From an uncultured Pelagibacteraceae bacterium (GTDB lineage: Bacteria > Pseudomonadota > Alphaproteobacteria > Pelagibacterales > AG-422-B15): a stretch of DNA of 64,000 nucleotides. Location of the stretch: positions 64,361 through 128,360 of the forward strand of contig CABZLP010000001.1 of NCBI GenBank assembly GCA_902526565.1, written 5' to 3'. The position numbers were made by a program, and so were the translations under genes. Positions 1-64,000 of the stretch are shown in pieces. The notes below the pieces were generated by a model. That model was not told the DNA's origin and did not search any database. It saw only the letters and a program-made list of their open reading frames with translations. Every line of letters begins with the position of its first letter. Within the stretch, counting starts at the first letter, position 1.

Positions 1-1038
1 TGCCATATTCGGTGCTGCAACCTTAATCATAGCTATCTCATTTTTAGCAACTTTATTGCCTACCTCATCCATCATTGATGCTGCTTTTAGGGTCAAAAGT
101 CTTGTCATCTCTATATTAATTCGAGCATCAGCAATTCTCTCTTGCCACACAGAATGCCTAACTACCTCTTTTCCAAAAGCTTTACGGCTCATCAATCTTT
201 TGCACATGGCCTCCAGCGCAACTTCCGCAAGTCCAATTGTTCTCATGCAATGATGAATTCGTCCCGGACCAAGCCTGCCTTGAGCGATTTCAAATCCTCT
301 ACCCTCTCCCAACAACATATTTTCAGGTGGTACCTTTACGTCCTTGAACTCTACCTCCGCATGCCCGTGTGGAGCATCATCAAATCCAAAAACTGGCAAA
401 TGTCTTTTTATTTTAATACCTGGCGTATCCTTATCCACTAAAATCATAGACTGTTGTTTATGAATATTTTCATTCTCAGGATCAGTTTTGCCCATAAAAA
501 TGTAAAACTGGCATCTTGGATCCATTGCTCCCGACGTCCACCATTTTGTCCCATTTAAGACATATTGATTGCCCTCTTTTTTTATCTCACTTTCAATATT
601 GGTTGCGTCTGAAGATGCAACAGCTGGTTCTGTCATTGCAAATGCAGATCGAATTTCGCCATTAAGAAGTGGTTTAAGATATTTATCTTTCTGTTCATCA
701 GTTCCGTATCTGACTAGAACTTCCATATTACCTGTATCAGGTGCAGAGCAGTTAAATACTTCTGCAGACCACATAGCTCTTCCCATTATTTCACACATGG
801 GAGCATATTCAGCATTTGACAGTCCATGCCCTAGATCGCTGTCTGGTAAAAACAAATTCCAGAGATCTTCTTTTTTTGCTTCTTTTTTTAAATCTTCAAC
901 TATAGGGACAACCTGCCAACGGTCATTTCCGAAGTCTTCAATTTGCTTATGGTATGTATCATTATTTGGATAGACATTTTTTTCCATAAATCTGTTTAGT
1001 CGATCTGTTGTTTGCTGTGCCTTAGCTGAAATTGTCAT
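1..1038 (-). CDS. Acyl-CoA dehydrogenase (N-terminal ~346 aa; 3' end cut by the window edge)
   Basis: Not in the ORF track because it is truncated. My translation of the minus strand from ATG 1038..1036 gives [25 protein letters not shown]...[17 protein letters not shown]...[23 protein letters not shown], typical of ACAD10/11/FadE-type acyl-CoA dehydrogenases. The ATG overlaps the tadA stop (ATGA). The plus-strand ORFs at 56..973 are antisense to it. Confidence 0.8.
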
Positions 1039-1487
1039 GGTCTTTTACCTTTAAAAAAATCGTTTATTAAATTCTCACATTGAATTGTTGAAATACTATC
1101 ATAAATCTCTGGCACATGATTGCAATTTTTTGTTTGAAAAAAATTAAATCCACCGTTGATAGAACCAAAATTCATATCATCTGCTCCATAATATAGTCTT
1201 TTTAACTTAGATTTCGATATTGCGGCGGCACACATTATACAAGGCTCTAAAGTAACATAAATACTGCAATCGATTAAACGCTCAGATTTTAAGGAAGCGC
1301 ATGCTTGCCTTATGGCGTTAATCTCAGCATGAGCAGTGGGATCGTTATCCGCTATAACTTTATTATATGATTGAGAGATTATCTCATTATCTTGATTCAC
1401 AATCACACAACCGACTGGTACCTCTCCCAAATCTAGTCCTTTGTAAGCATTTATTATTGCCTGTTCCATAAATGTATTTTGTGTCAT
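1035..1487 (-). CDS. tadA: tRNA-specific adenosine deaminase
   Basis: 150 aa with the CMP/dCMP-type zinc deaminase motifs HAEINAI and PCIMCAAAI. Confidence 0.85.
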
Positions 1488-1536
1488 AAATATTTAATTG
1501 TAGCTTAAATATTGCTCAAAAAACTAAACAATAATA

Positions 1537-2238
1537 ATGGAAAGAATAAATAAAGTACTCGCAAGATCAACTGATTTTTCTCGAAGAGAGATTGATAGTT
1601 TCATTATGGAAGGTCGTATTAAAGTAGATGGGAAATTACTGACTACACAAGGAATAAAAGTTTCTCCAAGTAATAAAATTAGCATTGATGAAACTATAAT
1701 TAAAATTAAGAAAATTACTGAACTAAATTCACTTTATATTTTTCATAAACCTAGGGGATGCTTAGTTACTAAGTCTGATGATAAAAATAGAAAAACGGTT
1801 TATGATTTTTTAGGACCTAAACAAAAAAATTTATTATCAATCGGAAGATTAGATTATAACACTGAGGGTTTATTGCTATTTACAGATAATGGAGAATTTA
1901 AAAGAAAAATGGAATTACCCAAAAATAACATTGAAAGAGTATACAAGGTAAGGGTGCAAGGATTTATTGATAAAAATTTCATAGATAGATTATCAAAAGG
2001 ACTTAAAATAAAGCATATTAAGTACAAGCCTATAAAAGTAAGCCTCATTAGCAAGACTAAGACTTACTCTTGGATTAAAATGTCATTACTCGAGGGCAAG
2101 AACAGAGAAATAAGAAATATTTTCGAATCATTAAATATAACTGTTACTCGGCTCATCCGAATATCTTATGGGGCTTATAAATTAGGATCGTTAGAGAGAA
2201 GTAAATTAAAAAAAGTCAAAATATATGAGAATTATTAG
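1537..2238 (+). CDS. rRNA pseudouridine synthase (RsuA/RluB family, S4 domain at the N-terminus)
   Basis: Has an S4-like N-terminus and the catalytic motif GRLDYNTEGLLLFTDNG. Confidence 0.8.
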   Translation: MERINKVLARSTDFSRREIDSFIMEGRIKVDGKLLTTQGIKVSPSNKISIDETIIKIKKITELNSLYIFHKPRGCLVTKSDDKNRKTVYDFLGPKQKNLLSIGRLDYNTEGLLLFTDNGEFKRKMELPKNNIERVYKVRVQGFIDKNFIDRLSKGLKIKHIKYKPIKVSLISKTKTYSWIKMSLLEGKNREIRNIFESLNITVTRLIRISYGAYKLGSLERSKLKKVKIYENY

Positions 2239-2794
2239 CGGATCAAAAAAAGGACATTCTATTTTTAGTCATAAAGATAAAGATGTTCGACCATTATCTG
2301 ATAAAAATAGAGAAACGATATTTAATATTCTTACGCATGGTAAAGAAATAATTAATACTGGATTTCAAATTGAAAAATCAAATGTTCTAGATTTATTTGC
2401 AGGAACAGGTTCATTTAGTTTTGAAGCTCTATCAAGAGGTGCTAACAGTGCGACAATGGTTGAGAACAACGATCAAATAATTAATCTAATTTATAAGAGT
2501 GCAAATAAATTAGGCTTGATTGATCAAATATCTGTTCTGAACGAAAATGCATGCTCATTTGAATCTATTTCTGATAAGCCAAAGTTTAACTTAGTGTATA
2601 TAGATCCTCCTTATAATAAAAACTTAGTTGCCAGATCTATAAAAAATATCCTAAAGAAAAATCTTATAAACAAAAACTCTATACTGGTTATTGAAGAGGA
2701 AAGAAAATCAAAAGATATATTAATCCCAGAGTTAAAAATAGAAAGAGTTAAAGAGTTAGGTATATCAAAATTTTCTTTCTATAGACTAACTTAA
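2225..2794 (+). CDS. rsmD: 16S rRNA (guanine966-N2)-methyltransferase
   Basis: Starts MRIISGSKKG, with the SAM-binding motif DLFAGTGSFSFEALSRGA and the DPPY motif. It overlaps the upstream gene by 14 nt. Confidence 0.8.
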   Translation: MRIISGSKKGHSIFSHKDKDVRPLSDKNRETIFNILTHGKEIINTGFQIEKSNVLDLFAGTGSFSFEALSRGANSATMVENNDQIINLIYKSANKLGLIDQISVLNENACSFESISDKPKFNLVYIDPPYNKNLVARSIKNILKKNLINKNSILVIEEERKSKDILIPELKIERVKELGISKFSFYRLT

Positions 2795-3808
2795 ATTATT
2801 TTTCTGAAGCTCGATGGCTTCCTGAATAAATGGGTCTACATTAAGAATCTTTGCTAAGAAAATAACTGTTAATATTTCAATACAAAAATAAAAACCTAGC
2901 TCCTTAATATCATTTTCCTTAAATATTGAGACTCTTGGTTTAAGACCTTGTTTTATAAGTGTCTCGTTCATTGCACTCATATGGTTAGAAAGTGTCATAT
3001 TTATTAAATTCACGTTATCACTCTCCATACTCATGATTTCAAAGAATACATTCTTTGGCCCGTCTAGAAATAATTGTAGAATACTATGCTGGTCTCTTGT
3101 CATCTCGGAAACAACTGGCATAAATCCTTTACCATTTTTGCCTAGCGATTCAGCAAAAAGTTGTTTTTTCCAATTACCTACTTCTAGTAATTCATGTCCA
3201 TAAATAAGATATGCTGCGATATTTTTATTGTTTTTCATAGAAAGCCTTAATTGATCAGCCAAATCTTCAGCTAAACCCTTTTCTTCCACAGCTTCTCTGC
3301 CGCCCTCAAGAAAATTTTTGTACAAATTAGAATTAAAATAAAACCCGGGTATAAGAGATGTATTACTGAATATAGAAAATCTTCCTCCTATATCTGGATC
3401 ATGCTCAATAAGCTTTATTGAGTGCTGTAAAGAAAAGTCGTGAAGTTGAGATTGTTTATCTTCGGTTAAAGAAAAAAAGTGATTTGAGATATTTATCTTG
3501 TTTTTGCATTTGTCAATCAAGTAATCAAAAATAGATAATGTTTCTGAAGTTTTACCAGATTTAGAAATGAAAATGAACCCTGTTTTTTCTAAATTCAAAG
3601 TTACGACTAATTTATCAATAATTTCCGAATATAAATGATCAATATAAATTACTCGTATTTCATTTAAAAAGGAATTAATAGCTTTTGAGCCTTGCGTTGA
3701 TCCTCCAAAGCCAATAACAACAATATTTTCAAATTTTTGGGGGATAATTTCGCGAGATAAAAGAAATTTTTTTTCAAGTTTCTCAAAATCTAAGAATGGA
3801 TAATTCAT
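2786..3808 (-). CDS. pgi: Glucose-6-phosphate isomerase (short SIS-domain type)
   Basis: Carries the motifs GFGGSTQGSKA, ISKSGKTSETL, GGRFSIFSN and WKKQLFAESLGK...DQHS. It overlaps rsmD convergently by 9 nt. Confidence 0.65.
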   Translation of the reverse strand: MNYPFLDFEKLEKKFLLSREIIPQKFENIVVIGFGGSTQGSKAINSFLNEIRVIYIDHLYSEIIDKLVVTLNLEKTGFIFISKSGKTSETLSIFDYLIDKCKNKINISNHFFSLTEDKQSQLHDFSLQHSIKLIEHDPDIGGRFSIFSNTSLIPGFYFNSNLYKNFLEGGREAVEEKGLAEDLADQLRLSMKNNKNIAAYLIYGHELLEVGNWKKQLFAESLGKNGKGFMPVVSEMTRDQHSILQLFLDGPKNVFFEIMSMESDNVNLINMTLSNHMSAMNETLIKQGLKPRVSIFKENDIKELGFYFCIEILTVIFLAKILNVDPFIQEAIELQKNNLS

Positions 3809-3810
3809 CT

Positions 3811-4806
3811 TTATACTGGAGTTTCCTCTTCGATTAAAACTTCATCAATTTGTCTTTCAAACTCCCTTAGTCTCTTATAAACACTTGCGAGCTCAATTAT
3901 AGTAGGCCATGCTTTTAGAAGATACTGCATTGATCCCTCAACTCTTCCAAATGCCCTGATTATTTGCTGCATAACGCCAAGAGTAACAACGCCTGCAACA
4001 ATTGCAGGTGCTAAAAATACATATGCTGATAAAACATTTGCCTGCAAAAATGCAACACGGCCAATGTCAAAGTAAAGGTATCTTATATAGCTTAAAAAAT
4101 GTATCTGCCTTACATCATCAAACAATTCCTCAAGAGTTTTTGGCCTAACAGTCTCATCATCCTCAGCAATTACTAACATTTTTCTATATGCAGCTTCCTG
4201 TTTTTGAAGATCATATTCAATTCCAACTAGTCTTAAAATCAAACCAAGAATAATTAAAAATAATGTACCACCAATTGACCACACCAACGCCCCGACAACT
4301 AAACCATATTCCCATTCACCAAAGAAAAATATTGGAATTCCAATGCTGAGGCCAAATAAAATTGGCATAAATTCTACCAGTATCATTAATGCCTCGATCA
4401 AACTCGTTCCAAGAGACTCCATGATTCTTGAGAATTTAATTGTGTCTTCTTGAACTCTCTGTGAGGCCCCTTCAATTTTGCGGGCTTTGTCATAAACAGA
4501 ATGATACCATTCTACCATTGCGGTTCTCCACCTAAATAGAAAATGATTAGTAAAATAACTTACAAGAACTGCAACAGCCACATACATGCCAGCTAACGTT
4601 ATAAATGATAAAAGACTTGCCCAATATTCTTCTATAGTAATTACGTTAGGAGCTGACAACGCCTCTTGTATCATGTCATAAAATTCACCGAACCATTCAT
4701 TGATTTTTACGTCAATTTGCACCTGAACCCATAATGATGATAAAATAATTGCTGAACCAATATATGCCCAGTAAAACCATTTTGGATCTTTAAAAAACTT
4801 AAACAT
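3811..4806 (-). CDS. SbmA/BacA-like inner-membrane transporter
   Basis: Long stretches collinear with E. coli SbmA as I recall it: FRWRTAM..W, IEGASQRVQEDT..F, EAAYRK, YFDIGR, VAG..TLG.M.Q, and YKRLREFE near the C-terminus. Confidence 0.8.
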   Translation of the reverse strand: MFKFFKDPKWFYWAYIGSAIILSSLWVQVQIDVKINEWFGEFYDMIQEALSAPNVITIEEYWASLLSFITLAGMYVAVAVLVSYFTNHFLFRWRTAMVEWYHSVYDKARKIEGASQRVQEDTIKFSRIMESLGTSLIEALMILVEFMPILFGLSIGIPIFFFGEWEYGLVVGALVWSIGGTLFLIILGLILRLVGIEYDLQKQEAAYRKMLVIAEDDETVRPKTLEELFDDVRQIHFLSYIRYLYFDIGRVAFLQANVLSAYVFLAPAIVAGVVTLGVMQQIIRAFGRVEGSMQYLLKAWPTIIELASVYKRLREFERQIDEVLIEEETPV

Positions 4807-4817
4807 TTATAGAATAT

Positions 4818-5480
4818 TTAATTTGAATATGAATTGAGTAAATCATCCACTCTATTCAATAGATCATTTAAATCTTGGTCATCATTGTAAACTGTAGGAT
4901 CGTCATAAACTTCCCCTTCAATAATCTCAGGCTTCAACTGCTCTTCTTCTGGAAGCGATGTAATATCATCTACATTTGATAACTCATCGAGCAACTTTTT
5001 TTCAGTAAAATTGGTTTCTTGAGACTCATTAGTTTGGGTTTGATCATCTTGAATCATCTCTTCCGTATCATTTGTATCTTCGACATCAGTGGCCTGATCA
5101 GGTAAATCTTCATTTACCAAAACATCAAGGGATTCAGTATCGTCATTTGTATTTACTTCATTTGACGCTTCTTCTTTTTCATTATTAACAAAATTACTAT
5201 CAATGAAATCTTCTAAAGATGAACTCTCAGTCTTTTCACTAGTTGTTGCACTATTATCACTTGTTAGTATGTCTTCAATATCTTCTACCACTTCTTCATT
5301 TGGCAGCTCTTCACTTGCAGAGTCGTCATTTACAACTGGGGGTGATAACTCAAAGTCAGGGGGTATTTCTAGTGCTTTTTGCTTAAGTGAAGTATAATCT
5401 CTTACTGTATTATTAGAACAAGAAATAAGTAGAAAAAAAACTATCAATAGAAAGTATTGACTGGCTATTTCATATTTCAT
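4818..5480 (-). CDS. Highly acidic low-complexity lipoprotein (possibly DUF3035/BamF-like)
   Basis: Has a signal peptide with lipobox LLISC, then the motif IPPDFELSPP, then a ~170-aa D/E/N/S/T-rich region. It overlaps the lspA 3' end by 11 nt. The BamF/DUF3035 assignment is from memory of the motif and of the position after lspA. Confidence 0.55.
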   Translation of the reverse strand: MKYEIASQYFLLIVFFLLISCSNNTVRDYTSLKQKALEIPPDFELSPPVVNDDSASEELPNEEVVEDIEDILTSDNSATTSEKTESSSLEDFIDSNFVNNEKEEASNEVNTNDDTESLDVLVNEDLPDQATDVEDTNDTEEMIQDDQTQTNESQETNFTEKKLLDELSNVDDITSLPEEEQLKPEIIEGEVYDDPTVYNDDQDLNDLLNRVDDLLNSYSN

Positions 5481-5973
5481 TTTTTTTCTTTCTATTTGAA
5501 AACAATTCTAAAATTATTATTAGAATACATCCAAGAGTTATATTTATATCAGCAATATTAAATACATACCAATGGAAATTATTATAATGCACGTCAATAA
5601 AATCCAATACTGCTGCATACTGATAACGATCAAAAAGATTGCCTAATGCACCTCCAATTATTAAACTAAAACCATAATAATAAACTTTGCTATTAATAGT
5701 TAAGGCGTAAATAAACACCACAACAATAATTACAGCCATTAAAATCATATAAATATTATTTACAGTCCTTATGTCATTTTGAAATAAGCCAAAGGCAAAG
5801 CCTTTATTCCAAATTAAATATAAGTTTAAGTATTCATTGATTGAGGTTAAATATTGAGAACTAAGATTTTCAACATCAATGTTGTAAAGATGTATAATTA
5901 TATTTTTACTTATTTGATCAAGAGCAAAAAAAAATAAAATCAATAAAAAAAATTTAGAAAGTTTATAAATCAT
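5470..5973 (-). CDS. lspA: Lipoprotein signal peptidase (signal peptidase II)
   Basis: 167 aa with four TM segments and the motifs NKGFAFG and FNIAD. It sits immediately downstream of ileS. Confidence 0.85.
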   Translation of the reverse strand: MIYKLSKFFLLILFFFALDQISKNIIIHLYNIDVENLSSQYLTSINEYLNLYLIWNKGFAFGLFQNDIRTVNNIYMILMAVIIVVVFIYALTINSKVYYYGFSLIIGGALGNLFDRYQYAAVLDFIDVHYNNFHWYVFNIADINITLGCILIIILELFSNRKKKNEI

Positions 5974-8784
5974 TTATTTACAAACAACTTGCTCGCATCG
6001 TGCACACATATCCTTAAATAAATTTGGATAATATTTCCAGCATCTCTCACACTTATTGCCATCAACTTTCTTAACTACAATACCTACATCTTTATCTGAC
6101 TCAGATATGTATGAGCTTTCTGGTGGTGATTCGTTTAAAATTGTTAATTCACTAATTATTGATATATTTTTAAGTGTATCACTATCAATTTCATTAAAAC
6201 TTCTAATTGAGTAAAGCATTACAGACGCTTCAAGGCTTGAACCAATAACTTTTTCTTTTCTCTTTACCTCAATTGCACCATTTATTGCTTTACGCAGTTG
6301 CTTATATAATTCCCATTTTTTTGTTAAATCTTCATTTATCAAATTACTCTCTAAAGCTGGAAAATCAACCTCATGAACACTCGATTGTTTTCCAAGCCTA
6401 CTTTGCCAAGCCTCCTCAGCAGTGAAGCAAAGAATGGGTGCTAGTAAACTAAGCAAATTATAGAATAACTTATCTAATACTGTTCGAGTAGACTTTCTGA
6501 TATGACTGTCCTGTGCCTCGCAATACAAAGCATCTTTTTTTATATCAAAATAAAATGAGGATAAATCATTTGTACAAAAATTAAATATTGCTGAAAATAC
6601 TTTTTGATATTCAAATATTTTATAATTTTCTAATACTTCTTTTTTTAACTCCTCTAACTGAGATAATACATATTGATCAAGCTCACTAAGTTCTGCATGT
6701 GAAATTTTTTCATTATCATTAAATTCAGATAAGTTTCCAAGAATGAAACGTAATGTATTCCTCAGTCTCCTGTAGCTATCTACGTTACTCTTCATTATCT
6801 CTGGCCCTATTTTTAGGTCTTCAGAATAATCGCTGCTTGCAACCCATAGTCTTAAAATATCTGCTCCAGATTTATTTATAATTTCATCAGGTGAAACTAT
6901 ATTAGCTGAAGACTTACTCATTTTTAGTCCATCTTCGTGAAGAACAAAACCATGCGTCAAGACCGACTCGTAAGGGGCAATCCCTCTGGTACCACATGAC
7001 TCCAAAAGTGAGGAGTGGAACCATCCTCTATGTTGATCAGTGCCTTCTAAATAAAGAGAGGCAGGCCACATTTGATCTTCCTTTTCATCTAAAACAAAAG
7101 AATGTGTACAGCCAGAATCAAACCAAACATCAAGAATATCATCAACTTTTTTATAGTCATTTGGATCGTACTTATCTCCCAAAAATTCTTCTTTAGAGTA
7201 TTTAAACCAAGCGTCTGATCCTTCTTCTCTATACAAATCAATTATTTTTTGATTAATCTCTTTATCCATTAGAGGTTGTCCAGTTTCTATGTGGTAGAAT
7301 ATTGATAAGGGAACTCCCCAAGCTCTCTGCCTTGAAACAACCCAATCAGGTCTATCTTCAATCATCGAATATATTCTATTCTTACCTTGTTTAGGGAACC
7401 AATTAACTTTATCAATTTCATTAAGTGCCGTTAACCTTAATCCATTCTTTTCCATACTAATAAACCACTGAGGAGTATTTCTGAATATGACAGGAGCTTT
7501 AGATCTCCATGAATGAGGATAGCTGTGCCTTAGTGATCCTTTACCTGCAAGATTATTATGATTTTTTAGCTCAACAATCACTGCTACATTCGCATCTGCA
7601 TCAGAGCCATCATCATTAAATACTTTTTTGCCTTTAAAAAGTGGAACATGGTCAAAATATTGACCATTCTCATCCACTGTTTCCGGAACTTCCACATTAT
7701 TTGCAATGCCTAAATTATAATCATCTGCTCCATGACCTGGAGCTATATGAACAAATCCACTTCCTTGTTCTAAAGTTACAAAATCAGCATCAAATAATTT
7801 AACTTCAAAATCATAACCTGAATCTCTGAGAGGATGCCCACAAACTATTTGATCTAAATCTTTAATTTCTCTAATTTTTGTGAACTCTTTTACTTTGCAC
7901 TGAGTTCTTACATTATCTATCAATTCATCAGCAATAATAATTTGCTCTCCTTCATTTAATAGACTGTTTTCTTCTAATCCATTAACAGAATAAATTGAAT
8001 AACTTATATCTTTACTAAAAGCTATGGCTCGATTTGCTGGTATAGTCCATGGAGTTGTAGTCCAAATAATAACCGAAGTATTTACTTCATTATTTTCCAA
8101 TGACGAAATAACTGGAAATTTTACAAAAATTGTTATCGATTTATGTTCTTTATATTCGATCTCAGCTTCAGCTAATGCGGTCTTTTCAACTGTTGACCAC
8201 ATAACAGGTTTAGAGCCACGATATAAACTCTCATTTTCCAAAAATTTGAAAAACTCCTTCACAATTGTAGACTCAGCCTCGTAAGACATTGTAGTGTAAG
8301 GATTGAACCAATCTCCAGTTACTCCCAGCCTAATAAATTCCGATCTCTGAATATCAATCCACTTTTTAGCAAATTCCCTACATTCTTTTCTAAATTGAAG
8401 GATATCTACTTCATCTTTATCTTTTCCTTTTTCTCGATATTGTTCTTCAATCTTCCACTCTATCGGAAGACCATGACAGTCCCAGCCAGGAATATATGAA
8501 CTGTTATGCCCAAGCATTTGCTGTGACCGAACAACAAAATCTTTTAAAACTTTATTTAAAGCGTGCCCCATATGAAGATGACCATTTGCATATGGTGGGC
8601 CATCATGAAGTACAAATTTTTTTCGGTCCTTAGAATTGTTTCTTAATTTTTGATAAAGATTATTTCTATCCCAATCCTCTAATATGCCTGGCTCTTGTTC
8701 AGGCAGCCCGGCCCGCATAGCAAAAGAAGTTTTAGGCAAAAACAAAGTTTCACTAAAATCTATTTTATCATCTTTAGCGGTCAT
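5974..8784 (-). CDS. ileS: Isoleucine--tRNA ligase
   Basis: 936 aa with the class I signatures HMGH and KMSKS and a C-terminal zinc-finger CERCW...CARC. Confidence 0.97.
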   Translation of the reverse strand: MTAKDDKIDFSETLFLPKTSFAMRAGLPEQEPGILEDWDRNNLYQKLRNNSKDRKKFVLHDGPPYANGHLHMGHALNKVLKDFVVRSQQMLGHNSSYIPGWDCHGLPIEWKIEEQYREKGKDKDEVDILQFRKECREFAKKWIDIQRSEFIRLGVTGDWFNPYTTMSYEAESTIVKEFFKFLENESLYRGSKPVMWSTVEKTALAEAEIEYKEHKSITIFVKFPVISSLENNEVNTSVIIWTTTPWTIPANRAIAFSKDISYSIYSVNGLEENSLLNEGEQIIIADELIDNVRTQCKVKEFTKIREIKDLDQIVCGHPLRDSGYDFEVKLFDADFVTLEQGSGFVHIAPGHGADDYNLGIANNVEVPETVDENGQYFDHVPLFKGKKVFNDDGSDADANVAVIVELKNHNNLAGKGSLRHSYPHSWRSKAPVIFRNTPQWFISMEKNGLRLTALNEIDKVNWFPKQGKNRIYSMIEDRPDWVVSRQRAWGVPLSIFYHIETGQPLMDKEINQKIIDLYREEGSDAWFKYSKEEFLGDKYDPNDYKKVDDILDVWFDSGCTHSFVLDEKEDQMWPASLYLEGTDQHRGWFHSSLLESCGTRGIAPYESVLTHGFVLHEDGLKMSKSSANIVSPDEIINKSGADILRLWVASSDYSEDLKIGPEIMKSNVDSYRRLRNTLRFILGNLSEFNDNEKISHAELSELDQYVLSQLEELKKEVLENYKIFEYQKVFSAIFNFCTNDLSSFYFDIKKDALYCEAQDSHIRKSTRTVLDKLFYNLLSLLAPILCFTAEEAWQSRLGKQSSVHEVDFPALESNLINEDLTKKWELYKQLRKAINGAIEVKRKEKVIGSSLEASVMLYSIRSFNEIDSDTLKNISIISELTILNESPPESSYISESDKDVGIVVKKVDGNKCERCWKYYPNLFKDMCARCEQVVCK

Positions 8785-8788
8785 TTTA

Positions 8789-9748
8789 TTAATTTAAGAT
8801 TTTCTTAGCTTTGGATATATCTATTTTCAATTGATTTTTTAATGAATCTATTCCAGAAAACTTTTTTTCTTTCCTTATGAAGTCAATAAATTCTACTTTT
8901 AATGAAGAATTATAAATATTCAAATTAAAATTAAACAAGTGAACCTCTAATAAGGGCTTATTTTTATCAAAAGTCGGTCTGACTCCAAAATTGGCAATTC
9001 CCTTATAATTCTTTCCCTTTGCACTCTTGTTCATTACTTGTGCACGAACAGCATAAACCCCATGGTTAGGCTGAATATATACATCAATTTTAAGGTTTGC
9101 TGTTGGAACTCCTATTGTTCGCCCCCTTTGATCACCTTTCATTACTCTAGAGACAATTGTAAACGGCGCCCCAAGAAATTTGTTGGCAAGTTTAACCTCT
9201 CCTCTTTGAATTAAAGCTCTTATGTTTGATGAAGAGTAAATTTTCATTTTTGTTTTTTTGTGAAGGATTTTATTTGTTTCCACTAAATTTATGGGTGTCA
9301 CATTAAATGAATGTTCTTTTCCAAAATTTGATAGAAACCGATAGTCGCCAGATCTTTTAATGCCAAACCTAAAATTTTTACCAACAAAAATATGCTTCAT
9401 AGCTATGCCTGAAAAAAGAATTTTTTTACAAAATAATCTAGGCGTCATTGTTGCAATGCTCTTATTGAACTTTAAGACAATCGCATAATCAATTTTATGG
9501 GATTTTAAAATTTCTAGACGCGTATCAACTTGTGTCAACAAAAAACCTTTATTATCCTTTTCAAAATACCTCCTAGGATGAGGATCAAAAAGTAATACTC
9601 CAACTTTTGCAGCTTTTTTTTTACTAAGTTTCTTGGCTAACGATATTATTGATTGGTGACCTTTATGAACACCATCAAGGTTACCAATTATTAGGATAGA
9701 GTCTTTCGTATAATTATACGTCGTTTTAAGATCTTTAAATATTTTCAC
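8789..9748 (-). CDS. ribF: Bifunctional riboflavin kinase / FMN adenylyltransferase
   Basis: 319 aa with GNLDGVHKGHQ and PTANL motifs, upstream of ileS as in the classical ribF-ileS-lspA arrangement. Confidence 0.9.
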   Translation of the reverse strand: MKIFKDLKTTYNYTKDSILIIGNLDGVHKGHQSIISLAKKLSKKKAAKVGVLLFDPHPRRYFEKDNKGFLLTQVDTRLEILKSHKIDYAIVLKFNKSIATMTPRLFCKKILFSGIAMKHIFVGKNFRFGIKRSGDYRFLSNFGKEHSFNVTPINLVETNKILHKKTKMKIYSSSNIRALIQRGEVKLANKFLGAPFTIVSRVMKGDQRGRTIGVPTANLKIDVYIQPNHGVYAVRAQVMNKSAKGKNYKGIANFGVRPTFDKNKPLLEVHLFNFNLNIYNSSLKVEFIDFIRKEKKFSGIDSLKNQLKIDISKAKKILN

Positions 9749-9754
9749 TTTAAT

Positions 9755-10621
9755 TCACTTTAGAAAATCAGAAACTGTGATTTCTTTTGTATCTCTTGAA
9801 AGAATATTTTTCACAAGATTGCTAATATCTTCAATGTTTTTTTTACCTGATATTTGATCCTTATGTATACCATTCATAATAAAGACAAAATCCAAATTAA
9901 AGTTTTGTGCACCAAGACAGTCGGTTTTAATACTGTCCCCGATTGCAAGGATATCTGACTTATTTTTAATATTATTCATATTTTTCAAATCTTGAAAAGC
10001 TTGGTCATAAATTTCAACGTATGGTTTTCCATAATATACTACTTTGCCACCAAGTTTTTCATAATATTTGCCTAAAGCTCCAGCACAAAAGATAGAGTTT
10101 ACTCCTCGATAAACAATTTCATCAGGATTTACACATACAATAGGTTTTTCTTTCTCAATGAAGTCATTAAATAAATCATTATAATCTTTAGGAGTTTCAA
10201 AGCTGTCATCGTAAAGTCCTGTTGTTAAAATGAAATCTGCCTCATTAATACTATCTACCTTACTAATATTTATATTTTCTAATAGATCATAGTCCTTAGT
10301 TGGCCCTAGATGAAAATAACTTTCACCATGAATTTTTTTATTAACAAACTTCGTTCCTATGTCTCCAGAGGTATAAATATCTTTATAAAGATCGGGATTA
10401 AGTCCAAGTTTATTTGTCAAACCCTCCTGAACAACATAATTAGGACGCGGAGCATTAGAAATCAAATAAACATCAATTCCATGCTCCTTCATGCGTTCAA
10501 GATAATTGAGAGCGCTAGCATAAATTTCAACACCGTTATGAATTACTCCCCAGAGATCACATAAAATTGCTTTATAGGATAGTGAATAACTCTCAACACT
10601 CTTAACTTTATTAATATTCAT
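9755..10621 (-). CDS. HAD-superfamily class IIA hydrolase (TIGR01459-like)
   Basis: Has the DLWGV nucleophile motif, ISNAPR, and GDSIKTD near the C-terminus. Confidence 0.7.
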   Translation of the reverse strand: MNINKVKSVESYSLSYKAILCDLWGVIHNGVEIYASALNYLERMKEHGIDVYLISNAPRPNYVVQEGLTNKLGLNPDLYKDIYTSGDIGTKFVNKKIHGESYFHLGPTKDYDLLENINISKVDSINEADFILTTGLYDDSFETPKDYNDLFNDFIEKEKPIVCVNPDEIVYRGVNSIFCAGALGKYYEKLGGKVVYYGKPYVEIYDQAFQDLKNMNNIKNKSDILAIGDSIKTDCLGAQNFNLDFVFIMNGIHKDQISGKKNIEDISNLVKNILSRDTKEITVSDFLK

Positions 10622-10680
10622 ATTTTTATTGAAATTATTTTATTAACTTATAATCTTTTTTTAAATCAGTTCGTAATTAA

Positions 10681-11451
10681 ATGACATCACTTTTTAATTT
10701 AAAAGATAAAAATGCAATTATCACTGGATCTTCACGTGGCATAGGTAAGGCTATTGCATATCGAATGGCTGAGCATGGCGCTAAAGTAATAATAACAAGT
10801 CGCAAAATTGATGCATGCGAGAACGTTGCGGAAGAAATTAATAGTACGTTTGGTAAGGATACCGCTACAGCAATATCATGTAATATTTCTGACAAAGAAC
10901 AGTTAAAAAACTTGTATGTTAAATCAAAGGAGTTTTGTGGAAGTATAACAACTTTAGTATGCAACGCGGCTGTAAATCCATATTTTGGGCCATCTAACAA
11001 CATACCAGATGAAGCATTTGAAAAAATAATGAAATCAAATGTACAGAGCAACTTTTGGCTATGTAACGAAATACTGCCCGATATGGTAAAAATAAAAAGT
11101 GGTTCTATCATTATAATTTCATCAATAGCAGGTCTACACGGAAGCAGCATGTTAGGCGCTTATGCTATTAGCAAGGCCGCTGACTCTCAGTTAGCACGGA
11201 ATATTTCAGTGGAGTATGGCAGAAATAATATTAGAGCAAATTGTATATCTCCGGGGCTAATCAAGACTGATTTTGCACGTGCACTTTGGGAGAACGAAGA
11301 CATTTTGAGGGTAACAACAGCTAAATCAGCGCTCAAAAGAATTGGCATGCCCGATGAAATCGCAGGTGCCGCCGTCTACCTTGCTTCTGAAGCAGGCTCG
11401 TTTATGACTGGACAAAATATAGTTATAGACGGTGGAGAGTCTGAACAGTAG
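10681..11451 (+). CDS. SDR-family oxidoreductase
   Basis: Has the TGSSRGIGKAIA cofactor motif, NAAV, and the catalytic YAISKAA. Confidence 0.85.
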   Translation: MTSLFNLKDKNAIITGSSRGIGKAIAYRMAEHGAKVIITSRKIDACENVAEEINSTFGKDTATAISCNISDKEQLKNLYVKSKEFCGSITTLVCNAAVNPYFGPSNNIPDEAFEKIMKSNVQSNFWLCNEILPDMVKIKSGSIIIISSIAGLHGSSMLGAYAISKAADSQLARNISVEYGRNNIRANCISPGLIKTDFARALWENEDILRVTTAKSALKRIGMPDEIAGAAVYLASEAGSFMTGQNIVIDGGESEQ

Positions 11452-11509
11452 TCAAAGTGTTGTAAAATAAGCATTTTTTGACATCTTTTATAATTATTCG
11501 TTTTTGAAG

Positions 11510-11546
11510 CCCCTCTTGACACATACGCACTGATTCACTATATGCC
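11510..11546 (+). promoter_or_regulatory. Putative sigma-32 (RpoH)-type heat-shock promoter of groESL
   Basis: CCCTCTTGAC (-35-like, 11511-11520), a 15-nt spacer, then CACTATAT (-10-like, 11536-11543), about 45 nt upstream of the groES ATG. This resembles CCCTTGAA-N13-15-CCCCATNT. No CIRCE inverted repeat was seen. Confidence 0.4.
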
Positions 11547-11589
11547 TAGGTAATTAAGCAAAAGATATTAAATATTTAGGAGATTAAAA

Positions 11590-11910
11590 ATGGATTTTCG
11601 ACCTTTACATGATCGTGTTCTCGTAAGGAGATTGGACACTGAAGAAAAAACTGCTGGAGGGATTATCATTCCTGATACAGCTCAAGAAAAACCTCAAGAA
11701 GGACAAATTGTTGCTGTTGGGTCAGGAACAAAATCTGAAGATGGGAAAGTCACACCATTAGATTTAAAAGCGGGAGATATTGTCCTCTTTGGAAAATGGT
11801 CTGGCACTGAAGTCAAAGTTAATGGGGAAGAGCTTTGTATCATGAAAGAGTCCGACATCATGGGTGTCATTGAAAAAAAATCAAAATCAAAATCAAAAAA
11901 GAAAAAATAA
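11590..11910 (+). CDS. groES: Co-chaperonin GroES (with an unusual Lys/Ser tail)
   Basis: Starts [14 protein letters not shown]...TAGGIIIPD..., and is extended by a C-terminal [11 protein letters not shown]. Confidence 0.95.
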
Positions 11911-11931
11911 ATTTTAAATCAAGGAGAATAA

Positions 11932-13584
<1,653 letters not shown>

Positions 13585-13603
13585 TAATCATTAACGATAA
13601 ACT

Positions 13604-13637
13604 CTAAAAAAACCCGGCCTTGCCGGGTTTTTTTTAT
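13604..13637. terminator. Bidirectional intrinsic terminator between groEL (+) and hisG (-)
   Basis: A-run, then a 6-bp GC stem CCCGGC (13613-13618) pairing with GCCGGG (13622-13627) around the 3-nt loop CTT (13619-13621), then a T-run of 9. Confidence 0.75.
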
Positions 13638-14335
13638 TCAAACTTATTGATAAAATTTTTATAATTATTTTCTATTTCTTTATCCCACTCCGCAACTTTT
13701 GAAGAAAAGAAATTTGCTGATGATTTCAGGATTATGCCATCATCAAGAACTCTTAAATTGTTAGCCCTTAGTGTTTCACCTGTTGATGTTATATCAGTGA
13801 TGATTTCAGAAAAACCATTGAAAGGCGCGCTTTCAGTAGAGCCGTCACTTTCAACAGTTCTATAATCAACAACTCCACATTTAGAAAAGAAATTATTTGT
13901 TAAGTTCTTATATTTAGTTGCTACACGTAACCTTTTTGAATATTTATCTCTGTGATTATTGCTCACTTCTTCCAAATCAGCCATCGTCATTACATCAATC
14001 CAGATATCAGGTACAGCAACAACCAGATCCGCTTTTCCAAAATCTAACTCCAGATCCTTTGTTATTTTTGAATTAAAATTGAAAATTTTTTCTTGTATCA
14101 GATCATCACCGGTTAAGCCTACATGGATTGATCCCTCATCAAGTCTATTGGTAATTTCCTTAGCGCTTAAAAAATATAGAACTGTATCTTTTAGTCCTTT
14201 TATTGCACCAATATAATCTCTATCATTTACAAGATTTTCAAAAGTAATATTTTTATCTAAAAAAAGTTTCTCCATGTCTTTTCTTAACCTGCCTTTGCTG
14301 GGTAGTCCTATTCTTAATTTATTTTCGAATTTCAT
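13634..14335 (-). CDS. hisG: ATP phosphoribosyltransferase, short form
   Basis: 233 aa starting LRIGLPSKGRL, downstream of hisZ as expected for the HisZ-dependent short form. Confidence 0.85.
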   Translation of the reverse strand: MKFENKLRIGLPSKGRLRKDMEKLFLDKNITFENLVNDRDYIGAIKGLKDTVLYFLSAKEITNRLDEGSIHVGLTGDDLIQEKIFNFNSKITKDLELDFGKADLVVAVPDIWIDVMTMADLEEVSNNHRDKYSKRLRVATKYKNLTNNFFSKCGVVDYRTVESDGSTESAPFNGFSEIITDITSTGETLRANNLRVLDDGIILKSSANFFSSKVAEWDKEIENNYKNFINKFE

Positions 14336-14337
14336 GA

Positions 14338-15465
14338 TTATAAAATTTTACTTAAGTTATTATTATTTGTTGCAAACCCTATAGCTGACAGTTTGTTTCT
14401 AGACCCTAAAATATTAAGTAACTTATCGTATCTTCCACCAGTTATTAACTTGATGTTGCCTGATTGATCATAGATTTCGAACATGACGCCATCATAAAAT
14501 TCAATTGAATGTCCAAAGTCATTGTTGAAATTAAATTTAGATATGTCCATTTCAGATGAAACAGCGTTCTTGAATTCTTCCATGCCATCAATCTCTTTTT
14601 TAAAAAAATCAAGCTTTTGATCACTTACAAACTCCCTTAAAATATTCGGAAAAGTATCAAGAGAAGCTTTCAAACCTAAAAAACTCTTAATCAGATTTAC
14701 CATTTGTTTTCCATTGCTCTCAGAGACGATATTTTCACTTTTCTCCTGAAATCGGCTAACGATTTCTTCAACTGTCCTTGAGCCTGAACCAGAATTGCTA
14801 TTGGAATTAATTAGATCAACCAAGTTTGCACTTGAATTAGCATCCAAACCTAGTCTTTCATTGATAATTTCATCTTTTTTCAATTCGTCATAACCGACAC
14901 CTTGCCCTAATCGATTTAACAAACTATCAAAATATGCTCTTCTAAAAAAATGCCTGACAATTCTTTGTTTCCACCTGATCGGTAAATCTAAATAACTTAT
15001 AAAACTATTAAAGAGGTTTAGACTGCCTATTTTAATTTGGTACTCGTTAATATTTAATTTATCTAGTATTTTGACTGCCGTTTTAAGCGTATAAATATCT
15101 TTTTCATAAATAGTTTTTAGCTTTTTTTCTGTAAAAATAATTTCAACCCCTGATTGGTTTAATTCAATTGATGCATCATTTATTCCATTGAGTGACCTAA
15201 ATACTGGTCCAGTATAGCATAAATTAGCTTCATTTTTTTTATCATTACTTTTAATAAAACTTCGACACGTAGGGATCGTCATGTCTGGTCTCAGACATTT
15301 TTCCTTGCCTGAACCATCTATAAAAGAATACATCTGACTTCTGATTTCTTCTCCCGATGTTTCATAAAAAATGTCAGAGTCATGAACTAAAGGAAGCTCT
15401 ACATATTGAAATCCTAAATCAATAAAATAATCTTTTAATCTAATATTTAATTCCTGTAGTGACAT
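14338..15465 (-). CDS. hisZ: ATP phosphoribosyltransferase regulatory subunit (HisRS paralog)
   Basis: 375 aa with a class II aaRS-like core (LRPDMT, GPVFR) and no anticodon-binding domain. It lies between hisS and hisG. Confidence 0.75.
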   Translation of the reverse strand: MSLQELNIRLKDYFIDLGFQYVELPLVHDSDIFYETSGEEIRSQMYSFIDGSGKEKCLRPDMTIPTCRSFIKSNDKKNEANLCYTGPVFRSLNGINDASIELNQSGVEIIFTEKKLKTIYEKDIYTLKTAVKILDKLNINEYQIKIGSLNLFNSFISYLDLPIRWKQRIVRHFFRRAYFDSLLNRLGQGVGYDELKKDEIINERLGLDANSSANLVDLINSNSNSGSGSRTVEEIVSRFQEKSENIVSESNGKQMVNLIKSFLGLKASLDTFPNILREFVSDQKLDFFKKEIDGMEEFKNAVSSEMDISKFNFNNDFGHSIEFYDGVMFEIYDQSGNIKLITGGRYDKLLNILGSRNKLSAIGFATNNNNLSKIL

Positions 15466-15468
15466 AGA

Positions 15469-16860
15469 TCAAATTTTTAGTATTTCCTGTAGAGTGCTTA
15501 CTAAATCCTCTCTAATTACTTCTTTTTGACCTGCTTTAGTTTCTTTCCATTCTTTACGTCCAGTTATATTTTTTGAAATCTCACTTCCCTTTTTTAAATC
15601 TTTGAGTGATATTTTATTGTTTTTAATTTCATCATCACCTGCAATTACAACTGCATCAGCTTGCTTACGATCGCAATATTTAAGTTGCTTAGCTAAGTTT
15701 TTTGAGCCAAAAGAAATCTCGCAGGCCATGCCTGCATCTCTAATTTCAGATGCCATTCGAATATACTCGGATAAATTATTGTCTCCTAAATTTGCTACAA
15801 TTACTAAAGGTCTCGATTTGGCTTTAATGAGATCCAACTGCTCTAGAGCGACAATAAGCCTGTCAACACCAACAGAAATACCAGTAGCGGGAACGTCCTC
15901 TTTCCCAAATCTTGATATCAGTTTGTCATATCTTCCTCCTCCAGCCACTGATCCAAAAACTATAGTTTCACCTTTTGTATTTTTTATATCGATTAATAGT
16001 TCAGCTTCAAAAATCATGCCTGTATAGTAATCCAATCCTCTTACAATGGATGGATCAAATGAAATTGGATAATCTGCAAAATTCCCTAGATAAGAGTTAA
16101 ACTCATCAATATCATCACTCGTTTGCTTCTGGTCGTTCATAAAGTCTAAAATCATTGATGCTTGTTCATTATCAAGACCTACGCCTTCCATAAAATCACC
16201 AGATTTATCTTTTCTACCCGCACATAATAACTCTTTAACACCTTCATCACCTAGACGATCTTTTTTATCTACTGCTCTAAGAATTTTTGACTCAACTTCT
16301 TTCGAAGTATTTATTTTCTCAAAAAGACTTGTCCAAATTTTTCTATTTGAATATTTAATTTTAAATTGAGAATCATTTAAACCCAGCCTTCTCAAGATAT
16401 TTACAACCATAACGCATAATTCAGCATCGATTAGATTTGACTGAATTCCGATAACATCTGCATCAAATTGCAAGAATTCTCTGAATCTTCCTGGCCCTGG
16501 CTTTTCATTTCTCCATACTATTCCTGATTGATATCTTTTAAATGGCTTTACTAAATTTTGATAATTCTGTGCAACATATCGTGCTAAAGGAGCTGTAAGG
16601 TCATATCGTAATGATAGCCATTGACCGTCTTCATCTTGTAACGAAAAAACACCTCCACTAGGTCGATCTATATCAGGCAAAAACTTACCGAGACTATCAG
16701 TGTATTCAATGGATGAGGTTTCTAATTCAACAAATCCAAATTTTAGACACTCTTCCTCTATTACCTCAGTAACTTTTTTTCTGAGAGTCAAGAGTTGTTT
16801 CTCATTGTCTTTAAACCCTCTAGGTAAAATGGCCTTGGGTTTATTGTTATTCTTGGTCAT
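15469..16860 (-). CDS. hisS: Histidine--tRNA ligase (long alphaproteobacterial type)
   Basis: 463 aa with PRGFKD, LRYDLTAPLARY, RFREFLQFDADVIG and GGGRYD motifs. Confidence 0.9.
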   Translation of the reverse strand: MTKNNNKPKAILPRGFKDNEKQLLTLRKKVTEVIEEECLKFGFVELETSSIEYTDSLGKFLPDIDRPSGGVFSLQDEDGQWLSLRYDLTAPLARYVAQNYQNLVKPFKRYQSGIVWRNEKPGPGRFREFLQFDADVIGIQSNLIDAELCVMVVNILRRLGLNDSQFKIKYSNRKIWTSLFEKINTSKEVESKILRAVDKKDRLGDEGVKELLCAGRKDKSGDFMEGVGLDNEQASMILDFMNDQKQTSDDIDEFNSYLGNFADYPISFDPSIVRGLDYYTGMIFEAELLIDIKNTKGETIVFGSVAGGGRYDKLISRFGKEDVPATGISVGVDRLIVALEQLDLIKAKSRPLVIVANLGDNNLSEYIRMASEIRDAGMACEISFGSKNLAKQLKYCDRKQADAVVIAGDDEIKNNKISLKDLKKGSEISKNITGRKEWKETKAGQKEVIREDLVSTLQEILKI

Positions 16861-17074
16861 ACAATTCCTATCGTTAGCACGATACTACAAAGTTAGTTTA
16901 TTTAATATAAAAAGGGGTTGTTGTTCGCTGACGCTTTTTGTTCAGCAAACTTAAATATGAATATGATGATGTGTAAAAACAATCATGAACAGTGAAATGC
17001 CTTATTTATTCAAAAAAGTCAAATTTTTATAATTTTTATTATTAAGTGAAGCCGAAATACTCTATTTTTATTAA

Positions 17075-18274
17075 ATGATTATCACTGAAAACAGTAGAAA
17101 ATTAACTGTTATTTATGCTGCGCTTGGCCATCTATTGATGCACATGTTTGCTGCATTTTACTTTGTAATTGTTCTTGCGATTGAAGATGAGTGGAAATTT
17201 TCATATGACGAGCTTTTAAATCTATGGTTTCTTGGGTCTCTTCTTGTTGGCATAGGATCTTTACCAGCTGGATGGATTAGTGATCGATGGAGCCGTTCAG
17301 GAATGATTGCAGTAATGTTTTTAGGTCTAGGTATTAGTTCGGTTCTTTGTGGTCTGAGTGGAAACAAATTATCTCTTTTTATTAGTCTATCCTTGCTTGG
17401 CTTATTTTGCTCGATATATCACCCTGCTGGAATATCCTGGATAGTTAATACATCAAAAGAAACAGGACGTGCACTTGGTTTCAATAATATATTTGGAGGC
17501 GTAGGAATTGGATTGGGAGCTTTTTTTGCTGGTATTTTAATTGATCAGATTAATTGGCAAGCTGCGTTTATATTCCCTGGAATAATTTCTATACTAACAG
17601 GCTTATGTCTCTCATATCATTTGAAATCAGGAAAAATTTCATTGACTAATATTAAATCAGAACAATTTCGAGATAATCCAGAAAAAAATCAAATGCTAAA
17701 AATTGCGATTATAATGCTTGTAAGTATTACATGTTTGAGTTTTGTATATCAAATTCTTCAAACAAGTTTGCCTAAAGCAATTGATATCAGACTGTCGAAC
17801 AGCCTAAACCTCTCAACGTCTGAGATTGGATATATTGTAGCCACCATTTATATTGTAAGCGGTTTAATGAACTACATAGGCGGTATTTTAACAGATAAAT
17901 ATTCTGAGAAAGTAATTTATGCTATTGGCATCATCGGGCAAGGTACTCTTCTTTTACTCATTGTTAGTCTTTCAAATTATTGGTTAATTGTTATCAGTCT
18001 CATGATTGTTGCTTTTAATTCAAGTATACTTCCAGCAGAAAATTTATTACTGGCTAAGTTCTCACCAGAAAAATATCAAAGTCTTGTTTATGGTATAAAA
18101 TTCATTGTTTCATTCTCTGTGGGGCCAATAGCCCTGATCTTAATTTCTAGAAGTTATGAAATAAGTGGTGAGTTTGGATTTCTTTATTTACTTTTTGGAT
18201 TTGTAATGATCTTGCTCTTTTTAATTGTACTAACTCTTCCCGTAAAAAAATCATTAGTTGGTACAGCTGGGTAG
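17075..18274 (+). CDS. MFS transporter
   Basis: 399 aa with about 12 TM segments and a loop 2-3 motif GWISDRWSR. Its last 16 nt overlap tRNA-His on the opposite strand. Confidence 0.75.
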   Translation: MIITENSRKLTVIYAALGHLLMHMFAAFYFVIVLAIEDEWKFSYDELLNLWFLGSLLVGIGSLPAGWISDRWSRSGMIAVMFLGLGISSVLCGLSGNKLSLFISLSLLGLFCSIYHPAGISWIVNTSKETGRALGFNNIFGGVGIGLGAFFAGILIDQINWQAAFIFPGIISILTGLCLSYHLKSGKISLTNIKSEQFRDNPEKNQMLKIAIIMLVSITCLSFVYQILQTSLPKAIDIRLSNSLNLSTSEIGYIVATIYIVSGLMNYIGGILTDKYSEKVIYAIGIIGQGTLLLLIVSLSNYWLIVISLMIVAFNSSILPAENLLLAKFSPEKYQSLVYGIKFIVSFSVGPIALILISRSYEISGEFGFLYLLFGFVMILLFLIVLTLPVKKSLVGTAG

Positions 18275-18335
18275 ACTTGAACTACCGACCTCCTGGTCCA
18301 CAACCAGGCGCTCTAACCAACTGAGCTACAGCTGC
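18259..18335 (-). tRNA. tRNA-His (anticodon GTG), no encoded G-1, G1-U72, A73, CCA encoded
   Basis: Hand-folded from the reverse complement: GCAGCTG TA GCTC AGTTGGTTA GAGC G CCTGG TTGTGGA CCAGG AGGTC GGTAG TTCAAGT CTACC CAGCTGT A CCA. Confidence 0.9.
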
Positions 18336-18340
18336 ATAAG

Positions 18341-18416
18341 TGGTGGCTCGAGGTGGATTTGAACCACCGACACAAGGATTTTCAGTCCTTTGCTCTACCA
18401 ACTGAGCTATCGAGCC
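18341..18416 (-). tRNA. tRNA-Phe (anticodon GAA)
   Basis: Hand-folded from the reverse complement: GGCTCGA TA GCTC AGTTGGTA GAGC A AAGGA CTGAAAA TCCTT GTGTC GGTGG TTCAAAT CCACC TCGAGCC A CCA. It lies 5 nt upstream of tRNA-His. Confidence 0.93.
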
Positions 18417-18485
18417 TCACGTTAGTAATGTAAGTCTTTTATTCTATAAGAAGTATTCGTGCAAAGAAAATATTCTTATTGCTAA

Positions 18486-18842
18486 TTAATTAAGCTTTTC
18501 ATTTAATCTGCTTATCAAATCCTGCACACTTTCTAATGAGTTTAATTCGTCAGCATCAATCATAAGCTGATAATTATCGTCATTTTTAATATAAACACAT
18601 GGTAGATTGATTTGCTTAGGTACAAACTCTAAGTCTGCGAGATGGTCAATGTAATAAAAGCTGCTCTTTATTTTAAGTGACTTAAGATAATTACCCCAAA
18701 TCTTTTCCTTACCTCGATTGTTATATGTGATAGAGCACAAATGACATTCATAAGTACTTGGTGAAATTATTTTATGACCCCAATCTATGAGAGCATTGAA
18801 AATGCCACTTTTTGCATTGTAAATAAAAATTAATTCTCTCAT
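18486..18842 (-). CDS. Hypothetical protein with a CxxC motif
   Basis: 118-aa ORF containing YECHLCSITY. Its start overlaps the maf stop by 4 nt. I do not recognise a family. Confidence 0.5.
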   Translation of the reverse strand: MRELIFIYNAKSGIFNALIDWGHKIISPSTYECHLCSITYNNRGKEKIWGNYLKSLKIKSSFYYIDHLADLEFVPKQINLPCVYIKNDDNYQLMIDADELNSLESVQDLISRLNEKLN

Positions 18843-19411
18843 GATTTTATTAAACCAACCGAACCCAATAAGTTATTAGTTTGAAACAATGGTAATCCAA
18901 CTACATTTGAATACGAGCCGTTTATTGACTTGATAAAAACTTCAGCAAAGCCCTGAATTTTGTATGATCCTGCAACATTTTTCCATTCATTTGTTTTGAT
19001 GTAGTTATCAATATCTTTTTTATTAAGCAGTTTAAAATTCACTGTAGTTGTGACACTCCTACTTATGACTTTATTCTTAGTATCTCGTAGGCATAATACG
19101 GTTGAAACGCGATGTCTTCGACCCGATAATTTATTGAGATTTTTCCTAGCAATAACTTCATCATTTGTTTTATCAATTATTCTTCTTCCACTATAGGCAA
19201 TAGTATCTGCCGTAAGAATCACAGCATTTTCATGCTTCCCATCAAAGTACTTCATCTTTTGAGTAGCTATTCGTTTACAGTAATCTAAGGGTAATTCCTT
19301 TTTGTTGATCGTCTCGTCAATATTTGGTGAGATTATTTCATCAGGTTTAATCCCAATAATTGATATCAATTCTAATCTTCTAGGAGATGAGCTGCCTAAA
19401 ATAAATTTCAA
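18839..19411 (-). CDS. maf: Maf-like nucleoside triphosphate pyrophosphatase
   Basis: Has ILGSSSPRR, the TADT motif, and GAYKIQG-like SYKIQG. Confidence 0.85.
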   Translation of the reverse strand: MKFILGSSSPRRLELISIIGIKPDEIISPNIDETINKKELPLDYCKRIATQKMKYFDGKHENAVILTADTIAYSGRRIIDKTNDEVIARKNLNKLSGRRHRVSTVLCLRDTKNKVISRSVTTTVNFKLLNKKDIDNYIKTNEWKNVAGSYKIQGFAEVFIKSINGSYSNVVGLPLFQTNNLLGSVGLIKS

Positions 19412-19424
19412 TATATTCTCTTGG

Positions 19425-19643
19425 TTATTTATATCTAAATATTATTCTACCTTTAGTAAGGTCGTAAGGTGTGATCTGAACAAGAACTTCATCACCTGCT
19501 AAGACTCTAATTCTATTTTTTCTCATTCTACCAGCTGTATGTGCCAGAACTTCATGGCCATTTTCTAGTGCAACTTTAAACATTGCATTTGGAAGTATAT
19601 CAGTAACTTTACCCTTAAATTCTAAAATCTCTTCTTTTGACAT
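19425..19643 (-). CDS. infA: Translation initiation factor IF-1
   Basis: 72 aa; the sequence [13 protein letters not shown]...[14 protein letters not shown] is canonical. Confidence 0.95.
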
Positions 19644-19646
19644 ATA

Positions 19647-20942
19647 TTATTTTTTTGTAAGCCTATATTCTATTGACCTTGAATGTCCGTCAAGACCTTC
19701 ATTATCAGCGATTGTCATAGCACTATTACCAATTTCTTCAATACCTTCTTTTGTAAATTCAACAAGCGATATTTTCTTTAGAAAGTCAAATACTGATAGT
19801 CCTGATGAAAATTTTGCGCTCCTTGATGTAGGCAATACATGGCTTGGACCAGCAACATAGTCACCTAATGCTTCGGGTGTATTCCTACCGAGAAATACTG
19901 CACCTGCATTAACAATATATTTAAGAAACTCTCTTGCATTATCAATAGCAAGCTCGAGGTGTTCAGGAGCTAATTGATTTGAGATATCAAAAGCCTCTTT
20001 GAGGTCACGTGCAACAATGATTTTACCATTTTTATCCCAGCTTGCTAACGCAATCTCTTTTCGCGGAAGAGACTCTAATTGACGAGGTACTTCTTTTTCA
20101 ACTACTTCAGCTAATGTTTGATCAGTAGTAATTAGAATGCTTTGGGCACTTTTATCATGCTCAGATTGGGCTATGAGATCAGCAGAAATAATTTTTGGAT
20201 CACTATTCTGGTCAGAAATTACAACTATTTCTGAAGGTCCCGCAAACATGTCAATCCCAACAAGTCCTGAAACTTGCCGTTTTGCTTCAGCGACATAAAT
20301 ATTACCAGGTCCAACAATTTTATTTACAGGTGCCACGCTTTCAGTCCCATATGCCATTGCAGCGACTGCCTGAGAGCCACCCATGCAATATATTTTTTTA
20401 ATGCCAACAATTTTTGCAGCATATAAAACTGATGGATTAATCTGTCCGTCAGTTAGTGGTGTAGCCATTACTATTTCTTGTACGCCTGCAACCATAGCTG
20501 GTATTGCATTCATAAGAACTGTACTAGGATAGCTTGCTGTTCCACCTGGCACATAAATCCCTGCTGTTTCCAAAGGTTTCCACATATATCCAAGAGTAGA
20601 TTTTAGATCGTCATTAAAACTTAGATCCTGTGGTAATTGTTTTTCATGGTATACCCTAACTCGATCGGCTGCTATTTGAATAGCCTTGCATATCTGTTCA
20701 GGTAATTCATCTGTCTGATTGTTGATTGCAGTTTCATCTAAAATGAAGTTTGATTTTGTAAGTTCATTGCGATCAAGTTGGTTGGTATACTCTATAAGAG
20801 CACCATCACCTTTGGTTCTTACATCATTAATTATATTAGCTACAACATCTTTTACATCTATGTCATCTGACCTATTAGTATTTAATAAATTTTCAAATTC
20901 CTGTGAAAAGTCTGAATTGCTTGTATTAATTATTTTGTTCAT
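19647..20942 (-). CDS. hisD: Histidinol dehydrogenase
   Basis: 431 aa with IAQSEHD and GDY.AGPSHVLPT motifs. Confidence 0.93.
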   Translation of the reverse strand: MNKIINTSNSDFSQEFENLLNTNRSDDIDVKDVVANIINDVRTKGDGALIEYTNQLDRNELTKSNFILDETAINNQTDELPEQICKAIQIAADRVRVYHEKQLPQDLSFNDDLKSTLGYMWKPLETAGIYVPGGTASYPSTVLMNAIPAMVAGVQEIVMATPLTDGQINPSVLYAAKIVGIKKIYCMGGSQAVAAMAYGTESVAPVNKIVGPGNIYVAEAKRQVSGLVGIDMFAGPSEIVVISDQNSDPKIISADLIAQSEHDKSAQSILITTDQTLAEVVEKEVPRQLESLPRKEIALASWDKNGKIIVARDLKEAFDISNQLAPEHLELAIDNAREFLKYIVNAGAVFLGRNTPEALGDYVAGPSHVLPTSRSAKFSSGLSVFDFLKKISLVEFTKEGIEEIGNSAMTIADNEGLDGHSRSIEYRLTKK

Positions 20943-21348
20943 TTACTTTTTCTTCTGTATCCCAAGGATTTCCTTGATCATCTAATTTGCACCGAATAAT
21001 TTCAGTTTCGAGTTTTATAATTGCATCATTTTTGAAAAGCAATTCAATTTCAATATTTTTTGACTTATTGGGATAATAGTTAAAAGTCAAAAGTTCTAAT
21101 TTCTTTGATTTATTCAATTGATCAATATTTTTTGAATAAACCGATATAACGTCCTCAAAGCATAGAACGGCCTTAATACGCTGATTGACTTTATTTACTA
21201 TTTTTTCTTCCCACATAAATCGTGTAATCATTAGGAAGAATGATCTTATTGATGGTAGGTATTTAATATCACTTACTTCAATGAGTCCGTCCTGCAATAT
21301 TGTCCCAATAATTTTTAATTCATCAGTATCAATTGCATTTAAATTCAT
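20926..21348 (-). CDS. DUF2948-family protein
   Basis: Starts LNAIDTDELKIIGTILQDGL, and sits between murA and hisD as is typical in Alphaproteobacteria (from memory). Confidence 0.7.
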   Translation of the reverse strand: MNLNAIDTDELKIIGTILQDGLIEVSDIKYLPSIRSFFLMITRFMWEEKIVNKVNQRIKAVLCFEDVISVYSKNIDQLNKSKKLELLTFNYYPNKSKNIEIELLFKNDAIIKLETEIIRCKLDDQGNPWDTEEKVNEQNN

Positions 21349-21353
21349 AATTT

Positions 21354-22613
21354 CTACACCCGCTTAATGTCTGCTCCACATGCTTCTAATTTTACTTCAA
21401 TTTGTTCATACCCTCTATCCAAGTGATAAATGCGATTTAGCGTTGTTTCACCTTCAGCTGCTAATCCTGCTAAAATTAAACTTACAGAGGCTCTTAAATC
21501 TGTTGCCATCACTGGAGCTCCTCTAAATCCTGAGCAAGGATTAATAATTGCTCTTTTGCCATTAATTACAATATTTGCTCCCATTCTATTCAATTCAGGT
21601 ACATGCATGAATCTATTTTCAAATATGTTCTCGTCAATAACTGACTTAGTTTTAGCCATAGACATTAAAACCATCATTTGAGCTTGAACGTCTGTGGGAA
21701 AGCCAGGATATTCCTTTGTTTTAATTTCAATACCTTCATTAATAATAGATTTATTTACTGTCACTGAATTTTCATCGAAAATTATATCTACTGGCAATGT
21801 TTTTAAAGTTTCGAGAACATTACTAATGTGTTCAATATTTAAATTTTCTATTTTAAGTCCATCTCCAACTAGTGCTCCAGCTATAATATAGGTTATAGCC
21901 TCGATACGATCAGGAATAATAGAATAATTTGAACTATTCAAAGTTGTTACCCCTTGAACCACGACAGATCTGTTATCATCAAGTTCAATTTTTGCTCCCA
22001 TAGTATTTAAGCAATTAATTAAATCAATCACCTCAGGTTCTAGAGCAATGTTAGAAATTTTAGTCTCGCCCTTAGCCAATGACGCGGCCATTATGATATT
22101 TTCCGTCGCACCAACAGATACTTTAGGAAGTTCGATCTTATTTCCAGTCAATCCTTTTGGTGCACTACATTGAATATATCCTTTTTCTAATTCAAAAGTT
22201 GCACCAAGTTTTGTAAGTGCGTCTATATGAATATCAATTGGCCGAGCACCTATGGCACATCCTCCAGGAAGCGATACACTAGCCTCACGCTTTCTTGCAA
22301 GTAATGGCCCAAGCACTAAGATACTTGCTCGCATTTTTCTCACTAAATCATATTCAGCAATAGTTTTCTCTGTATCTGTATATTGAAGTGCAATAGAATT
22401 TTTATTATTTATAATTTTTGTAATATTAACTCCAAGAGATGATAAAACCATACTCATAGTTTTTACATCAACTAGATCAGGAACATTTGAAAGTTCTAAT
22501 TTTTCATTTGTTAAAATGCTAGCAGCCATAATTGGTAGAGCAGCATTTTTTGATCCACTAACAGGAATCACACCCCTTAGAGGTTGTCCTCCATTTATAA
22601 TAATTTTCTGCAT
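21354..22613 (-). CDS. murA: UDP-N-acetylglucosamine 1-carboxyvinyltransferase
   Basis: 419 aa with SGSKNAALPI and the LPGGCAIGARPID active-site Cys loop. Confidence 0.95.
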   Translation of the reverse strand: MQKIIINGGQPLRGVIPVSGSKNAALPIMAASILTNEKLELSNVPDLVDVKTMSMVLSSLGVNITKIINNKNSIALQYTDTEKTIAEYDLVRKMRASILVLGPLLARKREASVSLPGGCAIGARPIDIHIDALTKLGATFELEKGYIQCSAPKGLTGNKIELPKVSVGATENIIMAASLAKGETKISNIALEPEVIDLINCLNTMGAKIELDDNRSVVVQGVTTLNSSNYSIIPDRIEAITYIIAGALVGDGLKIENLNIEHISNVLETLKTLPVDIIFDENSVTVNKSIINEGIEIKTKEYPGFPTDVQAQMMVLMSMAKTKSVIDENIFENRFMHVPELNRMGANIVINGKRAIINPCSGFRGAPVMATDLRASVSLILAGLAAEGETTLNRIYHLDRGYEQIEVKLEACGADIKRV

Positions 22614-22619
22614 TGAATT

Positions 22620-23174
22620 TTATAGCTTGGGAAGAGTAACGCCGGTTTGTTTCATGTATTTCCCTTTTCTATCCTTATAAGAAATCTCAGGCGGAGCCTC
22701 ACCTTTATAGAATAGGAACTGGCAGCCTCCTTCATTTGCATAAATTTTTGCCGGAAGTGGTGTTGTATTTGAAAACTCTAAAGTTACATGACCTTCCCAC
22801 TCAGGCTCTAAAGGAGTTACATTGACTATTATCCCACATCTTGCATATGTTGATTTTCCTAAACAAACAACCAATACATCTCTTGGAATTCTGAAATATT
22901 CTACAGTGCGTGCCAGTGCAAATGAATTGGGTGGTATAATGCATTCTTTGCCTGGTCTATCAACAAAGCCTTTGTCATCAAAATTTTTGGGATCAACTAA
23001 GGCTGAGTCAACATTTGTAAATATTTTAAAATCTTCAGATACTCTTGCATCATATCCGTAAGAAGACAATCCAAAGGAGATAGTCCCATCTTTTTTTTGT
23101 CCGTCCACAAAGGGTTCAATCATACCTTGTTCTAAGGACATTTTTTTGATCCAGTTATCAGACATGATGGTCAT
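22620..23174 (-). CDS. dcd: dCTP deaminase
   Basis: 184 aa containing [10 protein letters not shown]...[17 protein letters not shown]. Confidence 0.9.
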
Positions 23175-23175
23175 C

Positions 23176-23307
23176 TTATTTCTCTTCTTTCTTTCGTTGA
23201 TATTCTTTTCTTTTTATTAAATTCTGTCTCAAAGCTTCAGATAGTCTTTCAGTATCATTTAGCTTTTTATTCTTTTGCTCGTCCTTCGAGGAACTGTTTG
23301 ATTTCAT
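23176..23307 (-). CDS. Candidate 43-aa basic small protein (below the ORF-track cutoff)
   Basis: My translation is [43 protein letters not shown]. Its TAA lies 1 nt before the dcd ATG. It overlaps the next ORF by 41 nt in another frame. Confidence 0.3.
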
Positions 23308-23455
23308 CTTTATTCAACCCTGCTTTTTTAAGCTCTTTTACAAGTTTTTCTTCTTCTTTTTTATCTGTATTATCAGCTTGTTTGGACTCTCTTTTCTGCT
23401 GTTTTGCCATCGCGCGCTCTCCGCGTTTAGACTTGTAATCGTGATGAATGCCCAT
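23267..23455 (-). CDS. Small Lys/Glu-rich hypothetical protein (62 aa from ATG 23455)
   Basis: The ORF-track start at 23518 is TTG. The internal ATG at 23455 is preceded by GGAGA and 5 further nt (TAATT), so it is the more likely start. Confidence 0.45.
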   Translation of the reverse strand: MGIHHDYKSKRGERAMAKQQKRESKQADNTDKKEEEKLVKELKKAGLNKDEIKQFLEGRAKE

Positions 23456-23554
23456 AATTATCTCCGTGAATTGCGCTACTTTATACAATTTTTTTATAGG
23501 ATTCTCTAGTAAAAACAAGGAATGCTATAGAAGGATTATTTTCAAAGCTTATGG

Positions 23555-24724
23555 CTAGTCTTTAATGAACAGATCGCTTGAAATATCAGAAAACTTTTCT
23601 GATCCATTTTCTATAACTCTCAATGAATGACTCGCCTCAACACCCCAGCTACCAAATTGCATTACTGCAATCATGTGAAATGTAACATTTGGATGAAGAA
23701 TAGTTTGGTCTCCTTTAGAGATATTTATTGTATGCTCGCCCCAATCCGGAGGGTAACCTATGCCAATTGAATATCCTGTTCGAGACTCTTTTTTAATGTC
23801 ATGCTTATCAAGAACAGCCCAAAATTTTTGTGCTACATCATCAGCTGTATTTCCAGGTTTAATGGCTGAAATACCTTCATCTAAGGCTTCATTGGTAGCC
23901 TTAATTGCATCAATTTTTTTTTGCTCTGCCTTACCAAGCAACACTGTCCTCGCTAGTGGAGCATGATATCTCTTATGAACACCAGCTAGTTCAACAATTG
24001 TATTTTCGCCCTTAACAAACTTCTCTTGTGTTGCTGTTAAATGAGACGCAGATGTCCCTGCGCCAGTAGGTAGTAAGGTGGTAATACTTGAGTACTCACC
24101 TCCAATTTCAGGTGTTCCATAAAACATTGCTTTTTGAATTTCACCTACTGCATCACATTGCCTAATTCCTGGATTTATTATGTCAATTGCAGTTTGTATA
24201 GCCTGATCGGTAATCAATGCAGCTTTTTTCATTAGTTCAATTTCATTATCTGATTTAATAAATCTCACCCAGTTCACAAGCCTTTCAGAATCTTTAAGTG
24301 ATGCATCAGGCAATCCATCAATAAGTTTCTGATAACAATAAGCTGTAAAATAATGACTATCCATTTCAAGACCAATTGATTGATTGTCCCATTTTTTATT
24401 TTTAATGACCTCGATTAAATAATCATAGGGATGATTGGGCCATGTATGGATATATTTTTCTGCATATACAATAATATTTTCTTGAGACCAACAGCTCTGT
24501 AAAAATGCACCACCAGCGTCTTGATCTCTCACAAATAAAAATGGCTCGTCTATATCAACATGGACTAAAACACATTGTGCATAATAAAATGACCATGCAT
24601 CATATCCTGTGAGATAATTCATATTTGCGGTATCTTGCGATATTAACAGATCTATCTTTTTTTCTTGCATCGACTTCTTAACTTTAGCAAGTCTGTCTAT
24701 ATATTCACTTTTAGGGAAATTCAT
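23555..24724 (-). CDS. M24-family metallopeptidase (creatinase / ectoine-hydrolase DoeA-like)
   Basis: Has a creatinase-type N-domain (NYLTGYDAWSFY) and a pita-bread C-domain. I prefer ATG 24724, which gives MNFPKSEYIDRL and lies 4 nt after the upstream stop, over the track's TTG at 24751. Confidence 0.75.
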   Translation of the reverse strand: MNFPKSEYIDRLAKVKKSMQEKKIDLLISQDTANMNYLTGYDAWSFYYAQCVLVHVDIDEPFLFVRDQDAGGAFLQSCWSQENIIVYAEKYIHTWPNHPYDYLIEVIKNKKWDNQSIGLEMDSHYFTAYCYQKLIDGLPDASLKDSERLVNWVRFIKSDNEIELMKKAALITDQAIQTAIDIINPGIRQCDAVGEIQKAMFYGTPEIGGEYSSITTLLPTGAGTSASHLTATQEKFVKGENTIVELAGVHKRYHAPLARTVLLGKAEQKKIDAIKATNEALDEGISAIKPGNTADDVAQKFWAVLDKHDIKKESRTGYSIGIGYPPDWGEHTINISKGDQTILHPNVTFHMIAVMQFGSWGVEASHSLRVIENGSEKFSDISSDLFIKD

Positions 24725-24728
24725 AAAT

Positions 24729-25889
24729 CTAAGATAGTCGTTCACAAACAAGTTTGGTCCAGAAAGAGGACCCGATCACAAGAAGTTTGTCATTAAAGTC
24801 GTATTTAGAAGAATGTAATGATTGGCCGTGTGTTCCCTCTGTTCCATTGCCAATAAGTATGTAACAACCTGGTTTAACCATTAACATTTGAGCAAAATCT
24901 TCAGAAAATAATTTTGGATCACAATTTCCATCAACATTTTTAGTTCCAACAAGATCTTCAGCGACCTTAGACGCAAAAGCTGCTTGTTCAGTTGTATTAA
25001 TTGTCATGTTTGTTCGAGTATCGTATGTGAATTCAAATCTTATACCGTGAGCATTGGCAATGCCCTCAACAATGTTTCGCATACTATCTTCAATAATTTG
25101 ATTAGCCTCAGGCGAAAGTGCTCGAGCATCTCCAGAAATTATAGAATGACCAGGTAAAATATTTTCATTTCCATCAGACTCAAATTTAGTAACAGATACA
25201 ACACCATTCATTGCGGGATTTAATTTTCTTGAAACTATTGATTGTAATGAAGTTATAATTTGTGTTCCTACTGTTATAGTATCAACTCCCATGTGCGGCA
25301 ATGCAGAATGTCCACCTTGACCCCAAAGCTTAATATTAAAGAGACTCTCACTAGCTGTTATTGTGCCTGAACGTGTAGCGAAAGAGCCAACTTCCATTCC
25401 TGGCAGATTATGAAATGCATAAACTTCGTCTATCGAGAATTTTTCAAACAAACCGTCATCAATCATTGCTTGTGCACCTTGCGTTTTTTCTTCATCAGGT
25501 TGGAAAATAAAATAAACCGTGCCATTAAAATTTTTTGATTCAGAAAGATATTTGGCTGCGCCTAGAGCCATTGCCGTATGGCCATCGTGACCACACGCAT
25601 GCATTTTTCCTTCATGAGTGGATTTGTATTCACAGTTACTCTCTTCTTTTACTGGTAAAGCATCCATGTCAGCACGTATACCTATACTCTTATTGCTATT
25701 ACCACTTTTAAGGACAGCAACGATACCTTTTTTTCCAATGCCCTCGAAAACCTCTAATCCAAAACTTTTTAAAATTTCAGCAACTTTTGCTGATGTAATA
25801 TCTAAATCAAAATTTAGTTCTGGATGGGCATGAAAGTCATGTCTCCAAGCAATCATTTCTTTTTCGTAATTTTCTGTAACTACATTCAT
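24729..25889 (-). CDS. M20-family amidohydrolase (hippurate hydrolase / N-acyl-amino-acid amidohydrolase-like)
   Basis: Has HAHPEL, HACGHDGH and FQPDEE motifs. Confidence 0.85.
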   Translation of the reverse strand: MNVVTENYEKEMIAWRHDFHAHPELNFDLDITSAKVAEILKSFGLEVFEGIGKKGIVAVLKSGNSNKSIGIRADMDALPVKEESNCEYKSTHEGKMHACGHDGHTAMALGAAKYLSESKNFNGTVYFIFQPDEEKTQGAQAMIDDGLFEKFSIDEVYAFHNLPGMEVGSFATRSGTITASESLFNIKLWGQGGHSALPHMGVDTITVGTQIITSLQSIVSRKLNPAMNGVVSVTKFESDGNENILPGHSIISGDARALSPEANQIIEDSMRNIVEGIANAHGIRFEFTYDTRTNMTINTTEQAAFASKVAEDLVGTKNVDGNCDPKLFSEDFAQMLMVKPGCYILIGNGTEGTHGQSLHSSKYDFNDKLLVIGSSFWTKLVCERLS

Positions 25890-25899
25890 GTCTTAATAT

Positions 25900-27042
25900 T
25901 TATAATTTCTTTCTAAGCCAATTATGAAACCTTTTTATTTCATACTCTTCAGGCATTAAGGTGCCATTTTTACGTACGGGGTTATGTATGCCTTTTTGAT
26001 TAAGTTCACAAGCTTCTGCATCCTGTTTCATTACGAGTACAGCAAAATCAACAACATTTTTCATTGAATATTTACTATCTTTTAGTGTTTCTTTTCGAAA
26101 AACCCACTCAGCTGTTACCTCTGTGAGTTCATTCGACAAAGGAAGAATTCGTACCATTCTGATATGATCAGTAAAGATTGCTAGAAACATAGAAGGCCAG
26201 CTTGTCATATAAATATATCCGGGGAAGTCTGTCTGCTTTTCTAAATACTCCACACGATGCCCTTGCGCACTCCCATTCATCGACCACGTTTCAGTACCTT
26301 TTTTCATGCCCCCTTTGTACTTTGGATCATCATGATTGATAAATCTTTTCCAGTTAGGGTCATCTTTAATATCAACAAGTCTGCGACCATAAATGGGAAC
26401 TAGTTCGGATAATTCTGGATGAAGGTTTGGGCAATGGAGACATTCGCTATAATTTTCCCAAAAAATTTTCCAATTGCATTTTATTCTTTTCTTCCACGTA
26501 TGACCTATTTGATAATCGCTGACGTTTAATTGCGAAAATGATTCACTATAATCCGGAAAGACTTTTTTAGAGTTCCATTTTGCTTTTTTATCTAAATTGA
26601 TAAAGATTAATCCATTCCAGACTTTAATATTTACATGAATTAAACAATTTTTGTCTTTTTTAAAATTTTTTGGATCAATAATTGAAGAAGTTTTTACCAA
26701 ACGTCCATCATTAGCGTTATAAGACCATTGGTGATAAGGGCAAACCAATAAATTGGACTTCAACTTTCCATTTTTCTCCTTTTTTAAAATTGAACCTCTA
26801 TGACTGCAAGAATTATAATACGCACATATGCTTCCCTCTTTATTGCGAATAAGGAGAATGTTAAACTTACTTATTTCAACAGTATGAAACGATAAAGGTT
26901 GTGATATAGAATCTTCATGGCAAATGTATATCCACTCTTTAGCTAAAACTTTCTTTATTTCTTTATCAAATTGATTTTGATTGAAATACCAATTTAATGG
27001 CAAAGACTTTTCTGTCTTTTTTAAAATAAATCCCTCACTCAT
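25900..27042 (-). CDS. Rieske [2Fe-2S] non-haem-iron oxygenase, alpha-subunit type
   Basis: Has the Rieske motif CSHRGS...CPYHQW and the mononuclear-iron region NWKIFWENYSECLHCPNLH. Confidence 0.85.
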   Translation of the reverse strand: MSEGFILKKTEKSLPLNWYFNQNQFDKEIKKVLAKEWIYICHEDSISQPLSFHTVEISKFNILLIRNKEGSICAYYNSCSHRGSILKKEKNGKLKSNLLVCPYHQWSYNANDGRLVKTSSIIDPKNFKKDKNCLIHVNIKVWNGLIFINLDKKAKWNSKKVFPDYSESFSQLNVSDYQIGHTWKKRIKCNWKIFWENYSECLHCPNLHPELSELVPIYGRRLVDIKDDPNWKRFINHDDPKYKGGMKKGTETWSMNGSAQGHRVEYLEKQTDFPGYIYMTSWPSMFLAIFTDHIRMVRILPLSNELTEVTAEWVFRKETLKDSKYSMKNVVDFAVLVMKQDAEACELNQKGIHNPVRKNGTLMPEEYEIKRFHNWLRKKL

Positions 27043-27152
27043 ACTTGTAAAAATTTTATACCCTTATATTGTCTATTGCTAGATATTATGAGAAAAATAA
27101 TGCATAACATGACCAGGTTATATTCTATCTTAACAAAAAAATAATTGAGCAC

Positions 27153-27776
27153 ATGTTTCCAGATGATCTGACAGAAAAGTACAAAAATTGGCAAAATGAT
27201 GTCTTTATAAAAAACAAAGATCATTTTGAAAGACTTGTTAGAGAAGGACAATCTCCAAAGTATATTATTATTTCCTGCGTTGACTCAAGAGTTGATCCAA
27301 ATTCAATATTCAAATCAGAGCCAGGTGAATTTTTGGTTCATAGAAATATTGCAAATATAGTGCCACCCTATGATTATATAACGGAACATAGTGGAACAAT
27401 TGCGGCTATTGAGTTTGGCGTATCTGTCTTAAAGATTAAAAATATAGTTGTCATGGGTCATTCAAGCTGTGGTGGCATTAAAAATGGCTATTATATGTGT
27501 AAAGAAAATTCCTTCAATGCCAATTCATCAATTTCAAACTGGTTAAATCTTCTTGAGCCCTCGTATAACAAACTCGCTAACATGAACGAAGATGAGTCGA
27601 TAAAAAATTTGGAAAAGTTAAGTATCAAATCATCTATTGAAAATCTAAAAAGCTATCCATTTGTTCGGGAAAAATTAGATAGTAAGGAAATAAACATTTA
27701 TGGCTCGTGGATAGACATTAGATCGGGTAAAATTCATGCACTTGATTTTGCGTCAAGTATATTTCAGCCAATTTAG
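27153..27776 (+). CDS. can: Beta-class carbonic anhydrase
   Basis: Has CVDSRVDP and GHSSCGG zinc-ligand motifs. Confidence 0.88.
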   Translation: MFPDDLTEKYKNWQNDVFIKNKDHFERLVREGQSPKYIIISCVDSRVDPNSIFKSEPGEFLVHRNIANIVPPYDYITEHSGTIAAIEFGVSVLKIKNIVVMGHSSCGGIKNGYYMCKENSFNANSSISNWLNLLEPSYNKLANMNEDESIKNLEKLSIKSSIENLKSYPFVREKLDSKEINIYGSWIDIRSGKIHALDFASSIFQPI

Positions 27777-27836
27777 TACAAATAATATATTTAAAAGAAT
27801 AAAAGACTTCTTTATTTTTAGTGATATAAAGTAGCG

Positions 27837-28760
27837 ATGCAAAATGTCGTCTCAATAAAAAAATTATCAAAAATTTATGATAATGATTTTCAGGCACTCA
27901 AAAATATCACTCTTGACATAAAGAAAAATGAAATAATTGCTTTGTTGGGTCCAAATGGAGCTGGAAAAACAACAATGATTAGCATAATATGTGGAATTGT
28001 TATTCCAACATCTGGCTCAGTAACAGTCGATAATTTTGATATTATAAAAGACTACAGACGTACCAGGTCGCTAATTGGTTTAGTTCCACAAGAATTATCA
28101 TTAGAACAATTTGAGTATGTATTTAATAACGTTTCTTATACACGCGGTTTATATGGAAAAGCTCCAAATCCATCTTTAATTGAAAAAATTTTAAAAGATT
28201 TAAGCTTGTGGGAAAAGAGGCACTCTAGAATTAATGAATTATCTGGTGGCATGAAAAGAAGAGTATTAATTGCAAAAGCTCTTTCACATGAACCCTCTGT
28301 ATTATTTCTGGATGAACCCAGCGCTGGTGTAGATGTTGAATTAAGGCAAGAAATGTGGCAAGTAATCAAAGACCTTAGGAATAGCGGTGTTACAATTATT
28401 CTTACTACCCATTACATTGAGGAAGCTGAGGCAATCGCTGACCGTGTTGCTGTTATTAATAAAGGAGAGCTTCTTGTAGTTGATAACACATCTGACTTAG
28501 TACAAAGTATGGGTCAGAAAACACTTCTTATTGAATTGCACGAAGCTGTTCAGACACTTCCCTCTAAATTAAAAGGATACAATCTAAAAGTATTAAACAA
28601 TGGATTATCGATTAGCTATAATTATGACTCGTCAAGTAAACAAACAGGGATTACATCTCTGCTGCAAGATATGAAAGAAACTGGATTGAAGTTAAAAGAC
28701 ATTAAAACTGAGCAAAGTTCTTTGGAAAACATTTTTGTCGAGCTTGTAAGGGAAAATTGA
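27837..28760 (+). CDS. ABC transporter ATP-binding protein (ABC-2 exporter, YadG-like)
   Basis: Has Walker A GPNGAGKTT, signature LSGGMKRR and Walker B LFLDEP. At 307 aa it is close in size to YadG. Confidence 0.88.
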   Translation: MQNVVSIKKLSKIYDNDFQALKNITLDIKKNEIIALLGPNGAGKTTMISIICGIVIPTSGSVTVDNFDIIKDYRRTRSLIGLVPQELSLEQFEYVFNNVSYTRGLYGKAPNPSLIEKILKDLSLWEKRHSRINELSGGMKRRVLIAKALSHEPSVLFLDEPSAGVDVELRQEMWQVIKDLRNSGVTIILTTHYIEEAEAIADRVAVINKGELLVVDNTSDLVQSMGQKTLLIELHEAVQTLPSKLKGYNLKVLNNGLSISYNYDSSSKQTGITSLLQDMKETGLKLKDIKTEQSSLENIFVELVREN

Positions 28761-29521
28761 TGAATTTTTACGCCATAAGAGCAATATATTTCCATGAAAT
28801 GGATAGAATGCGAAGAACAATAGGTCAAAGTATACTCTCACCTGTTATTTCAACTTCGTTATATTTTATTGTATTCGGGTCTGTAATAGGGGGCATGATA
28901 CCTGAGCTTGATGGTGTGAGTTATGGATCATTTATAGTACCTGGCTTGCTTATGCTTACTCTTTTGACACAAAGTATTTCAAATTCAGCATTTGGAATTT
29001 TTTTTCCAAAGTTTACAGGGTCAATTTACGAAGTATTGGCTGCGCCAGTATCATCTTTTGAAATCATTGTTGGATTTGTTGGGGCTAGTGCAACTAAGTC
29101 TCTGATAGTTGGTATAATAATTTTATTTACTGCTAGTTTTTTTGTTGAACTAAAAATTCAATATCCTTTATTGATGCTTTTTCTACTGATTTTAACTTGT
29201 CTTACATTTAGTTTGTTTGGATTTTTAATCGGATTACTTAGTAATAATTTTGAACAACTCCAAGTTGTTCCTCTAATAATTATTACTCCATTAGTTTTTT
29301 TAGGGGGTAGCTTATACACGATCGAAATGTTACCTGAATTTTGGCAGAAAGTTTCATACTTTAATCCTGTGGTATACCTTATAAATGGAATGCGGTGGTC
29401 GTTTTATGGCGCTTCAGATATCAATATTTTTATAAGTGTAGTGTCACTCGTGGGGTTTTTAATTACATGCATAGTTGGCGTAGCCATAGTGATATCTAAG
29501 GGCTATGGTGTTAAAACCTAA
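28757..29521 (+). CDS. ABC-2 type transporter permease (YadH-like)
   Basis: 254 aa with 6 TM segments. Its start overlaps the ATPase stop by 4 nt. Confidence 0.8.
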   Translation: MMNFYAIRAIYFHEMDRMRRTIGQSILSPVISTSLYFIVFGSVIGGMIPELDGVSYGSFIVPGLLMLTLLTQSISNSAFGIFFPKFTGSIYEVLAAPVSSFEIIVGFVGASATKSLIVGIIILFTASFFVELKIQYPLLMLFLLILTCLTFSLFGFLIGLLSNNFEQLQVVPLIIITPLVFLGGSLYTIEMLPEFWQKVSYFNPVVYLINGMRWSFYGASDINIFISVVSLVGFLITCIVGVAIVISKGYGVKT

Positions 29522-29548
29522 AATACTAAATCTTAAGTTTTAAATTAT

Positions 29549-31498
29549 TTAATCGCGGATCCATATGGGAGATGACCACGCCATCTCTGTCATTGTCGCA
29601 CTATACTCTTTTGGCGGTTTTCGACCTGCTCTAATATTATCATATGTAGTCCACCTACATGTTGGGTTTTGCAATACTCGAGCATAATAAAAGGCATTCT
29701 GTTCTGGCATATAATTTGGATCTTTCCACAAAACTTTAAGCTCGTTTGCACCCCTATCTTGATCAATCTCACATGTTGTTAAGTCTACATCTATTTTTAA
29801 TGTTTCGCATCTCAACGAATTTTTATTTATTTTTCTATTCTCGCTGCATACAACATCTATCACTTCTTCCATTGCCTCACCGTTTTCTATCCAACCTTTA
29901 ACGACTTGTACTTTATCTAATGGAGCGTCAATAGGATCTTTTTTTGCTGTGATATAAAATGAGAGATTTTTACCTTCATTATGCTTGATGGTACTACCCA
30001 TAGGATTACCATCATTGTAAGCGTACGTTAAAGGATCAGACAATGCCATAATACTTTCATCGTATTCAAAACCTCCAAAAAATCTCAGTTCAATTCGTGT
30101 CCCCGTTGTCGCATATACTTCTTTGTTTTGCATGGCCTCAAAAAGTTCATCTCGATTATTTTCTTTAGCCCAAATTGCGGCAAGTCCTCCAGGATTATTC
30201 ACAAATCGAGGAATAAATGCATGCGCATCAGTTCGAGCAAATGCTGGTCCTACAACACTACTTTCCCCCTTAAAATCCCACTCTTCAGTATCTCCAGGGT
30301 TTGCGTTATGAGTATCAGAACTTCCAATCACTCCTAAATCTAACGGATTAAAACCTAAATCTCTCTCAAGTTCTATGCCTCGTTTTAATGCATCTCTTAC
30401 CATTGAAGTAGGTTGAATACACAAGGTATCTCCTTCTTTTTCGCATTTAGGATAAATTTGTTCAATATTACATTCTTCATCTGTGCTTCCAAAAAAGGTA
30501 CTACACTCCGAGTTCCCTTTAATTTGGAACATTTCAACGAGAGGTTCAACCTCATCTCTCAATGCCCAGTCTGCTTCTGTATATTCAGCTCCATCAATCG
30601 TCTTATCAGCAAATGTGACACCCCAAGATCGATTACTATTATGTGGTATGGTCATGAATTCACAGGGATAATTACATGCCGCTAATAATTTTTCCCATAA
30701 ATCTATTGCTGTATGAGCATCAAAAAGTGAAAATACTCTATCAGGCACGGTATTATTTTTAAAAATAACATTGCGATGATTGTAGCCCCCGTCAGGTAAA
30801 ACTGGAGAATATTCATATGCAACAAATGTTGTAAATTTTCCTGGATCGTTGTGTCTTTCAGCTGCATTAATAATTTTGTTCCAAGTGGACCTTATAAATT
30901 TTTCTTCTTTTTCTTTGTCATTGATTGCCTCAGACAAAAAACTTACCGGTGGTCTTTTTACCGCTGTTTCCCTCAATTCGGCAAAAAATTTAAAACTAGG
31001 AGTCTCTAATCGCTGACACGTATAAATTGACTCTTCTGTAATATCAGGATCACTACAACTCTCATGTATTCCAAAAGTCTCTGCGTGATCGGTTACTGCT
31101 GCAAAATCCAGCGGTCTTGATATTTGCATTGTTTCACCATACATATTTTTAAATGGTATGCCTTTCGCAAACTCATAAGATTCATCAACGTCAAGCCGTG
31201 TATTGAATATATAGGCATCAAAGGAAAGGCTGGAGTGAACATGCAAATCTCCAAAGTATACATTTTTTAACTCATTCTTTTTCTTATATTTCTCTTTTTG
31301 GAACTCCCATTGTAAAAAAGCGTCTTCATTTTGTTGAGCAGCTAATGCTCTAGCTTTTTCAACATCCTCTTTTGTCATCAACGGCTGGTCCGTCATCACC
31401 AACGGTGGTTTAAAAAATGGTTTTAAGTAAACATAGCCTCCAACTAAAACTATAGTTAAAGTTACTGCGATTAAGACTAACCAATTTACTTTACTCAT
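29549..31498 (-). CDS. DUF3604-family protein (membrane-anchored, PHP-like metal-dependent hydrolase fold predicted)
   Basis: Has an N-terminal TM anchor, then GDLHVHSSLSFDAY and ..SDTHNA.. motifs that I associate with DUF3604. Confidence 0.6.
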   Translation of the reverse strand: MSKVNWLVLIAVTLTIVLVGGYVYLKPFFKPPLVMTDQPLMTKEDVEKARALAAQQNEDAFLQWEFQKEKYKKKNELKNVYFGDLHVHSSLSFDAYIFNTRLDVDESYEFAKGIPFKNMYGETMQISRPLDFAAVTDHAETFGIHESCSDPDITEESIYTCQRLETPSFKFFAELRETAVKRPPVSFLSEAINDKEKEEKFIRSTWNKIINAAERHNDPGKFTTFVAYEYSPVLPDGGYNHRNVIFKNNTVPDRVFSLFDAHTAIDLWEKLLAACNYPCEFMTIPHNSNRSWGVTFADKTIDGAEYTEADWALRDEVEPLVEMFQIKGNSECSTFFGSTDEECNIEQIYPKCEKEGDTLCIQPTSMVRDALKRGIELERDLGFNPLDLGVIGSSDTHNANPGDTEEWDFKGESSVVGPAFARTDAHAFIPRFVNNPGGLAAIWAKENNRDELFEAMQNKEVYATTGTRIELRFFGGFEYDESIMALSDPLTYAYNDGNPMGSTIKHNEGKNLSFYITAKKDPIDAPLDKVQVVKGWIENGEAMEEVIDVVCSENRKINKNSLRCETLKIDVDLTTCEIDQDRGANELKVLWKDPNYMPEQNAFYYARVLQNPTCRWTTYDNIRAGRKPPKEYSATMTEMAWSSPIWIRD

Positions 31499-31656
31499 AT
31501 ATTTTTACCCTTATATTCGATCACATTCACTTAATTAAATTCATACAATTAAGAAACAGAACTATACCTAAGTAAAGGCTACTGATAGTGATCTTATTCT
31601 TACTAAAAATCAATATAATCTAATTCAATTTCTGATAACGACTGTAAAACTGTCAA

Positions 31657-33477
31657 TTAAGATTTTGATTTCCGATATTTTTTGCGATCAATAGCTGAAA
31701 GATAGCGTTTTCTGAGTCTTAAATTATTAGGGGTAACCTCCAATAGTTCATCTTCATTGATATAAGCCATCATTTCTTCAAGTGACATTCTTCTAGGTGG
31801 GGTTAATTTAACTGCTTCATCTGTTCCAGAAGCTCTAACATTAGTAAGCTGCTTGCCTTTTAAAACATTTATTTCAAGGTCGTTATCACGACTGTGCTCA
31901 CCAACCACCATTCCGCCGTAAACTTTAGTTTGGTGACCAATAAACATAGTCCCACGATCTTGAAGATTAAAAATTGCATACGCTACGGCACTGCCGGTAT
32001 CAGTTGATATTAATGCACCATATTTTCGTCCGATAATATTTCCTTTATAATTATCATACTTATTGAAGAGCCTGTTTATAACTCCTGTTCCTTTAGTATC
32101 TGTTAAAAATTTATTTTGGTATCCTATTAAGCCTCTTGATGGAGCTAAAAATGTTAGTCTCGTCTTACCAACCCCAGATGCTCGCATATCTTGCATTTCA
32201 CCTTTTCTTTGATTCATTCCATCAACCACCGCGCTTGTATATTCGTCGTCAACATCAATTATAACTTCCTCAATAGGTTCTGTTCTCGCTCCGTTTTCAG
32301 CGATTTTGTAAAGAACACGTGGTCTTGAAACTGATAGTTCAAATCCTTCTCTTCTCATTTGTTCTATTAGGACACCAATTTGCAGCTCACCTCGCCCACC
32401 GATTTCAAAAGCATCTTTTTGATCATTTTCTTCAAAAGTAATCGCAACGTTGGTTTCAGCTTCAGCTAAAAGTCTCTCACGAATAAGAGTTGAGGTTACT
32501 CTATTTCCATCGGTACCAGCAAACGGTGAATCATTTACCGTAATAGTCACCGACATTGTTGGAGGGTCAATAGGTGTCGAAACCAGTGGTTCTGTAACCT
32601 CAGGGTTACATATTGTATCTGCTACTGATGTCACAGCTAAACCAGCGATACAAATTATATCTCCAGCTGTTACTTGATCAACAGGTACTCTGTCTGCCCC
32701 TCTAAATGTAAATAGTTTCGTCAGTCTACCCGTTTCTATTTGGCGACCACTTAGATTAATAGACCTCACTTGATCATTTACTTTTGCGGATCCATTTATA
32801 ACTCTTCCGATTAGGCATCGTCCTAAATAAGGATCTGCATCAAGAAGAGTTGCTAGCATTGCAAAAGGTTTTAATAAGTCTACTGTTGGTTCTTCAACGT
32901 GATTTAATATTAGGTCTAATAAGGGATGTAAATTTTCTCTGGGATCTTCTAAATTTTCAACACACCATCCTTCTCTACCTGCCGCATATAAAATTGGAAA
33001 GTCCAACTGTTCTTCGCTTGCATCTAATGCAACAAATAAATCAAAAACTTCATTAACAACCTCTTCAGATCTAGCATCGTACCGATCTACTTTATTAATT
33101 ACAACAATGGGCTTTAAATTCTGAGCGAGAGCTTTGCCTAAAACAAACTTAGTTTGCGGCATTGGTCCTTCTGCAGCATCTGCTAATATTATGACGCCAT
33201 CTGCCATTCCAAGAACTCGTTCTACTTCACCTCCAAAATCAGCATGCCCAGGAGTATCAATTATATTAATACGGACATCTTTCCAAACAATAGAAGTTGG
33301 TTTTGCTAGAATAGTAATCCCTCTTTCCTTTTCGAGATCACCAGAGTCCATTAAACGTTCATCTACGTTTTGATTTTCACGAAACATACCTGTTTGTTTC
33401 ATTAAAGAGTCTATTAATGTCGTTTTCCCATGATCAACATGAGCAATAATAGCAATGTTTCTTAACTTTAATGTCAT
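31657..33477 (-). CDS. typA: Translational GTPase TypA/BipA
   Basis: 606 aa with [17 protein letters not shown] and NKVD motifs. Confidence 0.95.
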
Positions 33478-33548
33478 TAGTGGAGTTTAAAATATTGTTG
33501 AATGTCTTCTAATTGCTTTATCATATAAAAACAAGATTTATAGTTATT

Positions 33549-33989
33549 ATGATGAAATATATTCTCGTGATATTTGTTAGCATGATTACAACGGCTCAAG
33601 CTGAAATTAGTCTTCGGCAGTACAACGGTCAATACTGCTATGATGGAGATACTTGCTACATCACAATGAATGGTATGAAGAAAAAAATTAGATTACTTGA
33701 GTTAGATACCCCTGAAATATCAAAGCCAAAATGCAATGCTGAACTAGAATTGGGTATAAAGGCAAGAGATTACTTAAATGATCTTATTGCGAATGCATCA
33801 ACAATTGAATTTAAAACTGAGTATCTGGAAGATTATTTTGGAAGAGTTTTATCATATCTAATAATTGATGGTGAAGATGCATCAAGTAAAATTATCGAAA
33901 ACCAACTAGGCATTGTTTATAACCGTAATCAGAAATATGATTGGTGTCAGGATTTGAACGTCGATGAAACTATTAACTATATAGACTAA
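33549..33989 (+). CDS. Secreted thermonuclease (SNase)-family nuclease
   Basis: Has YDGDTCYI...IRLLELDTPE motifs and the signal peptide MMKYILVIFVSMITTAQA. The track start at 33513 is TTG, so ATG 33549 is preferred. Confidence 0.7.
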   Translation: MMKYILVIFVSMITTAQAEISLRQYNGQYCYDGDTCYITMNGMKKKIRLLELDTPEISKPKCNAELELGIKARDYLNDLIANASTIEFKTEYLEDYFGRVLSYLIIDGEDASSKIIENQLGIVYNRNQKYDWCQDLNVDETINYID

Positions 33990-33990
33990 A

Positions 33991-35784
33991 ATGAAGAAGC
34001 TGATTTCCCTTATTATATTAACTTTCCTACTTGACCTTAATTCGCATGCAGAGGATCTCTCTGATCTAATTAGCCCAGAAACGTTTATTATTGATTATGG
34101 GGATTTAAATGCTGAACAAATAAATGCTTCAATGCAGGCCAAAAAAGATATGGTTCCAGTTTTAGGGAAAGACTGGATGATTGTGACTGCAAATTCTTAC
34201 GCTTCTGCAGCGGGAGCTGAAATTCTTGAGGATGGTGGAACAGCTGCAGATGCAATGATAGCCGCAAAAGCAGTTTTAGGATTAGTTGAGCCGGAGTCTT
34301 CTGGGCTTGGTGGTGGAAGTTTCTTAATTTGGTACGATAACAAAACTAATAAAGTTACTACATTAGACGGACGGGAAACTGCTCCAAGAGCGTCTTACGC
34401 GACTCAGTTTCTAAATGAAAGTGGAGAAACTAAAAAATTTTTTGACGCTGTCATTGGTGGTCTTTCCGTAGGGACGCCAGGTACTCCTGCATTAATGTTT
34501 AAAGCACATGAAAAATGGGGAAGAACAAAGTGGTCAAGTCTATTTACTGCTGCAATAAATCTTGGGGAAAATGGTTTTTCCGTTTCTAAAAAGTTGGCGT
34601 CGTCAATTGAAAGAGATTCGGATAGATTAAAAAAAAGTAGTAAAACGTCTAAGTACTTTTTACCTGATGGAAATAATCTTGAATATAAACAATTAGTAAC
34701 GAATCGAGCTTATGCCGAAACGCTAAAAAAAATTTCTACAGATGGTATTGAAGATTTCTATCAAGGAGAAATTGCTGATGACATTGTAAACACAGTTCAA
34801 AACTATTCTGAAAATCCTGGGTTTCTAGAAAATAGTGATTTAGAAAATTATACGGTAATAGAACGTGATCCAGTTTGTATAGATTATAGAGAACATAATG
34901 TTTGTGGTATGGGGCCACCTTCATCAGGGGGTGTCGCAATAGCACAAATATTAAAAATTCTTGAGAAATTTAACTTAAAATCACTTGGCTACAAAAATCC
35001 TAAATCGTGGCAGGTGATTGGTGATGCAAGCCGGTTAGCCTTTGCTGATCGAAATAGATATTTAGCAGACAGTGATTTTGTTGATGTTCCCATTAGAGGT
35101 TTACTTGATCATGAATATTTAAAAAAAAGATCTAGAAAGATAGAATTAGGAACAAAAACAGAGAATATTGAAGCTGGAAATCCATCTCAAGAAGTTACAT
35201 ACAATTATGCAGATGATGATTCACTTGAGCTACAATCAACAACCCATATATCAATTTATGATAAATATGGGAATGCGTTATCTATGACTTCTTCAATAGA
35301 AAATGCTTTTGGATCTAGATTATTAACAGAAAGTGGATTTTTATTAAACAACCAACTTACAGATTTTTCTTTTCGTGATGAAATTGATGGGAAGTTAATT
35401 TCTAATAGGTTAGAACCGGGTAAACGTCCACGGTCCTCAATGTCACCAACAATCGTCCTAAAGGAGGGAAAACCAATATACATTACTGGATCCCCAGGAG
35501 GCAGTAACATCATTGGGTTTGTTGCAAACCATCTTATTTCCCTTATTGATTGGGATATGAATGTACAACAATCTGTATCTTTGCCTCACGCAATTAATCG
35601 GTGGGGAACATACGATATTGAAGAGTCAAAAAATGCTCAGATACTTGAAGAGAGTTTGTCATCTATGGGATATGATACCAAGATAAAGAAATATTTCTCT
35701 GGTTTAAATACCATTTATATTGGAGATAATTTAGAAGGTGGATCTGATCCACGACGTGAAGGAATAGCTTTAAGTGGACAATAA
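33991..35784 (+). CDS. ggt: Gamma-glutamyltransferase
   Basis: 597 aa with a signal peptide, the autoprocessing site region STTHISIYD, and GSPGGSNII. Confidence 0.9.
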   Translation: MKKLISLIILTFLLDLNSHAEDLSDLISPETFIIDYGDLNAEQINASMQAKKDMVPVLGKDWMIVTANSYASAAGAEILEDGGTAADAMIAAKAVLGLVEPESSGLGGGSFLIWYDNKTNKVTTLDGRETAPRASYATQFLNESGETKKFFDAVIGGLSVGTPGTPALMFKAHEKWGRTKWSSLFTAAINLGENGFSVSKKLASSIERDSDRLKKSSKTSKYFLPDGNNLEYKQLVTNRAYAETLKKISTDGIEDFYQGEIADDIVNTVQNYSENPGFLENSDLENYTVIERDPVCIDYREHNVCGMGPPSSGGVAIAQILKILEKFNLKSLGYKNPKSWQVIGDASRLAFADRNRYLADSDFVDVPIRGLLDHEYLKKRSRKIELGTKTENIEAGNPSQEVTYNYADDDSLELQSTTHISIYDKYGNALSMTSSIENAFGSRLLTESGFLLNNQLTDFSFRDEIDGKLISNRLEPGKRPRSSMSPTIVLKEGKPIYITGSPGGSNIIGFVANHLISLIDWDMNVQQSVSLPHAINRWGTYDIEESKNAQILEESLSSMGYDTKIKKYFSGLNTIYIGDNLEGGSDPRREGIALSGQ

Positions 35785-35816
35785 CTTTAATAGAAGGGTA
35801 TGATTTAAAAATAAAC

Positions 35817-36182
35817 ATGAAGGCATTAGAATTTATCAATCTTTATCTAGAACATTTTAACAATGATGATTTTGACTCATTAAAGAGCTTTTTTGCATAT
35901 CCATTATATATGAACGTTAATGGCAATATCATCACTGTTAATGAATCGCCAATGGAACAGATGAAAAAATCTTCTGATTTGGGTAAAACTGAAGATATTG
36001 AAGTAGAAGTCATCAAAGAGACAGAAGATCAAGCCCACGTAATTCTAAGAGATGCAAAGAGGTATAATAAAAGTGGAGAGTATGTTGAGTCTGTAACTGG
36101 ATTTTATGCTTTACACAAAAAAGGGAATGAATGGCAAATCATTTTTTTGTCTGGCATTACTTATCAAGATCAAAATATCTAA
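35817..36182 (+). CDS. Hypothetical protein (NTF2/SnoaL-like size and pattern)
   Basis: 121-aa ORF in a coding-dense context. The fold assignment is only a guess. Confidence 0.4.
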   Translation: MKALEFINLYLEHFNNDDFDSLKSFFAYPLYMNVNGNIITVNESPMEQMKKSSDLGKTEDIEVEVIKETEDQAHVILRDAKRYNKSGEYVESVTGFYALHKKGNEWQIIFLSGITYQDQNI

Positions 36183-36278
36183 CAAAAATAGGAAATTGTA
36201 ATTGTAGTGTAATAAATAAAATAATATTAATCTCAGGACATTACTTTTTTATTATAGTAGAATTTTTTGAGGGATTAG

Positions 36279-37454
36279 ATGGATATACATGAGTACCAGG
36301 CAAAAAAAATTTTATCTGACTTTGGAATTGGAATTCCAAGGGGAGGAATTGCTTACAGCCCAGAAAATGCAGAATACAAGGCAAAAGAAATTGGCGGTTC
36401 TCGTTGGGTTGTAAAAGCACAAGTTCACTCTGGCGCGAGAGGTAAAGCTGGCGGGATAATCATTTGCAACGATGCTTTAGAAGTTGCACGTGCTGCAGAT
36501 AAGCTACTTGGAAAAAAACTGGTCACCAATCAAACAGGCCCATCAGGAAAAATTATCAATAGAGTTTATATAGAGGAAGCCTCTGATATAGAAAGAGAAC
36601 TTTATTTGGGTCTTGTTTTTGATAGAGGCTCTGAATGTATTATGGTTGTGGCTTCTACTGAAGGTGGAATGAGTGTTGAAGAAATATCAAATAAAAAACC
36701 TGAAACAATAATCAGGTCAAAAATAGAAGCTGCTGTTGGGATTCAGGAATTTCAAGCAAGGGAGATCGCATTTAACCTTGGTATTGAAACAGGTCTTATC
36801 TCAAGAACTGCTGAGGTTATTGAGGGTTGTTATAGAGCTTTCAGTGAACTAGATGCAACTATGGTAGAAGTTAACCCTTTAGTAATTACAAAAGATAAAC
36901 ATGTCTTAGCTTTAGATTGCAAAATGAGTTTTGATAATAATGCATTGTTTAGAAGAAATGATGTTTCTGAATTAAGAGATAAATCTCAAGAAAACCCAAG
37001 TGAGGTATATGCAAGTGATAGAGGTTTGAATTATGTAGGACTTGATGGAAATATAGGAAATATTATTAACGGCGCAGGATTGGCAATGGCGTCAATGGAT
37101 ATGATTAAGTCTGCTGGAGGAGAGCCTGCAAACTTCCTTGATATTGGGGGAGGAGCAACGCCAGAAAAAATTGTAAAAGCTTTCAAGCTTGTTTCATCTG
37201 ATGAAAAAGTAAAAGTTATTTTAGTGAATATATTCGCTGGCATTAACAGATGTGATTGGGTTGCTGAGGGAATAGTTCAAGCACTTCAAACAATAAAAAT
37301 AGACATGCCCCTTGTAATTAGGTTGGCTGGCACAAATGTTGTAAAGGGCAATAAGATCTTAAAAGAAAGCAATATTAATTACATTGAAGCCCATTCTCTT
37401 AAAGAAGCTGCTTCTAAGGCTGTTGAAGCGTTAAAAAAGATAGAAGTAAAATAA
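36279..37454 (+). CDS. sucC: Succinate--CoA ligase (ADP-forming) beta subunit
   Basis: Starts [12 protein letters not shown], followed by an ATP-grasp domain and GGATPEKI. Confidence 0.97.
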
Positions 37455-38338
37455 TGTCTATATTGATTGATGAAAATACTAAAATAATTGTCCAGGGCTT
37501 CACTGGTAAAATAGGAAGTTTTCATGCGCAAGAAATGATTGATTACGGATCTAACGTTGTTGGAGGTGTTACTCCTGGCAAAGGGGGATCAATACATCTT
37601 GGCCTTCCTGTTTTCAATACCGTTAAAGATGCAGTAAAAGAAACAGATGCTGAAGCAAGTATCTTATTTGTTCCACCAAGTTATGCTGCGGACTCTGCTA
37701 TGGAAGCAGCTGATGCAGGTATCAAAGTATGTGTTGCGATAACTGACGGAATACCCTCTCACGACATGATTAAAGTGAAGAGGTATATGCGAAGATATGC
37801 AAAATCTGAAAAAATGACGATGATTGGTCCTAACTGCGCAGGTATAATTAGCCCTGGCAAATCAATGCTGGGCATAATGCCAGGACATATTTATAAAAAA
37901 GGAAATGTTGGCATTGTTGGCCGATCAGGAACACTGGGCTATGAAGCCGCATCACAAATGAAAGAGCTAGATATTGGTGTTTCAACTAGCGTAGGCATTG
38001 GCGGAGATCCGATTAATGGAAGTTCGTTCAGGGATGTACTAGCTCGGTTTGAAGAAGATCCTGATACCGATATTATATTGATGATTGGTGAAATTGGTGG
38101 ACCTCAAGAAGTGGATGCAGGCAAATTTGCAAAAGAAAACATGAAAAAACCAGTAGTCGCGTATATTGCAGGACTAACTGCCCCAAAAGGTAGAGTGATG
38201 GGTCACGCTGGTGCTATTGTTTCAGCATACGGAGAAAGTGCAGTTGAAAAAGTTGAACTCTTAAAAGAGTCCGGTGTTACTATATCAAAAAACCCCTCAG
38301 TTATTGGGGATACTATAAAGTCTGTTTTAAAAGGATAA
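37454..38338 (+). CDS. sucD: Succinate--CoA ligase alpha subunit
   Basis: Has [15 protein letters not shown] and the phosphohistidine loop GHAGAIV. Confidence 0.97.
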
Positions 38339-38360
38339 ATCTGATTAACTATATCACATA

Positions 38361-38434
38361 GCCCCCATAGCACAATGGTAGTGCAACGCATTGGTAATGC
38401 GTAGATACCTGGTCAGTACAGGTTGGGGGCACCA
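38361..38434 (+). tRNA. tRNA-Thr (anticodon GGT) with a non-canonical T-loop
   Basis: Hand-folded: GCCCCCA TA GCAC AATGGTA GTGC A ACGCA TTGGTAA TGCGT AGAT ACCTG GTCAGTA CAGGT TGGGGGC A CCA. Confidence 0.8.
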
Positions 38435-38471
38435 TAAAATTGAAAAACTGTTAGTAGTATATTAGAAAATA

Positions 38472-40511
38472 ATGAAACCTCCTCAGCCAAAAAAAATTCC
38501 TAAAATCCATATTGCACATGGAGATGAACGTGTTGATAATTATTACTGGCTCAGAGATGATACGCGTAAAGATCCAGAAATTATTTCTTATTTAGAGGAA
38601 GAAAATAATTACTTAGAAGATTGGTTTGAAAAAAATAATGATTGCCGTAAAGAAATTTATGATGAATTAGTTAGTTTCATACCACCAAAAGAGGTTTCAA
38701 TAAAAATTAAATACGGAGATTATCTGTATTACTCTGAAATTAACTCTGAACAGCAATATAAGACATACTATCGAGAGCTCAATGGGAATAAAGAGTTAGT
38801 TATTGATGTAAATGCGCTGGCTGAGGGCTTAGATTATATAAATATTACATCAATAACGCCATCGCCAAATAATCTTTTAATTGCTTATGCAGAAGATCTA
38901 TCGGGTCGAAGAGAATACAACATAAAAGTTAAAGATTTAACGACCGGCAAAATTATAGACAGTAAAGTTGAGGGAAGCTCTGGGAGCATTGTTTGGGACA
39001 AGAAGAATACTTCATTTTACTATGCTCAAAAAGATCCTGTTACTTTGATAGAAAATAAGGTTTTTAAACACAAAATTGGAACTGATCCAAAAGAAGATGT
39101 TCTTATCTACGAGGAAAATGACTCAGAGTTTCATCTTCATATTTATGAATCACGTACAAAAAAATATTTAAATATCTATACTAGTAAAACTGAGTCTTCA
39201 GAGACATGGTTACTTGATCTAGATGATGAACTCGGTCAACCGTTTTGTGTACTCAAACGTTCCGATAAGCATCTTTATTCCATTGAAGACACACCAGAGT
39301 GTTTTTATGTCAGCAGTAATGCAGAAAATAAAAAAAATTTCTCAATTTTAAAATTTACCGTGGATCAAATTAATAATTTTAATAGTTGGCAAACTGTTGT
39401 TGAGCATAATGATGCCATTTTAATTGAAGATTTTGTTACTTTTCCTCAATATCTTTATTTAGAAATAAGAGAAGACGGTCTGCCCAAGATAGTAAAAATT
39501 AACAAAGAAACACTCGATAGAAATTATATTAAATTTAGTGACCCTGCCTTTTCTTGTTATTTAGCAACCAATAATGAATACCTTGATACTGAATTTTACT
39601 ATGGGTATTCTAGTCCAAAGAAACCTAGTTCAATATACAAAGAGGATATTGAGTCAGGTAAGAGTGAATTAGCATGGCAGCAGCCTGTAAACAATTACGA
39701 TGAAAATCTATATGAGGTGGAAAGACTTAAAATTACTGCCCGAGATGATACAAAAGTTCCTGTATCACTTGTATATAAAAAAGGAACTGACTTATCTCAA
39801 GCTCCTATCCTTATTTATGGCTATGGTTCTTATGGCATTATTATTGATGCAGCTTTTAGAACGTCTATCTTACCCCTACTCAATCGGGGTTTCGTTTTTG
39901 CTGTCGCCAATATCAGAGGTGGTTCCGAAATGGGTCGGCAGTGGTACGATGATGGTAAAATCTTTAATAAAAAGAACACCTTTTATGATTTTATTGATGC
40001 AACAAAATCACTAATCAAGCAAGGGTATGGCAATGCTAAAAATGTGTATGCAATGGGTGGAAGTGCTGGTGGTCTTTTAATGGGAGCAATCATTAATATG
40101 GAGCCAGAATTATATTCAGGTATTATATCAGCAGTTCCTTTTGTGGATGTAGTGACTACAATGTCAGATGAAACAATTCCCCTAACTACTTTTGAATATA
40201 AAGAATGGGGCAATCCAGCAAATGAAGATGAGTATAATTATATTAAGAGTTATTCGCCCTACGATAACATTAAACCATCAAATTATCCTGCGGTCTTAGT
40301 CACATCCAGCCTTTATGACTCTCAAGTTCAGTATTACGAACCAGCAAAATATATTCCAAAACTAAGAGAAAATAGTACTTCAGATAATCCAATATTAATG
40401 AAGATGAATTTAGTAGGTGGTCATGCTGGTAAAAGTGGACGATTAAATGCTTTGGAAGAGAGTGCTCTCGATAATGCCTTTTTACTTTGCTTGACTAGAG
40501 ATTCAAATTGA
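38472..40511 (+). CDS. ptrB: S9-family serine peptidase, oligopeptidase B-like
   Basis: 679 aa with a beta-propeller N-domain and an alpha/beta-hydrolase domain carrying the GGSAGGLL nucleophile elbow. Confidence 0.85.
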   Translation: MKPPQPKKIPKIHIAHGDERVDNYYWLRDDTRKDPEIISYLEEENNYLEDWFEKNNDCRKEIYDELVSFIPPKEVSIKIKYGDYLYYSEINSEQQYKTYYRELNGNKELVIDVNALAEGLDYINITSITPSPNNLLIAYAEDLSGRREYNIKVKDLTTGKIIDSKVEGSSGSIVWDKKNTSFYYAQKDPVTLIENKVFKHKIGTDPKEDVLIYEENDSEFHLHIYESRTKKYLNIYTSKTESSETWLLDLDDELGQPFCVLKRSDKHLYSIEDTPECFYVSSNAENKKNFSILKFTVDQINNFNSWQTVVEHNDAILIEDFVTFPQYLYLEIREDGLPKIVKINKETLDRNYIKFSDPAFSCYLATNNEYLDTEFYYGYSSPKKPSSIYKEDIESGKSELAWQQPVNNYDENLYEVERLKITARDDTKVPVSLVYKKGTDLSQAPILIYGYGSYGIIIDAAFRTSILPLLNRGFVFAVANIRGGSEMGRQWYDDGKIFNKKNTFYDFIDATKSLIKQGYGNAKNVYAMGGSAGGLLMGAIINMEPELYSGIISAVPFVDVVTTMSDETIPLTTFEYKEWGNPANEDEYNYIKSYSPYDNIKPSNYPAVLVTSSLYDSQVQYYEPAKYIPKLRENSTSDNPILMKMNLVGGHAGKSGRLNALEESALDNAFLLCLTRDSN

Positions 40512-41198
40512 TACTTCATTTTTAAACGACAATTTATCCAGGCTCTCTTTCTTTGACTCAGTAATAATTTTTCCTCTTTTCATGACATAGATATAATCTG
40601 CTAAATCAAATGCAAAATCAAAATATTGCTCAACTAATAGTATGGTCATTCCCTGCTCATCTTTTAAATATTTTATGACTTCTCCAATTTGCTGGATGAT
40701 GTTTGGCTGTATCCCTTCGGTTGGTTCATCCATAAGTAGTAATTTTGGTTTTGAAATCATTGCTCTTGCAATTGCTAATTGCTGTTGTTGACCTCCTGAT
40801 AAATCTCCACCTCTTCTATTTATCATTTTTTTCAATACTGGAAAAAGATCGAAAATTTCGTCAGGTATGAAATGTTCATCACGTTTTAAACATGCAAAAC
40901 CAGTTTCTAAATTCTCTTTTACAGATAATAATGGAAATATAAAACGGCCTTGAGGAACATACCCTACTCCTCTCTTAGCAAGTTGGTGGGAACTAAAGTT
41001 AGTTACATTATCCCCTTCAAAAAGATAATTTCCTGACTTTGAAGGATAAATTCCTGATAAAAACTTTAATAAAGATGTTTTACCAACTCCATTTGAACCC
41101 ATTAAACAAGTAATTTCTTTATTTTTCGCTTTGAGTGAAACGTCAAATAATATCTGAGAAGAACCATAGTAAAAATTCAAATTACTTATATCAATCAT
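40503..41198 (-). CDS. urtE: Urea ABC transporter ATP-binding subunit
   Basis: 231 aa with GSNGVGKTS, LSGGQQQ and LLMDEP motifs. It is the last gene of the urt operon and overlaps ptrB convergently by 9 nt. Confidence 0.85.
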   Translation of the reverse strand: MIDISNLNFYYGSSQILFDVSLKAKNKEITCLMGSNGVGKTSLLKFLSGIYPSKSGNYLFEGDNVTNFSSHQLAKRGVGYVPQGRFIFPLLSVKENLETGFACLKRDEHFIPDEIFDLFPVLKKMINRRGGDLSGGQQQQLAIARAMISKPKLLLMDEPTEGIQPNIIQQIGEVIKYLKDEQGMTILLVEQYFDFAFDLADYIYVMKRGKIITESKKESLDKLSFKNEVSI

Positions 41199-41200
41199 GA

Positions 41201-41983
41201 CTATCTTCCTAGATATACCTCAATTACTTCATTATTAGAGGACACGTGTTCTATAGAACCCTCTGAAAGAATTGAACCTTCATGCAATACAGTAACCTCA
41301 CATTCAAGATCTTTTACAAATTCCATATCATGCTCAACAACAATAACTGATTTATCTGCAGATAATTTTTTTAGAATCTCAACTGTCTGTCTTCTTTCAT
41401 TAGAAGTCATTCCAGCTGCTGGTTCATCAATTAATAATAGCTTTGGTTCTTGAGTTAATAGCATTCCTATTTCTAACCACTGCTTTTGACCGTGTGATAA
41501 CTCACCAGCAATTCTATCTTGTTCATTTTTAAGACTAATTTCACCTAGTATTTTTTCTATTAGATTTTTTTCATCTCTATTTAATTTTTGGAATAAAACA
41601 CTGAAAGGACTTCTATTTTTCTTCATGGATATAAATAAATTTTCGAATACTGTTTTTAGCTCAAATACAGTAGGACGTTGAAATTTTCTTCCTATACCTA
41701 TTAATGCTATTTGAGACTCACTTTTCATTAGAAGATTTTCATCCCAAACGACTTGATATCTTTGATCACTTTCAAGCCATACGCTTCGTTCACCAAATAA
41801 TACTTTACCTTCGTCTGGTTTAGTTTGGCCCGTAATTATATCCATAAAGGTAGTTTTTCCAGCTCCATTAGGTCCAATAATCGCTTTAAGTTCATTTTTA
41901 CCAATGCTGTAACTCAAACTATTAATAGCTTTAAAGCCATCAAATGAAACCGAGATTTTTTCAACTTTCAATAAAGTATTCAT
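41201..41983 (-). CDS. urtD: Urea ABC transporter ATP-binding subunit
   Basis: 260 aa with VSFDGFKAIN, GPNGAGKTT and LSHGQKQ motifs. Confidence 0.85.
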   Translation of the reverse strand: MNTLLKVEKISVSFDGFKAINSLSYSIGKNELKAIIGPNGAGKTTFMDIITGQTKPDEGKVLFGERSVWLESDQRYQVVWDENLLMKSESQIALIGIGRKFQRPTVFELKTVFENLFISMKKNRSPFSVLFQKLNRDEKNLIEKILGEISLKNEQDRIAGELSHGQKQWLEIGMLLTQEPKLLLIDEPAAGMTSNERRQTVEILKKLSADKSVIVVEHDMEFVKDLECEVTVLHEGSILSEGSIEHVSSNNEVIEVYLGR

Positions 41984-43149
41984 TTTTCCTTAACAAATAT
42001 ATTTCTTAAAAAACCAATTATGCCATTTTCACTAAAAATTGTGATTATTACAAATCCAAACCCTAACAACACTGTCCACCAATTCACCCATTCTATAGTA
42101 AATATGCCCAAAGGAATATCGGGTGCCTGTCCACCAGTAAACCATGACGAAAATAATGAAACAAAAGCGGCACCAATGATTGCTCCATACAATTTTCCTC
42201 TTCCTCCAATAGCAACCCATACAGCGAGATAGATCGATGCAATAGGCGCAAGCTCTGCAGGATTAATTATACCTGCTTGAGGGTAATAAAGAGCGCCAGC
42301 AATACTTGAGATTATTGCTGTTAACACAAATATAAATAATTTATATATTTCGACATTATACCCTAAGAACCTTACTCGTGTTTCGTTATCTCTTATTGAT
42401 GTAATAATTAATCCAAACTTGCTTTTCATAAGTGAATGAAAAAGTAAAAAAATAGATATTAGAAAAATACAACTTGCCCAAAAAAACCCTATGGATATGA
42501 CCTCTTGTCCTAAATACTCAATGCCAGGAATATTCTGCAAACCTGAGAGGCCATTATTACCCCTTAGACCACTGTCATTTTGAAATAAATATAATGACAG
42601 AGCTAAAGTTAATGCTTGAGTTAAAATTGAGAGATAAACTCCAGTTACTCTCGACCTGAATGCAAGCCACCCAAATATAAATGCAAGAATACCAGGTACT
42701 GCAATAACCAAAATCAATTGTAAACCAAGACTATCTGCAAACATCCATATGGATGGTATTTCATAGCCACCGACAACTCCAAAAATCTGGTTTCCAATGG
42801 CATTTGATAATTCAGTTTCGGTTAATGGAAGCAACTCATTAGTGGCAGCCTCCTGAACAATAATGGCTGTTCGCTCATACATTAGCCACATTCCAATCAT
42901 GTAACCACCAAGTCCAAAAAAGGCGAAATGCCCTAGAGACAGAATTCCGCAATAACCCCATACCACATCCATTGCCAGAGCAATTATGCATAGACAAACA
43001 GTTTTGCCTAAAGTTTTGACAAAACTAGTAGATATTAATCCGTTTCCGTAAGGTTCACTAAAAAAAGTTATAAACAGAGAAAATATAATAACAACTATTG
43101 TAAAAATTAATGTGTGTCGAGCTAGTAAATCATTTATTGAATTAGTCAT
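41980..43149 (-). CDS. urtC: Urea ABC transporter permease
   Basis: 389 aa, an HAAT-family (LivM-like) polytopic permease. Confidence 0.85.
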   Translation of the reverse strand: MTNSINDLLARHTLIFTIVVIIFSLFITFFSEPYGNGLISTSFVKTLGKTVCLCIIALAMDVVWGYCGILSLGHFAFFGLGGYMIGMWLMYERTAIIVQEAATNELLPLTETELSNAIGNQIFGVVGGYEIPSIWMFADSLGLQLILVIAVPGILAFIFGWLAFRSRVTGVYLSILTQALTLALSLYLFQNDSGLRGNNGLSGLQNIPGIEYLGQEVISIGFFWASCIFLISIFLLFHSLMKSKFGLIITSIRDNETRVRFLGYNVEIYKLFIFVLTAIISSIAGALYYPQAGIINPAELAPIASIYLAVWVAIGGRGKLYGAIIGAAFVSLFSSWFTGGQAPDIPLGIFTIEWVNWWTVLLGFGFVIITIFSENGIIGFLRNIFVKEK

Positions 43150-45154
43150 CAGCTGCTCTCCCTTTAAGGGCTACTATCCCTTTTGGTCTAAATTGTATAA
43201 ATAAAATAATAAAGATGATCATATAAGTTTGCGCTGCGAGAGTATTAGATGGATTGAACCATTCTATAAATTTTTGAAGGAACCCGATTAGTGAGGCTCC
43301 CGCTAATGTGCCCCATATGTTGCCCACTCCTCCAACAACCACTGTCATAAAGCTCTGAACTATATATTCAGACCCAAGCTCAGATGTAACCTTAGAAAAA
43401 AGTCCAATAGCAATTCCTGCGATTCCTGCAATTCCTGAACCAAAGCCAAAAGTTAACATATTTATTCTTTCAGGATTAATTCCCATGTTGGAGGCCATTA
43501 CTGGATTTTGGGTCACTGCACGAGTCTCCAATCCAAGTCTGGTACGATTCATTACAAAGAGCAACAAACCCAGAAATATTAGACTCAAAATAAATATGGC
43601 AATTCTTATATAACTGATCGATAGATCGTCGCTCAGACTGAGCGATCCATCAAGCCACGATGGAGATGTAAGTGGTCTTGCTTGTGTTCCGAAAATATTC
43701 TTTGCAATTTGTTGTAATGCAATACTGATCCCGAAAGTGGCCAGTAATGTATCAAGTGGTTTACGATACAAATGACGTATAACGAGTCTTTCCATGATCA
43801 CTCCAGCTATAAATGTAATTATAAATGCAAGGGGAAGTGCAACTAAAAGTGATAGTGTATGGTTACTTATAAATTGTTGAACAACATACCCCGTGTAGGC
43901 ACCCATCATGATAAATTCACCATGAGCCATATTAATTACTCTCATTACACCAAAAGTAATCGCTAAACCAATTGCTCCAAGAAAATAGATTGATGCAAGA
44001 CTTAAACCATCAATAAGTAGATCAATATATTTATAGATCTGAACTCTAAAATTTATACTAGCTAGAGTATTTAGTGCGGCATTTGTTACTTCAGAAGAAG
44101 TTTCATTGTAAATCGAATAAAATATAAATTTGTTTACTTCTTCATTAATTTTATTTTCAGAAATAAAAGGAGGTGCTAAATTATTTTCAACTAATTTATT
44201 ATAGGCAGCAATGCGAGATTGTTCATTGTCTAGTGAACTAATAGAATATCCTCCAATAGTATCTCCGCTAATATTTTGTTCTAATATTTTCTTTAATTCT
44301 TCTTGGGTAATCCTTTTTTTATAAACTAGATTATCTGCATATAATTTGTCATATGCATCATTAATTGATATCTCAACATCTTCATTAAAAAAATTAGTTG
44401 TGCCCGATGTTCCATTACTATTTTTGATTGTAAAACCAGGCACAATTACCCTAGCAATATTTTTATTATTAGGAAGAGAGATGCCGACTTTCACTTCTGA
44501 AGAATTGAGGAGTTGATTTAGAGAAGCCCTTATTTCGATCGCGGTATCGCCTTTAAAAGACTCGATTATTTCTAATTTTTTATTATTCGAGTCGGAGTAC
44601 TTAACAATTGCAAATTTTAGCAATCGATCAATAGCATTTTTTAGTTCTGCATCTGACTCATTTATGTAAGCATCTTGTAACACTTCCAAATGTTCAGGCC
44701 GGATATTTCTTTTTAAACTTTCTATGCTTTTTTGTCGTACATTAATATCTGAATTAGATATTTGGTATTTTACTAAAATAGAGTCTATTTTTGCTCTTAC
44801 TCCACTATTGGGTTTAATCTTTTTGATTTCTTTTTTGCTGTAATTGCCGATCCTAGTAAGACCATCTATTTCTAAGGCGTCAAGTGACTCTTCATTTTCA
44901 TTAACTATAACTACTTGTTTCGTATCTTTTATATAGTAAAGACTCTTCGATTTCCATAGTTCTAAAAATCTTGAAACAATTTCATCATCAAAACTTTGTA
45001 TGTCTCTTAGTATAGAATCAACAGTTTTTGCTGAACTCTTAATTATATTTTCTGAATTTTCTATTAAGAATATATTAAATTCATCATGGTGAGCAATTGC
45101 TGGTAGATTTATAAAAAAAGCATACAGAAAAATTATATAAAATTTAATTTTCAT
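43142..45154 (-). CDS. urtB: Urea ABC transporter permease with a ~370-aa N-terminal extracytoplasmic extension
   Basis: The C-terminal ~300 aa is a LivH-like permease (MRVINMAHGEF). The N-terminus has a signal peptide followed by a long non-membrane domain. Confidence 0.8.
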   Translation of the reverse strand: MKIKFYIIFLYAFFINLPAIAHHDEFNIFLIENSENIIKSSAKTVDSILRDIQSFDDEIVSRFLELWKSKSLYYIKDTKQVVIVNENEESLDALEIDGLTRIGNYSKKEIKKIKPNSGVRAKIDSILVKYQISNSDINVRQKSIESLKRNIRPEHLEVLQDAYINESDAELKNAIDRLLKFAIVKYSDSNNKKLEIIESFKGDTAIEIRASLNQLLNSSEVKVGISLPNNKNIARVIVPGFTIKNSNGTSGTTNFFNEDVEISINDAYDKLYADNLVYKKRITQEELKKILEQNISGDTIGGYSISSLDNEQSRIAAYNKLVENNLAPPFISENKINEEVNKFIFYSIYNETSSEVTNAALNTLASINFRVQIYKYIDLLIDGLSLASIYFLGAIGLAITFGVMRVINMAHGEFIMMGAYTGYVVQQFISNHTLSLLVALPLAFIITFIAGVIMERLVIRHLYRKPLDTLLATFGISIALQQIAKNIFGTQARPLTSPSWLDGSLSLSDDLSISYIRIAIFILSLIFLGLLLFVMNRTRLGLETRAVTQNPVMASNMGINPERINMLTFGFGSGIAGIAGIAIGLFSKVTSELGSEYIVQSFMTVVVGGVGNIWGTLAGASLIGFLQKFIEWFNPSNTLAAQTYMIIFIILFIQFRPKGIVALKGRAADD

Positions 45155-45161
45155 AATTTAA

Positions 45162-45200
45162 AAACGCCATAAAGAATATTAACTATTCTTTACAGCGTTT
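45162..45200 (-). terminator. Intercistronic stem-loop / partial terminator between urtA and urtB
   Basis: Stem arms AAACGC-CA-TAAAGAATA and TATTCTTTA-CA-GCGTTT around the loop TTAAC: 15 paired bases with a 2x2 internal mismatch. On the transcribed strand it is followed by UUUUU. Confidence 0.5.
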
Positions 45201-45214
45201 TATTTAGGTTAAAA

Positions 45215-46495
45215 TTAGTAGTTAGACTTTAACTGAACACAGCTGCTGGTCGAAGTATTATACATCCCACAACCTAAGCTTTGCCAATCTGATGTTAAAA
45301 CAGCTGACTCTGCTAAGTGATCTGTCCACGCATCTCCTGGAACCTCGGTCGTTTGGCTAATTATATCAAACTGACCATCCTCAAGGATCTCACCTATTAA
45401 AACAGGTTTAGAGAGATGATGATTTGGGAGCATTTCAGCAGTTCCACCCGTGAGATTTGGAACTGTAATTCCATACATAGCTTCTCTAACTGCATCTACA
45501 TCAGTAGTTCCAGCTTTTTCCACTGCTTTTACATACATGTTAAATCCAATCACGTGCGCTTCCATCGGGTCATTAGTAACTCTTTCTGGTCCCATAGTGC
45601 TTTTCCAGTTTTTGATAAATGCTGTATTTAAATCGGATTCAGCTGATTGAAAATAATTCCACGCAGCTAGGTGGCCAACCAAATTTGTTGTATCAAGTCC
45701 GGATAATTCCTCTTCACCAACTGAGAAAGCGACAACTGGTATGTCTTCAGCGTTCACGCCTGCAGCTGCAAGTTCTTTATAAAATCCAATGTTTGCATCA
45801 CCGTTAATAGTTGAAATAACACCTACCTTCTTTCCATCAGCCCCAAGTGCTACAACATCAGCAACAATTTTCGACCAATCCGAGTGACCAAAAGGTGTGT
45901 AATTTACAAAAATATCAGACTCAGGAATTCCTTTATCAATTAAATATTGATTTAGAATTTTGTTTGTTGTTCTAGGATAAACATAGTCAGTTCCAAGTAA
46001 TGCGAACTTTTCAATGCCTAGTTCTTCTAGATAGTAATCAGTAGCTGGTATAGCTTGTTGGTTTGGAGCGGCTCCGGTATAAAATACATTTTTTGAGCTT
46101 TCTTCACCCTCATATTGAACTGGATAAAAAAGTAATCCGTTAAGTTCTTCAATAACGGGTAATACAGACTTTCTAGACACAGAAGTCCAGCAGCCAAACA
46201 TTACATCAACATCATTGACAGTTATTAATTCTCGAGCTTTTTCGGCAAAAAGTGGCCAATCTGAAGCAGGATCAACAACTACTGCTTCCAGTTTTTTTCC
46301 GAGAATACCGCCCTTTTCATTTTGTTCATCGATCAACATTAACATTGTATCTTTTAACGTTGTCTCTGAGATTGCCATCGTACCCGACAGCGAGTGTAAT
46401 ATGCCAACTTTGATAGTATCTGCATACGCAGTGATACTAAAAAAGAAAAATGACATAACAACTATAATTTTCTTAATCATTATTCGTCCTTTCAT
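45215..46495 (-). CDS. urtA: Urea ABC transporter substrate-binding protein
   Basis: Has a signal peptide followed by IKVGILHSLSGTMAISETTLKD...VDPASDWPLFAEKAREL, which is very characteristic of UrtA. Confidence 0.88.
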   Translation of the reverse strand: MKGRIMIKKIIVVMSFFFFSITAYADTIKVGILHSLSGTMAISETTLKDTMLMLIDEQNEKGGILGKKLEAVVVDPASDWPLFAEKARELITVNDVDVMFGCWTSVSRKSVLPVIEELNGLLFYPVQYEGEESSKNVFYTGAAPNQQAIPATDYYLEELGIEKFALLGTDYVYPRTTNKILNQYLIDKGIPESDIFVNYTPFGHSDWSKIVADVVALGADGKKVGVISTINGDANIGFYKELAAAGVNAEDIPVVAFSVGEEELSGLDTTNLVGHLAAWNYFQSAESDLNTAFIKNWKSTMGPERVTNDPMEAHVIGFNMYVKAVEKAGTTDVDAVREAMYGITVPNLTGGTAEMLPNHHLSKPVLIGEILEDGQFDIISQTTEVPGDAWTDHLAESAVLTSDWQSLGCGMYNTSTSSCVQLKSNY

Positions 46496-46681
46496 TTTTT
46501 TAACTGCTACATAATTTCTTAAAAAAATTAGTGATACGAATCTTTACACTTGCCAATATGACATCTCGAAAAAAAAAATTTAAACATAATTTTTATATTA
46601 CTAATTAGTATCTATAATTTTAGTGATAAAAATAAATGACAATTATTTGTCAACTTGAAATTAAAACACTATGATAATTTC

Positions 46682-47479
46682 ATGAAAGTAAATCTTCAAA
46701 AATCTTTAGGCACAATTGATGTAGAGTTTATAAATAATGATGTTGAAAAATTATATCAGCAAGGATGCCTTAAAGCTTTACTACCTCAATCCTACTCTAG
46801 TTTGTCTCAACTAGTTTTAGTTAATACATCTGGAGGCGTAACGAGTGGTGATAAGTTTAATACCAAAATAGACATACACAATACACATATGCTTTCTACA
46901 AGTCAGGCTGCTGAGAAGGTATATAGTGGATATGGAGACGCGGCTGAACTTAAATATACAATTAACATTGATAATAGTACTCTTTTTTGGATACCAAATG
47001 AAACAATCCTCTTTGATAACTGCAACCTAAGGCGTCAAATTGATATAAATCTTTTAAATGATTCAAATTTATTTTTTTGTGAAACAGTTGTTTATGGAAG
47101 ATCAGCAATGAATGAAACGATTGAAAAAGGTTACTACGCTGATCGATGGAAAATATTCAATGATAATAAAATTGCTCACCTTGAAATCAATGGCTTTGAA
47201 GATAATATAAAAAGAATGCGGGAAAATAAATTTATGCTTAATGATAATATTGCTGTTAATACAATAATAATACTCGGTTCAGAGATGAATAAATTTTATG
47301 CTGTATTAAAGGAAAATATACATGATGAAAAAAGTGTAACTACTGGTATTTCAGAGTGGGCTGGTAAGATAGTAATAAGGAGTATTTCGTCTAATAACTA
47401 TTATTTAAAAAAATTTATAAAAAATATCGTGTCAATCATGATGAATGATAAAATTCCTTACATATGGGGTGCTGCGTGA
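46682..47479 (+). CDS. ureD: Urease accessory protein UreD
   Basis: It is the first gene of the ure cluster and has the [10 protein letters not shown] motif. The track start at 46655 is TTG, so in-frame ATG 46682 is preferred. Confidence 0.8.
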
Positions 47480-47778
47480 AGCTTTCCCCAAGAGAGATTG
47501 ATAAAATGATGGTCAGCATGGCTGCAATAGTCGCTCGAAAGAGGTTAGACCGTGGTGTTAAATTAAATTATCCTGAAGCCGTATCAATTATTTCAGATTA
47601 TGTTGTTGAAGGTGCAAGGGACGGGAAATCTGTAGCTGAACTAATGGAAAGTGCAGCACATGTATTAAAAAAAGATGATTGTATGGACGGAGTTGCTGAA
47701 ATGATTGCCGAAGTGCAGACAGAAGCAACTTTTCCGGATGGAACAAAGTTAGTCACGGTACATAAACCCATAAGGTAA
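47476..47778 (+). CDS. ureA: Urease gamma subunit
   Basis: A GTG start at 47476 gives (M)[11 protein letters not shown], matching the canonical 100-aa UreA N-terminus. The GTGA overlaps the ureD stop. Confidence 0.9.
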
Positions 47779-47785
47779 GAATGAT

Positions 47786-48094
47786 ATGATTCCTGGAGAA
47801 TTAATTACAAGTAACAGTGATATAATTTTAAATAAAGATTTAGTGAGTTTGACAATGAAAGTCTCCAATACTGGTGATCGGCCTATTCAAGTCGGTAGCC
47901 ACTATCACTTTGGCGAAGCAAATGAAAGTCTTGAATTCGATAGAAAGAAAGCCTTAGGCATGAGACTAAACATTTCATCTGGAACCGCGGTAAGGTTTGA
48001 ACCAGGGCAAACAAGAGATGTTGAACTTATTGAAATACAGGGGCAAAAAAAGTTATTTGGATTTAATAAAAAAGTCATGGGAAAAATAAAATGA
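47786..48094 (+). CDS. ureB: Urease beta subunit
   Basis: Starts MIPGE, with [15 protein letters not shown]. Confidence 0.93.
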
Positions 48095-49797
48095 AAAAAA
48101 TTCCAAGACGGTCTTATGCAGCTATGTATGGCCCTACAACAGGGGATAAAGTAAGGTTAGCTGATACTGAACTTTTCATAGAGGTTGAAAAAGACCTTAC
48201 AGTCTACGGTGAAGAAGTCAAGTTTGGTGGCGGCAAAGTTATTCGTGATGGCATGGGACAGTCTCAGGTTTCAAGAAGCGATGGAGCTGTAGACACAGTT
48301 ATTACAAATGCTCTAATACTAGATGTAACAGGGATATTTAAAGCAGATATTGGACTAAAGAACGGAAATATTGATCATATTGGAAAAGCTGGTAACCCTG
48401 ATACACAACCCGGTGTGGATATTATAATTGGTCCAGGTACTGAAGTTATTGCAGGTGAAGGTAAAATTGTAACGGCGGGCGGCTTTGACAGTCATATACA
48501 TTTCATATGTCCTCAGCAAATTGATGACGCCTTACATTCTGGCATTACTACGATGCTGGGTGGAGGTACCGGACCAGCACATGGAACATTAGCAACTACT
48601 TGCACGCCGGGGCCATGGCATATCGGCAGGATGCTTCAATCATCAGATGCTTTCTCGATGAATTTAGCTTATGCAGGCAAAGGAAATTCTTCGATGCCTT
48701 CGGGTTTAGAGGAACAAGTTCTTGGTGGAGCAGCTGCTCTCAAACTTCATGAGGACTGGGGCTCTACTCCTGGTGCAATTGATAATTGTTTAAGTGTTGC
48801 TGATAAATTCGACGTTCAGGTCATGATACATACTGATACGCTCAACGAAAGTGGCTTTGTAGAAAATACAATTAATGCAATTAATAAAAGAACCATTCAT
48901 ACATTTCATACTGAAGGTGCAGGCGGTGGACACGCCCCTGATATAATAAAAATTTGTGGTGAACCCTATGTTTTGCCATCTTCAACTAATCCAACACGAC
49001 CATTTACTGTTAACACTGTTGAAGAGCATTTAGATATGCTAATGGTTTGCCATCACCTTGATAAATCAATACCTGAAGATGTAGCATTTGCCGAAAGTAG
49101 AATACGCAGAGAAACGATGGCTGCTGAAGATATATTGCACGATATGGGTGCTTTCTCAATCATCGCATCTGACAGTCAAGCTATGGGACGCGTTGGTGAG
49201 GTTATTATTAGAACATGGCAAACAGCTCATAAAATGAAAGTGCAAAGAGGAAGACTATCTGAAGAGCAAGGCGATAATGATAATTTAAGAGTCAAACGAT
49301 ACCTTGCAAAATATACAATAAATCCATCAATTGCTCATGGAATTTCTTCCTATGTTGGCAGTCTCGAAAAAAATAAAAGAGCTGATATCGTTATCTGGGA
49401 CCCAGCTTTCTTTGGCGTTAAACCTGAGATTGTAATAATGGGTGGAAGTATTGCCTGCGCTCAAATGGGCGATCCAAACGCATCGATTCCAACTCCCCAA
49501 CCTGTATATACCCGCCCAATGTTTGGAAGTTATGGAGGATCGCTTGAAAACTCATCGGTAACTTTTGTCAGCAAGAGTTCTCTGGAGGCAGGCAGCCTTA
49601 ATCATCTCAATATACAAAAAACTATGCTACCAGTAAGCAATACAAGGTCAATTTCAAAAAAAGATATGGTTTTAAATGATATTTGTCCAACTATAGATGT
49701 AAATCCTGAAACATATGAGGTTAGAGCAAATGGAGAAATTATAACATGTGAACCAGCGGAAGAACTGCCAATGGCACAAAGATATTTTATGTACTGA
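48091..49797 (+). CDS. ureC: Urease alpha subunit
   Basis: 568 aa with [26 protein letters not shown] and MVCHHL motifs. Confidence 0.97.
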
Positions 49798-49799
49798 TT

Positions 49800-50243
49800 A
49801 TGGAAATTTGTAATTCAATATTAAGTAACTGTAATTCCTCAAAAGAGTTTGATACAATTTCGCTATCTTATGAGGAGAGATTCATGCGACGCAAAAAATT
49901 AGTTTCTGACAAAGGTCATGAATTTCTTGTTGATCTTGAAGAGATGAAATCAGTCACGAGTAATCAAGCGTTCAAACTTGAGAGTGGAAAATTAATTAAT
50001 ATAAAATCAAAAAAAGAAAATTTAATTGAGATCAAGTCAGAAGATTTAAATAAATTAATATGGCATATTGGGAATAGACATATCCCCTGTCAGATTGAAG
50101 CTACGAGAATTCTAATACAAAGTGACCATATAATTGAGGATATGGTGAGAAGACTTGGGGGGCAGACAAAATCTGTGATTGAACAATTTAATCCTGAAGG
50201 TGGGGCTTACGGTATGGGAAGAACGCATGGTCACAAGCATTAA
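49800..50243 (+). CDS. ureE: Urease accessory protein UreE
   Basis: Supported by its position in the cluster, the GNRH motif (HIGNRHIP) and a His-containing tail THGHKH. Confidence 0.8.
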   Translation: MEICNSILSNCNSSKEFDTISLSYEERFMRRKKLVSDKGHEFLVDLEEMKSVTSNQAFKLESGKLINIKSKKENLIEIKSEDLNKLIWHIGNRHIPCQIEATRILIQSDHIIEDMVRRLGGQTKSVIEQFNPEGGAYGMGRTHGHKH

Positions 50244-50886
50244 AAGTAAAGACTTTTTAGATTTAAAATCTCATCAAATTTTACATCTTTGGTTTTCGTC
50301 TTCATTTCCTATTGGTTCATACGCATATTCGCATGGTCTCGAGGCTATAATTGATGACAAGCTTATCAAAAATAAAAATGACGTATTGGCATTTATTAAA
50401 AGTATTCTCTTTGAGGGAACATGCAGAAATGAGTATATCTTTATCAAGGCTACCTATGATGGAATTAATGTAAATGATTTAGTGCTTGCAAGTTGCTCAT
50501 CCAAGGAACGTCAGCTTGAAACACTCAAAATGGGTGATGCCTTCAGAAAAATTATGTCTGAGAGTTGGGACTATACAATAGATAATGAAACCACTTTTCC
50601 AGTTTGTATTGCTCAAGCAGGAATTAAATTTCATATTGCCTTTGATGATTTGGTTGATTTTTATATTCAATCATTCATATCAAATTTAATTAATATATGC
50701 GTTAAACATATACCTTTAGGTCAAAAAGATGGTCAAGATTGTATGGTGTCATTTCTTGGAATGATGAAAAGATTTTATAATACTATGAAAGACTATAGCT
50801 TAGACGATTTACGCAATTCAATGTTTTGTGCGGATATTTACAGTATGAAACACGAAAATCTTACATCCAGAATTTATGTCACATGA
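50227..50886 (+). CDS. ureF: Urease accessory protein UreF
   Basis: Has the motif [16 protein letters not shown] 50227 is preferred over the track start at 50179. Confidence 0.8.
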
Positions 50887-51503
50887 ATAATTTTCGAGGT
50901 CCATTAAAAATTGGTATCGGCGGCCCTGTAGGTGCGGGTAAAACAAGTCTTACTGAGGCTTTGTGCAAAAATTTATCTAAAAATATTTCAATGGCAGTTA
51001 TATCGAATGATATTTACACAATTGAAGATGCCGAGTATTTAATGAGAGCTCAAGTTTTACCAATTGAGAGAATTAAAGGCGTCGAAACAGGTGGATGCCC
51101 TCATACCGCAATTCGAGAAGATGCTTCGATTAACCTCTTGGCTGTAGAAGAAATGAAACAAAAATTTCCTGATTTACAGTTGCTATTGATTGAGTCAGGT
51201 GGAGATAATTTGGCTGCAACGTTTAGTCCGGAGTTGGTAGATTTATCAATCTATGTGATTGATGTTGGAATGGGAGGTGATATTCCTCGTAAAGGTGGAC
51301 CAGCAATAAAAAAATCTGATTTACTAATCATCAATAAAACCGATTTAGCAAATTATGTAAATGTTGATTTAGATCAAATGAAATTAGATGTTGAAACTGC
51401 CCGATCAGGCATGCCTTATATTTTTGGTGAAATGAAGAATAATAAGGGAATAGAAAATATTGCTGAATTTCTCAAAACTGAGGGCGGTCTTGAAATAAAC
51501 TAA
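50883..51503 (+). CDS. ureG: Urease accessory GTPase UreG
   Basis: ATG 50883 overlaps the ureF stop (ATGA) and gives [21 protein letters not shown], followed by ETGGCPH and ESGGDNL. Confidence 0.93.
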
Positions 51504-53605
51504 AACCCACTTTCCTGAATGAGTATTGAGGTAGTTGCATTAAATATATTTTGAAAAATATTATAATTTTCAGAATCTATTTTTACAGATCCGGCAGTCT
51601 GCCATTGGAAATCTTTCGGATTCTCTGAAGAAGAAAAATTTAATTGATAAAGAGCATTTTCTGGTCTCTGAACCTGTTTCTTTCCAAGTATCTCTCTTGA
51701 TGCAATTGTGCCTCCATAAGTTGAGGTCAAAGCCAAATACGGCAACTCTTCGGTTGAAGTTTCATTTGATGATACTAATTCGACTTTGACTTTCGCAAAT
51801 TCATTATTTTTTGCATGAAAGTAACCGCTTGAAACTTTTTTTATTTTATTAAGATCCGTCTCACTAACAAAAGCTATCACTTGCACTTCTTCTGACTGAA
51901 CAATTGAAAATAGCTTATCTTTTTTATTTACCCATTGATTAGCGTTTAGACTTTTCAAATCTTTTATTATACCATCAGATGGCGCATAAATTGATAATGC
52001 TTTATTCTCTTCTTTCAATGAATTCAAAATTTCAATCTCCTTTTGTAACTCATTCTCAAGTATTAATAGATTGCTAAGATCAAGCTTTGATCCCACTCTA
52101 CGATCAAGTTTTTGCTGTATCATTTTCACACGGTCAATTGCTTTTTCGACTTTATTAGAAATCAATGGGTTCGCCATAATAACTAGCAAATCACCTTCAG
52201 CTACGTATTGATCATGCGAAATAAAAACCTTTCTAATCCTTGAATCTTCAGAGGCAAAAATATCAAGAACAACACCTTCTTCAATAACTGCTGGCAAACT
52301 AAGGGATGTACGCCATGGAACAAGCATAGCAAACATAAACACTGCAAATAAGATGATTGACCTCATAGAAGATCTATTGAATTTCATAGATTTTCTAAGC
52401 TTCCACCATTCAATGACTTCTCTGGCAATCGGCAATAAAATGAACCATAGAATTTCTACTATAAATAAAATAATTCCTAATATTTTAAATGTTAAATAAT
52501 AAACCAATAACGCAATACCAATAAAAATGAAGAAACGATAAATCCACGTAGCCCATGCGTAAATTATGAAAGTCCACCTTCTGTTAGCAATCAACTGTTC
52601 AGGTGGTTGAAATTTAAAACCAAAAAGCCACTCTCTTATCTGCCATCGACCTAAAGCAAATGAACGTGGTTGCAAATTTTCAGCTTTAAGGAAGTCAGAT
52701 AGCACATAATAGCCATCAAACCTCATGAAAGGACTTATGTTTATCAATAAAGATGAAATCCAGCTTGATGTAGCAATGAAAAAAGCTGCACTTTTCATTA
52801 TGCCTTCAGGAAATACAGCCCATGCAAATGTAGCAATCAAGGCTAGGTGTAGTTCAGTTAACATACCTGCAAAATTTATTAGTAAACGTTTTCTGTGGTC
52901 AGTGAGTTTCCAGGCATCGGAGGTATCTGTATATAAAAACGGAAAGAAAACCAACATAGCTAAGCCAATTGATGAAACTTTACACTTATAATATGTAGCT
53001 ACGTATGCATGACCCAACTCATGTAAAGCTTTTACAAAAACAATTGTAATTCCAAATAAGATCAAACCATTAATGTTGTAGAAATATGAAAAGGTTGAAA
53101 GAAATTTTTCATAATTAGTTATTGTCAAAAATATTCCGATTAAACCTAACCCATAAATAATACGTCTGACTGATAATGAGCTTAAAAACAAGGCAATGGG
53201 TAAACTTCTTTGAAGCCAAGTAACAGGTCTTACTAACGGTATTTTGAAAAATAGATAATTGTGAATAAGTTTAAGCAGCCAATGTTTATTGGTTTTATTT
53301 TTTTGAACTACTAAAGATTTAACTTCTTCACTTGTCTTTTTGATAGTTAAATTGTTTTGATCAAGAAAGTTTATGAACTCACTTATTTCTTCTTTAGTTA
53401 CTAATAATTTCGTTTCATTAATTTTTTTTATGAAATCTTCTAATTGAGATCCACTTGACCAATTATTTAAGAGATCAAAAGCATTTTTGTTTATCGAAAA
53501 ATATTTATTTCTCAAAGAGTCATATAGAAGCCATGATGAAGAGCCGTCCTCTTTTCGGGGGCCTTCGCTCAATTTTAAATCTTGTCTAAGATATGGGACA
53601 ATCAT
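51500..53605 (-). CDS. Fusion protein: PqqD/RRE-like N-domain, site-2-protease (M50)-like polytopic membrane domain and HlyD-type membrane-fusion domain
   Basis: HELGH lies at aa 195-199 (nt 53009-53023) and [10 protein letters not shown] at aa 289-298 (nt 52712-52741), matching the S2P motifs HExxH and NxxPxxxxDG. The C-terminal ~260 aa has lipoyl-like halves flanking a coiled coil ([12 protein letters not shown] ... [12 protein letters not shown]). Confidence 0.7.
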
Positions 53606-54949
53606 TTAAAATCCTAAAAACTGTCTCGTGAGATTTATAGGAACACGAAATATGTAATAAAAAATACTGGTCTTTGCGCCATAAATCTTAGCGGTACCGC
53701 GTAAACCTATCCTTGGAACCTCACCTTGACTGTCATGATAATTAGCAATGATCTTATAAGCTAAAATATTCTCAGATGTAAGTGCGGGTTTATATGAAGT
53801 ACGCAATACCTTACCGTCTAAAGAATTGAGAGGGTCACTATCTAAAAAAACTTTTACTCTGGCTTCTTTCTTAATCAAAAGAGAGTCTTTAGTAGGCAGG
53901 AAGATTTGAAATTCAATTTGTTCAGGATCAGCTATGGTTAATATTTTTTCTCCAATGTTAACTGGCTTCCCTTGCCAATCAGTAAAGTCTTCAACGACAG
54001 CTATACCTTCTCTGTCTGCAAAGATGATTGAGTATTTCAATTGTTCTTCTGCATATTCTGCTTCTTTTTTTCTCAAACCTACTTCTGTTGATAGTTCAAC
54101 TAAACGAGCTTTGTCATCTGAATTTGTAAATGATGACTGCTTGATGCGTAAAAGCTCTGCTTCTGCTACTTCAAGCTCTTGAAGCGCAATTTCATACTGG
54201 TTTTTAAAATTTAAATCATCCAATCTGACAAGTTCTGTCCCTGTCTTTACGTTTTCATTAGTCTTAATTAAAACTTCTTTTACCACGCCATTTACTGGTG
54301 AAGTCACAATGGTTGGATCTTTCGCAACTACTTCAACGGGCGCTAAAGCTGTCATACTAATTGGAAAAAACATTACTGCCGTTACAGAGGCAATCACTGC
54401 CCATTTAATCCATCCAGTAAACAAACGGTTGATATTTGAAATAATTATATTTTTTGACCTGAACGAGTTCAGTGCATGACTAAAGGTTTCTGAAATATGA
54501 AGTAAAAGATCTTTTTCAGAGTTGCTGATAACTTCTGATCTAACCATGACTAGATACCCAACATTTTTTTCAATCCACGAACGAAGAGGAACGAATATTA
54601 AATGTTTAGGAAAATTATCAGGAGTAATAAGATTTAACTCTTTTATAGAAGTATCGTTGAGATTAAATTCCGAAATATCATCAAAGCTGATCAGATCTTT
54701 TTTATTTATTAATGTTTCAACAAAAGTAACAGTTGGAGCTGTTCTATCGATAATTGATAGGTCAGAAATAGTATGTACTTTTAATCGATTTATACTTGAT
54801 CTATTGAGAAGAAATAAAAAATTATAATCAACTATGCTTCGCAATTCATTAGCGCAAATGAAAGCAAGCTCAGTTTCAGTTTCTGCATTACGAAACTTTT
54901 TCTCAAGCGTTATCAGTCGCGCAATTTTTATAGAGGAATTATCATTCAA
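53606..54949 (-). CDS. HlyD-family membrane-fusion protein with a ~170-aa cytoplasmic N-terminal domain (GAF-like?)
   Basis: Has a single TM segment (WIKWAVIASVTAVMFFPISM), then VTSPVNGVVKEVLIKTNENVKTGTELVRLDD, a coiled coil, and IFADREGIAVV...GEKILTIADP. The TTG start overlaps the upstream stop (TTGA), and its own stop abuts the next ATG. Confidence 0.7.
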   Translation of the reverse strand: MNDNSSIKIARLITLEKKFRNAETETELAFICANELRSIVDYNFLFLLNRSSINRLKVHTISDLSIIDRTAPTVTFVETLINKKDLISFDDISEFNLNDTSIKELNLITPDNFPKHLIFVPLRSWIEKNVGYLVMVRSEVISNSEKDLLLHISETFSHALNSFRSKNIIISNINRLFTGWIKWAVIASVTAVMFFPISMTALAPVEVVAKDPTIVTSPVNGVVKEVLIKTNENVKTGTELVRLDDLNFKNQYEIALQELEVAEAELLRIKQSSFTNSDDKARLVELSTEVGLRKKEAEYAEEQLKYSIIFADREGIAVVEDFTDWQGKPVNIGEKILTIADPEQIEFQIFLPTKDSLLIKKEARVKVFLDSDPLNSLDGKVLRTSYKPALTSENILAYKIIANYHDSQGEVPRIGLRGTAKIYGAKTSIFYYIFRVPINLTRQFLGF

Positions 54950-55665
54950 AATGTTGCCGTCCCACTCATTCCAGGAAGTAATGTTTCATAATTTTCATCA
55001 AATTTTGCAGTAGCGTCAATAGTTTGACTTACTGGATCAATATTCGCCCCCAAGGTATTCACTGTAGCACTATATATTGAACCATTTTCATCAATAACAA
55101 TACTTAATGGGTGGCCCTCAGACAACCATGCCAACCATTTACTTGAAATCATAAGTTTTGCTTCCAATATTCCAGAGCCAATGATTTGAATCATCGGTTG
55201 CTGCCTTTCAATGCTTTCATATTCATTCACAAATACTTTGGACATTGTTCCATCATAGGGAGCACGAATAATGCAACGATCTGTATTAAGCTGAGCAATT
55301 TTCAACTCTGACTTAGCCCTATCTACTGCAATTTGTGACAATTGAACTTCATACTCTCCAATGGATCTCATCGTTGCAAGTTCTTGATTGCTCTTCAAGG
55401 TTACGATGGCACTTTCTAACTCCGCTTGTACTACATCTTTTTGGGCTTCAAAAAAAGAACAATCCAACTTAATTAATATATCTGATTTTTTAAAATTAGC
55501 ACCTTCTGCAAATGGAATAGATTCAACTTTTGAGGCAAGTTCGCTTGATATTGTTGCCTCTTCAGTTGCCGTTACCAAAACACGAGTTGAATATTCTTCA
55601 GCTAGTAAATTAAATGGAAAAAGTACGCTGCAAGCAATAACTGCAAATGTTACAATATTATTCAT
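54946..55665 (-). CDS. Small periplasmic membrane-fusion (biotinyl-lipoyl/HlyD-like) protein with a signal peptide
   Basis: 239 aa with an N-terminal signal or anchor, then ISSELASKVESIPFAEGANFKKSDILIKLD, a short coiled coil, and IIRAPYDGTMSKVFV. Confidence 0.65.
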   Translation of the reverse strand: MNNIVTFAVIACSVLFPFNLLAEEYSTRVLVTATEEATISSELASKVESIPFAEGANFKKSDILIKLDCSFFEAQKDVVQAELESAIVTLKSNQELATMRSIGEYEVQLSQIAVDRAKSELKIAQLNTDRCIIRAPYDGTMSKVFVNEYESIERQQPMIQIIGSGILEAKLMISSKWLAWLSEGHPLSIVIDENGSIYSATVNTLGANIDPVSQTIDATAKFDENYETLLPGMSGTATF

Positions 55666-55675
55666 ATGGTTTTTA

Positions 55676-58600
55676 TTAGCTTACTAGAGATATAATCTTT
55701 TCACCATAGCTATCCGCTCTTTTGGCATGTAGCTTTAATTGCTCATCAAGTGGAATAAAAGAAATTTCGTCATCTAATGCCGAATTTTCATCATCTGTCT
55801 CAGCACCTGTTATTTCGTTAAGATCAATTTCAACTTCAATAATTCTTTCTTTTCCGTCTTCGTCTTCAGCAATAATCTTTAGTTCAAGTACTTGAAGACT
55901 ATCTGTTAAGAATGAGGGAGCTGCTGACCCTGTTCGACCTTTAGATGGGTCAGCTGCTATTTTTCCTGTTTGAGGATCAATAGAAATCCAATCTGGAAGT
56001 TCACCGCCACCTTTTAGCTCAGCTTTATACATTTTTACATTCGATTGATTGTTATCAATTACATCTAATGTGTATTGGCCTGCATCCATTTGAAGATTGC
56101 TTAACTTCATTGTACCTTCAAAATCTGTTTGAGAATTCAAGTTATTATTTATTGTTTGATTAGATGAATTGTTGTTCTCTCTGATCAAGTTTACGTTTGC
56201 GTCATTATCAACAACGATATTAGTTTGGCCAACAGTACCGCGAGTGAAGTCTTTATCATTCTTGATTTTAGCTTTGTCTAAAATAATGTTTATATCACGA
56301 GTATTTCCATCTTTATCTAATGCAACAAGTTGAACTTCTACCTGATCAATTCCATCTGGCATTTCTGCAGTTGTCTCACCTGTTTCAGGATTAACTTTAA
56401 TCCATTCAGGCAATGATTTTCCATCGGATAATTGTCCTGAATATAATTCAACATTCTTTTGGTTATCGTCGTTTAATTTAACGCCTACAGCTAAATCAGT
56501 GTTATCATCACCCGATACCTCGCTCGCAACTGCATCCATCAATCTCAAGCCACCATTAAACTTAAGTGGCTTAGATAGGGATGCGGTATCTGCAATTGAA
56601 ATAGTATCAAGAGTAAAGCCATCATCATCGATAATATTTACTTCATTAATATATTCCTGCATTTTTCCTGGCTTTACTTTAATTGGTTTAGTTGGCTCAA
56701 GAGTACCTTGTGGTTCTGGTTCATTAGGTTCTGGTGGGAGCGTGATAACATTTGGAATTACTTTAATGGTAAAGGTATGATCTGTATAAAGTCCTGCGCC
56801 GTCAATAGCTCTTATTGTGATTGTATAAATACCCGGTGTATCAATACTTCCATTGAGTTTTTTATCTTTTAGTTGGAGACCATCAGGTAAACTTGTTTCA
56901 GCATCAGTTTCAGGGTCAATAATTTTGTATTCAGCAATATCATAAATACCACTATCTGGATCGTCAAAAATCTGTCTATGCCTCAGGAATATTTTTTGAC
57001 CAGTAACATATGTTGGAAGATTTACGGGAGCTACTACCTCAGGTGGATCATTGATGCCAGTCACAGTGATGGCTATCTGAGCTTCTACAGGCGTTTCTCC
57101 ATCTGTTGCGGTATATGTGAAGTACTCCGTCTTAGTTTCACCAGGGTTTAGAGATTTTGCATTATTAGCCTTGTATTCATAGCTGCCATCGGAATTTATA
57201 GTTAAGTCACCATACGTTCCTGTTAGGGGTGATCCAATTGTCCCAGGTGTCCCCGTTCCAGCTTCTTCTCCTGTTCGTATTGTATTTACAGTTAAACTGT
57301 CACCATCAGGGTCTGTATCATTCTTCAATACTCCTTTTGAAGCATCTTTTACTCCTGTCGCACCTGCATCGATTTCTATAGTATCATCTTTTGGTACTGG
57401 CGGATCACTTTTACCAGTAACAGTTATCGCAATCACACCAATGTCTTCATTTGTTCCATCTGTTACAGTATAGTTGAAATATTCTATTTTGCTCTCGCCT
57501 CTTTTAAGCGCATCTGCTGCAGCCTGATCAGCAACATAACTATAGCTTCCATCAGCATTAAGAGTAAGAGTACCGTAAGTTCCTACAAGTCCTGAACCAA
57601 GTGTACCTGGGTCACCACCGCCTTCTGATTGCCCAAGTCTAATTCCAGAAATTGTTAATGACTCACCGTCTGCATCAGTATCGTCTGCGTTAAGTGCAAA
57701 TGTTGTATTAGCCGCTCTCGTAATTGTCTCACCTTTAGGAACAGTATCAGTATCGTCAACCGCTACAGGATCATTATCGTTTATTCCTGTTACTGTGAAT
57801 GTAAGATTTGCTGTTGACGTAGCCGTTCCATCACTCACCGTATACGTAAATGTATCTGCCCCAGTTTGACCTGTAACGAGTTGATCTGATTTTGTTTGAT
57901 CAGCAACATAAGTGTACGACCCATTCGCATTCACTGTCAGAGTTCCATACTCGCCTGTTAATGAAGCCCCTACTGTACCGGTCGCACCTGTGCCATCCTT
58001 TGATCCCGTTCTGATGCCAGTTATTGTAAAGTTTCCACTCGTATCATCCCCATCAACATCCGTATCGTCATGATCTAATTCTTGAGTGTCACTTACTGTT
58101 CGACTAATGGTTGCATCCTCATTAACACTATCTGTGTCATCAACGGCAACGATTGGGTCGTTTGCCCCATTTATGGTTACTGTAAGTGTTGCAGTGGATG
58201 AGTTTTTATCATCATCGTCCTTTACGGTGTATGTGAATATTTCAGAAACAGAGTCACCTGCATCTAAGGCTTCAGCTGCAGCTGTATTCGCTATGTATGT
58301 ATAACTTCCATCAGCTGCTACTGTTAATGTTCCGTAAGTACCTAAAACTCCAGCTCCTGCTACACCACTATTGCTTGTACCGTTTGACGAAACATTGGTA
58401 ACCGCAAGACTTTCCGTATCTCCACCAGTATCGTTTGTTAATACTCCACCTGCTGTATTAACTGTCAATGTCTGACTTTCAGTGGCAGTAGCTGTGTCTG
58501 CTGAACCGACAGGACCTACACCTGTTACAGTTATAACCAAATTTGCCGTATCGGTTGTTCCAGCGCCATCACTTACGGTATAAGTGAATGTATCGGTTGC

Positions 58601-61600
58601 AGTTGCACCATGAGCTAACCCGTCAGCACCACTGGTATTGGCAGTATATACATAGCTACCATCAGAAGCGAGCGTAAGGGTACCGTATGTTCCTGTTAAC
58701 TCTTGACCGACTGTCCCTCCATTGACTCCTGAAACAGTTAAACTTGAACTTGCATCAGCATCAGTATCATTAGATAAAACACCACTGCCAGCACTTATTG
58801 ATATTTGCGCATCCTCATTAACAGCGCCTGTATCATTTACTCCAACAGGGTCGTCATCAATACCTTTTACGGTGAAGGTTATAGTTGCTGTGTCTGTTCC
58901 AGTTCCATCAGTTACTGTGTATGTGAACGTATCTGTTGCAATATCTCCTGCATCAAGAGCATTAGCATTGTTAGCATTATAAACGAAGCTACCATTGCTT
59001 TGTATTGTTAATTGACCATACGTTCCAGAGACTGCATTTCCGAGAGTGCCTCCTGCTATCGCAGAAACTGTTAGAGGGTCATTATCTGGATCAGTATCAT
59101 TAAGGAGAACATCTCCTGAATGATCTCCACTTTCGTTATTATTATTACTATCTGTTCCTGTTACTGCAGATGTGCCGTCAGTAACTTGAAGCTGAGAGTC
59201 CTCAAGGATATATCCTGTGTCATTATTTCCTGTGGGAGGAACCACAGTAGTTCCAGTTACTGTTATTGCTAGTTGTCCTGTATCAGTATCACCAGCTTGA
59301 TCTGTTACAGTATATGTAAAGTAATCAACGACAGTTGCGTCATTAGCCAGACTAAGCGCATCAGGTCGATTGGCAGCGTAACTATACGATCCGTCTGCGT
59401 TGATCGTGACTGTTCCGTATGTTGTTGTAAATTCTTGGCCAAGAGTTTTTGTATCGCCACTACCTGTCTTTTGTCCAGTTCGTATCGCTGTAATAGTAAG
59501 ACTACCTGGAACATCATCAGCGTCTGCATCTGTATCGTCTTGATCAAGCTCTTGTGCATCGCTTGTACCTCTTGAGATTGATGCACCAGCATTTACCGCA
59601 TCAGTATCATTAACAGCAGTAATATCATCGTTAATTCCAGTCACCGTAATAGTTAATGTTGCAGTACTTGCATTTTTATCGGCATCATCTTTAAGAGTGT
59701 ATGTAAATACATCAGTAACTTGATCACCAGGATCAAGGGCATCAGCTGCTGATTGGTTGGCAACATATTCATAGCTACCATCAGCCGCCATGGTTAATTC
59801 ACCATAAGTTCCAGTAACAGCTTGTGCAGCATTACCACTATTCCCAGTAACGCCGTGAGTTATGCCAGTTATAGCTAAACTTTCAACATCGTAGCTTGCA
59901 TTGTCATCATCATTACTGATTACACCAGATGCTTCATTTACTGTTAAAGTAGCATCTTCATTGACTGAACCAGTATCAGCAACAGCTTGAGGGCCTACAC
60001 CTTTTACAGTGATGACTAAATCTGCTGTATCAGTTGTTCCAGCGCCATCACTTACGGTATAAGTGAATGTATCGGTTGCCGTAGCATCAGCAGCGAGACC
60101 ATCCTCACTTCTACCATTTGCAACATAAGTATAACTACCATCTGAACTCAAAGTCAGAACACCATAGGTTCCATTTACTTCTTGACCAACTGTGCCACCC
60201 GAAATTGAAGACACTGTGAGACTTGAACTAGCATCAGCATCAGTATCATTTGATAATACTCCACTTCCCGTGCTGACAGTAAGGGTTTTATCCTCGTTGA
60301 TTGCACCTGCATCATTATTGCCAACTGGATTATCATCGACTCCGTTAACAGTGATTGTTAGGGTTGCTGTGCTTGAATTTACATCATCATCATCTTTAAC
60401 TGTGTAAGTGAAGACATCAGTTTCAGAGTCACCGGCATCTAAGGCTTCAGCTGCAGCTGTGTTCGCCGTATAAGTATAAGTACCATCAGCTGCAACGGTC
60501 AGAGTACCATATGTACCTAAAACACCTTGAGTGGCGTTCCCACTATTCCCTGTAGAGTCTGAGGTAATATTTGTAACAGCTAAACTCTCACTATCATAAG
60601 CGGCATTATCATCATCATTTGCCAGAACACCAGTTGAAGAAGCATTATTGGCGTCTAGTGATGCATTTTCATTTACTGAAGCCGTATCGTTTACTCCTAA
60701 AGGTCCAACACCCGTAACTGTAATTGCAAGTTCAGCAGTATCTGTATCGTTTGGACTGCTTGTGTGATCTCTCACTGTATAGGTAAAGTAATCAATCGCA
60801 GATACGCCTGCCGCTAACGCGTCTGCCCCACTTCTGGTTGCAGCATAGCTATAGCTACCATCTGCAGCTACAGTTAATTCACCATAAGTACCATTTAGAG
60901 CCTGACCTATTGTGCCCGCTGTTGTTCCACTAGTTGCAGACTCTCTTCCTGTTCTGATTGCCGTGATTGTAAAACTGCCGGATACATCATCGTCATCAAC
61001 ATCTGTATCATCGTGATCTAACTCCTGAGAGTCTGAAGTACTTCTATTTATTGTTTTATCTTCAAATACGGAGTCGGTATCGTTTGCAGCGATAATAGGA
61101 TCGTTCACTCCTGTGATTGTTATTGTCAGCGTTGCGGTATCTGTAGCGGTTTGGTCAGTTACTGTGTATGTAAATGTATCTGTTACTGTATCACCAGGAT
61201 CTAGTTCGTCAGCTGCATCTTTATTTGCATTGTATGTATAGCTACCATCTGCACTCATAGTTAGCTGTCCATAGGTGCCATCTAGAGCGGATCCAAGAGA
61301 TCCACCGGATATTGCACTTACTTCAAGCGAATCTCCGTCAGCATCTGTATCGTTTGCTAAAACTCCGCTGCCAGCAGTTACTGAAACGCTAGCATCCTCA
61401 TTAACGGCTCCTGTGTCGTTGTTACCAACTGGAGCTTCGTTTGCAACTGGAGCCCTGGTAATGATACGAATAAAGTCACCTTTCTCACCATTTTTAGTTC
61501 CAATTCTGATAGTCTTGTTGCTATTTGAAATTTCAAACCAGTCTCCATTCCCCTCTTGACCAGGAGCATTGTCATTATTGTACTCTAAGTCCCTCTTACC

Positions 61601-62704
61601 AATTTTATCAGAGCTCATTGTTGGATAAGTCCCACCAGCCATTGAAACCCCGGACATCGCAATCGTATTTTGTGGCAATGCAAACACACCAAGTATTTCA
61701 TAATCAAAAGTTACTTGACCTACTCGGCTACCAGTTCGTCTAGAGTTACCATTAGTTTCATCGTTAGAGAAAAGTAAATACACATGTACAGGCTCACTCG
61801 TACTTGGTGTATGTGAACTCTTTGCTCCAGAGACATCAAAGTTTAAGGTCCCTGTACCGCTATTAACATCTGCTCTTTCTTGGACAATTATAAATCGATC
61901 TGAAGAAGAGTCCTGTACTCCATTATTATTAGTGCTATCGCCAGAAACTTGTGCCCTAAAGTTGGTTGCAGAAGAAGAAAGGTTAACAATACTTGAGTTA
62001 ATAGAAGTTATATCGTTAGCAAGCGAATAATCATAATTTTCAACATCAATATTTTTTGTCTCGATGATACCTGTATGTTTCTCCAAATCCCAGTCGCCGC
62101 CTTTACCAGTCACATCATCTGATGCTGCTACATCTGCATCCGTAATTTCAGCAATTTGTTTAATTAAAATTTCACCACTTAGATCCGCCGCTACGTTACA
62201 ACCATAAAATAAAATATCTCCATTTTCTGAAAGACTGGTTCCAATTTCTTGGAGAATATTTTCATAAGCATTCAATGTGTCACTGTTTAACACAGCTGTG
62301 CCAAATGCAATCTGTCCTATACTTCCGTGACCAATGACGTGAACCGCATCAATATTTTCTTGAGAAGATAAAATATTTTGCATGGTAACAAATCCATCTT
62401 GATCACTTTGTATGACATGCACTTCAGTATTTTTATCGAAACTATTAATGAGAGTTTCAATATCTTCAACTGTACTATCAATAAATATAAACTGTCTTAA
62501 TTTTGCATTTTGAGTTGACGCATCTAAATTTACAAAAGGTAACTTTGTGTCTTTATCAACTTTGAAGTGATCAGCTTTAGATGACTTATCATTATCTGAC
62601 TTTTGAAACTGAGCTAGATCATCAACCACATCAATTGCAGTTGCTACTGCAGCACCGTCCAGCATAAGACGGGGTTCCAAGGCCTGAATAAGTTTATTGC
62701 TCAT
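55676..62704 (-). CDS. Giant (2342 aa) secreted/surface repeat protein: DUF4347 N-domain, 12 VCBS/cadherin-like repeats and C-terminal dystroglycan-type cadherin-like (CADG/He_PIG-like) domains
   Basis: The N-terminus reads ...LEPRLMLDGAAVATA.., followed by a DUF4347-like ~200 aa (HVIGHGSIGQIAFG, LFYGCNVAA). Twelve units carry NDTDADGD.L...GTYG.LT...DGSY.Y......D.FTYTV.D....TATLTITV.G.ND. C-terminal units carry LPDGL / LPEWIKVNPETG / LPDWISIDPQTG. Confidence 0.85.
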   Translation of the reverse strand: MSNKLIQALEPRLMLDGAAVATAIDVVDDLAQFQKSDNDKSSKADHFKVDKDTKLPFVNLDASTQNAKLRQFIFIDSTVEDIETLINSFDKNTEVHVIQSDQDGFVTMQNILSSQENIDAVHVIGHGSIGQIAFGTAVLNSDTLNAYENILQEIGTSLSENGDILFYGCNVAADLSGEILIKQIAEITDADVAASDDVTGKGGDWDLEKHTGIIETKNIDVENYDYSLANDITSINSSIVNLSSSATNFRAQVSGDSTNNNGVQDSSSDRFIIVQERADVNSGTGTLNFDVSGAKSSHTPSTSEPVHVYLLFSNDETNGNSRRTGSRVGQVTFDYEILGVFALPQNTIAMSGVSMAGGTYPTMSSDKIGKRDLEYNNDNAPGQEGNGDWFEISNSNKTIRIGTKNGEKGDFIRIITRAPVANEAPVGNNDTGAVNEDASVSVTAGSGVLANDTDADGDSLEVSAISGGSLGSALDGTYGQLTMSADGSYTYNANKDAADELDPGDTVTDTFTYTVTDQTATDTATLTITITGVNDPIIAANDTDSVFEDKTINRSTSDSQELDHDDTDVDDDDVSGSFTITAIRTGRESATSGTTAGTIGQALNGTYGELTVAADGSYSYAATRSGADALAAGVSAIDYFTYTVRDHTSSPNDTDTAELAITVTGVGPLGVNDTASVNENASLDANNASSTGVLANDDDNAAYDSESLAVTNITSDSTGNSGNATQGVLGTYGTLTVAADGTYTYTANTAAAEALDAGDSETDVFTYTVKDDDDVNSSTATLTITVNGVDDNPVGNNDAGAINEDKTLTVSTGSGVLSNDTDADASSSLTVSSISGGTVGQEVNGTYGVLTLSSDGSYTYVANGRSEDGLAADATATDTFTYTVSDGAGTTDTADLVITVKGVGPQAVADTGSVNEDATLTVNEASGVISNDDDNASYDVESLAITGITHGVTGNSGNAAQAVTGTYGELTMAADGSYEYVANQSAADALDPGDQVTDVFTYTLKDDADKNASTATLTITVTGINDDITAVNDTDAVNAGASISRGTSDAQELDQDDTDADADDVPGSLTITAIRTGQKTGSGDTKTLGQEFTTTYGTVTINADGSYSYAANRPDALSLANDATVVDYFTYTVTDQAGDTDTGQLAITVTGTTVVPPTGNNDTGYILEDSQLQVTDGTSAVTGTDSNNNNESGDHSGDVLLNDTDPDNDPLTVSAIAGGTLGNAVSGTYGQLTIQSNGSFVYNANNANALDAGDIATDTFTYTVTDGTGTDTATITFTVKGIDDDPVGVNDTGAVNEDAQISISAGSGVLSNDTDADASSSLTVSGVNGGTVGQELTGTYGTLTLASDGSYVYTANTSGADGLAHGATATDTFTYTVSDGAGTTDTANLVITVTGVGPVGSADTATATESQTLTVNTAGGVLTNDTGGDTESLAVTNVSSNGTSNSGVAGAGVLGTYGTLTVAADGSYTYIANTAAAEALDAGDSVSEIFTYTVKDDDDKNSSTATLTVTINGANDPIVAVDDTDSVNEDATISRTVSDTQELDHDDTDVDGDDTSGNFTITGIRTGSKDGTGATGTVGASLTGEYGTLTVNANGSYTYVADQTKSDQLVTGQTGADTFTYTVSDGTATSTANLTFTVTGINDNDPVAVDDTDTVPKGETITRAANTTFALNADDTDADGESLTISGIRLGQSEGGGDPGTLGSGLVGTYGTLTLNADGSYSYVADQAAADALKRGESKIEYFNYTVTDGTNEDIGVIAITVTGKSDPPVPKDDTIEIDAGATGVKDASKGVLKNDTDPDGDSLTVNTIRTGEEAGTGTPGTIGSPLTGTYGDLTINSDGSYEYKANNAKSLNPGETKTEYFTYTATDGETPVEAQIAITVTGINDPPEVVAPVNLPTYVTGQKIFLRHRQIFDDPDSGIYDIAEYKIIDPETDAETSLPDGLQLKDKKLNGSIDTPGIYTITIRAIDGAGLYTDHTFTIKVIPNVITLPPEPNEPEPQGTLEPTKPIKVKPGKMQEYINEVNIIDDDGFTLDTISIADTASLSKPLKFNGGLRLMDAVASEVSGDDNTDLAVGVKLNDDNQKNVELYSGQLSDGKSLPEWIKVNPETGETTAEMPDGIDQVEVQLVALDKDGNTRDINIILDKAKIKNDKDFTRGTVGQTNIVVDNDANVNLIRENNNSSNQTINNNLNSQTDFEGTMKLSNLQMDAGQYTLDVIDNNQSNVKMYKAELKGGGELPDWISIDPQTGKIAADPSKGRTGSAAPSFLTDSLQVLELKIIAEDEDGKERIIEVEIDLNEITGAETDDENSALDDEISFIPLDEQLKLHAKRADSYGEKIISLVS
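57050..61450 (-). repeat. In-frame tandem array of 12 divergent ~113-131-codon VCBS-type repeats (three subtypes)
   Basis: The protein repeats were counted by hand. At the DNA level there are exact repeats, for example an identical 47-mer at 58554-58600 and 60033-60079, and an identical 25-mer at 58261-58285 and 60436-60460. Confidence 0.8.
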
Positions 62705-62890
62705 TTATATATATAATTTTTCGCACTAGTATGATTATTGGCATTTAGCCTTTTCTTTATACATGACTAAAATTCTAAAGGTACTCTCATAAGCTAAAAT
62801 TACCCATTTTGGGCAAATTTTTTTTAGAGTTTTGAGCCATTTGTCTATATTCCCTTCTCATAACAACTAGTAAACAGATATCCTTAATTG

Positions 62891-64000
62891 ATGAGAATAA
62901 TCAATACAAAAATAATTATATTTTTACTATTCATCGCACTCAGTGCCTGCGCTCGAACACCAAATGTTATCGATGCAGAAAAATTAAATGTAAGTGTTCA
63001 AAAAGATTTATCTTTGCTTGCAGTGGAGGCACCTCTAGAAAACATAGACCTGCACACAGCAATTGCTATTGGGATTAAAAACAACCGTGACTTAAGAATA
63101 AGTGTTATGGAGTCAGCATTAGCTCAAAGGCAAAGTGATCTTCAACGATTTGATATGCTGCCTGATATTGCACTCAATGCTGGATACTCTGAGTTTAATG
63201 AATTGCAACCATCAACAAGTGTTGGCGTCGATAATGATATAGGAGATGCACCGGCATTAGATGGAACACAGTCTTATACAATTTCAAGAGATAAGGGTTT
63301 GGAAACTAGAAACATTGAATTTACTTGGAATGCACTTGACTTTGGTTTGTCCTACATTCGCGCTGGACAACAAGCGGATCGTTATTTAATTGCTAAAGAA
63401 CTTGAGAGAAAAGCAACTCAGAATATTACACGAGACATCATTCGTGCTTACTGGAAAGCACAAGCTTCGGAAAATCTCTTAAAAAAATTGAATCCTCTTC
63501 TAGAACGAGTTGAAACTGCTCTTGCAGACTCAAAATATATTGAAGAACTTCTCATATCTGCGCCTATGGACTCGTTGCTTTATCAAAAAGAATTACTTGA
63601 CGTACAGAGAACGCTACAAACTCAACAACGGGCATTAATAAATTCTAAAAATGAGCTTGCAATACTCATGGGATTACTGCCGGGGCAAAAGTTTAGTTTA
63701 TCAAGCGAAGACACTTACCTCACCAATATAAATATGCGTATAGAAACAATGGAAGAGATGGCTCTTGTTTCAAGACCTGAACTCATGGAAAGTCGATATC
63801 AAAAAAGAATTACCAGTAAGGATACTAAAGCAGCTATTTTAGGTTTGATCCCTAGTATAAAATTCAATGCCACGTATGGATATTCTGATAATGAATATTT
63901 ATTAAACCAAGATACAACAGAATACGGTGCGTCAATTGGGGCTAATCTTTTTAACGTATTTTCTTTTGGTGCCGTAAGAAAATCATCTGAAGCAAGTAAG
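62891..64000 (+). CDS. TolC/NodT-family outer-membrane efflux lipoprotein (N-terminal 370 aa; runs off the window edge)
   Basis: Not in the ORF track because it is truncated. My translation gives MRIINTKIIIFLLFIALSACARTP... (lipobox LSAC), then LHTAIAIGIKNNRDLR, LPDIALNAGYS and SRPELMESRYQ, typical of outer-membrane factor proteins. Confidence 0.8.
   Translation, partial: MRIINTKIIIFLLFIALSACARTPNVIDAEKLNVSVQKDLSLLAVEAPLENIDLHTAIAIGIKNNRDLRISVMESALAQRQSDLQRFDMLPDIALNAGYSEFNELQPSTSVGVDNDIGDAPALDGTQSYTISRDKGLETRNIEFTWNALDFGLSYIRAGQQADRYLIAKELERKATQNITRDIIRAYWKAQASENLLKKLNPLLERVETALADSKYIEELLISAPMDSLLYQKELLDVQRTLQTQQRALINSKNELAILMGLLPGQKFSLSSEDTYLTNINMRIETMEEMALVSRPELMESRYQKRITSKDTKAAILGLIPSIKFNATYGYSDNEYLLNQDTTEYGASIGANLFNVFSFGAVRKSSEASK

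Follow-up and report, generated by a model that had tools for sequence, protein, structure and literature searches.

A five-gene SAR11 module as a candidate export and processing machine for a giant repeat protein, with a metalloprotease-adaptor fusion and no linked ABC transporter

Five genes at one end of a SAR11 window (the whole analysed stretch of DNA, 64 kb) probably make up a dedicated machine that exports and processes a giant protein by way of a leader; it is similar to a T1SS but has no ABC transporter, and its mechanism is inferred. In the same joint reading, held with the same confidence, the inner-membrane partner would be a fusion of an M50 metalloprotease with an adaptor, together with a GAF-adaptor, instead of an ABC, RND or MFS transporter. 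The same gene set was observed in more than 100 independent loci, therefore an association by chance is excluded. No curated family or paper describing the module was found in family databases or in the literature, and the module looks like an undescribed route for exporting giant proteins. An undescribed envelope-spanning system exporting or processing the giant had been proposed by a sequence-only reading of this DNA; this was supported by the co-occurrence of the genes despite their shuffled order, by a plasmid-borne cassette and by a conserved LE[PQS]R motif.

Four minus-strand genes of the locus are tightly packed, while the gene of a TolC-family lipoprotein is divergent from them. The features and the evidence for them are listed below.

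62891..64000, plus strand: gene of a TolC/NodT-family outer-membrane factor lipoprotein (OEP match, lipobox)
62705..62890, no strand: divergent intergenic region, 186 bp, presumed promoter region of both transcription units
55676..62704, minus strand: giant cargo protein, 2342 aa (ORF, Pfam and NCBIfam domains)
62648..62683, minus strand: N-terminal LEPR-type motif A-L-E-P-R-L-M-L-D-G-A-A, aa 8-19 of the giant protein (weak NF012209 LEPR-XLL match)
62051..62488, minus strand: DUF4347 domain, aa 73-218 (PF14252, E 3.5e-48)
57035..61447, minus strand: ~12 bacterial cadherin-like/VCBS repeats, approx. aa 420-1890 (Cadherin_4, Big_9, TIGR01965)
55679..55768, minus strand: conserved extreme C-terminal segment ...SFIPLDEQLKLHAKRADSYGEKIISLVS (motif comparison of cargo C-termini)
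54946..55665, minus strand: 239-aa periplasmic adaptor, MFP (ORF, HlyD_3/HlyD_D23)
53606..54949, minus strand: 447-aa GAF-TM-adaptor, TTG start (ORF, HlyD_3)
51500..53605, minus strand: 701-aa PqqD-like/M50-protease/adaptor fusion (ORF, Peptidase_M50, HlyD_3, HlyD_D23)
53348..53539, minus strand: PqqD-like (RRE-type) putative peptide-binding domain, aa 23-86 of the fusion (weak direct matches and hhalign)
53009..53023, minus strand: HELGH zinc-binding/catalytic motif, aa 195-199 (family alignment)
52712..52741, minus strand: second M50 motif, aa 289-298, including Asp297 as the third zinc ligand (family alignment)
51764..52309, minus strand: C-terminal adaptor part (lipoyl/hairpin/beta-barrel), aa 433-614 (HlyD_D23 at aa 448-590, HlyD_3 at aa 539-614)

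By base-by-base reading, 10 nt (TAAAAACCAT) separate the TAA stop of the giant gene from the ATG of the 239-aa gene; the stop of the latter and the TTG start of the 447-aa gene share a TTGA overlap, and the TAA stop of the 447-aa gene abuts the ATG of the 701-aa gene (gap 0 nt). All coordinates and spacings of this packing, as given in the sequence-only reading, were verified, and the divergent lipobox-bearing outer-membrane gene was confirmed at 186 bp, with L-S-A-C present. A consensus scan of the intergenic region found one small hairpin (62800-62816) and no promoter enrichment.

The giant protein is very acidic, with 373 D+E versus 113 K+R residues and a single Cys by composition count; GGxGxD motifs or RTX repeats were not found in a sequence scan. 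Its LEPR-type motif follows a short basic stretch and lies within a weak match to the LEPR-XLL model (NF012209) covering aa 6-25, in a part of the protein (aa 1-66) that AF2 modelled with low confidence. We inspected cargo N-termini from SAR11, Gamma- and Alphaproteobacteria, Nitrospira, a sister clade with a SecA-linked operon (described below) and an E. coli plasmid. The pattern LE[PQS]RxLFDGA followed by DUF4347 was present in every cargo with a visible N-terminus, and we propose the motif to be a leader or recognition tag of the cargo. The repeats matched Cadherin_4 in 12 stretches (E 2.8e-140), as well as Big_9 and the VCBS model TIGR01965. At the extreme C-terminus, an amphipathic segment has the motif F-x-P-L-x-[DE]-Q-L ... 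Y-G ... with a hydrophobic end. The full motif was seen in 16 of the 29 cargo C-termini (SAR11, Gammaproteobacteria, Campylobacterota) and a looser F-x-x-Q-L core in most of the remaining ones; on the E. coli plasmid it was degenerate.

Going by structural modelling, DUF4347 may be a Cys protease of clan CD (caspase/CPD-like), with the pair His126 and Cys169. Residues H126, G168 and C169 were invariant (n=54 sequences), and pLDDT was mostly 86-98 in the core of the AF2 model. The best Foldseek match of this model was 9qpe_G (Tce1), followed by caspases and legumain; Tce1 is a putative Cys protease likened to the TcdB CPD (PMC13323088). As in the MARTX/TcdB CPDs and the T6SS effector Tce1 (PA0256, DUF4347; PDB 9qpe), the invariant His-Cys pair of the module comes after consecutive beta strands. 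In the module, however, DUF4347 is neither a toxin nor a T6SS cargo: it follows the LEPR leader as the N-terminal part of a giant repeat protein.

The 701-aa protein scored 37.5 bits with Peptidase_M50 (cut-off 27.2). Its other matches were to the daptide HExxH model NF041824 (E 2e-37; 129 bits versus a 300-bit cut-off) and to the PqqD-related model NF050069, while the closest curated match of a homologue was YydH/LiaK (NF058609), below the family cut-off. The family has 2595 clusters at 50% identity (E<=1e-30); of the best 150 matches, almost all were ~700 aa long and aligned over essentially the full length. Sequence comparisons point to a PqqD-like (RRE-type) cytoplasmic domain at the N-terminus: the profile of this region aligned with that of the sister-clade domain with an hhalign probability of 95.6% (E 1.3e-8), and Pfam PqqD was matched by 9/9 sister-clade domains (best E 1.3e-6), the first member being above the cut-off. 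In the HELGH motif, H195, E196, G198 and H199 were invariant across the compared homologues (A1 and A6); in the second motif N289, P292, R295, D297 and G298 were invariant, the SecA-linked clade included. Hydropathy and positive-inside loops place HExxH at the inner end of TM2 and NxxPxxxxDG at the inner end of TM4, with seven predicted TM segments if aa 208-226 are taken as a re-entrant loop. This predicted topology would turn the M50 active site towards the cytoplasm, in agreement with general knowledge of the S2P family. Dependence on an N-terminal leader, along with processing, had also been proposed, and the conserved cargo motif, the intact M50 site and the PqqD-like domain agree with it.

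All three proteins encoded downstream of the giant gene matched HlyD_3/HlyD_D23. The 239-aa adaptor scored 105.9 bits with RND_mfp (TIGR01730, cut-off 94.9) and has a signal-like N-terminal hydrophobic segment at aa 4-22 by hydropathy. In the 447-aa protein (HlyD_3 E 3e-13), a GAF-like cytoplasmic domain (aa ~10-165) is followed by one TM (aa ~176-202) and a periplasmic adaptor domain. GAF was matched by 8/15 members of this family (best E 2.5e-5) and, with E 2.5e-10, by the L093 homologue; the PDB sequence matches of the N-domain were GAF domains. The families matched in the profile searches included DUF4347, VCBS, HlyD_3/HlyD_D23, Peptidase_M50 and PqqD-related, all of which the sequence-only reading had pointed to. 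The channel ORF (OEP E 1e-28; lipobox at aa 17-20, 62939-62950) exits the window after 370 aa, and ~620-640 aa are expected from full-length relatives. A C-terminal He_PIG Ig-like domain was seen in one SAR11-type and one Marinobacter relative of the channel.

Tripartite efflux pumps (RND, ABC, MFS) likewise combine an outer-membrane factor lipoprotein with lipoyl/hairpin/beta-barrel adaptors and may have more than one adaptor species per operon; TriABC-OpmH, for example, has two different adaptors. Unlike these pumps, the module is genetically tied to a protein cargo and has no RND, ABC or MFS transporter, the protease being its only polytopic inner-membrane component.

Besides SAR11, the module was found in other Alpha- and Gammaproteobacteria, Campylobacterota and Nitrospira, with the gene order shuffled. 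For the co-occurrence survey, 80 loci were fetched with the protease-adaptor as bait. The GAF-adaptor gene was directly upstream of the protease-adaptor gene in 72/72 loci, and a giant ORF was present in 41 of the 42 loci having at least 9 kb of upstream sequence; the co-occurrence of S2P-adaptor fusions with giants across phyla, for which a neighbourhood survey had been suggested, was borne out. Besides the SAR11 order, channel<->giant-239-447-S2P, we observed channel-239-giant-447-S2P, giant-channel-239-447-S2P, 239-447-S2P-giant-channel and channel-239-447-S2P-giant, five orders in total. Plasmids of E. coli, Citrobacter and Hafnia also carry the five genes as a cassette flanked by IS elements; among complete E. 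coli genomes, 24 of 5426 had it. One cyanobacterial DUF4347 protein without the LEPR leader, a leaderless control, had no trio nearby; as an exception, one Methylococcales LEPR/DUF4347 giant had no trio within 10 kb. Genes related to c-di-GMP were close to some loci.

No ABC exporter, RND or MFS gene was found in or next to the locus, as had been claimed from the sequence alone; in the window as a whole, ORFs of the ABC ATPase type were limited to two urea-ABC ATPases (40503-41983) and an ABC-2 pair (27837-29521). ABC proteins of at least 480 aa were encoded in 3/80 loci, and no ABC exporter occupied a conserved position in the 80 genome loci, 29 metagenome loci, and Azospirillum and E. coli plasmids. 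The fully read 69-kb E. coli plasmid had neither an ABC exporter nor a SecA-like gene among its 63 features. The earlier caveat that a canonical ABC+MFP pair could lie past position 64000 did not hold: in three relatives the channel gene was followed by a small ORF and then by unrelated housekeeping genes, with no T1SS-like genes.

A candidate energiser, added since to the earlier picture, came from the sister clade. There, a gene for a truncated SecA-like ATPase lies directly after the protease-adaptor gene in 26/26 metagenomic loci with upstream sequence. In all loci with downstream sequence the next gene encodes a ~280-aa adaptor, and in those that reach far enough a LEPR/DUF4347 giant comes after it. 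The ATPase has ~665 aa; its SecA model match ends at about profile position 600 of 789, and no SecA_SW match was found. A SecA-like gene was absent from the window and from the 80 Alpha/Gamma/Campylobacterota/Nitrospira loci. As in accessory SecA2 systems, the sister clade has an extra SecA paralogue that is dedicated to a specialised cargo and encoded together with it. The sister-clade paralogue differs in being truncated, in lacking a SecA_SW match, in being paired with M50-adaptor, GAF-adaptor and adaptor genes rather than with SecY2 or Asp proteins, and in being absent from the window's variant.

In the mechanism that we propose, the LE[PQS]RxLFDGA leader would be bound by the cytoplasmic PqqD-like domain, as RiPP recognition elements bind leader peptides, and cut by the M50 site at the predicted cytoplasmic face. 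The unfolded acidic chain would then be threaded N to C through a hetero-oligomeric three-adaptor tube and the outer-membrane channel. A SecA-type ATPase would supply the energy: in the sister clade its dedicated paralogue, in the SAR11 variant possibly the housekeeping SecA. Extracellular folding of the cadherin/VCBS repeats, dependent on Ca, may assist. The inner-membrane pore could be either SecYEG or the M50/adaptor assembly itself; M50 proteases are not known to serve as protein-conducting pores. The GAF domain would gate the machine on a cytoplasmic signal, and the putative Cys-protease domain (DUF4347) may act, along with the conserved segment at the C-terminus, in self-processing and in retention or docking.

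The colicin V system CvaAB-TolC consists of a peptidase-containing ABC transporter with an accessory adaptor and TolC. There, as proposed here, an N-terminal leader is recognised and cut by an exporter-borne protease, and an adaptor and TolC finish the route. On the other hand, the module protease is M50 rather than C39 and is fused to an adaptor rather than to an ABC transporter, while its cargo has thousands of residues and is not a peptide.

Against this leader-dependent machine, the cargo resembles a classical T1SS substrate (acidic, Cys-poor, with Ca-binding repeats and a conserved C-terminal segment of amphipathic character), a resemblance that would favour export driven by an ABC transporter and starting at the C-terminus. 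We consider it unlikely, however, that the locus belongs to a T1SS whose ABC transporter is encoded elsewhere, with the giant leaving C-terminus first via ABC, adaptor and TolC, and with the M50- and GAF-adaptors holding and later cutting the LEPR end at the inner membrane to control anchoring versus release. Such a T1SS would fit the adhesin-like composition of the cargo (very acidic, one Cys, cadherin/VCBS repeats), its conserved C-terminal end, the weak matches of the adaptors to the type_I_hlyD and bacteriocin_acc models, and a Vibrio LEPR-XLL giant reported with C-terminal RTX (PMC10868602). Still, no ABC exporter was found at a conserved position in any of the sets given above, the IS-flanked cassette comes without one on the 69-kb E. 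coli plasmid, the ATPase that joins the sister-clade operon is SecA-like rather than ABC, and the cargo has no RTX motifs. Also, ABC and MFP genes are normally adjacent in T1SS. Compared with the giant-adhesin T1SS (LapA-LapBCE with LapD/LapG; SiiE-SiiCDF; MpIBP), the module similarly encodes a TolC-family channel and HlyD-type adaptors next to a giant surface protein that is acidic, rich in repeats and without a signal peptide; it too has an adaptor with a cytoplasmic N-domain and a single TM, and a protease associated with the N-terminal end of the cargo. It differs by the absence of an ABC transporter and RTX repeats, by three different adaptors and by the conserved N-terminal LEPR leader.

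Less probable again is that the trio is not a translocon and acts as a LapD/LapG-like proteolytic switch for cell retention of an already exported adhesin, with GAF as the cytoplasmic sensor. A GAF sensor domain is indeed fused to a periplasmic domain, the complex includes a protease, the c-di-GMP genes near some loci would fit, and the Gly-Ala-Ala element of the leader recalls, by eye, the LapG di-alanine site. However, LapG is periplasmic, while in the module an adaptor is fused to an intramembrane M50 protease whose site is predicted at the cytoplasmic face; the module sensor is GAF, while LapD is a GGDEF/EAL receptor; and profile searches detected neither LapG (BTLCP) nor LapD-type domains. 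Three adaptors with a dedicated TolC-family channel amount to a conduit rather than a mere switch, a translocation ATPase joins them in the sister clade, and no other exporter for the signal-peptide-less giant is linked to the locus. The LapG/LapD analogy of the sequence-only reading was therefore weakened, while its processing and export reading was retained.

The module shares with the M50 RiPP leader peptidases (NF041824; YydH/LiaK NF058609), its best curated matches, a PqqD-like domain at the N-terminus ahead of an M50 membrane protease, but it scores well under their cut-offs, adds a C-terminal periplasmic adaptor domain and has a giant-protein partner in place of a precursor peptide, modification enzyme and ABC exporter. 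In spite of these matches and the PqqD-like domain, it is highly improbable that the giant gene merely neighbours a maturation and efflux system for small molecules or peptides (RiPP-like), made up of adaptors, protease and channel, as the ORFs of the locus include no precursor peptide or modification enzyme genes, the NF041824 score is far under its cut-off, and the link to LEPR/DUF4347 giants holds in four lineages of phylum level, in five gene orders and after plasmid transfer; a peptide maturation and export device that simply shares the operon, an alternative named in the sequence-only reading, conflicts with these co-occurrence data and was rejected.

The proposed export locus consists of four genes packed on the minus strand and of a divergent gene of the TolC/NodT family that runs past position 64000:

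55676..62704, minus strand: ORF of the giant protein, 2342 aa
54946..55665, minus strand: ORF of the small adaptor, 239 aa
53606..54949, minus strand: ORF of the GAF-adaptor, 447 aa, TTG start
51500..53605, minus strand: ORF of the protease-adaptor, 701 aa
from 62891, plus strand: channel ORF, first 370 aa in the window; OEP match (E 1e-28), lipobox LSAC

The packing and the gene spacings proposed in the sequence-only reading were confirmed by the ORF calls and by reading the junctions base by base: 10 nt lie between the TAA stop of the giant gene and the ATG of the 239-aa gene, which in turn shares TTGA with the 447-aa gene, whose TAA stop abuts the ATG of the 701-aa gene. The channel gene starts 186 bp from the start codon of the giant gene on the opposite strand, and its OEP match and LSAC lipobox identify it as the divergent, lipobox-bearing outer-membrane factor of that reading. 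Its domain calls on the five proteins also agree with Pfam and NCBIfam, which show in the giant DUF4347, 12 cadherin-like/VCBS units and, at aa 6-25, a weak match to LEPR-XLL; all three downstream proteins matched HlyD_3/HlyD_D23 in Pfam. Elsewhere the window carries housekeeping genes (IleRS, GroEL, HisRS, BipA, GGT, prolyl oligopeptidase, urea ABC importer, urease). The nearest genomes were GORG single-cell genomes of uncultured Pelagibacteraceae, where the 701-aa protein has 94-96% amino acid identity, and the window is accordingly assigned to a SAR11-type genome; an exact-sequence look-up of this protein returned no identical record.

The 701-aa protein scored 37.5 bits against PF02163 (Peptidase_M50; cut-off 27.2). 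Residues H195/E196/H199 of the HExxH motif and N289/P292/D297/G298 of the NxxPxxxxDG motif, which supplies the third zinc ligand, were invariant, even against the 20%-identical proteins of a sister clade of SecA-linked loci. From its sequence, the protein is a true member of the M50 (site-2 protease) family, and since these motifs are invariant, the protease is probably active. The topology predicted from hydropathy, the positive-inside rule for loops and what is generally known of S2P has a cytoplasmic N-domain, seven TMs (provided that aa 208-226 form a re-entrant loop), a periplasmic adaptor domain and both zinc motifs at the cytoplasmic face. Direct matches of the N-domain to PqqD were weak (NF050069, E 1.3e-4; Pfam PqqD in 2 of 20 members). 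In a profile-profile comparison it aligned with the sister-clade N-domain at 95.6% probability (E 1.3e-8), and the latter matched Pfam PqqD in 9 of 9 members. Under the RRE criterion the N-domain is, as judged from profiles, homologous to the PqqD family, with a putative role in peptide binding. The AF2 model of this domain (aa 1-135) was of low confidence (pLDDT 46), and a PDB sequence search with its profile gave no match. For the N-domain and the M50 part together, the best curated match was the daptide RiPP leader peptidase NF041824, at 129 bits versus a 300-bit cut-off.

In the 447-aa protein, a GAF-like N-domain precedes one TM (≈176-202) and an HlyD_3/HlyD_D23 adaptor domain. GAF profiles did not match the window protein itself; they matched 8 of 15 family members (best E 2.5e-5) and, above the cut-off, the homologue at the Desulfobacteraceae locus L093 (E 2.5e-10). 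Matches of the N-domain profile in PDB were GAF domains, with E from 0.005 to 0.2. The 239-aa protein is a periplasmic adaptor with a signal-like N-terminus.

We found more than 4300 homologues of the 701-aa fusion. The family counted 2595 cluster representatives (50% identity) at E<=1e-30, and among the best 150 of these nearly all were about 700 aa long and aligned over practically the full length. A genome scan, with one genome per species, produced at least 546 loci, the best 80 of which were mapped with our own ORF and phmmer pipeline. The GAF-adaptor gene was immediately 5' of the protease-adaptor gene in all 72 loci with enough sequence. Of the 42 loci whose upstream sequence extends for 9 kb or more, 41 have a giant repeat-protein ORF, 37 the small adaptor and 23 the channel; the missing adaptors and channels were mostly concealed behind giant genes exceeding the flank length. 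The giant can be as long as 6339-9101 aa in SAR11 Ia-type contigs. The following gene orders were observed, with S2P standing for the protease-adaptor and the other adaptors given by their length:

SAR11: channel<->giant-239-447-S2P
Marinobacterium, Colwellia, Marinobacter: channel-239-giant-447-S2P
Other Gammaproteobacteria: giant-channel-239-447-S2P
Hyphomicrobiaceae: 239-447-S2P-giant-channel
Nitrospira: channel-239-447-S2P-giant

Since the gene set is kept while its order varies, the association points to function rather than to inherited synteny. The co-occurrence of S2P-MFP fusions with DUF4347 giants and channel genes, a question raised by the sequence-only reading, extends across lineages and five gene orders. 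The module is also carried by plasmid p2 of Azospirillum argentinense Az39 and, as an IS-flanked cassette (order giant-TolC-adaptor-GAF-adaptor-S2P-adaptor), by plasmids of E. coli, Citrobacter and Hafnia. The E. coli cassette was detected in 24 of 5426 complete genomes, at least 99% identical; its genes bear generic RefSeq names such as 'HlyD family efflux transporter periplasmic adaptor subunit' and 'Ig-like domain-containing protein'.

Some genes recur beside the module. An Asp/Arg beta-hydroxylase adjoins it in P. putida (L090 5628-9954) and lies 3.5 kb from the channel gene in the SAR11 relative L006 (14925-15524). A GNAT acetyltransferase and tail-fibre/Collar-domain proteins are found both in P. 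putida and on Azospirillum Az39 p2 (L124 1-2843), and the P. putida module is further adjoined by a sulfotransferase and DUF6916. Such extra genes may encode cargo-modifying enzymes. Near the E. coli plasmid modules (L127 8006-9388 and 43149-43319; L125 28785-28982) we observed c-di-GMP genes, namely a diguanylate cyclase, an EAL fragment and a short 'diguanylate phosphodiesterase' CDS, and near the module of the sister-clade locus L094 (16959-20654) a His-kinase/Hpt/GGDEF/EAL set. These c-di-GMP genes hint at the signal that the GAF-adaptor might sense.

In the loci surveyed, no ABC exporter kept a conserved place beside the module. The window has no HlyB/PrtD/LapB-type ABC transporter with an adaptor; the ABC genes present are ATPases of importers, plus an ABC-2 pair at a distance of 22 kb. 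Among the operon proteins, neither Pfam nor NCBIfam gave a match to an RND, MFS, ABC or PET inner-membrane transporter. The claim that the export locus is without an ABC, RND or MFS pump thus held in both the operon searches and the ABC survey of the window. The sequence-only reading had cautioned that a canonical ABC+MFP pair might follow just past position 64000. This was rejected on the basis of three relatives on independent contigs, L006 (83% identical channel, 1.14-Mb contig), L008 and L009, in which the channel gene is divergent from the DUF4347 giant and is followed by a small ORF and then by unrelated housekeeping genes that differ per locus; beyond the channel gene none of the three has an ABC gene or an ABC/adaptor pair, and the main caveat was not borne out. 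ABC genes of at least 480 aa were found in 3 of the 80 mapped loci, at positions that were not conserved. The ABC genes near L052/L065 and L079 (one of 616 aa, ABC_membrane+ABC_tran, 3 kb away, and two half-transporters on the opposite strand) were rejected as components on these grounds. Adaptors can pair with ABC-2 pumps. The ABC-2 pair of the window (27837-29521) was rejected as a partner, being adjacent to the module, convergently, only in one SAR11 subclade and missing from other clades. We also found no ABC exporter in 29 SecA-linked metagenome loci, and neither an ABC exporter nor a SecA-like gene among the 63 features of a fully read 69-kb E. coli plasmid.

Full-length relatives of the channel are 620-640 aa long, with a C-terminal He_PIG Ig-like domain in one SAR11-type and one Marinobacter protein. 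The small ORF 3' of the channel gene in SAR11-type loci (L009 11842-12426, L008 11860-12475, L006 11491-12454) encodes in L009 a SPOR domain protein (E 1e-6) and is frameshifted in long-read assemblies. Its product might add to the module a sixth component that binds peptidoglycan.

A different ATPase was found in the sister clade, reached through DUF4347 proteins of other lineages. Locus L093 has a GAF-adaptor, a PqqD-M50-adaptor, a 670-aa SecA-like ATPase, an adaptor and a LEPR/DUF4347 giant; the second locus, L094, has the channel gene as well. The ATPase contains SecA_DEAD, SecA_PP_bind and P-loop_SecA domains and covers the SecA models to about position 600 of 789, with the wing/scaffold region missing. 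A metagenome scan with this ATPase as query gave 29 loci at 46-72% identity. The protease-adaptor was directly upstream of the SecA-like gene in all 26 loci with upstream sequence, with an 8-nt overlap in several; an adaptor followed wherever downstream sequence existed, and a leader-bearing giant wherever the contig reached far enough. In contrast, neither the window nor the 80 related loci had a SecA-like gene. Because the SecA-like gene is fixed beside the protease-adaptor in the sister clade, the motor joined to the machine in this branch is a SecA-type translocation ATPase and not an ABC transporter. The SAR11 variant might be powered by housekeeping SecA, by folding outside the cell or by something unseen. 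In L094 (930-5081) one 1383-aa ORF spans the M50-adaptor and SecA-like parts. It was not accepted as proof of a fusion, being a possible frameshift artefact of an error-prone long-read assembly; the giant gene of the same contig is fragmented.

Every giant with a visible N-terminus begins with a short basic stretch, followed by a LEPR-type motif, a low-confidence linker and DUF4347. Cargoes of the Alpha, Gamma and Nitrospira types and of the E. coli plasmid share the form [AL]-L-E-[PQS]-R-x-[LM]-[FL]-D-[GA]-A; in the sister clade the motif is E-L-E-[QP]-R-x-L-F-S-A-D. This N-terminus is not a Sec-type signal peptide. In the DUF4347 alignment (n=54), His126, Gly168 and Cys169 were invariant, and Cys169 is the sole cysteine among the 2342 residues. 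The AF2 model of DUF4347 (core pLDDT mostly 86-98) puts H126 after strand 118-124 and C169 after strand 158-167, the His/Cys-after-consecutive-strands arrangement of clan CD (caspase/CPD C80), and in this model the domain is a putative protease. A Foldseek search with the model listed the DUF4347 protein Tce1 (PDB 9qpe_G) at the top, then caspases-3/6/7/8 and legumain, with TM-scores of just 0.3-0.45 and Rossmann folds interspersed. For Tce1, a putative TcdB-CPD-like Cys-protease dyad was described in a 2026 paper (PMC13323088).

A leaderless DUF4347 protein of the cyanobacterium Dolichospermum (L092 8260-19444) had no adaptor trio nearby; the protein encoded next to it has 6126 aa and carries HemolysinCabind (RTX) repeats, and DUF4347 therefore occurs also in apparently classical T1SS-type settings. 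A Methylococcales giant did have the leader and lacked a trio within 10 kb, so the two need not be neighbours.

Substrates of T1SS carry an uncleaved C-terminal secretion signal, usually after RTX GGxGxD repeats. The giant, a highly acidic protein, lacks RTX motifs (no GGxGxD, no HemolysinCabind match). Over its last ≈30 residues it shares the pattern F-x-P-L-x-[DE]-Q-L ... Y-G ... hydrophobic end, which recurs in 16 of 29 cargoes of SAR11, Gammaproteobacteria and Campylobacterota; a looser form was seen in most of the remainder. This conserved C-terminus, together with the T1SS-like composition of the cargo, is what one would expect if the giant left by a T1SS whose ABC transporter is encoded elsewhere in the genome, but the self-contained plasmid cassette and the link to SecA make such an arrangement unlikely. 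The module does have an HlyD-type adaptor as in T1SS (cytoplasmic N-terminus, one TM, periplasmic domain), which is the 447-aa protein, and a TolC-family outer-membrane factor, whereas the dedicated ABC transporter is missing from the loci surveyed here. The engine that defines tripartite pumps (ABC/RND/MFS) is likewise absent from the operon, and by its gene content the module belongs neither to T1SS nor to these pumps. Another explanation, in which the trio serves only as a LapDG-like release switch for the giant, appears more doubtful still: unlike LapA/LapD/LapG systems, the module has no LapG (BTLCP) protease and no LapD GGDEF/EAL receptor, either in the five proteins or among their window neighbours. 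A merely co-located efflux or RiPP system is highly improbable, the 701-aa protein being excluded from the daptide (NF041824) and YydH/LiaK leader peptidase families by its score under the cut-off and by an ORF survey that found no precursor peptide or modification genes in the operon.

The best-supported reading, and in our judgement a probable one, is that of a dedicated, leader-dependent apparatus for export and processing of the giant. The sequence-only reading had put forward such a machine, and the co-occurrence, the motifs and the plasmid cassette speak for it. Beyond gene content, motifs and co-occurrence, we infer the mechanistic steps as follows. The PqqD-like domain would bind the LEPR leader, the M50 site would cleave it at the cytoplasmic face, and the chain would thread the tube of three adaptors and then the TolC-family channel, much as a T1SS/PCAT-type exporter works. 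The inner-membrane pore might be SecYEG or the M50/adaptor assembly itself, and the GAF domain may regulate the machine. More tentatively, the apparatus could represent an unrecognised diderm secretion pathway, with a LEPR-XLL leader, PqqD-like recognition, M50 cleavage and SecA-type drive (from a dedicated paralogue in one clade and, in SAR11, from housekeeping SecA or some other force), that moves its cargo in a single uninterrupted step through a three-adaptor tube and a TolC-family channel with no ABC transporter.

To our knowledge, no TolC-dependent export system has been described that lacks an ABC, RND, MFS or PET inner-membrane engine. Here, in a widespread family of at least 2595 clusters (50% identity), a protease-adaptor fusion stands where the engine would be, with a SecA-like motor in one branch. 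NCBIfam holds no specific model for the M50-adaptor fusion or the GAF-adaptor, and the literature searched on DUF4347, LEPR-XLL, the SAR11 giant protein, M50/site-2 protease with HlyD/adaptor, and SAR11_0932 contained no description of the module. The accessible portions of a 2021 Chem Rev review of tripartite systems mention no protease-fused or GAF-fused adaptors.

If the cargo is exported as the genetics suggest, the catalogue of bacterial secretion systems is incomplete. The orphan LEPR-XLL signature would gain a role and DUF4347 a working context, and the largest SAR11 protein would have an export route that is mobile on enterobacterial plasmids. SAR11 is the most abundant bacterium of the ocean, with a genome of ≈1.2-1.4 Mb; the pathway would explain how it handles a gene of up to 27 kb, which probably shapes the cell surface. 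Speculatively, that surface may matter for interactions with phages, grazers and particles. As the same cassette is present on E. coli plasmids, in Azospirillum and in P. putida, the question is open to test in tractable hosts.

Several features of the window stand apart from the export question. The giant gene (56000-62000) has 39-42% G+C compared to ≈33% around it, probably due to its Asp/Thr/Gly/Ala-rich repeats and not to foreign origin. Promoter and terminator scans gave sites no commoner than in shuffled sequence, and carry little information in an AT-rich genome. The sole terminator-like match in the divergent intergenic region (0.1 expected) is a hairpin at 62800-62816 with a 7-bp stem (TTGCCCAAAATGGGTAA, minus strand), ≈100 nt upstream of the giant start; it may act as an operator or as an element of the 5'-UTR. 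Adjacent tRNA-His and tRNA-Phe genes (18259-18416, minus strand) and a tRNA-Thr gene (38361-38434, plus strand) are unrelated to the proposed export locus.

In the SAR11 subclade with a 75%-identical protease-adaptor (L016-L018, L051), the ABC-2 pair directly adjoins that gene in convergent orientation. The ≈22-kb window segment 29500-51500 (DUF3604, BipA, GGT, prolyl oligopeptidase, urea ABC importer, urease) is missing there, which indicates an indel or island difference. At L001/L014 (AG-430-F17, 92% identical), a 422-aa Wzy_C (O-antigen ligase-like) gene lies at 3037-4305 between the protease-adaptor and ureG; the window is without this gene, and there the protease-adaptor and ureG overlap convergently by 4 nt (51500-51503).

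Follow-up and report, generated by a model that had tools for sequence, protein, structure and literature searches.

A domain of leader-binding type, a site-2-protease (S2P)-type metalloprotease and a TolC-docking periplasmic adaptor are confirmed to be fused in one protein, encoded at 51500-53605 on the minus strand of the window, i.e., the whole 64,000-nucleotide stretch of Pelagibacteraceae (SAR11) DNA analyzed here. The gene is a single ATG-started open reading frame of 701 amino acids with its stop codon at 51500-51502, and it stands last in a five-gene module which further comprises a TolC-like channel, a giant cadherin-repeat protein with a LEPR-XLL motif, a small adaptor and a second adaptor. 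On balance, we incline to the view that this module is an export apparatus recognizing and cleaving the leaders of LEPR-XLL giants, for which we infer the cleavage, the route through the inner membrane and the energy source.

Architecture of the fusion protein

AlphaFold models of the fusion protein (pLDDT 89-90; 89.4 for the AF2 model) and Foldseek comparisons revealed three parts in the order RiPP recognition element (RRE), S2P core and MacA/EmrA-like adaptor. As the full-length model matched adaptors only in Foldseek, amino acids 1-440 were modelled separately. A single-sequence search of the PDB delivered nothing useful. In Pfam, the protein exceeded the cut-offs for Peptidase_M50 (PF02163; 37.5 bits vs. 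a gathering cut-off of 27.2, aa 186-341), HlyD_3 (43.9 vs. 22.2 bits, aa 539-614) and HlyD_D23 (34.2 vs. 30 bits, aa 448-590) and featured neither PDZ nor CBS domains. The family scores lie beyond chance, with E-values of 2e-9 to 4.5e-11 for Pfam and 2e-37 for the NCBIfam model NF041824. The first-pass annotation had proposed an S2P-like domain fused to a HlyD-type adaptor, which is borne out by the Pfam matches, the structural matches and the full-length homologues described below.

The membrane domain (52322-53224, minus strand; aa ~128-428) comprises seven helices and contains the S2P core, as delimited by Foldseek, NF041824 and the modelled helices. The zinc-binding and catalytic motif HELGH (53009-53023, minus strand; aa 195-199 with H195, E196 and H199) lies in the modelled helix 178-205, and the second S2P motif of the form NxxPxxxxDG (52712-52741, minus strand; aa 289-298 with N289, P292 and D297), whose Asp is the third zinc ligand, follows the membrane helix 269-289 at its cytoplasmic end. 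Both motifs had been placed at exactly these positions in the first-pass annotation, and they indeed fall within and at the end of predicted transmembrane helices, respectively. All six residues were invariant in an alignment of 66 homologues with 31-75% identity, including the four (H195, E196, H199 and D297) whose conservation had been in question. Likewise, the model of amino acids 1-440 confirmed the suspected S2P-like core, its best structural matches being the S2P of M. jannaschii (3b4r; probability 1.00, E 3.6e-3, TM(target) 0.46) and SpoIVFB (8vjl; probability 0.99). Judged by the former values, the modelled likeness to S2P over the whole domain is moderate, and a profile search against the PDB matched 3b4r around the HExxH motif only (aa 190-220, E 5e-4). 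NF041824 (daptide_HExxH) covered aa 23-388 with positions 17-361 of its 379 (E 2e-37), while the score of 129.2 bits did not reach the equivalog cut-off of 300. By sequence and model, the domain is of the site-2 zinc metalloprotease type, with an intact, invariant active site, and it is probably proteolytically active.

The N-terminal 90 amino acids (53336-53605, minus strand) form a third domain which was absent from the first-pass account. It is predicted to be cytoplasmic and to adopt a PqqD-like RRE fold, modelled as a winged arrangement of three strands (11-14, 25-29, 34-38) followed by three helices (40-47, 55-64, 71-83). In Foldseek, the model of amino acids 1-440 matched TbiB1 with its leader (5v1v/5v1u), a lasso B1 protein (6jx3) and PqqD (5sxy) with probabilities of 0.96-1.00 and TM(target) values of 0.59-0.69. 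A weak match to the NCBIfam model PqqD_rel_WgkC was found for aa 23-86 (E 5.5e-4; 19.9 bits vs. a cut-off of 110), and Pfam PqqD was not matched at E<=0.01. Again, two residues of this domain, R7 and D29, were invariant in the 66-homologue alignment. The modelled fold suggests that the domain may bind a leader.

The periplasmic adaptor (51503-52312, minus strand; aa 432-701) consists of a lipoyl domain, an alpha-hairpin (480-535), a beta-barrel and a C-terminal helix which ends with a conserved RESGF. Its first modelled strand begins at aa 432, in agreement with the membrane-fusion protein (MFP) pattern previously noticed in the last ~260 residues (aa ~440-701, nt 51503-52288). Foldseek matched this part to MacA (3fpp/5nik, E 4e-12) as well as EmrA and MexA (E 4e-12 to 1e-8), and a profile search against the PDB matched MFPs at E 4.5e-14. 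Since the positively charged residues (K+R) are distributed over the loops of the seven helices with 3, 6 and 3 on the inner side and 1, 0 and 0 on the outer side, the protein is predicted to have an N-in/C-out topology. RRE and active site would accordingly face the cytoplasm, whereas the adaptor part would lie in the periplasm, the latter as assumed in the first-pass annotation.

The five-gene module and its giant repeat protein

The genes around the fusion are tightly packed. Directly adjoining it (0 nt, 53605/53606), a second adaptor of 447 amino acids is encoded at 53606-54949 (minus strand), which is composed of a cytoplasmic N-domain of ~170 amino acids, one transmembrane helix and an MFP part (Pfam HlyD_3, HlyD_D23). 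Its N-domain has no Pfam match, while that of a distant counterpart (locus L084) is a GAF domain; in BLASTP between the two proteins, the adaptor part alone aligned. The small adaptor (54946-55665, minus strand; 239 aa) overlaps the second adaptor by 4 nt (54946-54949), carries an N-terminal signal-like hydrophobic segment, consistent with secretion, and reaches 105.9 bits for TIGR01730 (RND_mfp; cut-off 94.9). After a gap of 10 nt (55665/55676), the giant gene follows at 55676-62704 (minus strand). Divergent from it, a TolC-like outer-membrane factor (OMF) with a lipoprotein signal (…LSAC) and a Pfam OEP score of 100.7 bits is encoded from 62891 to 64000 (plus strand) and runs past the window end; it shares 38% identity with the OMF encoded inside the operon at locus L071. 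The coupling to an outer-membrane channel which the first-pass annotation had envisaged is backed by this gene and by its in-operon orthologues in other phyla. Neither Rfam nor tRNA scans gave matches in 62000-64000, this stretch holding the TolC-like gene, and a promoter and terminator scan yielded sites no more numerous than in shuffled sequences.

The fusion architecture is, as far as sequence searches can tell, not rare but that of a very large family, with 2,595 clusters at 50% identity matching the fusion at E<=1e-30. It occurs in SAR11, Nitrospira, Azospirillum and on E. coli plasmids. In databases, members are named 'site-2 protease family protein' or 'HlyD family efflux transporter periplasmic adaptor subunit'. 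In a full-text search of the literature, covering papers accessible without subscription, neither the fusion nor the module turned out to be described; 'M50' matches in two adaptor reviews were spurious and due to a residue M507 and a DOI string. A search with the fusion retrieved 79 loci. In essentially all of those for which the upstream sequence was fetched, the second adaptor lay directly upstream of the fusion; in most, the small adaptor preceded the second one, and many had a giant repeat gene. TolC-like genes are situated within or beside the operon in loci L063, L071, L074, L075 and L067, in Azospirillum and on the E. coli plasmid. Gene order is shuffled, as the cassette precedes the giant in Nitrospira and follows it in SAR11, but the linkage is kept: a LEPR-XLL giant, two adaptors and a channel of TolC type accompany the fusion in Alpha-, Beta-, Gamma- and Deltaproteobacteria, Campylobacterota, Nitrospirota and E. 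coli plasmids. The plasmids in question are of the IncHI1B type and are found in E. coli and Citrobacter. A distant RRE-M50-MFP protein on a Rhodobacteraceae plasmid, only 22% identical to the fusion, belongs to a cluster which includes a protein named 'LEPR-XLL domain-containing protein' by PGAP.

The giant itself, the presumed client of the module, comprises 2342 amino acids with an N-terminal LEPR-XLL motif, a DUF4347 domain, 12 cadherin-like/VCBS repeats and a conserved C-terminal motif (Pfam DUF4347, Cadherin_4 x12 and Big_9; NCBIfam VCBS). A sequence search of the PDB with DUF4347 gave nothing significant. Its score for NCBIfam LEPR-8K (NF012209) is 16.4 bits against a cut-off of 17, and the sequence ALEPRLMLDGA is evident and aligns with LEPR-XLL members named by PGAP. 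Within it, LEPRLMLDGA (62651-62680, minus strand; aa 9-18) is a candidate leader motif for recognition or cleavage, of which L9, E10, R12, D16 and A18 are invariant in the giants of SAR11, Colwellia, Desulfobacteraceae, Azospirillum and the E. coli plasmid. Each of the 19 giants encoded upstream for which the N-terminal end was captured begins with the motif (consensus ALEPRxMxDGA), and it likewise occurs in every other cassette-linked giant with a visible N-terminus. For a reverse locus search, a five-sequence alignment of the giant's N-terminus served as query, an initial DUF4347/LEPR alignment having been too divergent. This search yielded 56 loci with LEPR and at least one cassette gene within 10 kb, 12 LEPR loci, mostly with short flanks, without a visible cassette, and 12 loci with DUF4347 but without LEPR, none of which (0/12) had the cassette. 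The association between LEPR and cassette is significant by Fisher's test (p = 2e-8), calculated on counts before the final recount and with kinship ignored, the counts coming mostly from related SAR11 genomes. Judged by this context, the putative client is a giant surface protein of the LEPR-XLL kind and not a small modified peptide. A further lead, the Ig-like protein RSP of the IncHI plasmid R27, for which use of a type IV system was reported, was dropped, as its gene lies among trh transfer genes with no such cassette adjoining.

Proposed mechanism and alternative explanations

According to the reading favored here, the fusion would form the core, in the inner membrane, of a conserved module that spans the envelope and specifically serves LEPR-XLL giants. 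The RRE would bind the N-terminal LEPR leader of the giant in the cytoplasm, the M50 protease would cut it off, as SpoIVFB does with pro-sigma-K and MpaP/EpeP with RiPP leaders, and the three adaptors together with the TolC-like trimer would form a conduit carrying the giant to the cell surface. Candidates for passing and powering it through the inner membrane are an oligomer of the M50 domain, housekeeping SecA and the proton-motive force. An export role is supported by the distant Rhodobacteraceae and Rhizobium variants, since in both a SecA paralogue directly follows the RRE-M50-MFP gene. Moreover, EpeP, thought to both cleave and export its peptide, offers a precedent for a dual role (PMC10885120). 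The module of this subfamily does not encode an energy source. In the window and in about 10 distant loci, no ABC, RND or MFS pump is adjacent, and the ABC-like ORFs found in flanks are inconsistent and mostly importer-sized. To our knowledge, an ATPase-free export machine for a protein of 2,342 amino acids is unprecedented; therefore, an unlinked partner, either an ABC exporter or SecA, may be needed. The stronger version of the proposal, namely that the module represents a distinct, self-sufficient Gram-negative secretion class in which an S2P-like oligomer replaces the ABC pump and the RRE recognizes the LEPR-XLL leader, which would be cleaved before megadalton-scale adhesin-like proteins pass through the adaptor/TolC conduit, is possible, but we regard it with some doubt.

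The C-terminal motif, conserved about 10-35 amino acids from the end of the giants, could be the true secretion signal, with the N-terminus then having another role. On this basis, the giant might be exported C-terminus first by another route, e.g., an unlinked type I ABC exporter, with the RRE holding the LEPR segment so that the fiber stays threaded in the adaptor/TolC conduit until the M50 protease cuts and releases it. Such a sequence of events is rather unlikely in our estimation, yet it survives better than the other alternatives. The position of the C-terminal motif resembles that of type I substrates, the N-terminus would be last in the cytoplasm, exactly where RRE and active site are predicted, the sensory-type cytoplasmic domain of the second adaptor (GAF in L084) could gate the release and the lack of an ATPase in the module would be accounted for. 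Nevertheless, ABC exporters showed no consistent linkage in any lineage examined, and the module of the E. coli plasmid, which is flanked by IS elements, appears to be self-contained. In addition, all three adaptors score 20-30 bits for the type I HlyD model TIGR01843, whose cut-off is 208.65, and neither Pfam nor NCBIfam reported RTX nonapeptide repeats in the giant.

It is far less probable that the real client is a small ribosomal peptide, matured and exported by the fusion in the manner of YydH/EpeP or MpaP, and that the giant is a mere neighbor. RRE domains, here indicated by the Foldseek matches, are hallmarks of RiPP pathways, and the RRE and M50 parts are homologous to the daptide protease MpaP (E 2e-37). 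Against this, the score for the daptide family remains at 129 of the 300 bits needed, the four genes from giant to fusion are too tightly packed for a precursor gene (10-nt gap, 4-nt overlap, 0-nt gap) and the flanks of about 10 distant loci showed no modifying enzymes such as radical SAM proteins, YcaO or lanthionine synthetases, nor did the locus itself contain daptide genes, while the linkage to the LEPR giant persists across phyla and gene orders. Similarly improbable is a function of the three adaptors for an unlinked drug or metal pump with the M50 part as a non-catalytic membrane anchor, which would suit the database name 'efflux transporter periplasmic adaptor subunit' carried by all three genes. 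Six catalytic-motif residues that stay invariant at identities of 31-75% speak for a functional active site, an RRE has no role in efflux and pumps are normally encoded with their adaptors, which is not the case here. Slightly less credible still is a signalling protease which cuts an anti-sigma factor or a similar regulator like RseP, with the adaptor domain serving localization only: this is the canonical role of bacterial S2Ps and the active site is intact, but sigma or anti-sigma genes are linked neither in the window nor in distant loci, PDZ and CBS domains are missing and the genes inherited along with the fusion are those for TolC, two adaptors and a giant protein. Finally, an assembly chimera or gene-calling artefact joining a protease gene to an adaptor gene, a concern raised in the first-pass annotation, is refuted by the recurrence of the full-length ~700-aa ORF in hundreds of isolate genomes and independent contigs, among them single-cell genomes, complete chromosomes, plasmids and the isolates HIMB1493, Azospirillum, Marinomonas and Psychromonas, by the best 150 of the 2,595 cluster representatives, nearly all full-length at ~700 aa, and by the continuous helix 411-428 which runs into the adaptor in the AF2 model.

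If the export apparatus favored here is real, it would extend RRE-guided leader recognition beyond small peptides to giant proteins; under the stronger, self-sufficient version, giant proteins would for the first time be handled by RiPP-style leader recognition. The module is present in SAR11, the most abundant marine bacteria. It would bear on how a streamlined SAR11 cell displays a protein of 2,300 amino acids on its surface, and it proposes a function for LEPR-XLL giants, DUF4347 giants and thousands of genes named just 'HlyD family adaptor'. The occurrence in Nitrospira, plant-associated Azospirillum and IncHI1B plasmids of E. coli and Citrobacter makes genetic studies immediately feasible.

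Comparison with known systems

Among the known systems nearest to the fusion is MpaP (NF041824), which is homologous to aa 23-388 of the fusion, namely the RRE-like N-terminus and the M50 core with its HExxH motif; mpaP genes of Streptomyces were matched by tblastn. In contrast to the fusion, MpaP has no adaptor domain and belongs to Gram-positive RiPP clusters with small precursors, whereas the fusion is accompanied by TolC, adaptors and a giant. YydH, the one M50 precedent in peptide maturation named in the first-pass annotation, is not the sole one, since MpaP shares both RRE and M50 and M50 proteases of RiPP pathways have also been described with TglG/TmoG and EpeP (PMC10885120). EpeP/YydH and TglG/TmoG resemble the fusion as membrane M50 enzymes, and they act on ribosomal peptides; however, they carry no fused adaptor, they process small peptides and their operon partners have no homologues here.

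Both motifs, HExxH and NxxPxxxxDG, situated in membrane helices, are common to the fusion, SpoIVFB and the S2P of M. jannaschii. Compared with SpoIVFB, the fusion lacks the CBS domain, has gained RRE and adaptor and features three extra helices after the core, and its sequence likeness to S2P is confined to the motif regions. The substrate of SpoIVFB is an otherwise soluble protein that loses its N-terminal pro-sequence through the cleavage, and the fusion is proposed to catalyze a reaction of this kind.

By analogy but not by homology, CvaAB-TolC and the PCATs likewise join a leader peptidase physically to an envelope-spanning exporter and cut the leader during export. There, a C39 cysteine protease is fused to an ABC pump, whereas here a zinc metalloprotease is fused to an adaptor with no linked ABC pump. 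PCAT leaders end with GG or GA, the candidate motif of the giant with DGA. Further similarities exist to LapA/LapBCE with LapG/LapD and to MpIBP, in which a giant protein with Ig or cadherin repeats, an adaptor and a TolC-like channel are encoded together, a protease acts on the N-terminus and the substrate has a conserved C-terminal motif. LapA is retained in LapE and released by LapG, of which the anchor-and-release alternative discussed above would be a functional analogue. The module differs from LapA-type secretion in the lack of an ABC ATPase, in three adaptor paralogues instead of one, in an integral-membrane M50-adaptor instead of the periplasmic LapG and in adaptors far below the cut-off of type_I_hlyD.

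With MacA, EmrA and HlyD, the fusion shares the lipoyl domain, hairpin and beta-barrel together with an N-terminal membrane anchor, but where these proteins have one anchor helix, the fusion has a seven-helix protease and a cytoplasmic RRE. Besides the established transporter families, the PET/AaeB type is a further inner-membrane engine. The abstract of a 2021 Chem Rev review assigns the inner-membrane transporters of tripartite systems to the ABC, RND and MFS families, and a term search of the accessible text of this review found no M50-fused adaptor. Accordingly, an adaptor which shares one polypeptide with an intramembrane metalloprotease and a domain of leader-binding type, and which is encoded alongside TolC and two more adaptors with no consistently linked pump, falls outside the ABC/RND/MFS scheme.

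Architecture and predicted topology of the fusion protein

The minus strand of the window holds, according to gene calling, one open reading frame of 701 aa at 51500-53605, and the fusion of an intramembrane protease with a periplasmic adaptor reported here by the first-pass annotation proved to be correct. The Pfam matches Peptidase_M50 (aa 186-341, 37.5 bits versus a cut-off of 27.2), HlyD_3 (aa 539-614, 43.9 versus 22.2 bits) and HlyD_D23 (aa 448-590, 34.2 versus 30 bits) all exceed the curated thresholds. Much stronger is the match of aa 23-388 to the NCBIfam model NF041824, 'daptide biosynthesis intramembrane metalloprotease' (E 2e-37), with a score of 129 bits that lies under the equivalog cut-off of 300, and a weak PqqD-type match (NCBIfam) covers aa 23-86. 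The active site is intact, with HELGH at aa 195-199 (nt 53009-53023) and the second motif at aa 289-298 (nt 52712-52741) occupying exactly the positions assigned to them before. The proposed catalytic residues H195, E196, H199, N289, P292 and D297 do not vary among 66 homologues (31-75% identity), nor do R7 and D29 of the N-terminal domain or E698 of the conserved C-terminal ...RESGF tail. The 447-aa adaptor (53606-53630, minus strand) and the fusion (51503-51520, minus strand) end alike, in an R-[EQ]-x-x-G-hydrophobic tail at the extreme C-terminus that reads ...TRQFLGF and ...IQESGF in the window (consensus ...IRESGF) and is kept across phyla.

An AlphaFold2 model of the full-length protein, built from the 66-homologue alignment (pLDDT 89.4, pTM 0.75), matches adaptors only, namely MacA (E 4e-12) followed by EmrA, MexA, AcrA and ZneB. 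Modelled separately (pLDDT 90.1, pTM 0.84), aa 1-440 show the anticipated S2P-like core, matching 3b4r, the Methanocaldococcus jannaschii S2P, with probability 1.00 (E 3.6e-3, target TM 0.46), and 8vjl, the complex of SpoIVFB with pro-sigma-K, with probability 0.99. The same model matches leader-peptide-binding folds, i.e., TbiB1 with leader (5v1v, 5v1u), lasso-peptide B1 (6jx3) and PqqD (5sxy), with probabilities of 0.96-1.00 and TM on target of about 0.6-0.7, and more weakly the sactipeptide synthase RRE 5why (probability 0.57-0.66). Thus, the fusion has three parts, not two: both domains of the protease-adaptor reading stand, and its completeness does not, as a PqqD-like leader-binding domain (RRE, aa 1-90) precedes a membrane domain of seven helices that contains the S2P core (aa ~128-428) and an adaptor of lipoyl domain, hairpin (480-535) and barrel (aa 432-701) in the predicted model. 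S2Ps such as RseP and MjS2P carry a membrane-reentrant hairpin right after the HExxH helix, and a beta-hairpin (213-226) sits immediately after this helix in the predicted model as well. Lysine and arginine residues of the modelled loops number 3, 6 and 3 on the 'in' side and 1, 0 and 0 on the 'out' side, which argues for an N-in, C-out protein with seven spans. RRE and active site are accordingly predicted on the cytoplasmic side, where known S2Ps also have their active site, and the adaptor in the periplasm, in line with the periplasmic placement suggested earlier.

An assembly chimera of two genes, or another artefact, is ruled out by the recurrence of the same full-length fused frame in isolates, single-cell genomes and plasmids. 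A search of 5.8 billion proteins returned thousands of matches, the best 120 of which are all 700-702 aa long with 100% coverage, many of them carrying the name 'site-2 protease family protein [Candidatus Pelagibacter sp.]'. An exhaustive search against cluster representatives at 50% identity gave 2,595 clusters at E<=1e-30, and nearly all of the best 150 are ~700 aa long and align end to end. In one-genome-per-species contigs, the fused gene is present in SAR11 single-cell genomes and isolates, being 92-96% identical in single-cell genomes of Pelagibacteraceae. Fusions of 35-41% identity occur in Psychromonas, Colwellia, Marinomonas, Halopseudomonas, Azospirillum, Rhodospirillaceae, Parvibaculales and one Desulfobacteraceae chromosome, and plasmids of Azospirillum, Cupriavidus, Burkholderia, E. 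coli and Citrobacter carry the gene. The window itself is SAR11 DNA, as indicated by the 92-96% identity of its fusion gene, a G+C content of ~33% and its housekeeping genes elsewhere.

The five-gene module and its linkage to LEPR proteins

The fusion is the last of four closely packed minus-strand genes. The giant protein of 2,342 aa (55676-62704) is followed after 10 nt by a small adaptor of 239 aa with a signal-like N-terminus (54946-55665), which overlaps by 4 nt with a second adaptor of 447 aa (53606-54949) comprising a ~170-aa cytoplasmic N-domain and one transmembrane span; the fusion starts immediately past the stop of the latter. Upstream and divergent, an open plus-strand frame (62891->64000) continues past the edge of the window; given its lipoprotein signal and its two OEP repeats (100.7 bits), it is a TolC-like outer-membrane factor. 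Downstream lie the urease operon ureDABCEFG (46655-51503, plus strand) and a urea ABC-transporter gene set (40503-46495, minus strand). The ureG and fusion genes are convergent with stop codons overlapping at 51500-51503, and urease genes are missing at this position in some related SAR11 loci.

Querying with the fusion recovered 79 loci. Wherever the DNA upstream of the fusion was retrieved, the second adaptor is its immediate neighbour; most loci have the small adaptor ahead of this one, and many also a giant repeat gene. A TolC-like gene is part of the operon in L063 and L071, both gammaproteobacterial MAGs, in the Desulfobacteraceae chromosome (L074) and in Rhodospirillaceae (L075), and lies beside it in Parvibaculales (L067); the TolC-like protein of the window is 38% identical to that of L071. 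Such genes in several taxa support the coupling to an outer-membrane channel initially suggested. On Azospirillum brasilense plasmid p2 (RefSeq), the order is DUF4347 protein, Ig-like protein, TolC family, RND adaptor, HlyD adaptor and a HlyD adaptor that is the fusion. Complete modules are carried by plasmids of E. coli (L081/L082, NZ_CP060066.1, 20836-38214) and Citrobacter. In the E. coli plasmid, of type IncHI1B, the same five genes begin with that of an Ig-like protein of 3,668 aa, whose N-terminus reads ...ALESRQLFDGAA, and continue with TolC, both adaptors and the fusion; IS1 flanks the module, and IS1 and IS5 elements come after it. The IncHI plasmid R27 also encodes RSP, a published Ig-like conjugation protein among trh transfer genes (L083, 11659-15957); as no M50/adaptor cassette adjoins it, it belongs to a different system.

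The giant of the window features an N-terminal MSNKLIQALEPRLMLDGAAV, scoring 16.4 bits versus a cut-off of 17 with the NCBIfam LEPR-XLL model, DUF4347 (aa 73-218) and twelve cadherin-like/VCBS repeats. All 19 upstream giants whose N-terminus lies inside retrieved DNA begin with ALEPR[ILVM]M[LFY]DGA; the E. coli giant starts ...FALESRQLFDGAA and the Azospirillum giant ...MALEPRFMFDAAG. Across seven sequences of five lineages, L9, E10, R12, D16 and A18 are invariant, and the Desulfobacteraceae giant has the motif without DUF4347. A reverse search from the giant's N-terminus yielded 80 loci (six assigned by hand), including Nitrospira, Campylobacterota, Magnetococcales, Betaproteobacteria and Pseudomonas. 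The LEPR motif has one or more cassette genes less than 10 kb away in 56 of them and stands without visible cassette, mostly on short flanks, in 12; DUF4347 without LEPR occurs in 12 loci without cassette and in none with it. Fisher's test gave p 2e-8 on the counts preceding the six-locus recount, uncorrected for phylogeny. Linkage is kept although gene order varies, the cassette preceding the giant in Nitrospira and following it in SAR11. Moreover, a Rhodobacteraceae plasmid clusters a 22%-identical RRE-M50-MFP with a PGAP-named 'LEPR-XLL domain-containing protein'. At the sequence level, the LEPR motif is the common denominator of the cassette-linked giants.

DUF4347 of the giant (62051-62488, minus strand) has an invariant His (H122, H126-G) and Y167-G168-C169 in five diverse sequences, a pattern recalling clan-CD cysteine peptidases (caspase/CHAT/CPD-like), and for this reason could be a self-processing domain; a sequence search of DUF4347 against the PDB gave no match.

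Proposed export, possible anchoring and relation to known systems

No ABC, RND or MFS transporter is consistently linked to the module in the retrieved loci. Of 167 retrieved loci, 40 contain ABC-ATPase-like ORFs by motif, mostly importer-type subunits of 255-311 aa on the opposite strand and kilobases off. A Chlorobiaceae MAG (L156, 4269-8732, plus strand) encodes a DUF4347 protein lacking LEPR and M50 cassette near two 743-aa ABC ORFs, which looks like a classical alternative route and suggests that DUF4347 proteins use either the ABC or the LEPR/M50 route. A distant RRE-M50-MFP subfamily of 22-25% identity on Rhodobacteraceae and Rhizobium plasmids (L084, 11045-13003; L085, 3711-5410; both plus strand) has directly behind it a bona fide SecA paralogue (652 aa; SecA_DEAD, PP_bind and P-loop domains), which suggests that this architecture serves protein translocation; in L084, a GAF-domain adaptor and a repeat protein of >2,264 aa precede the fusion. 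The SAR11-type module has no such SecA-like ATPase.

In the proposed mechanism, the RRE would dock the LEPR leader of the giant in the cytoplasm, the M50 site would cut this leader, and three adaptors with a TolC-like trimer would carry the giant out. The main rival assumes the same client and parts and differs in export direction and cleavage outcome: the RRE would hold the N-terminus of the giant and cleavage would release the fibre, much as in LapA/LapG. This rival is favored by the C-terminal motif [FY]xPLxxQL...(about 12 aa)...YGxxL, situated ~10 residues before the end of cassette-linked giants of several orders (window 55676-55800, minus strand, shared with L065, L066, L069, L072, L074, L026 and L037), which resembles a C-terminal secretion signal. 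A RiPP-peptide role fits the context of the fusion poorly, as do signalling proteolysis and generic efflux.

As a sequence, the fusion is not new, its family being listed by databases with generic names. A published description of fusion, module or LEPR-XLL/DUF4347 protein function was not found in the openly available literature. In the abstract of a 2021 Chem Rev review on tripartite systems, ABC, RND and MFS are the sole inner-membrane partners named, and no M50-fused adaptor was found in the accessible part of its text. We class the module as a putative TolC/adaptor envelope-spanning system with a leader-cleaving exporter, and see a lesser but real chance that it forms a separate secretion-system class. 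The system is widespread, SAR11 included, and Azospirillum or E. coli would allow a direct test, the plasmid-borne E. coli module being a tractable model. The proposed LEPR cleavage by the fusion may be likened to the action of SpoIVFB, which frees a soluble protein of its N-terminal pro-sequence. RiPP leaders are likewise cut off by MpaP and by EpeP, the latter being a presumed exporter as well (PMC10885120). Functionally, the proposed leader-cleaving export would further resemble peptidase-containing ABC exporters of the CvaAB-TolC type, by analogy and not by homology.

Follow-up and report, generated by a model that had tools for sequence, protein, structure and literature searches.

An RRE-type domain at the head of a site-2 protease/HlyD adaptor fusion is a candidate reader of the N-terminal LEPR tag of giant repeat proteins

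RRE domains are regarded as a hallmark of RiPP pathways and are used in genome mining for new antibiotics; to our knowledge, they have so far been known only from small-peptide natural-product pathways. What, then, does such a domain recognize at the head of a membrane protease in a member of SAR11, a group that ranks among the most abundant marine bacteria? The question is raised by a 701-aa open reading frame on the minus strand (51500-53605, with the stop codon at 51500-51502) of the window, the whole 64,000-nucleotide stretch of Pelagibacteraceae DNA analyzed here. Current annotation describes this gene only as “HlyD family adaptor” or “site-2 protease family protein”. A preliminary description proposed that the segment at 53342-53542 is a PqqD/RRE-like domain and named two candidate ligands, the N-terminus of the adjacent giant protein and an unannotated small precursor.

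The encoded protein is a fusion in which an RRE/PqqD-type N-terminal domain is followed by an M50 site-2 protease, a final transmembrane helix, and a periplasmic HlyD adaptor. As a whole, the cytoplasmic N-domain covers residues 1-110 (53276-53605, minus strand) and is supported by family conservation, an AF2 model, and Foldseek. It begins with a conserved N-terminal strand (LPxLRxDLxL), continues as a beta3-alpha3 RRE fold, and ends in a basic helix (residues 92-110) that serves as linker into the membrane. The protease domain (residues ~115-430; 52316-53263, minus strand) was identified by PF02163 (37.5 bits, above the cut-off of 27.2), by its motifs, and by the NCBIfam model NF041824. HELGH occupies residues 195-199 (nucleotides 53009-53023) and the NxxPxxxxDG motif runs from N289 to D297; H195, E196, H199, N289, and D297 are invariant among 60 diverse relatives of the fusion. 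Judged from these motifs, the site-2 protease is catalytically intact. Its last transmembrane helix (residues 412-430) is preceded by a loop rich in K and R, and the HlyD-type membrane-fusion domain follows (residues 433-701; 51503-52309, minus strand; PF13437, E 4.5e-11; PF16576, E 2e-8). The fusion family consists of proteins of ~700 aa and counts 1602 representative clusters at E<1e-30; in almost every case the alignment starts at query residue 2-6. The N-terminal segment, conserved in this family, is no chance pattern.

The proposed assignment of the N-terminal segment is borne out by its predicted structure. The AF2 model of the N-domain has a pLDDT of 89.4, rising above 90 for residues 1-90, and adopts a beta3-alpha3 winged-helix topology (beta 10-15, 24-29, and 34-38; alpha 40-47, 55-64, and 71-83). 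This agrees with the order of strand, motif, and helix that had been recognized in the segment as typical of the PqqD family. When the N-domain was compared with the PDB using Foldseek, the best ten matches were all RRE domains (TbiB1, TfuB1, CteB, PqqD), with probabilities of 0.89-1.0 against 0.44 or less for every other match and TM-scores, normalized to the target, of 0.57-0.67. Two of these structures, TbiB1 and TfuB1, were solved with bound leader.

Sequence profiles gave a more divided answer to the suggestion that the domain should be recognizable as PqqD-like. The Pfam model PF05402 itself does not match the whole fusion or residues 1-109 alone; it matches just 4 of 61 fusion relatives (best E 1.7e-5), and a genome-wide PF05402 search at 1e-6 missed the cassette genes. 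Likewise, phmmer and profile searches of PDB sequences returned nothing significant, the best match being a Fur winged helix (E 0.3). However, the NCBIfam PqqD-family model WgkC matches residues 23-86 (E 5.5e-5), and hhalign of the fusion family profile against 30 genuine PF05402 sequences gave 93.6% probability (P 2.2e-7; 70 columns, residues 22-93), compared with 0.6% or less for reversed, shuffled, and unrelated controls. Among the 61 family members, PqqD-type NCBIfam and Pfam models were the only recurring families. On the basis of these profiles and the predicted fold, the first ~90 residues of the fusion are a genuine RRE/PqqD-type domain, that is, one of the leader-binding type.

The core of this domain (beta2, beta3, and alpha1-alpha3; residues 22-88; 53342-53542, minus strand) is supported by translation, AF2, hhalign, and WgkC. 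The full domain extends slightly beyond it, from residue ~2 to approximately residue 88-90, given the extra conserved N-terminal strand. The peptide quoted in the preliminary description falls within residues 22-88 and is one residue shorter at either end. Invariant or near-invariant N-domain positions in the family are R7, G21, W25, D29, W49, F80, and L86. Conservation is lowest on alpha2 and peaks on beta2/beta3 and toward the end of alpha3. These last elements form the leader groove of canonical RREs, in which the leader is added as a strand along beta3/alpha3; the conservation pattern is consistent with leader binding of this kind. We also considered whether the fusion’s own N-terminus (LPxLRxDL) might fill the groove as a mimic of the tag. 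This was unsupported: in the DSSP pattern, residues 2-6 seem to pair with beta1 as a hairpin, off the beta3 edge.

The fusion gene belongs to a cassette, the other members of which encode a TolC-like channel and two adaptors, one short and one long, the long one with a cytoplasmic domain. Just upstream of the fusion gene, here and in nearly all related loci, lies the gene for a 447-aa membrane-fusion protein (53606-54949, minus strand; HlyD_3, E 3e-13), whose conserved cytoplasmic N-domain of ~175 aa has no match in Pfam. A 239-aa short secreted membrane-fusion protein precedes it (54946-55665, minus strand; TIGR01730, 105.9 bits, above cut-off) and keeps this position in related loci. A divergent TolC-like outer-membrane factor (OMF) lipoprotein is encoded on the plus strand from 62888 to 64000 and continues past the end of the window (PF02321 OEP, E 4e-34); in the genome it is 911 aa long, has a He_PIG domain, and is extended at its C-terminus by an acidic stretch. 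Eighty loci from several phyla share the gene order adaptor-adaptor-fusion. Carriers include SAR11, nitrite-oxidizing Nitrospira, plant-associated Azospirillum (for instance A. brasilense), Cupriavidus metallidurans CH34, and enterobacterial plasmids, with a Kosakonia-type plasmid operon as an example. The OMF family is present in 54 of the 80 related loci, as is the giant-protein family (54/80).

The giant protein is encoded in the same operon (2342 aa; 55676-62704, minus strand; PF14252, E 3.5e-48; Cadherin_4, E 3e-140). It consists of an N-terminal LEPR tag, a variable linker, a DUF4347 domain (residues 70-222; nucleotides 62039-62497), 12 cadherin/VCBS repeats, and a C-terminal region. The tag is a stretch of 20 residues, ALEPRxMFDGAAxAT, found at the N-terminus of large proteins. 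In the giant protein it spans residues 5-29 (LIQALEPRLMLDGAAVATAIDVVDD; 62618-62692, minus strand), and we propose that it is bound by the RRE and acts as the substrate's leader; this match to the tag profile (E 4e-14) is the only one in the genome. Residues L9, E10, R12, D16, and A18 of the tag are invariant across phyla. A variant tag, LEPRILLSAD, also occurs, and genomes of the Nitrospira type combine two classes of tag with two cassettes. In a model of the giant N-terminus, pLDDT is below 50 for the tag and linker and above 90 for DUF4347, and the tag is thus predicted to be a free disordered tail. All strong tag matches lie at N-termini in large reading frames; the sole exceptions are frames truncated by an internal stop or by the end of a contig.

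Tag and cassette occur together far beyond this locus. With a tag profile built from cassette neighbors, the same nine of 151 Nitrospirota genomes carry both cassette and tag (9/9), with none discordant (p 1e-14, uncorrected for phylogeny). Among 301 alphaproteobacterial genomes, 20 have the cassette, 17 the tag, and 16 both (p 5.6e-22, likewise uncorrected for phylogeny). Tagged genes located as far as 890 kb from the cassette are still confined to cassette genomes, and one genome combines three cassettes with three tagged neighbors. The coupling has exceptions: a strong tag match is absent in four cassette genomes, and on plasmid pMSR-1 the cassette adjoins an untagged protein. DUF4347 was also considered as the feature coupled to the cassette and was dropped in favor of the tag, since the tag is missing from seven genomes that have DUF4347 but no cassette, and in four cassette genomes there are tagged proteins that lack DUF4347. 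Of the two ligands put forward in the preliminary description, the giant N-terminus is thus strongly favored by co-occurrence. The small precursor is unsupported, given the tight packing of the operon and the lack of any small open reading frame conserved across loci. These genome comparisons indicate that the RRE would read the LEPR tag on giant surface proteins, rather than a small antibiotic-like peptide.

We consider it probable, with appreciable room for doubt, that a cytoplasmic RRE fused to an intact M50 protease and a HlyD adaptor, within an envelope cassette, reads and processes the LEPR tag of large repeat proteins. In the proposed mechanism, the RRE would capture the disordered tag in the cytoplasm, probably by adding it to beta3/alpha3 as a further strand, in the manner of other RREs. 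The Ala-rich segment after the tag would thereby be presented to the membrane-embedded protease, which would cut the tag off as a leader. Processing would be coupled to handover of the giant protein to the adaptor/TolC conduit. Three elements of this mechanism are inferred: binding of the tag by the RRE rather than by some other cassette component, its cleavage by the fusion protease, and export of the tagged protein by the cassette. More tentatively, and with slightly less than even confidence, the cassettes may represent a sorting or secretion system of many phyla, linked to TolC and free of ATPases, in which the RRE reads an N-terminal LEPR leader and the fused metalloprotease removes it at handover to the three adaptors.

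Other explanations were weighed against this reading. The domain may have the RRE fold and yet not read the tag, serving instead as an assembly or gating module that, for example, docks the cytoplasmic domain of the 447-aa adaptor or regulates access to the protease, as the PDZ domains of RseP do; the tag would then be read by the M50 domain or another cassette protein. Winged-helix folds serve many types of interaction, and the conserved cytoplasmic domain of the 447-aa adaptor could be a binding partner or the true receptor. Moreover, tag divergence follows the RRE no more closely than it follows M50: mirror-tree correlations are 0.51 with the RRE, 0.61 with M50, and 0.55 with HlyD, and there is no RRE-specific signal, with a partial correlation of tag and RRE given M50 of only 0.09. 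However, the close structural matches of the N-domain are all binders of peptide leaders, two of them with the leader bound, its conservation is highest along the canonical groove, and the homologous fusion of an RRE and a site-2 protease, MpaP, is described as RRE-dependent. We therefore regard a purely structural or regulatory role as unlikely, though it is the strongest of the competing explanations. Somewhat less likely still is that the cassette is a device for retention and release or for quality control, in which the RRE-protease holds or trims the N-terminal tail of the giant protein, much as LapG and LapD act on LapA, while the protein leaves by another route. Giant repeat adhesins are classically held by their N-termini, and the folded N-proximal DUF4347 could be a plug. 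The lack of a motor also speaks for this explanation. Neither within the operon nor past the OMF gene was an ATPase or other energizer found, and no ATPase family is conserved across the 80 loci; export of a protein of 2000-9500 aa therefore has no power source in the proposed model. A shortened SecA-like motor was considered for this role and rejected, as a second SecA-type gene occurs in only 2 of 12 cassette genomes, is remote from the cassette, and is absent here. Against retention, the genes beside those of the giant proteins in the 80 loci include no ABC or type I secretion system (T1SS) genes, but do include a TolC-like channel and three adaptors. Likewise, searches of the giant protein for HemolysinCabind (RTX) and T1SS C-terminal domains gave no match, although T1SS signals are poorly conserved. 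In addition, the RRE has no signal peptide and should be cytoplasmic; it would therefore meet the tag before export, not after.

The remaining explanation is a conventional RiPP pathway, in which the RRE binds a small unannotated precursor, the protease matures it, the adaptors and TolC export it, and the giant protein is merely a frequent neighbor. All characterized RREs, including that of the closest homologue MpaP, work on small precursor peptides, and export of bacteriocins by adaptor/TolC sets is known. Nevertheless, the intergenic gaps of the operon (10, -4, and 0 nt) leave no space for a small gene, and small open reading frames outside the large genes are conserved no further than four closely related SAR11 loci. 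No family of RiPP tailoring enzymes recurs in the 80 loci. The confinement of strong tag matches to large reading frames, with the truncated exceptions given above, and the genome-wide coupling of tag and cassette even at large distance also speak against a small substrate. This explanation is largely refuted, and we assign it very little probability.

If the preferred reading, recognition of the LEPR tag by the RRE, is correct, it would broaden the meaning of the RRE domain to the reading of a tag on proteins of 2000-9500 aa, and RRE-based mining would be liable to pick up members of the fusion family as false positives. The LEPR N-terminus, widespread among giant repeat proteins yet so far unexplained, would likewise gain a function. 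The analysis points toward conserved envelope machinery that deals with such proteins without an ABC pump. We found no description of such a system in the literature on DUF4347, LEPR-XLL, RRE-M50, and site-2 proteases with HlyD or adhesins.

Among known systems, the closest precedent of the fusion is MpaP, the RRE-dependent intramembrane leader peptidase of daptide biosynthesis, which removes an N-terminal leader (Ren et al. 2023, doi 10.1101/2023.03.08.531785). In both cases, an intramembrane site-2 protease of family M50 carries an RRE at its N-terminus, and the two proteins are homologous and co-linear: the daptide protease model NF041824 matches residues 23-388 of the fusion to profile positions 17-361 of 379 (E 2e-37), with a score of 129.2 bits that is below the equivalog cut-off of 300. 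MpaP differs in lacking a HlyD domain and adaptor/TolC partners, both of which the fusion has. Its substrates are precursors of ~40-60 aa with an ELExMEAP leader, encoded inside a RiPP gene cluster, whereas the candidate substrates here are proteins of 500-9500 aa, without tailoring enzymes or small precursors. No daptide precursors or Mpa-type enzymes were found near the cassette. The N-domain shares the beta3-alpha3 winged-helix fold of other RiPP RREs (PqqD, TbiB1 and TfuB1 of lasso peptides, and the sactisynthase CteB) and profile homology to PqqD, but is distinguished by scoring below the PF05402 threshold, by its extra conserved N-terminal strand, by its partner enzyme, and by its non-RiPP context.

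The cassette also resembles type I secretion systems (CvaB-CvaA-TolC, LapA-LapBCE, SiiE-SiiCDF), in which an adaptor and a TolC-type channel adjoin the substrate gene; here, three HlyD-type proteins and a TolC-family OMF are encoded near the substrate in a conserved arrangement. As in the microcin and bacteriocin exporters of the CvaB-CvaA-TolC type, the candidate signal resembles a leader, and a protease within the inner-membrane component apparently cuts it off; as in LapA and SiiE, the substrates are giant proteins with repeats of the Ca-binding type. In contrast to type I secretion, the cassette lacks an ABC transporter or any ATPase and has three adaptor paralogues. The protease is an intramembrane metalloprotease instead of the C39 cysteine protease of peptidase-containing ABC exporters, and the candidate signal is N-terminal, unlike the C-terminal signal of giant T1SS adhesins. 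In its logic, the system may be compared with GlyGly-CTERM/rhombosortase and PEP-CTERM/exosortase, where a short terminal tag on otherwise unrelated large proteins is likewise coupled to one dedicated membrane protease, which serves several tagged proteins, including products of distant genes. The LEPR tag differs from these in being N-terminal and not a transmembrane helix with a basic tail, and its protease belongs to another family. Recognition, finally, is apparently delegated here to a separate RRE domain.

The operon comprises four tightly packed minus-strand genes, which encode in turn a giant repeat protein of 2342 aa (55676-62704), an adaptor of 239 aa (54946-55665), an adaptor of 447 aa (53606-54949), and a fusion protein of 701 aa (51500-53605), with intergenic gaps of 10, -4, and 0 nt. 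The fusion unites an M50 site-2 protease (S2P) domain (PF02163, 37.5 bits with the cut-off at 27.2; residues 195-199 read HELGH) with a HlyD-type adaptor domain at its C-terminus (PF13437, E 4.5e-11). A TolC-like lipoprotein (PF02321, E 4e-34) is encoded divergently upstream on the plus strand, from 62888 to 64000 and beyond the window (911 aa in the full genome, C1:127248-129983). Its relatives have a median length of 527 aa; the ~400 aa by which it exceeds them consist of an Ig-like He_PIG domain and a C-terminal extension that is long, acidic, and of low complexity. The fusion gene is followed downstream by an unrelated, convergent urease cluster. This flank (40503-51503) carries a urea ABC transporter on the minus strand and a complete ureDABCEFG cluster on the plus strand; ureG converges on the fusion gene and the gene ends overlap by 4 nt.

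The locus was compared with 80 related loci from Pelagibacteraceae, Nitrospira, Hyphomicrobium, Azospirillum, Marinomonas, Colwellia, Arcobacter, and others. Virtually all of them keep the order adaptor-adaptor-fusion. Just two further families recur, a large repeat protein in 54 of the 80 loci and the TolC-like factor also in 54, even though flanks were truncated. We refer to the TolC-like channel, the two adaptors, and the fusion as the cassette. At two loci, L007 (Candidatus Pelagibacter sp. Uisw_114, complete genome) and L074 (Marinomonas rhodophyticola), the giant, 447-aa adaptor, or fusion gene is split into two or three ORFs, which suggests frameshifts or module decay in some strains. 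The 447-aa adaptor has a conserved cytoplasmic N-terminal domain of ~175 residues ahead of its transmembrane helix (54425-54949, minus strand). This domain has no Pfam match and is a candidate RRE partner or system sensor.

The preliminary description read the segment at 53342-53542 as a PqqD-like RiPP-recognition element (RRE). Translation confirms that this minus-strand segment encodes residues 22-88, at the N-terminus of the fusion. Evidence from the single sequence is weak: neither the Pfam PqqD model (PF05402) nor a sequence search of the PDB gave a match, and the sole lead was a match of residues 23-86 to the NCBIfam PqqD-family chaperone WgkC (E 5.5e-5). Residues 1-400 were then used in an exhaustive search, which gathered 1602 representative clusters at E<1e-30, nearly all of ~700 aa. 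Alignments of nearly all members begin at residue 2-6, and the N-domain is therefore conserved in these proteins and integral to them. The consensus reads LPxLRxDLxLxxG....GxPxWxlxDPxRNrYFxI....LLxxW..G...(variable helix)...FLxxNxL, with R7, D29, W49, and L86 invariant. When 61 diverse members were scanned singly against Pfam and NCBIfam, PqqD was the sole recurring Pfam family (4 members, best E 1.7e-5), and the four NCBIfam models matching most members were all PqqD-type peptide chaperones (WgkC 8, lasso-peptide PqqD 4, PqqD_rel_X 2, PQQ PqqD 1). Using hhalign, the N-domain profile was aligned with a PqqD profile built from 30 genuine PF05402 matches in alphaproteobacterial genomes. Residues 22-93 mapped onto nearly the whole PqqD domain (93.6% probability, P 2.2e-7, 70 aligned columns), while the controls (a reversed alignment, 20 column-shuffled alignments, and one unrelated) all scored ≤0.6%.

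The predicted fold is in agreement. An AlphaFold2 model from the family alignment (mean pLDDT 89.4, >90 for residues 1-90) places beta-strands at 10-15, 24-29, and 34-38 and helices at 40-47, 55-64, and 71-83, the modeled topology being that of an RRE, a beta3-alpha3 winged helix. In a Foldseek search of the PDB, the ten top matches were all RRE domains (probability 0.89-1.0, every other match ≤0.44), among them TbiB1, TfuB1, the CteB RRE, and PqqD. TbiB1 and TfuB1 bind lasso-peptide leaders and were both solved with leaders bound; CteB is a sactisynthase. The original reading thus held in both profile and fold, although PF05402 itself gave no match: the N-domain belongs to the RRE/PqqD superfamily by fold and profile homology, outside the Pfam model. 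Taken alone, the RRE assignment is well supported and very probably correct.

Across the family, the protease shows no change at its metal-binding and catalytic residues. No signal peptide precedes the RRE, which is followed by a basic linker, and the last transmembrane helix (residues 412-430) has a K/R-rich loop before it and the HlyD domain after it. From this order, the RRE is predicted to be cytoplasmic and the adaptor periplasmic.

Two sources had been proposed for the leader that such a domain would recognize, namely a small unannotated precursor or the N-terminus of the giant protein. The former finds little in its favor: the operon gaps leave no room for a small precursor gene, and outside the large genes of the 80 loci no small ORF is conserved past four close SAR11 relatives. 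The large neighboring proteins, in turn, share an N-terminal motif, [AS]LE[PSQE]R[IL]MFD[GA]AAxAT (the LEPR tag), seen in the 32 loci, of 80, whose fetched DNA includes the N-terminus. The tagged gene may be upstream, downstream, or divergent relative to the cassette. In 21 aligned giant N-termini, the conserved tag is followed by a gap-rich, low-complexity linker of ~25-80 aa and then by DUF4347. An AlphaFold2 model of the window's giant gives pLDDT <50 for residues 1-66 and >90 for DUF4347 (70-222), so the tag is modeled as a free tail rather than a strand of a folded domain.

The tag is strongly associated with the cassette. In a single panel of 301 alphaproteobacterial genomes, the cassette-specific N-domain was found in 20 (open frame always 483-815 aa), DUF4347 in 21, and a 26-residue tag profile in 17 at E ≤5e-5, with a clean gap before noise from E 0.02. 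Cassette and tag co-occurred in 16 genomes from at least 13 families against 1.1 expected (Fisher p 5.6e-22, kinship not corrected); since the profile was trained on cassette neighbors, the informative half of this test is that cassette-less genomes almost entirely lack the tag. The lone genome with the tag but no cassette is a MAG of 64% completeness. Four genomes had the cassette alone: two of these are highly fragmented, one gave only a weak cassette match, and one carries a diverged tag on its DUF4347 protein. Even where tagged genes lie 276 kb and 890 kb away from the cassette, they are confined to genomes that have one, and one genome has three cassettes, each with its own tagged protein 6-16 kb away. 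An independent replicate of 151 Nitrospirota genomes gave the same nine with cassette and tag and none discordant (p 1.1e-14, kinship not corrected), with up to five tagged proteins for two cassettes. In the five-tag genome there are two tag classes, one limited to the neighborhood of one cassette, the other present next to the second cassette as well as at two distant loci; its two RREs have diverged from each other.

DUF4347 was rejected as the cassette-coupled feature. Seven genomes have it without cassette or tag, while four cassette genomes have tagged proteins lacking it, indicating that the tag is the coupled element. In an eighth genome with DUF4347 and no cassette (G188), a variant, LEPRILLSAD, starts the DUF4347 protein (L089, G188:C36:1000-4000). 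The 'LEPR-XLL' class (NF012209) hence extends beyond the LEPRxMFDGAA subclass that is linked to the cassette, and other partners may exist for it. DUF4347 itself (62039-62497, minus strand) is modeled as a caspase/legumain-type (clan CD-like) alpha/beta fold with pLDDT >90; all 21 aligned sequences keep H122 (IHxIxHG) and C169 (YGC). Among PDB structures the domain comes closest to a chain of the P. aeruginosa T6SS Hcp3-Tce1 complex (E 1.9e-5), with legumain and caspase-3/7 ranking next; a protease role, either in self-processing or as an effector, is possible.

Co-occurrence in 16 of 301 and 9 of 151 genomes favors the giant's N-terminus as the candidate leader, and its tag is by far the best candidate RRE ligand. 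The cytoplasmic RRE would bind the tag, the M50 protease would cleave it, and the giant would be handed over to the cassette for export; we give this complete sequence of events roughly even chances. A mirror-tree test of 24 loci did not single out the RRE as the tag's partner (Spearman 0.51 with RRE, 0.61 with M50, 0.55 with HlyD; partial correlation with RRE given M50, 0.09). No ATPase family recurs across the 80 loci. A shortened SecA-like motor was rejected as energizer, being present in only 2 of 12 cassette genomes, remote from the cassette, and missing from the window's genome. Nitrospira defluvii (697 aa, G301:C1:2665076-2666239) and an Arcobacter (652 aa, G302:C7:49883-51043) each have a gene for a second, shortened SecA-like protein, unlinked to the cassette.

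Full-length relatives occur on 57 plasmid or chromid records, including 18 from Escherichia, 13 from Azospirillum, and 8 from Citrobacter, as well as Cupriavidus metallidurans CH34 and Magnetospirillum gryphiswaldense pMSR-1. The system is thus available in hosts amenable to experiment. A Kosakonia plasmid carries the complete operon, with a tagged Ig-like protein starting SLEPRMLFDGAIAAT. On the Kosakonia cowanii plasmid (L138, 18128-20235), the fusion gene is followed immediately downstream by three tandem ~225-aa genes annotated 'tail fiber protein', all of them with a lipoprotein-like signal. The 36-kb pMSR-1 encodes TolC, two adaptors, and the fusion (L137, 8505-16091) and has conjugation-type (VirB/Trb) genes; PLSDB types it as non-mobilizable. 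Its 492-aa 'ELWxxDGT repeat protein' upstream of the cassette lacks the LEPR tag as annotated and may be truncated or untagged cargo.

Public annotation of fusion-type genes is generic, and we found no paper joining LEPR/DUF4347 proteins to an RRE-S2P-adaptor cassette. [quoted passage not shown] The best NCBIfam match of the whole fusion is the daptide intramembrane metalloprotease NF041824 (E 2e-37, co-linear over residues 23-388). The pairing is homologous to that of MpaP, but the score of 129 bits is far under the equivalog cut-off of 300, the fusion is not an MpaP equivalog, and no RiPP cluster surrounds it. Its HlyD fusion and genomic context are absent from the daptide description. We infer an RRE-dependent intramembrane leader peptidase that acts on giant proteins within a TolC-linked adaptor cassette. 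The cassette resembles type I secretion systems in its adaptors and TolC-like channel, but falls outside them by the defining ABC-transporter test. In genomic logic, cassette and tag resemble GlyGly-CTERM/rhombosortase and PEP-CTERM/exosortase, which likewise pair a sorting signal with a dedicated protease.
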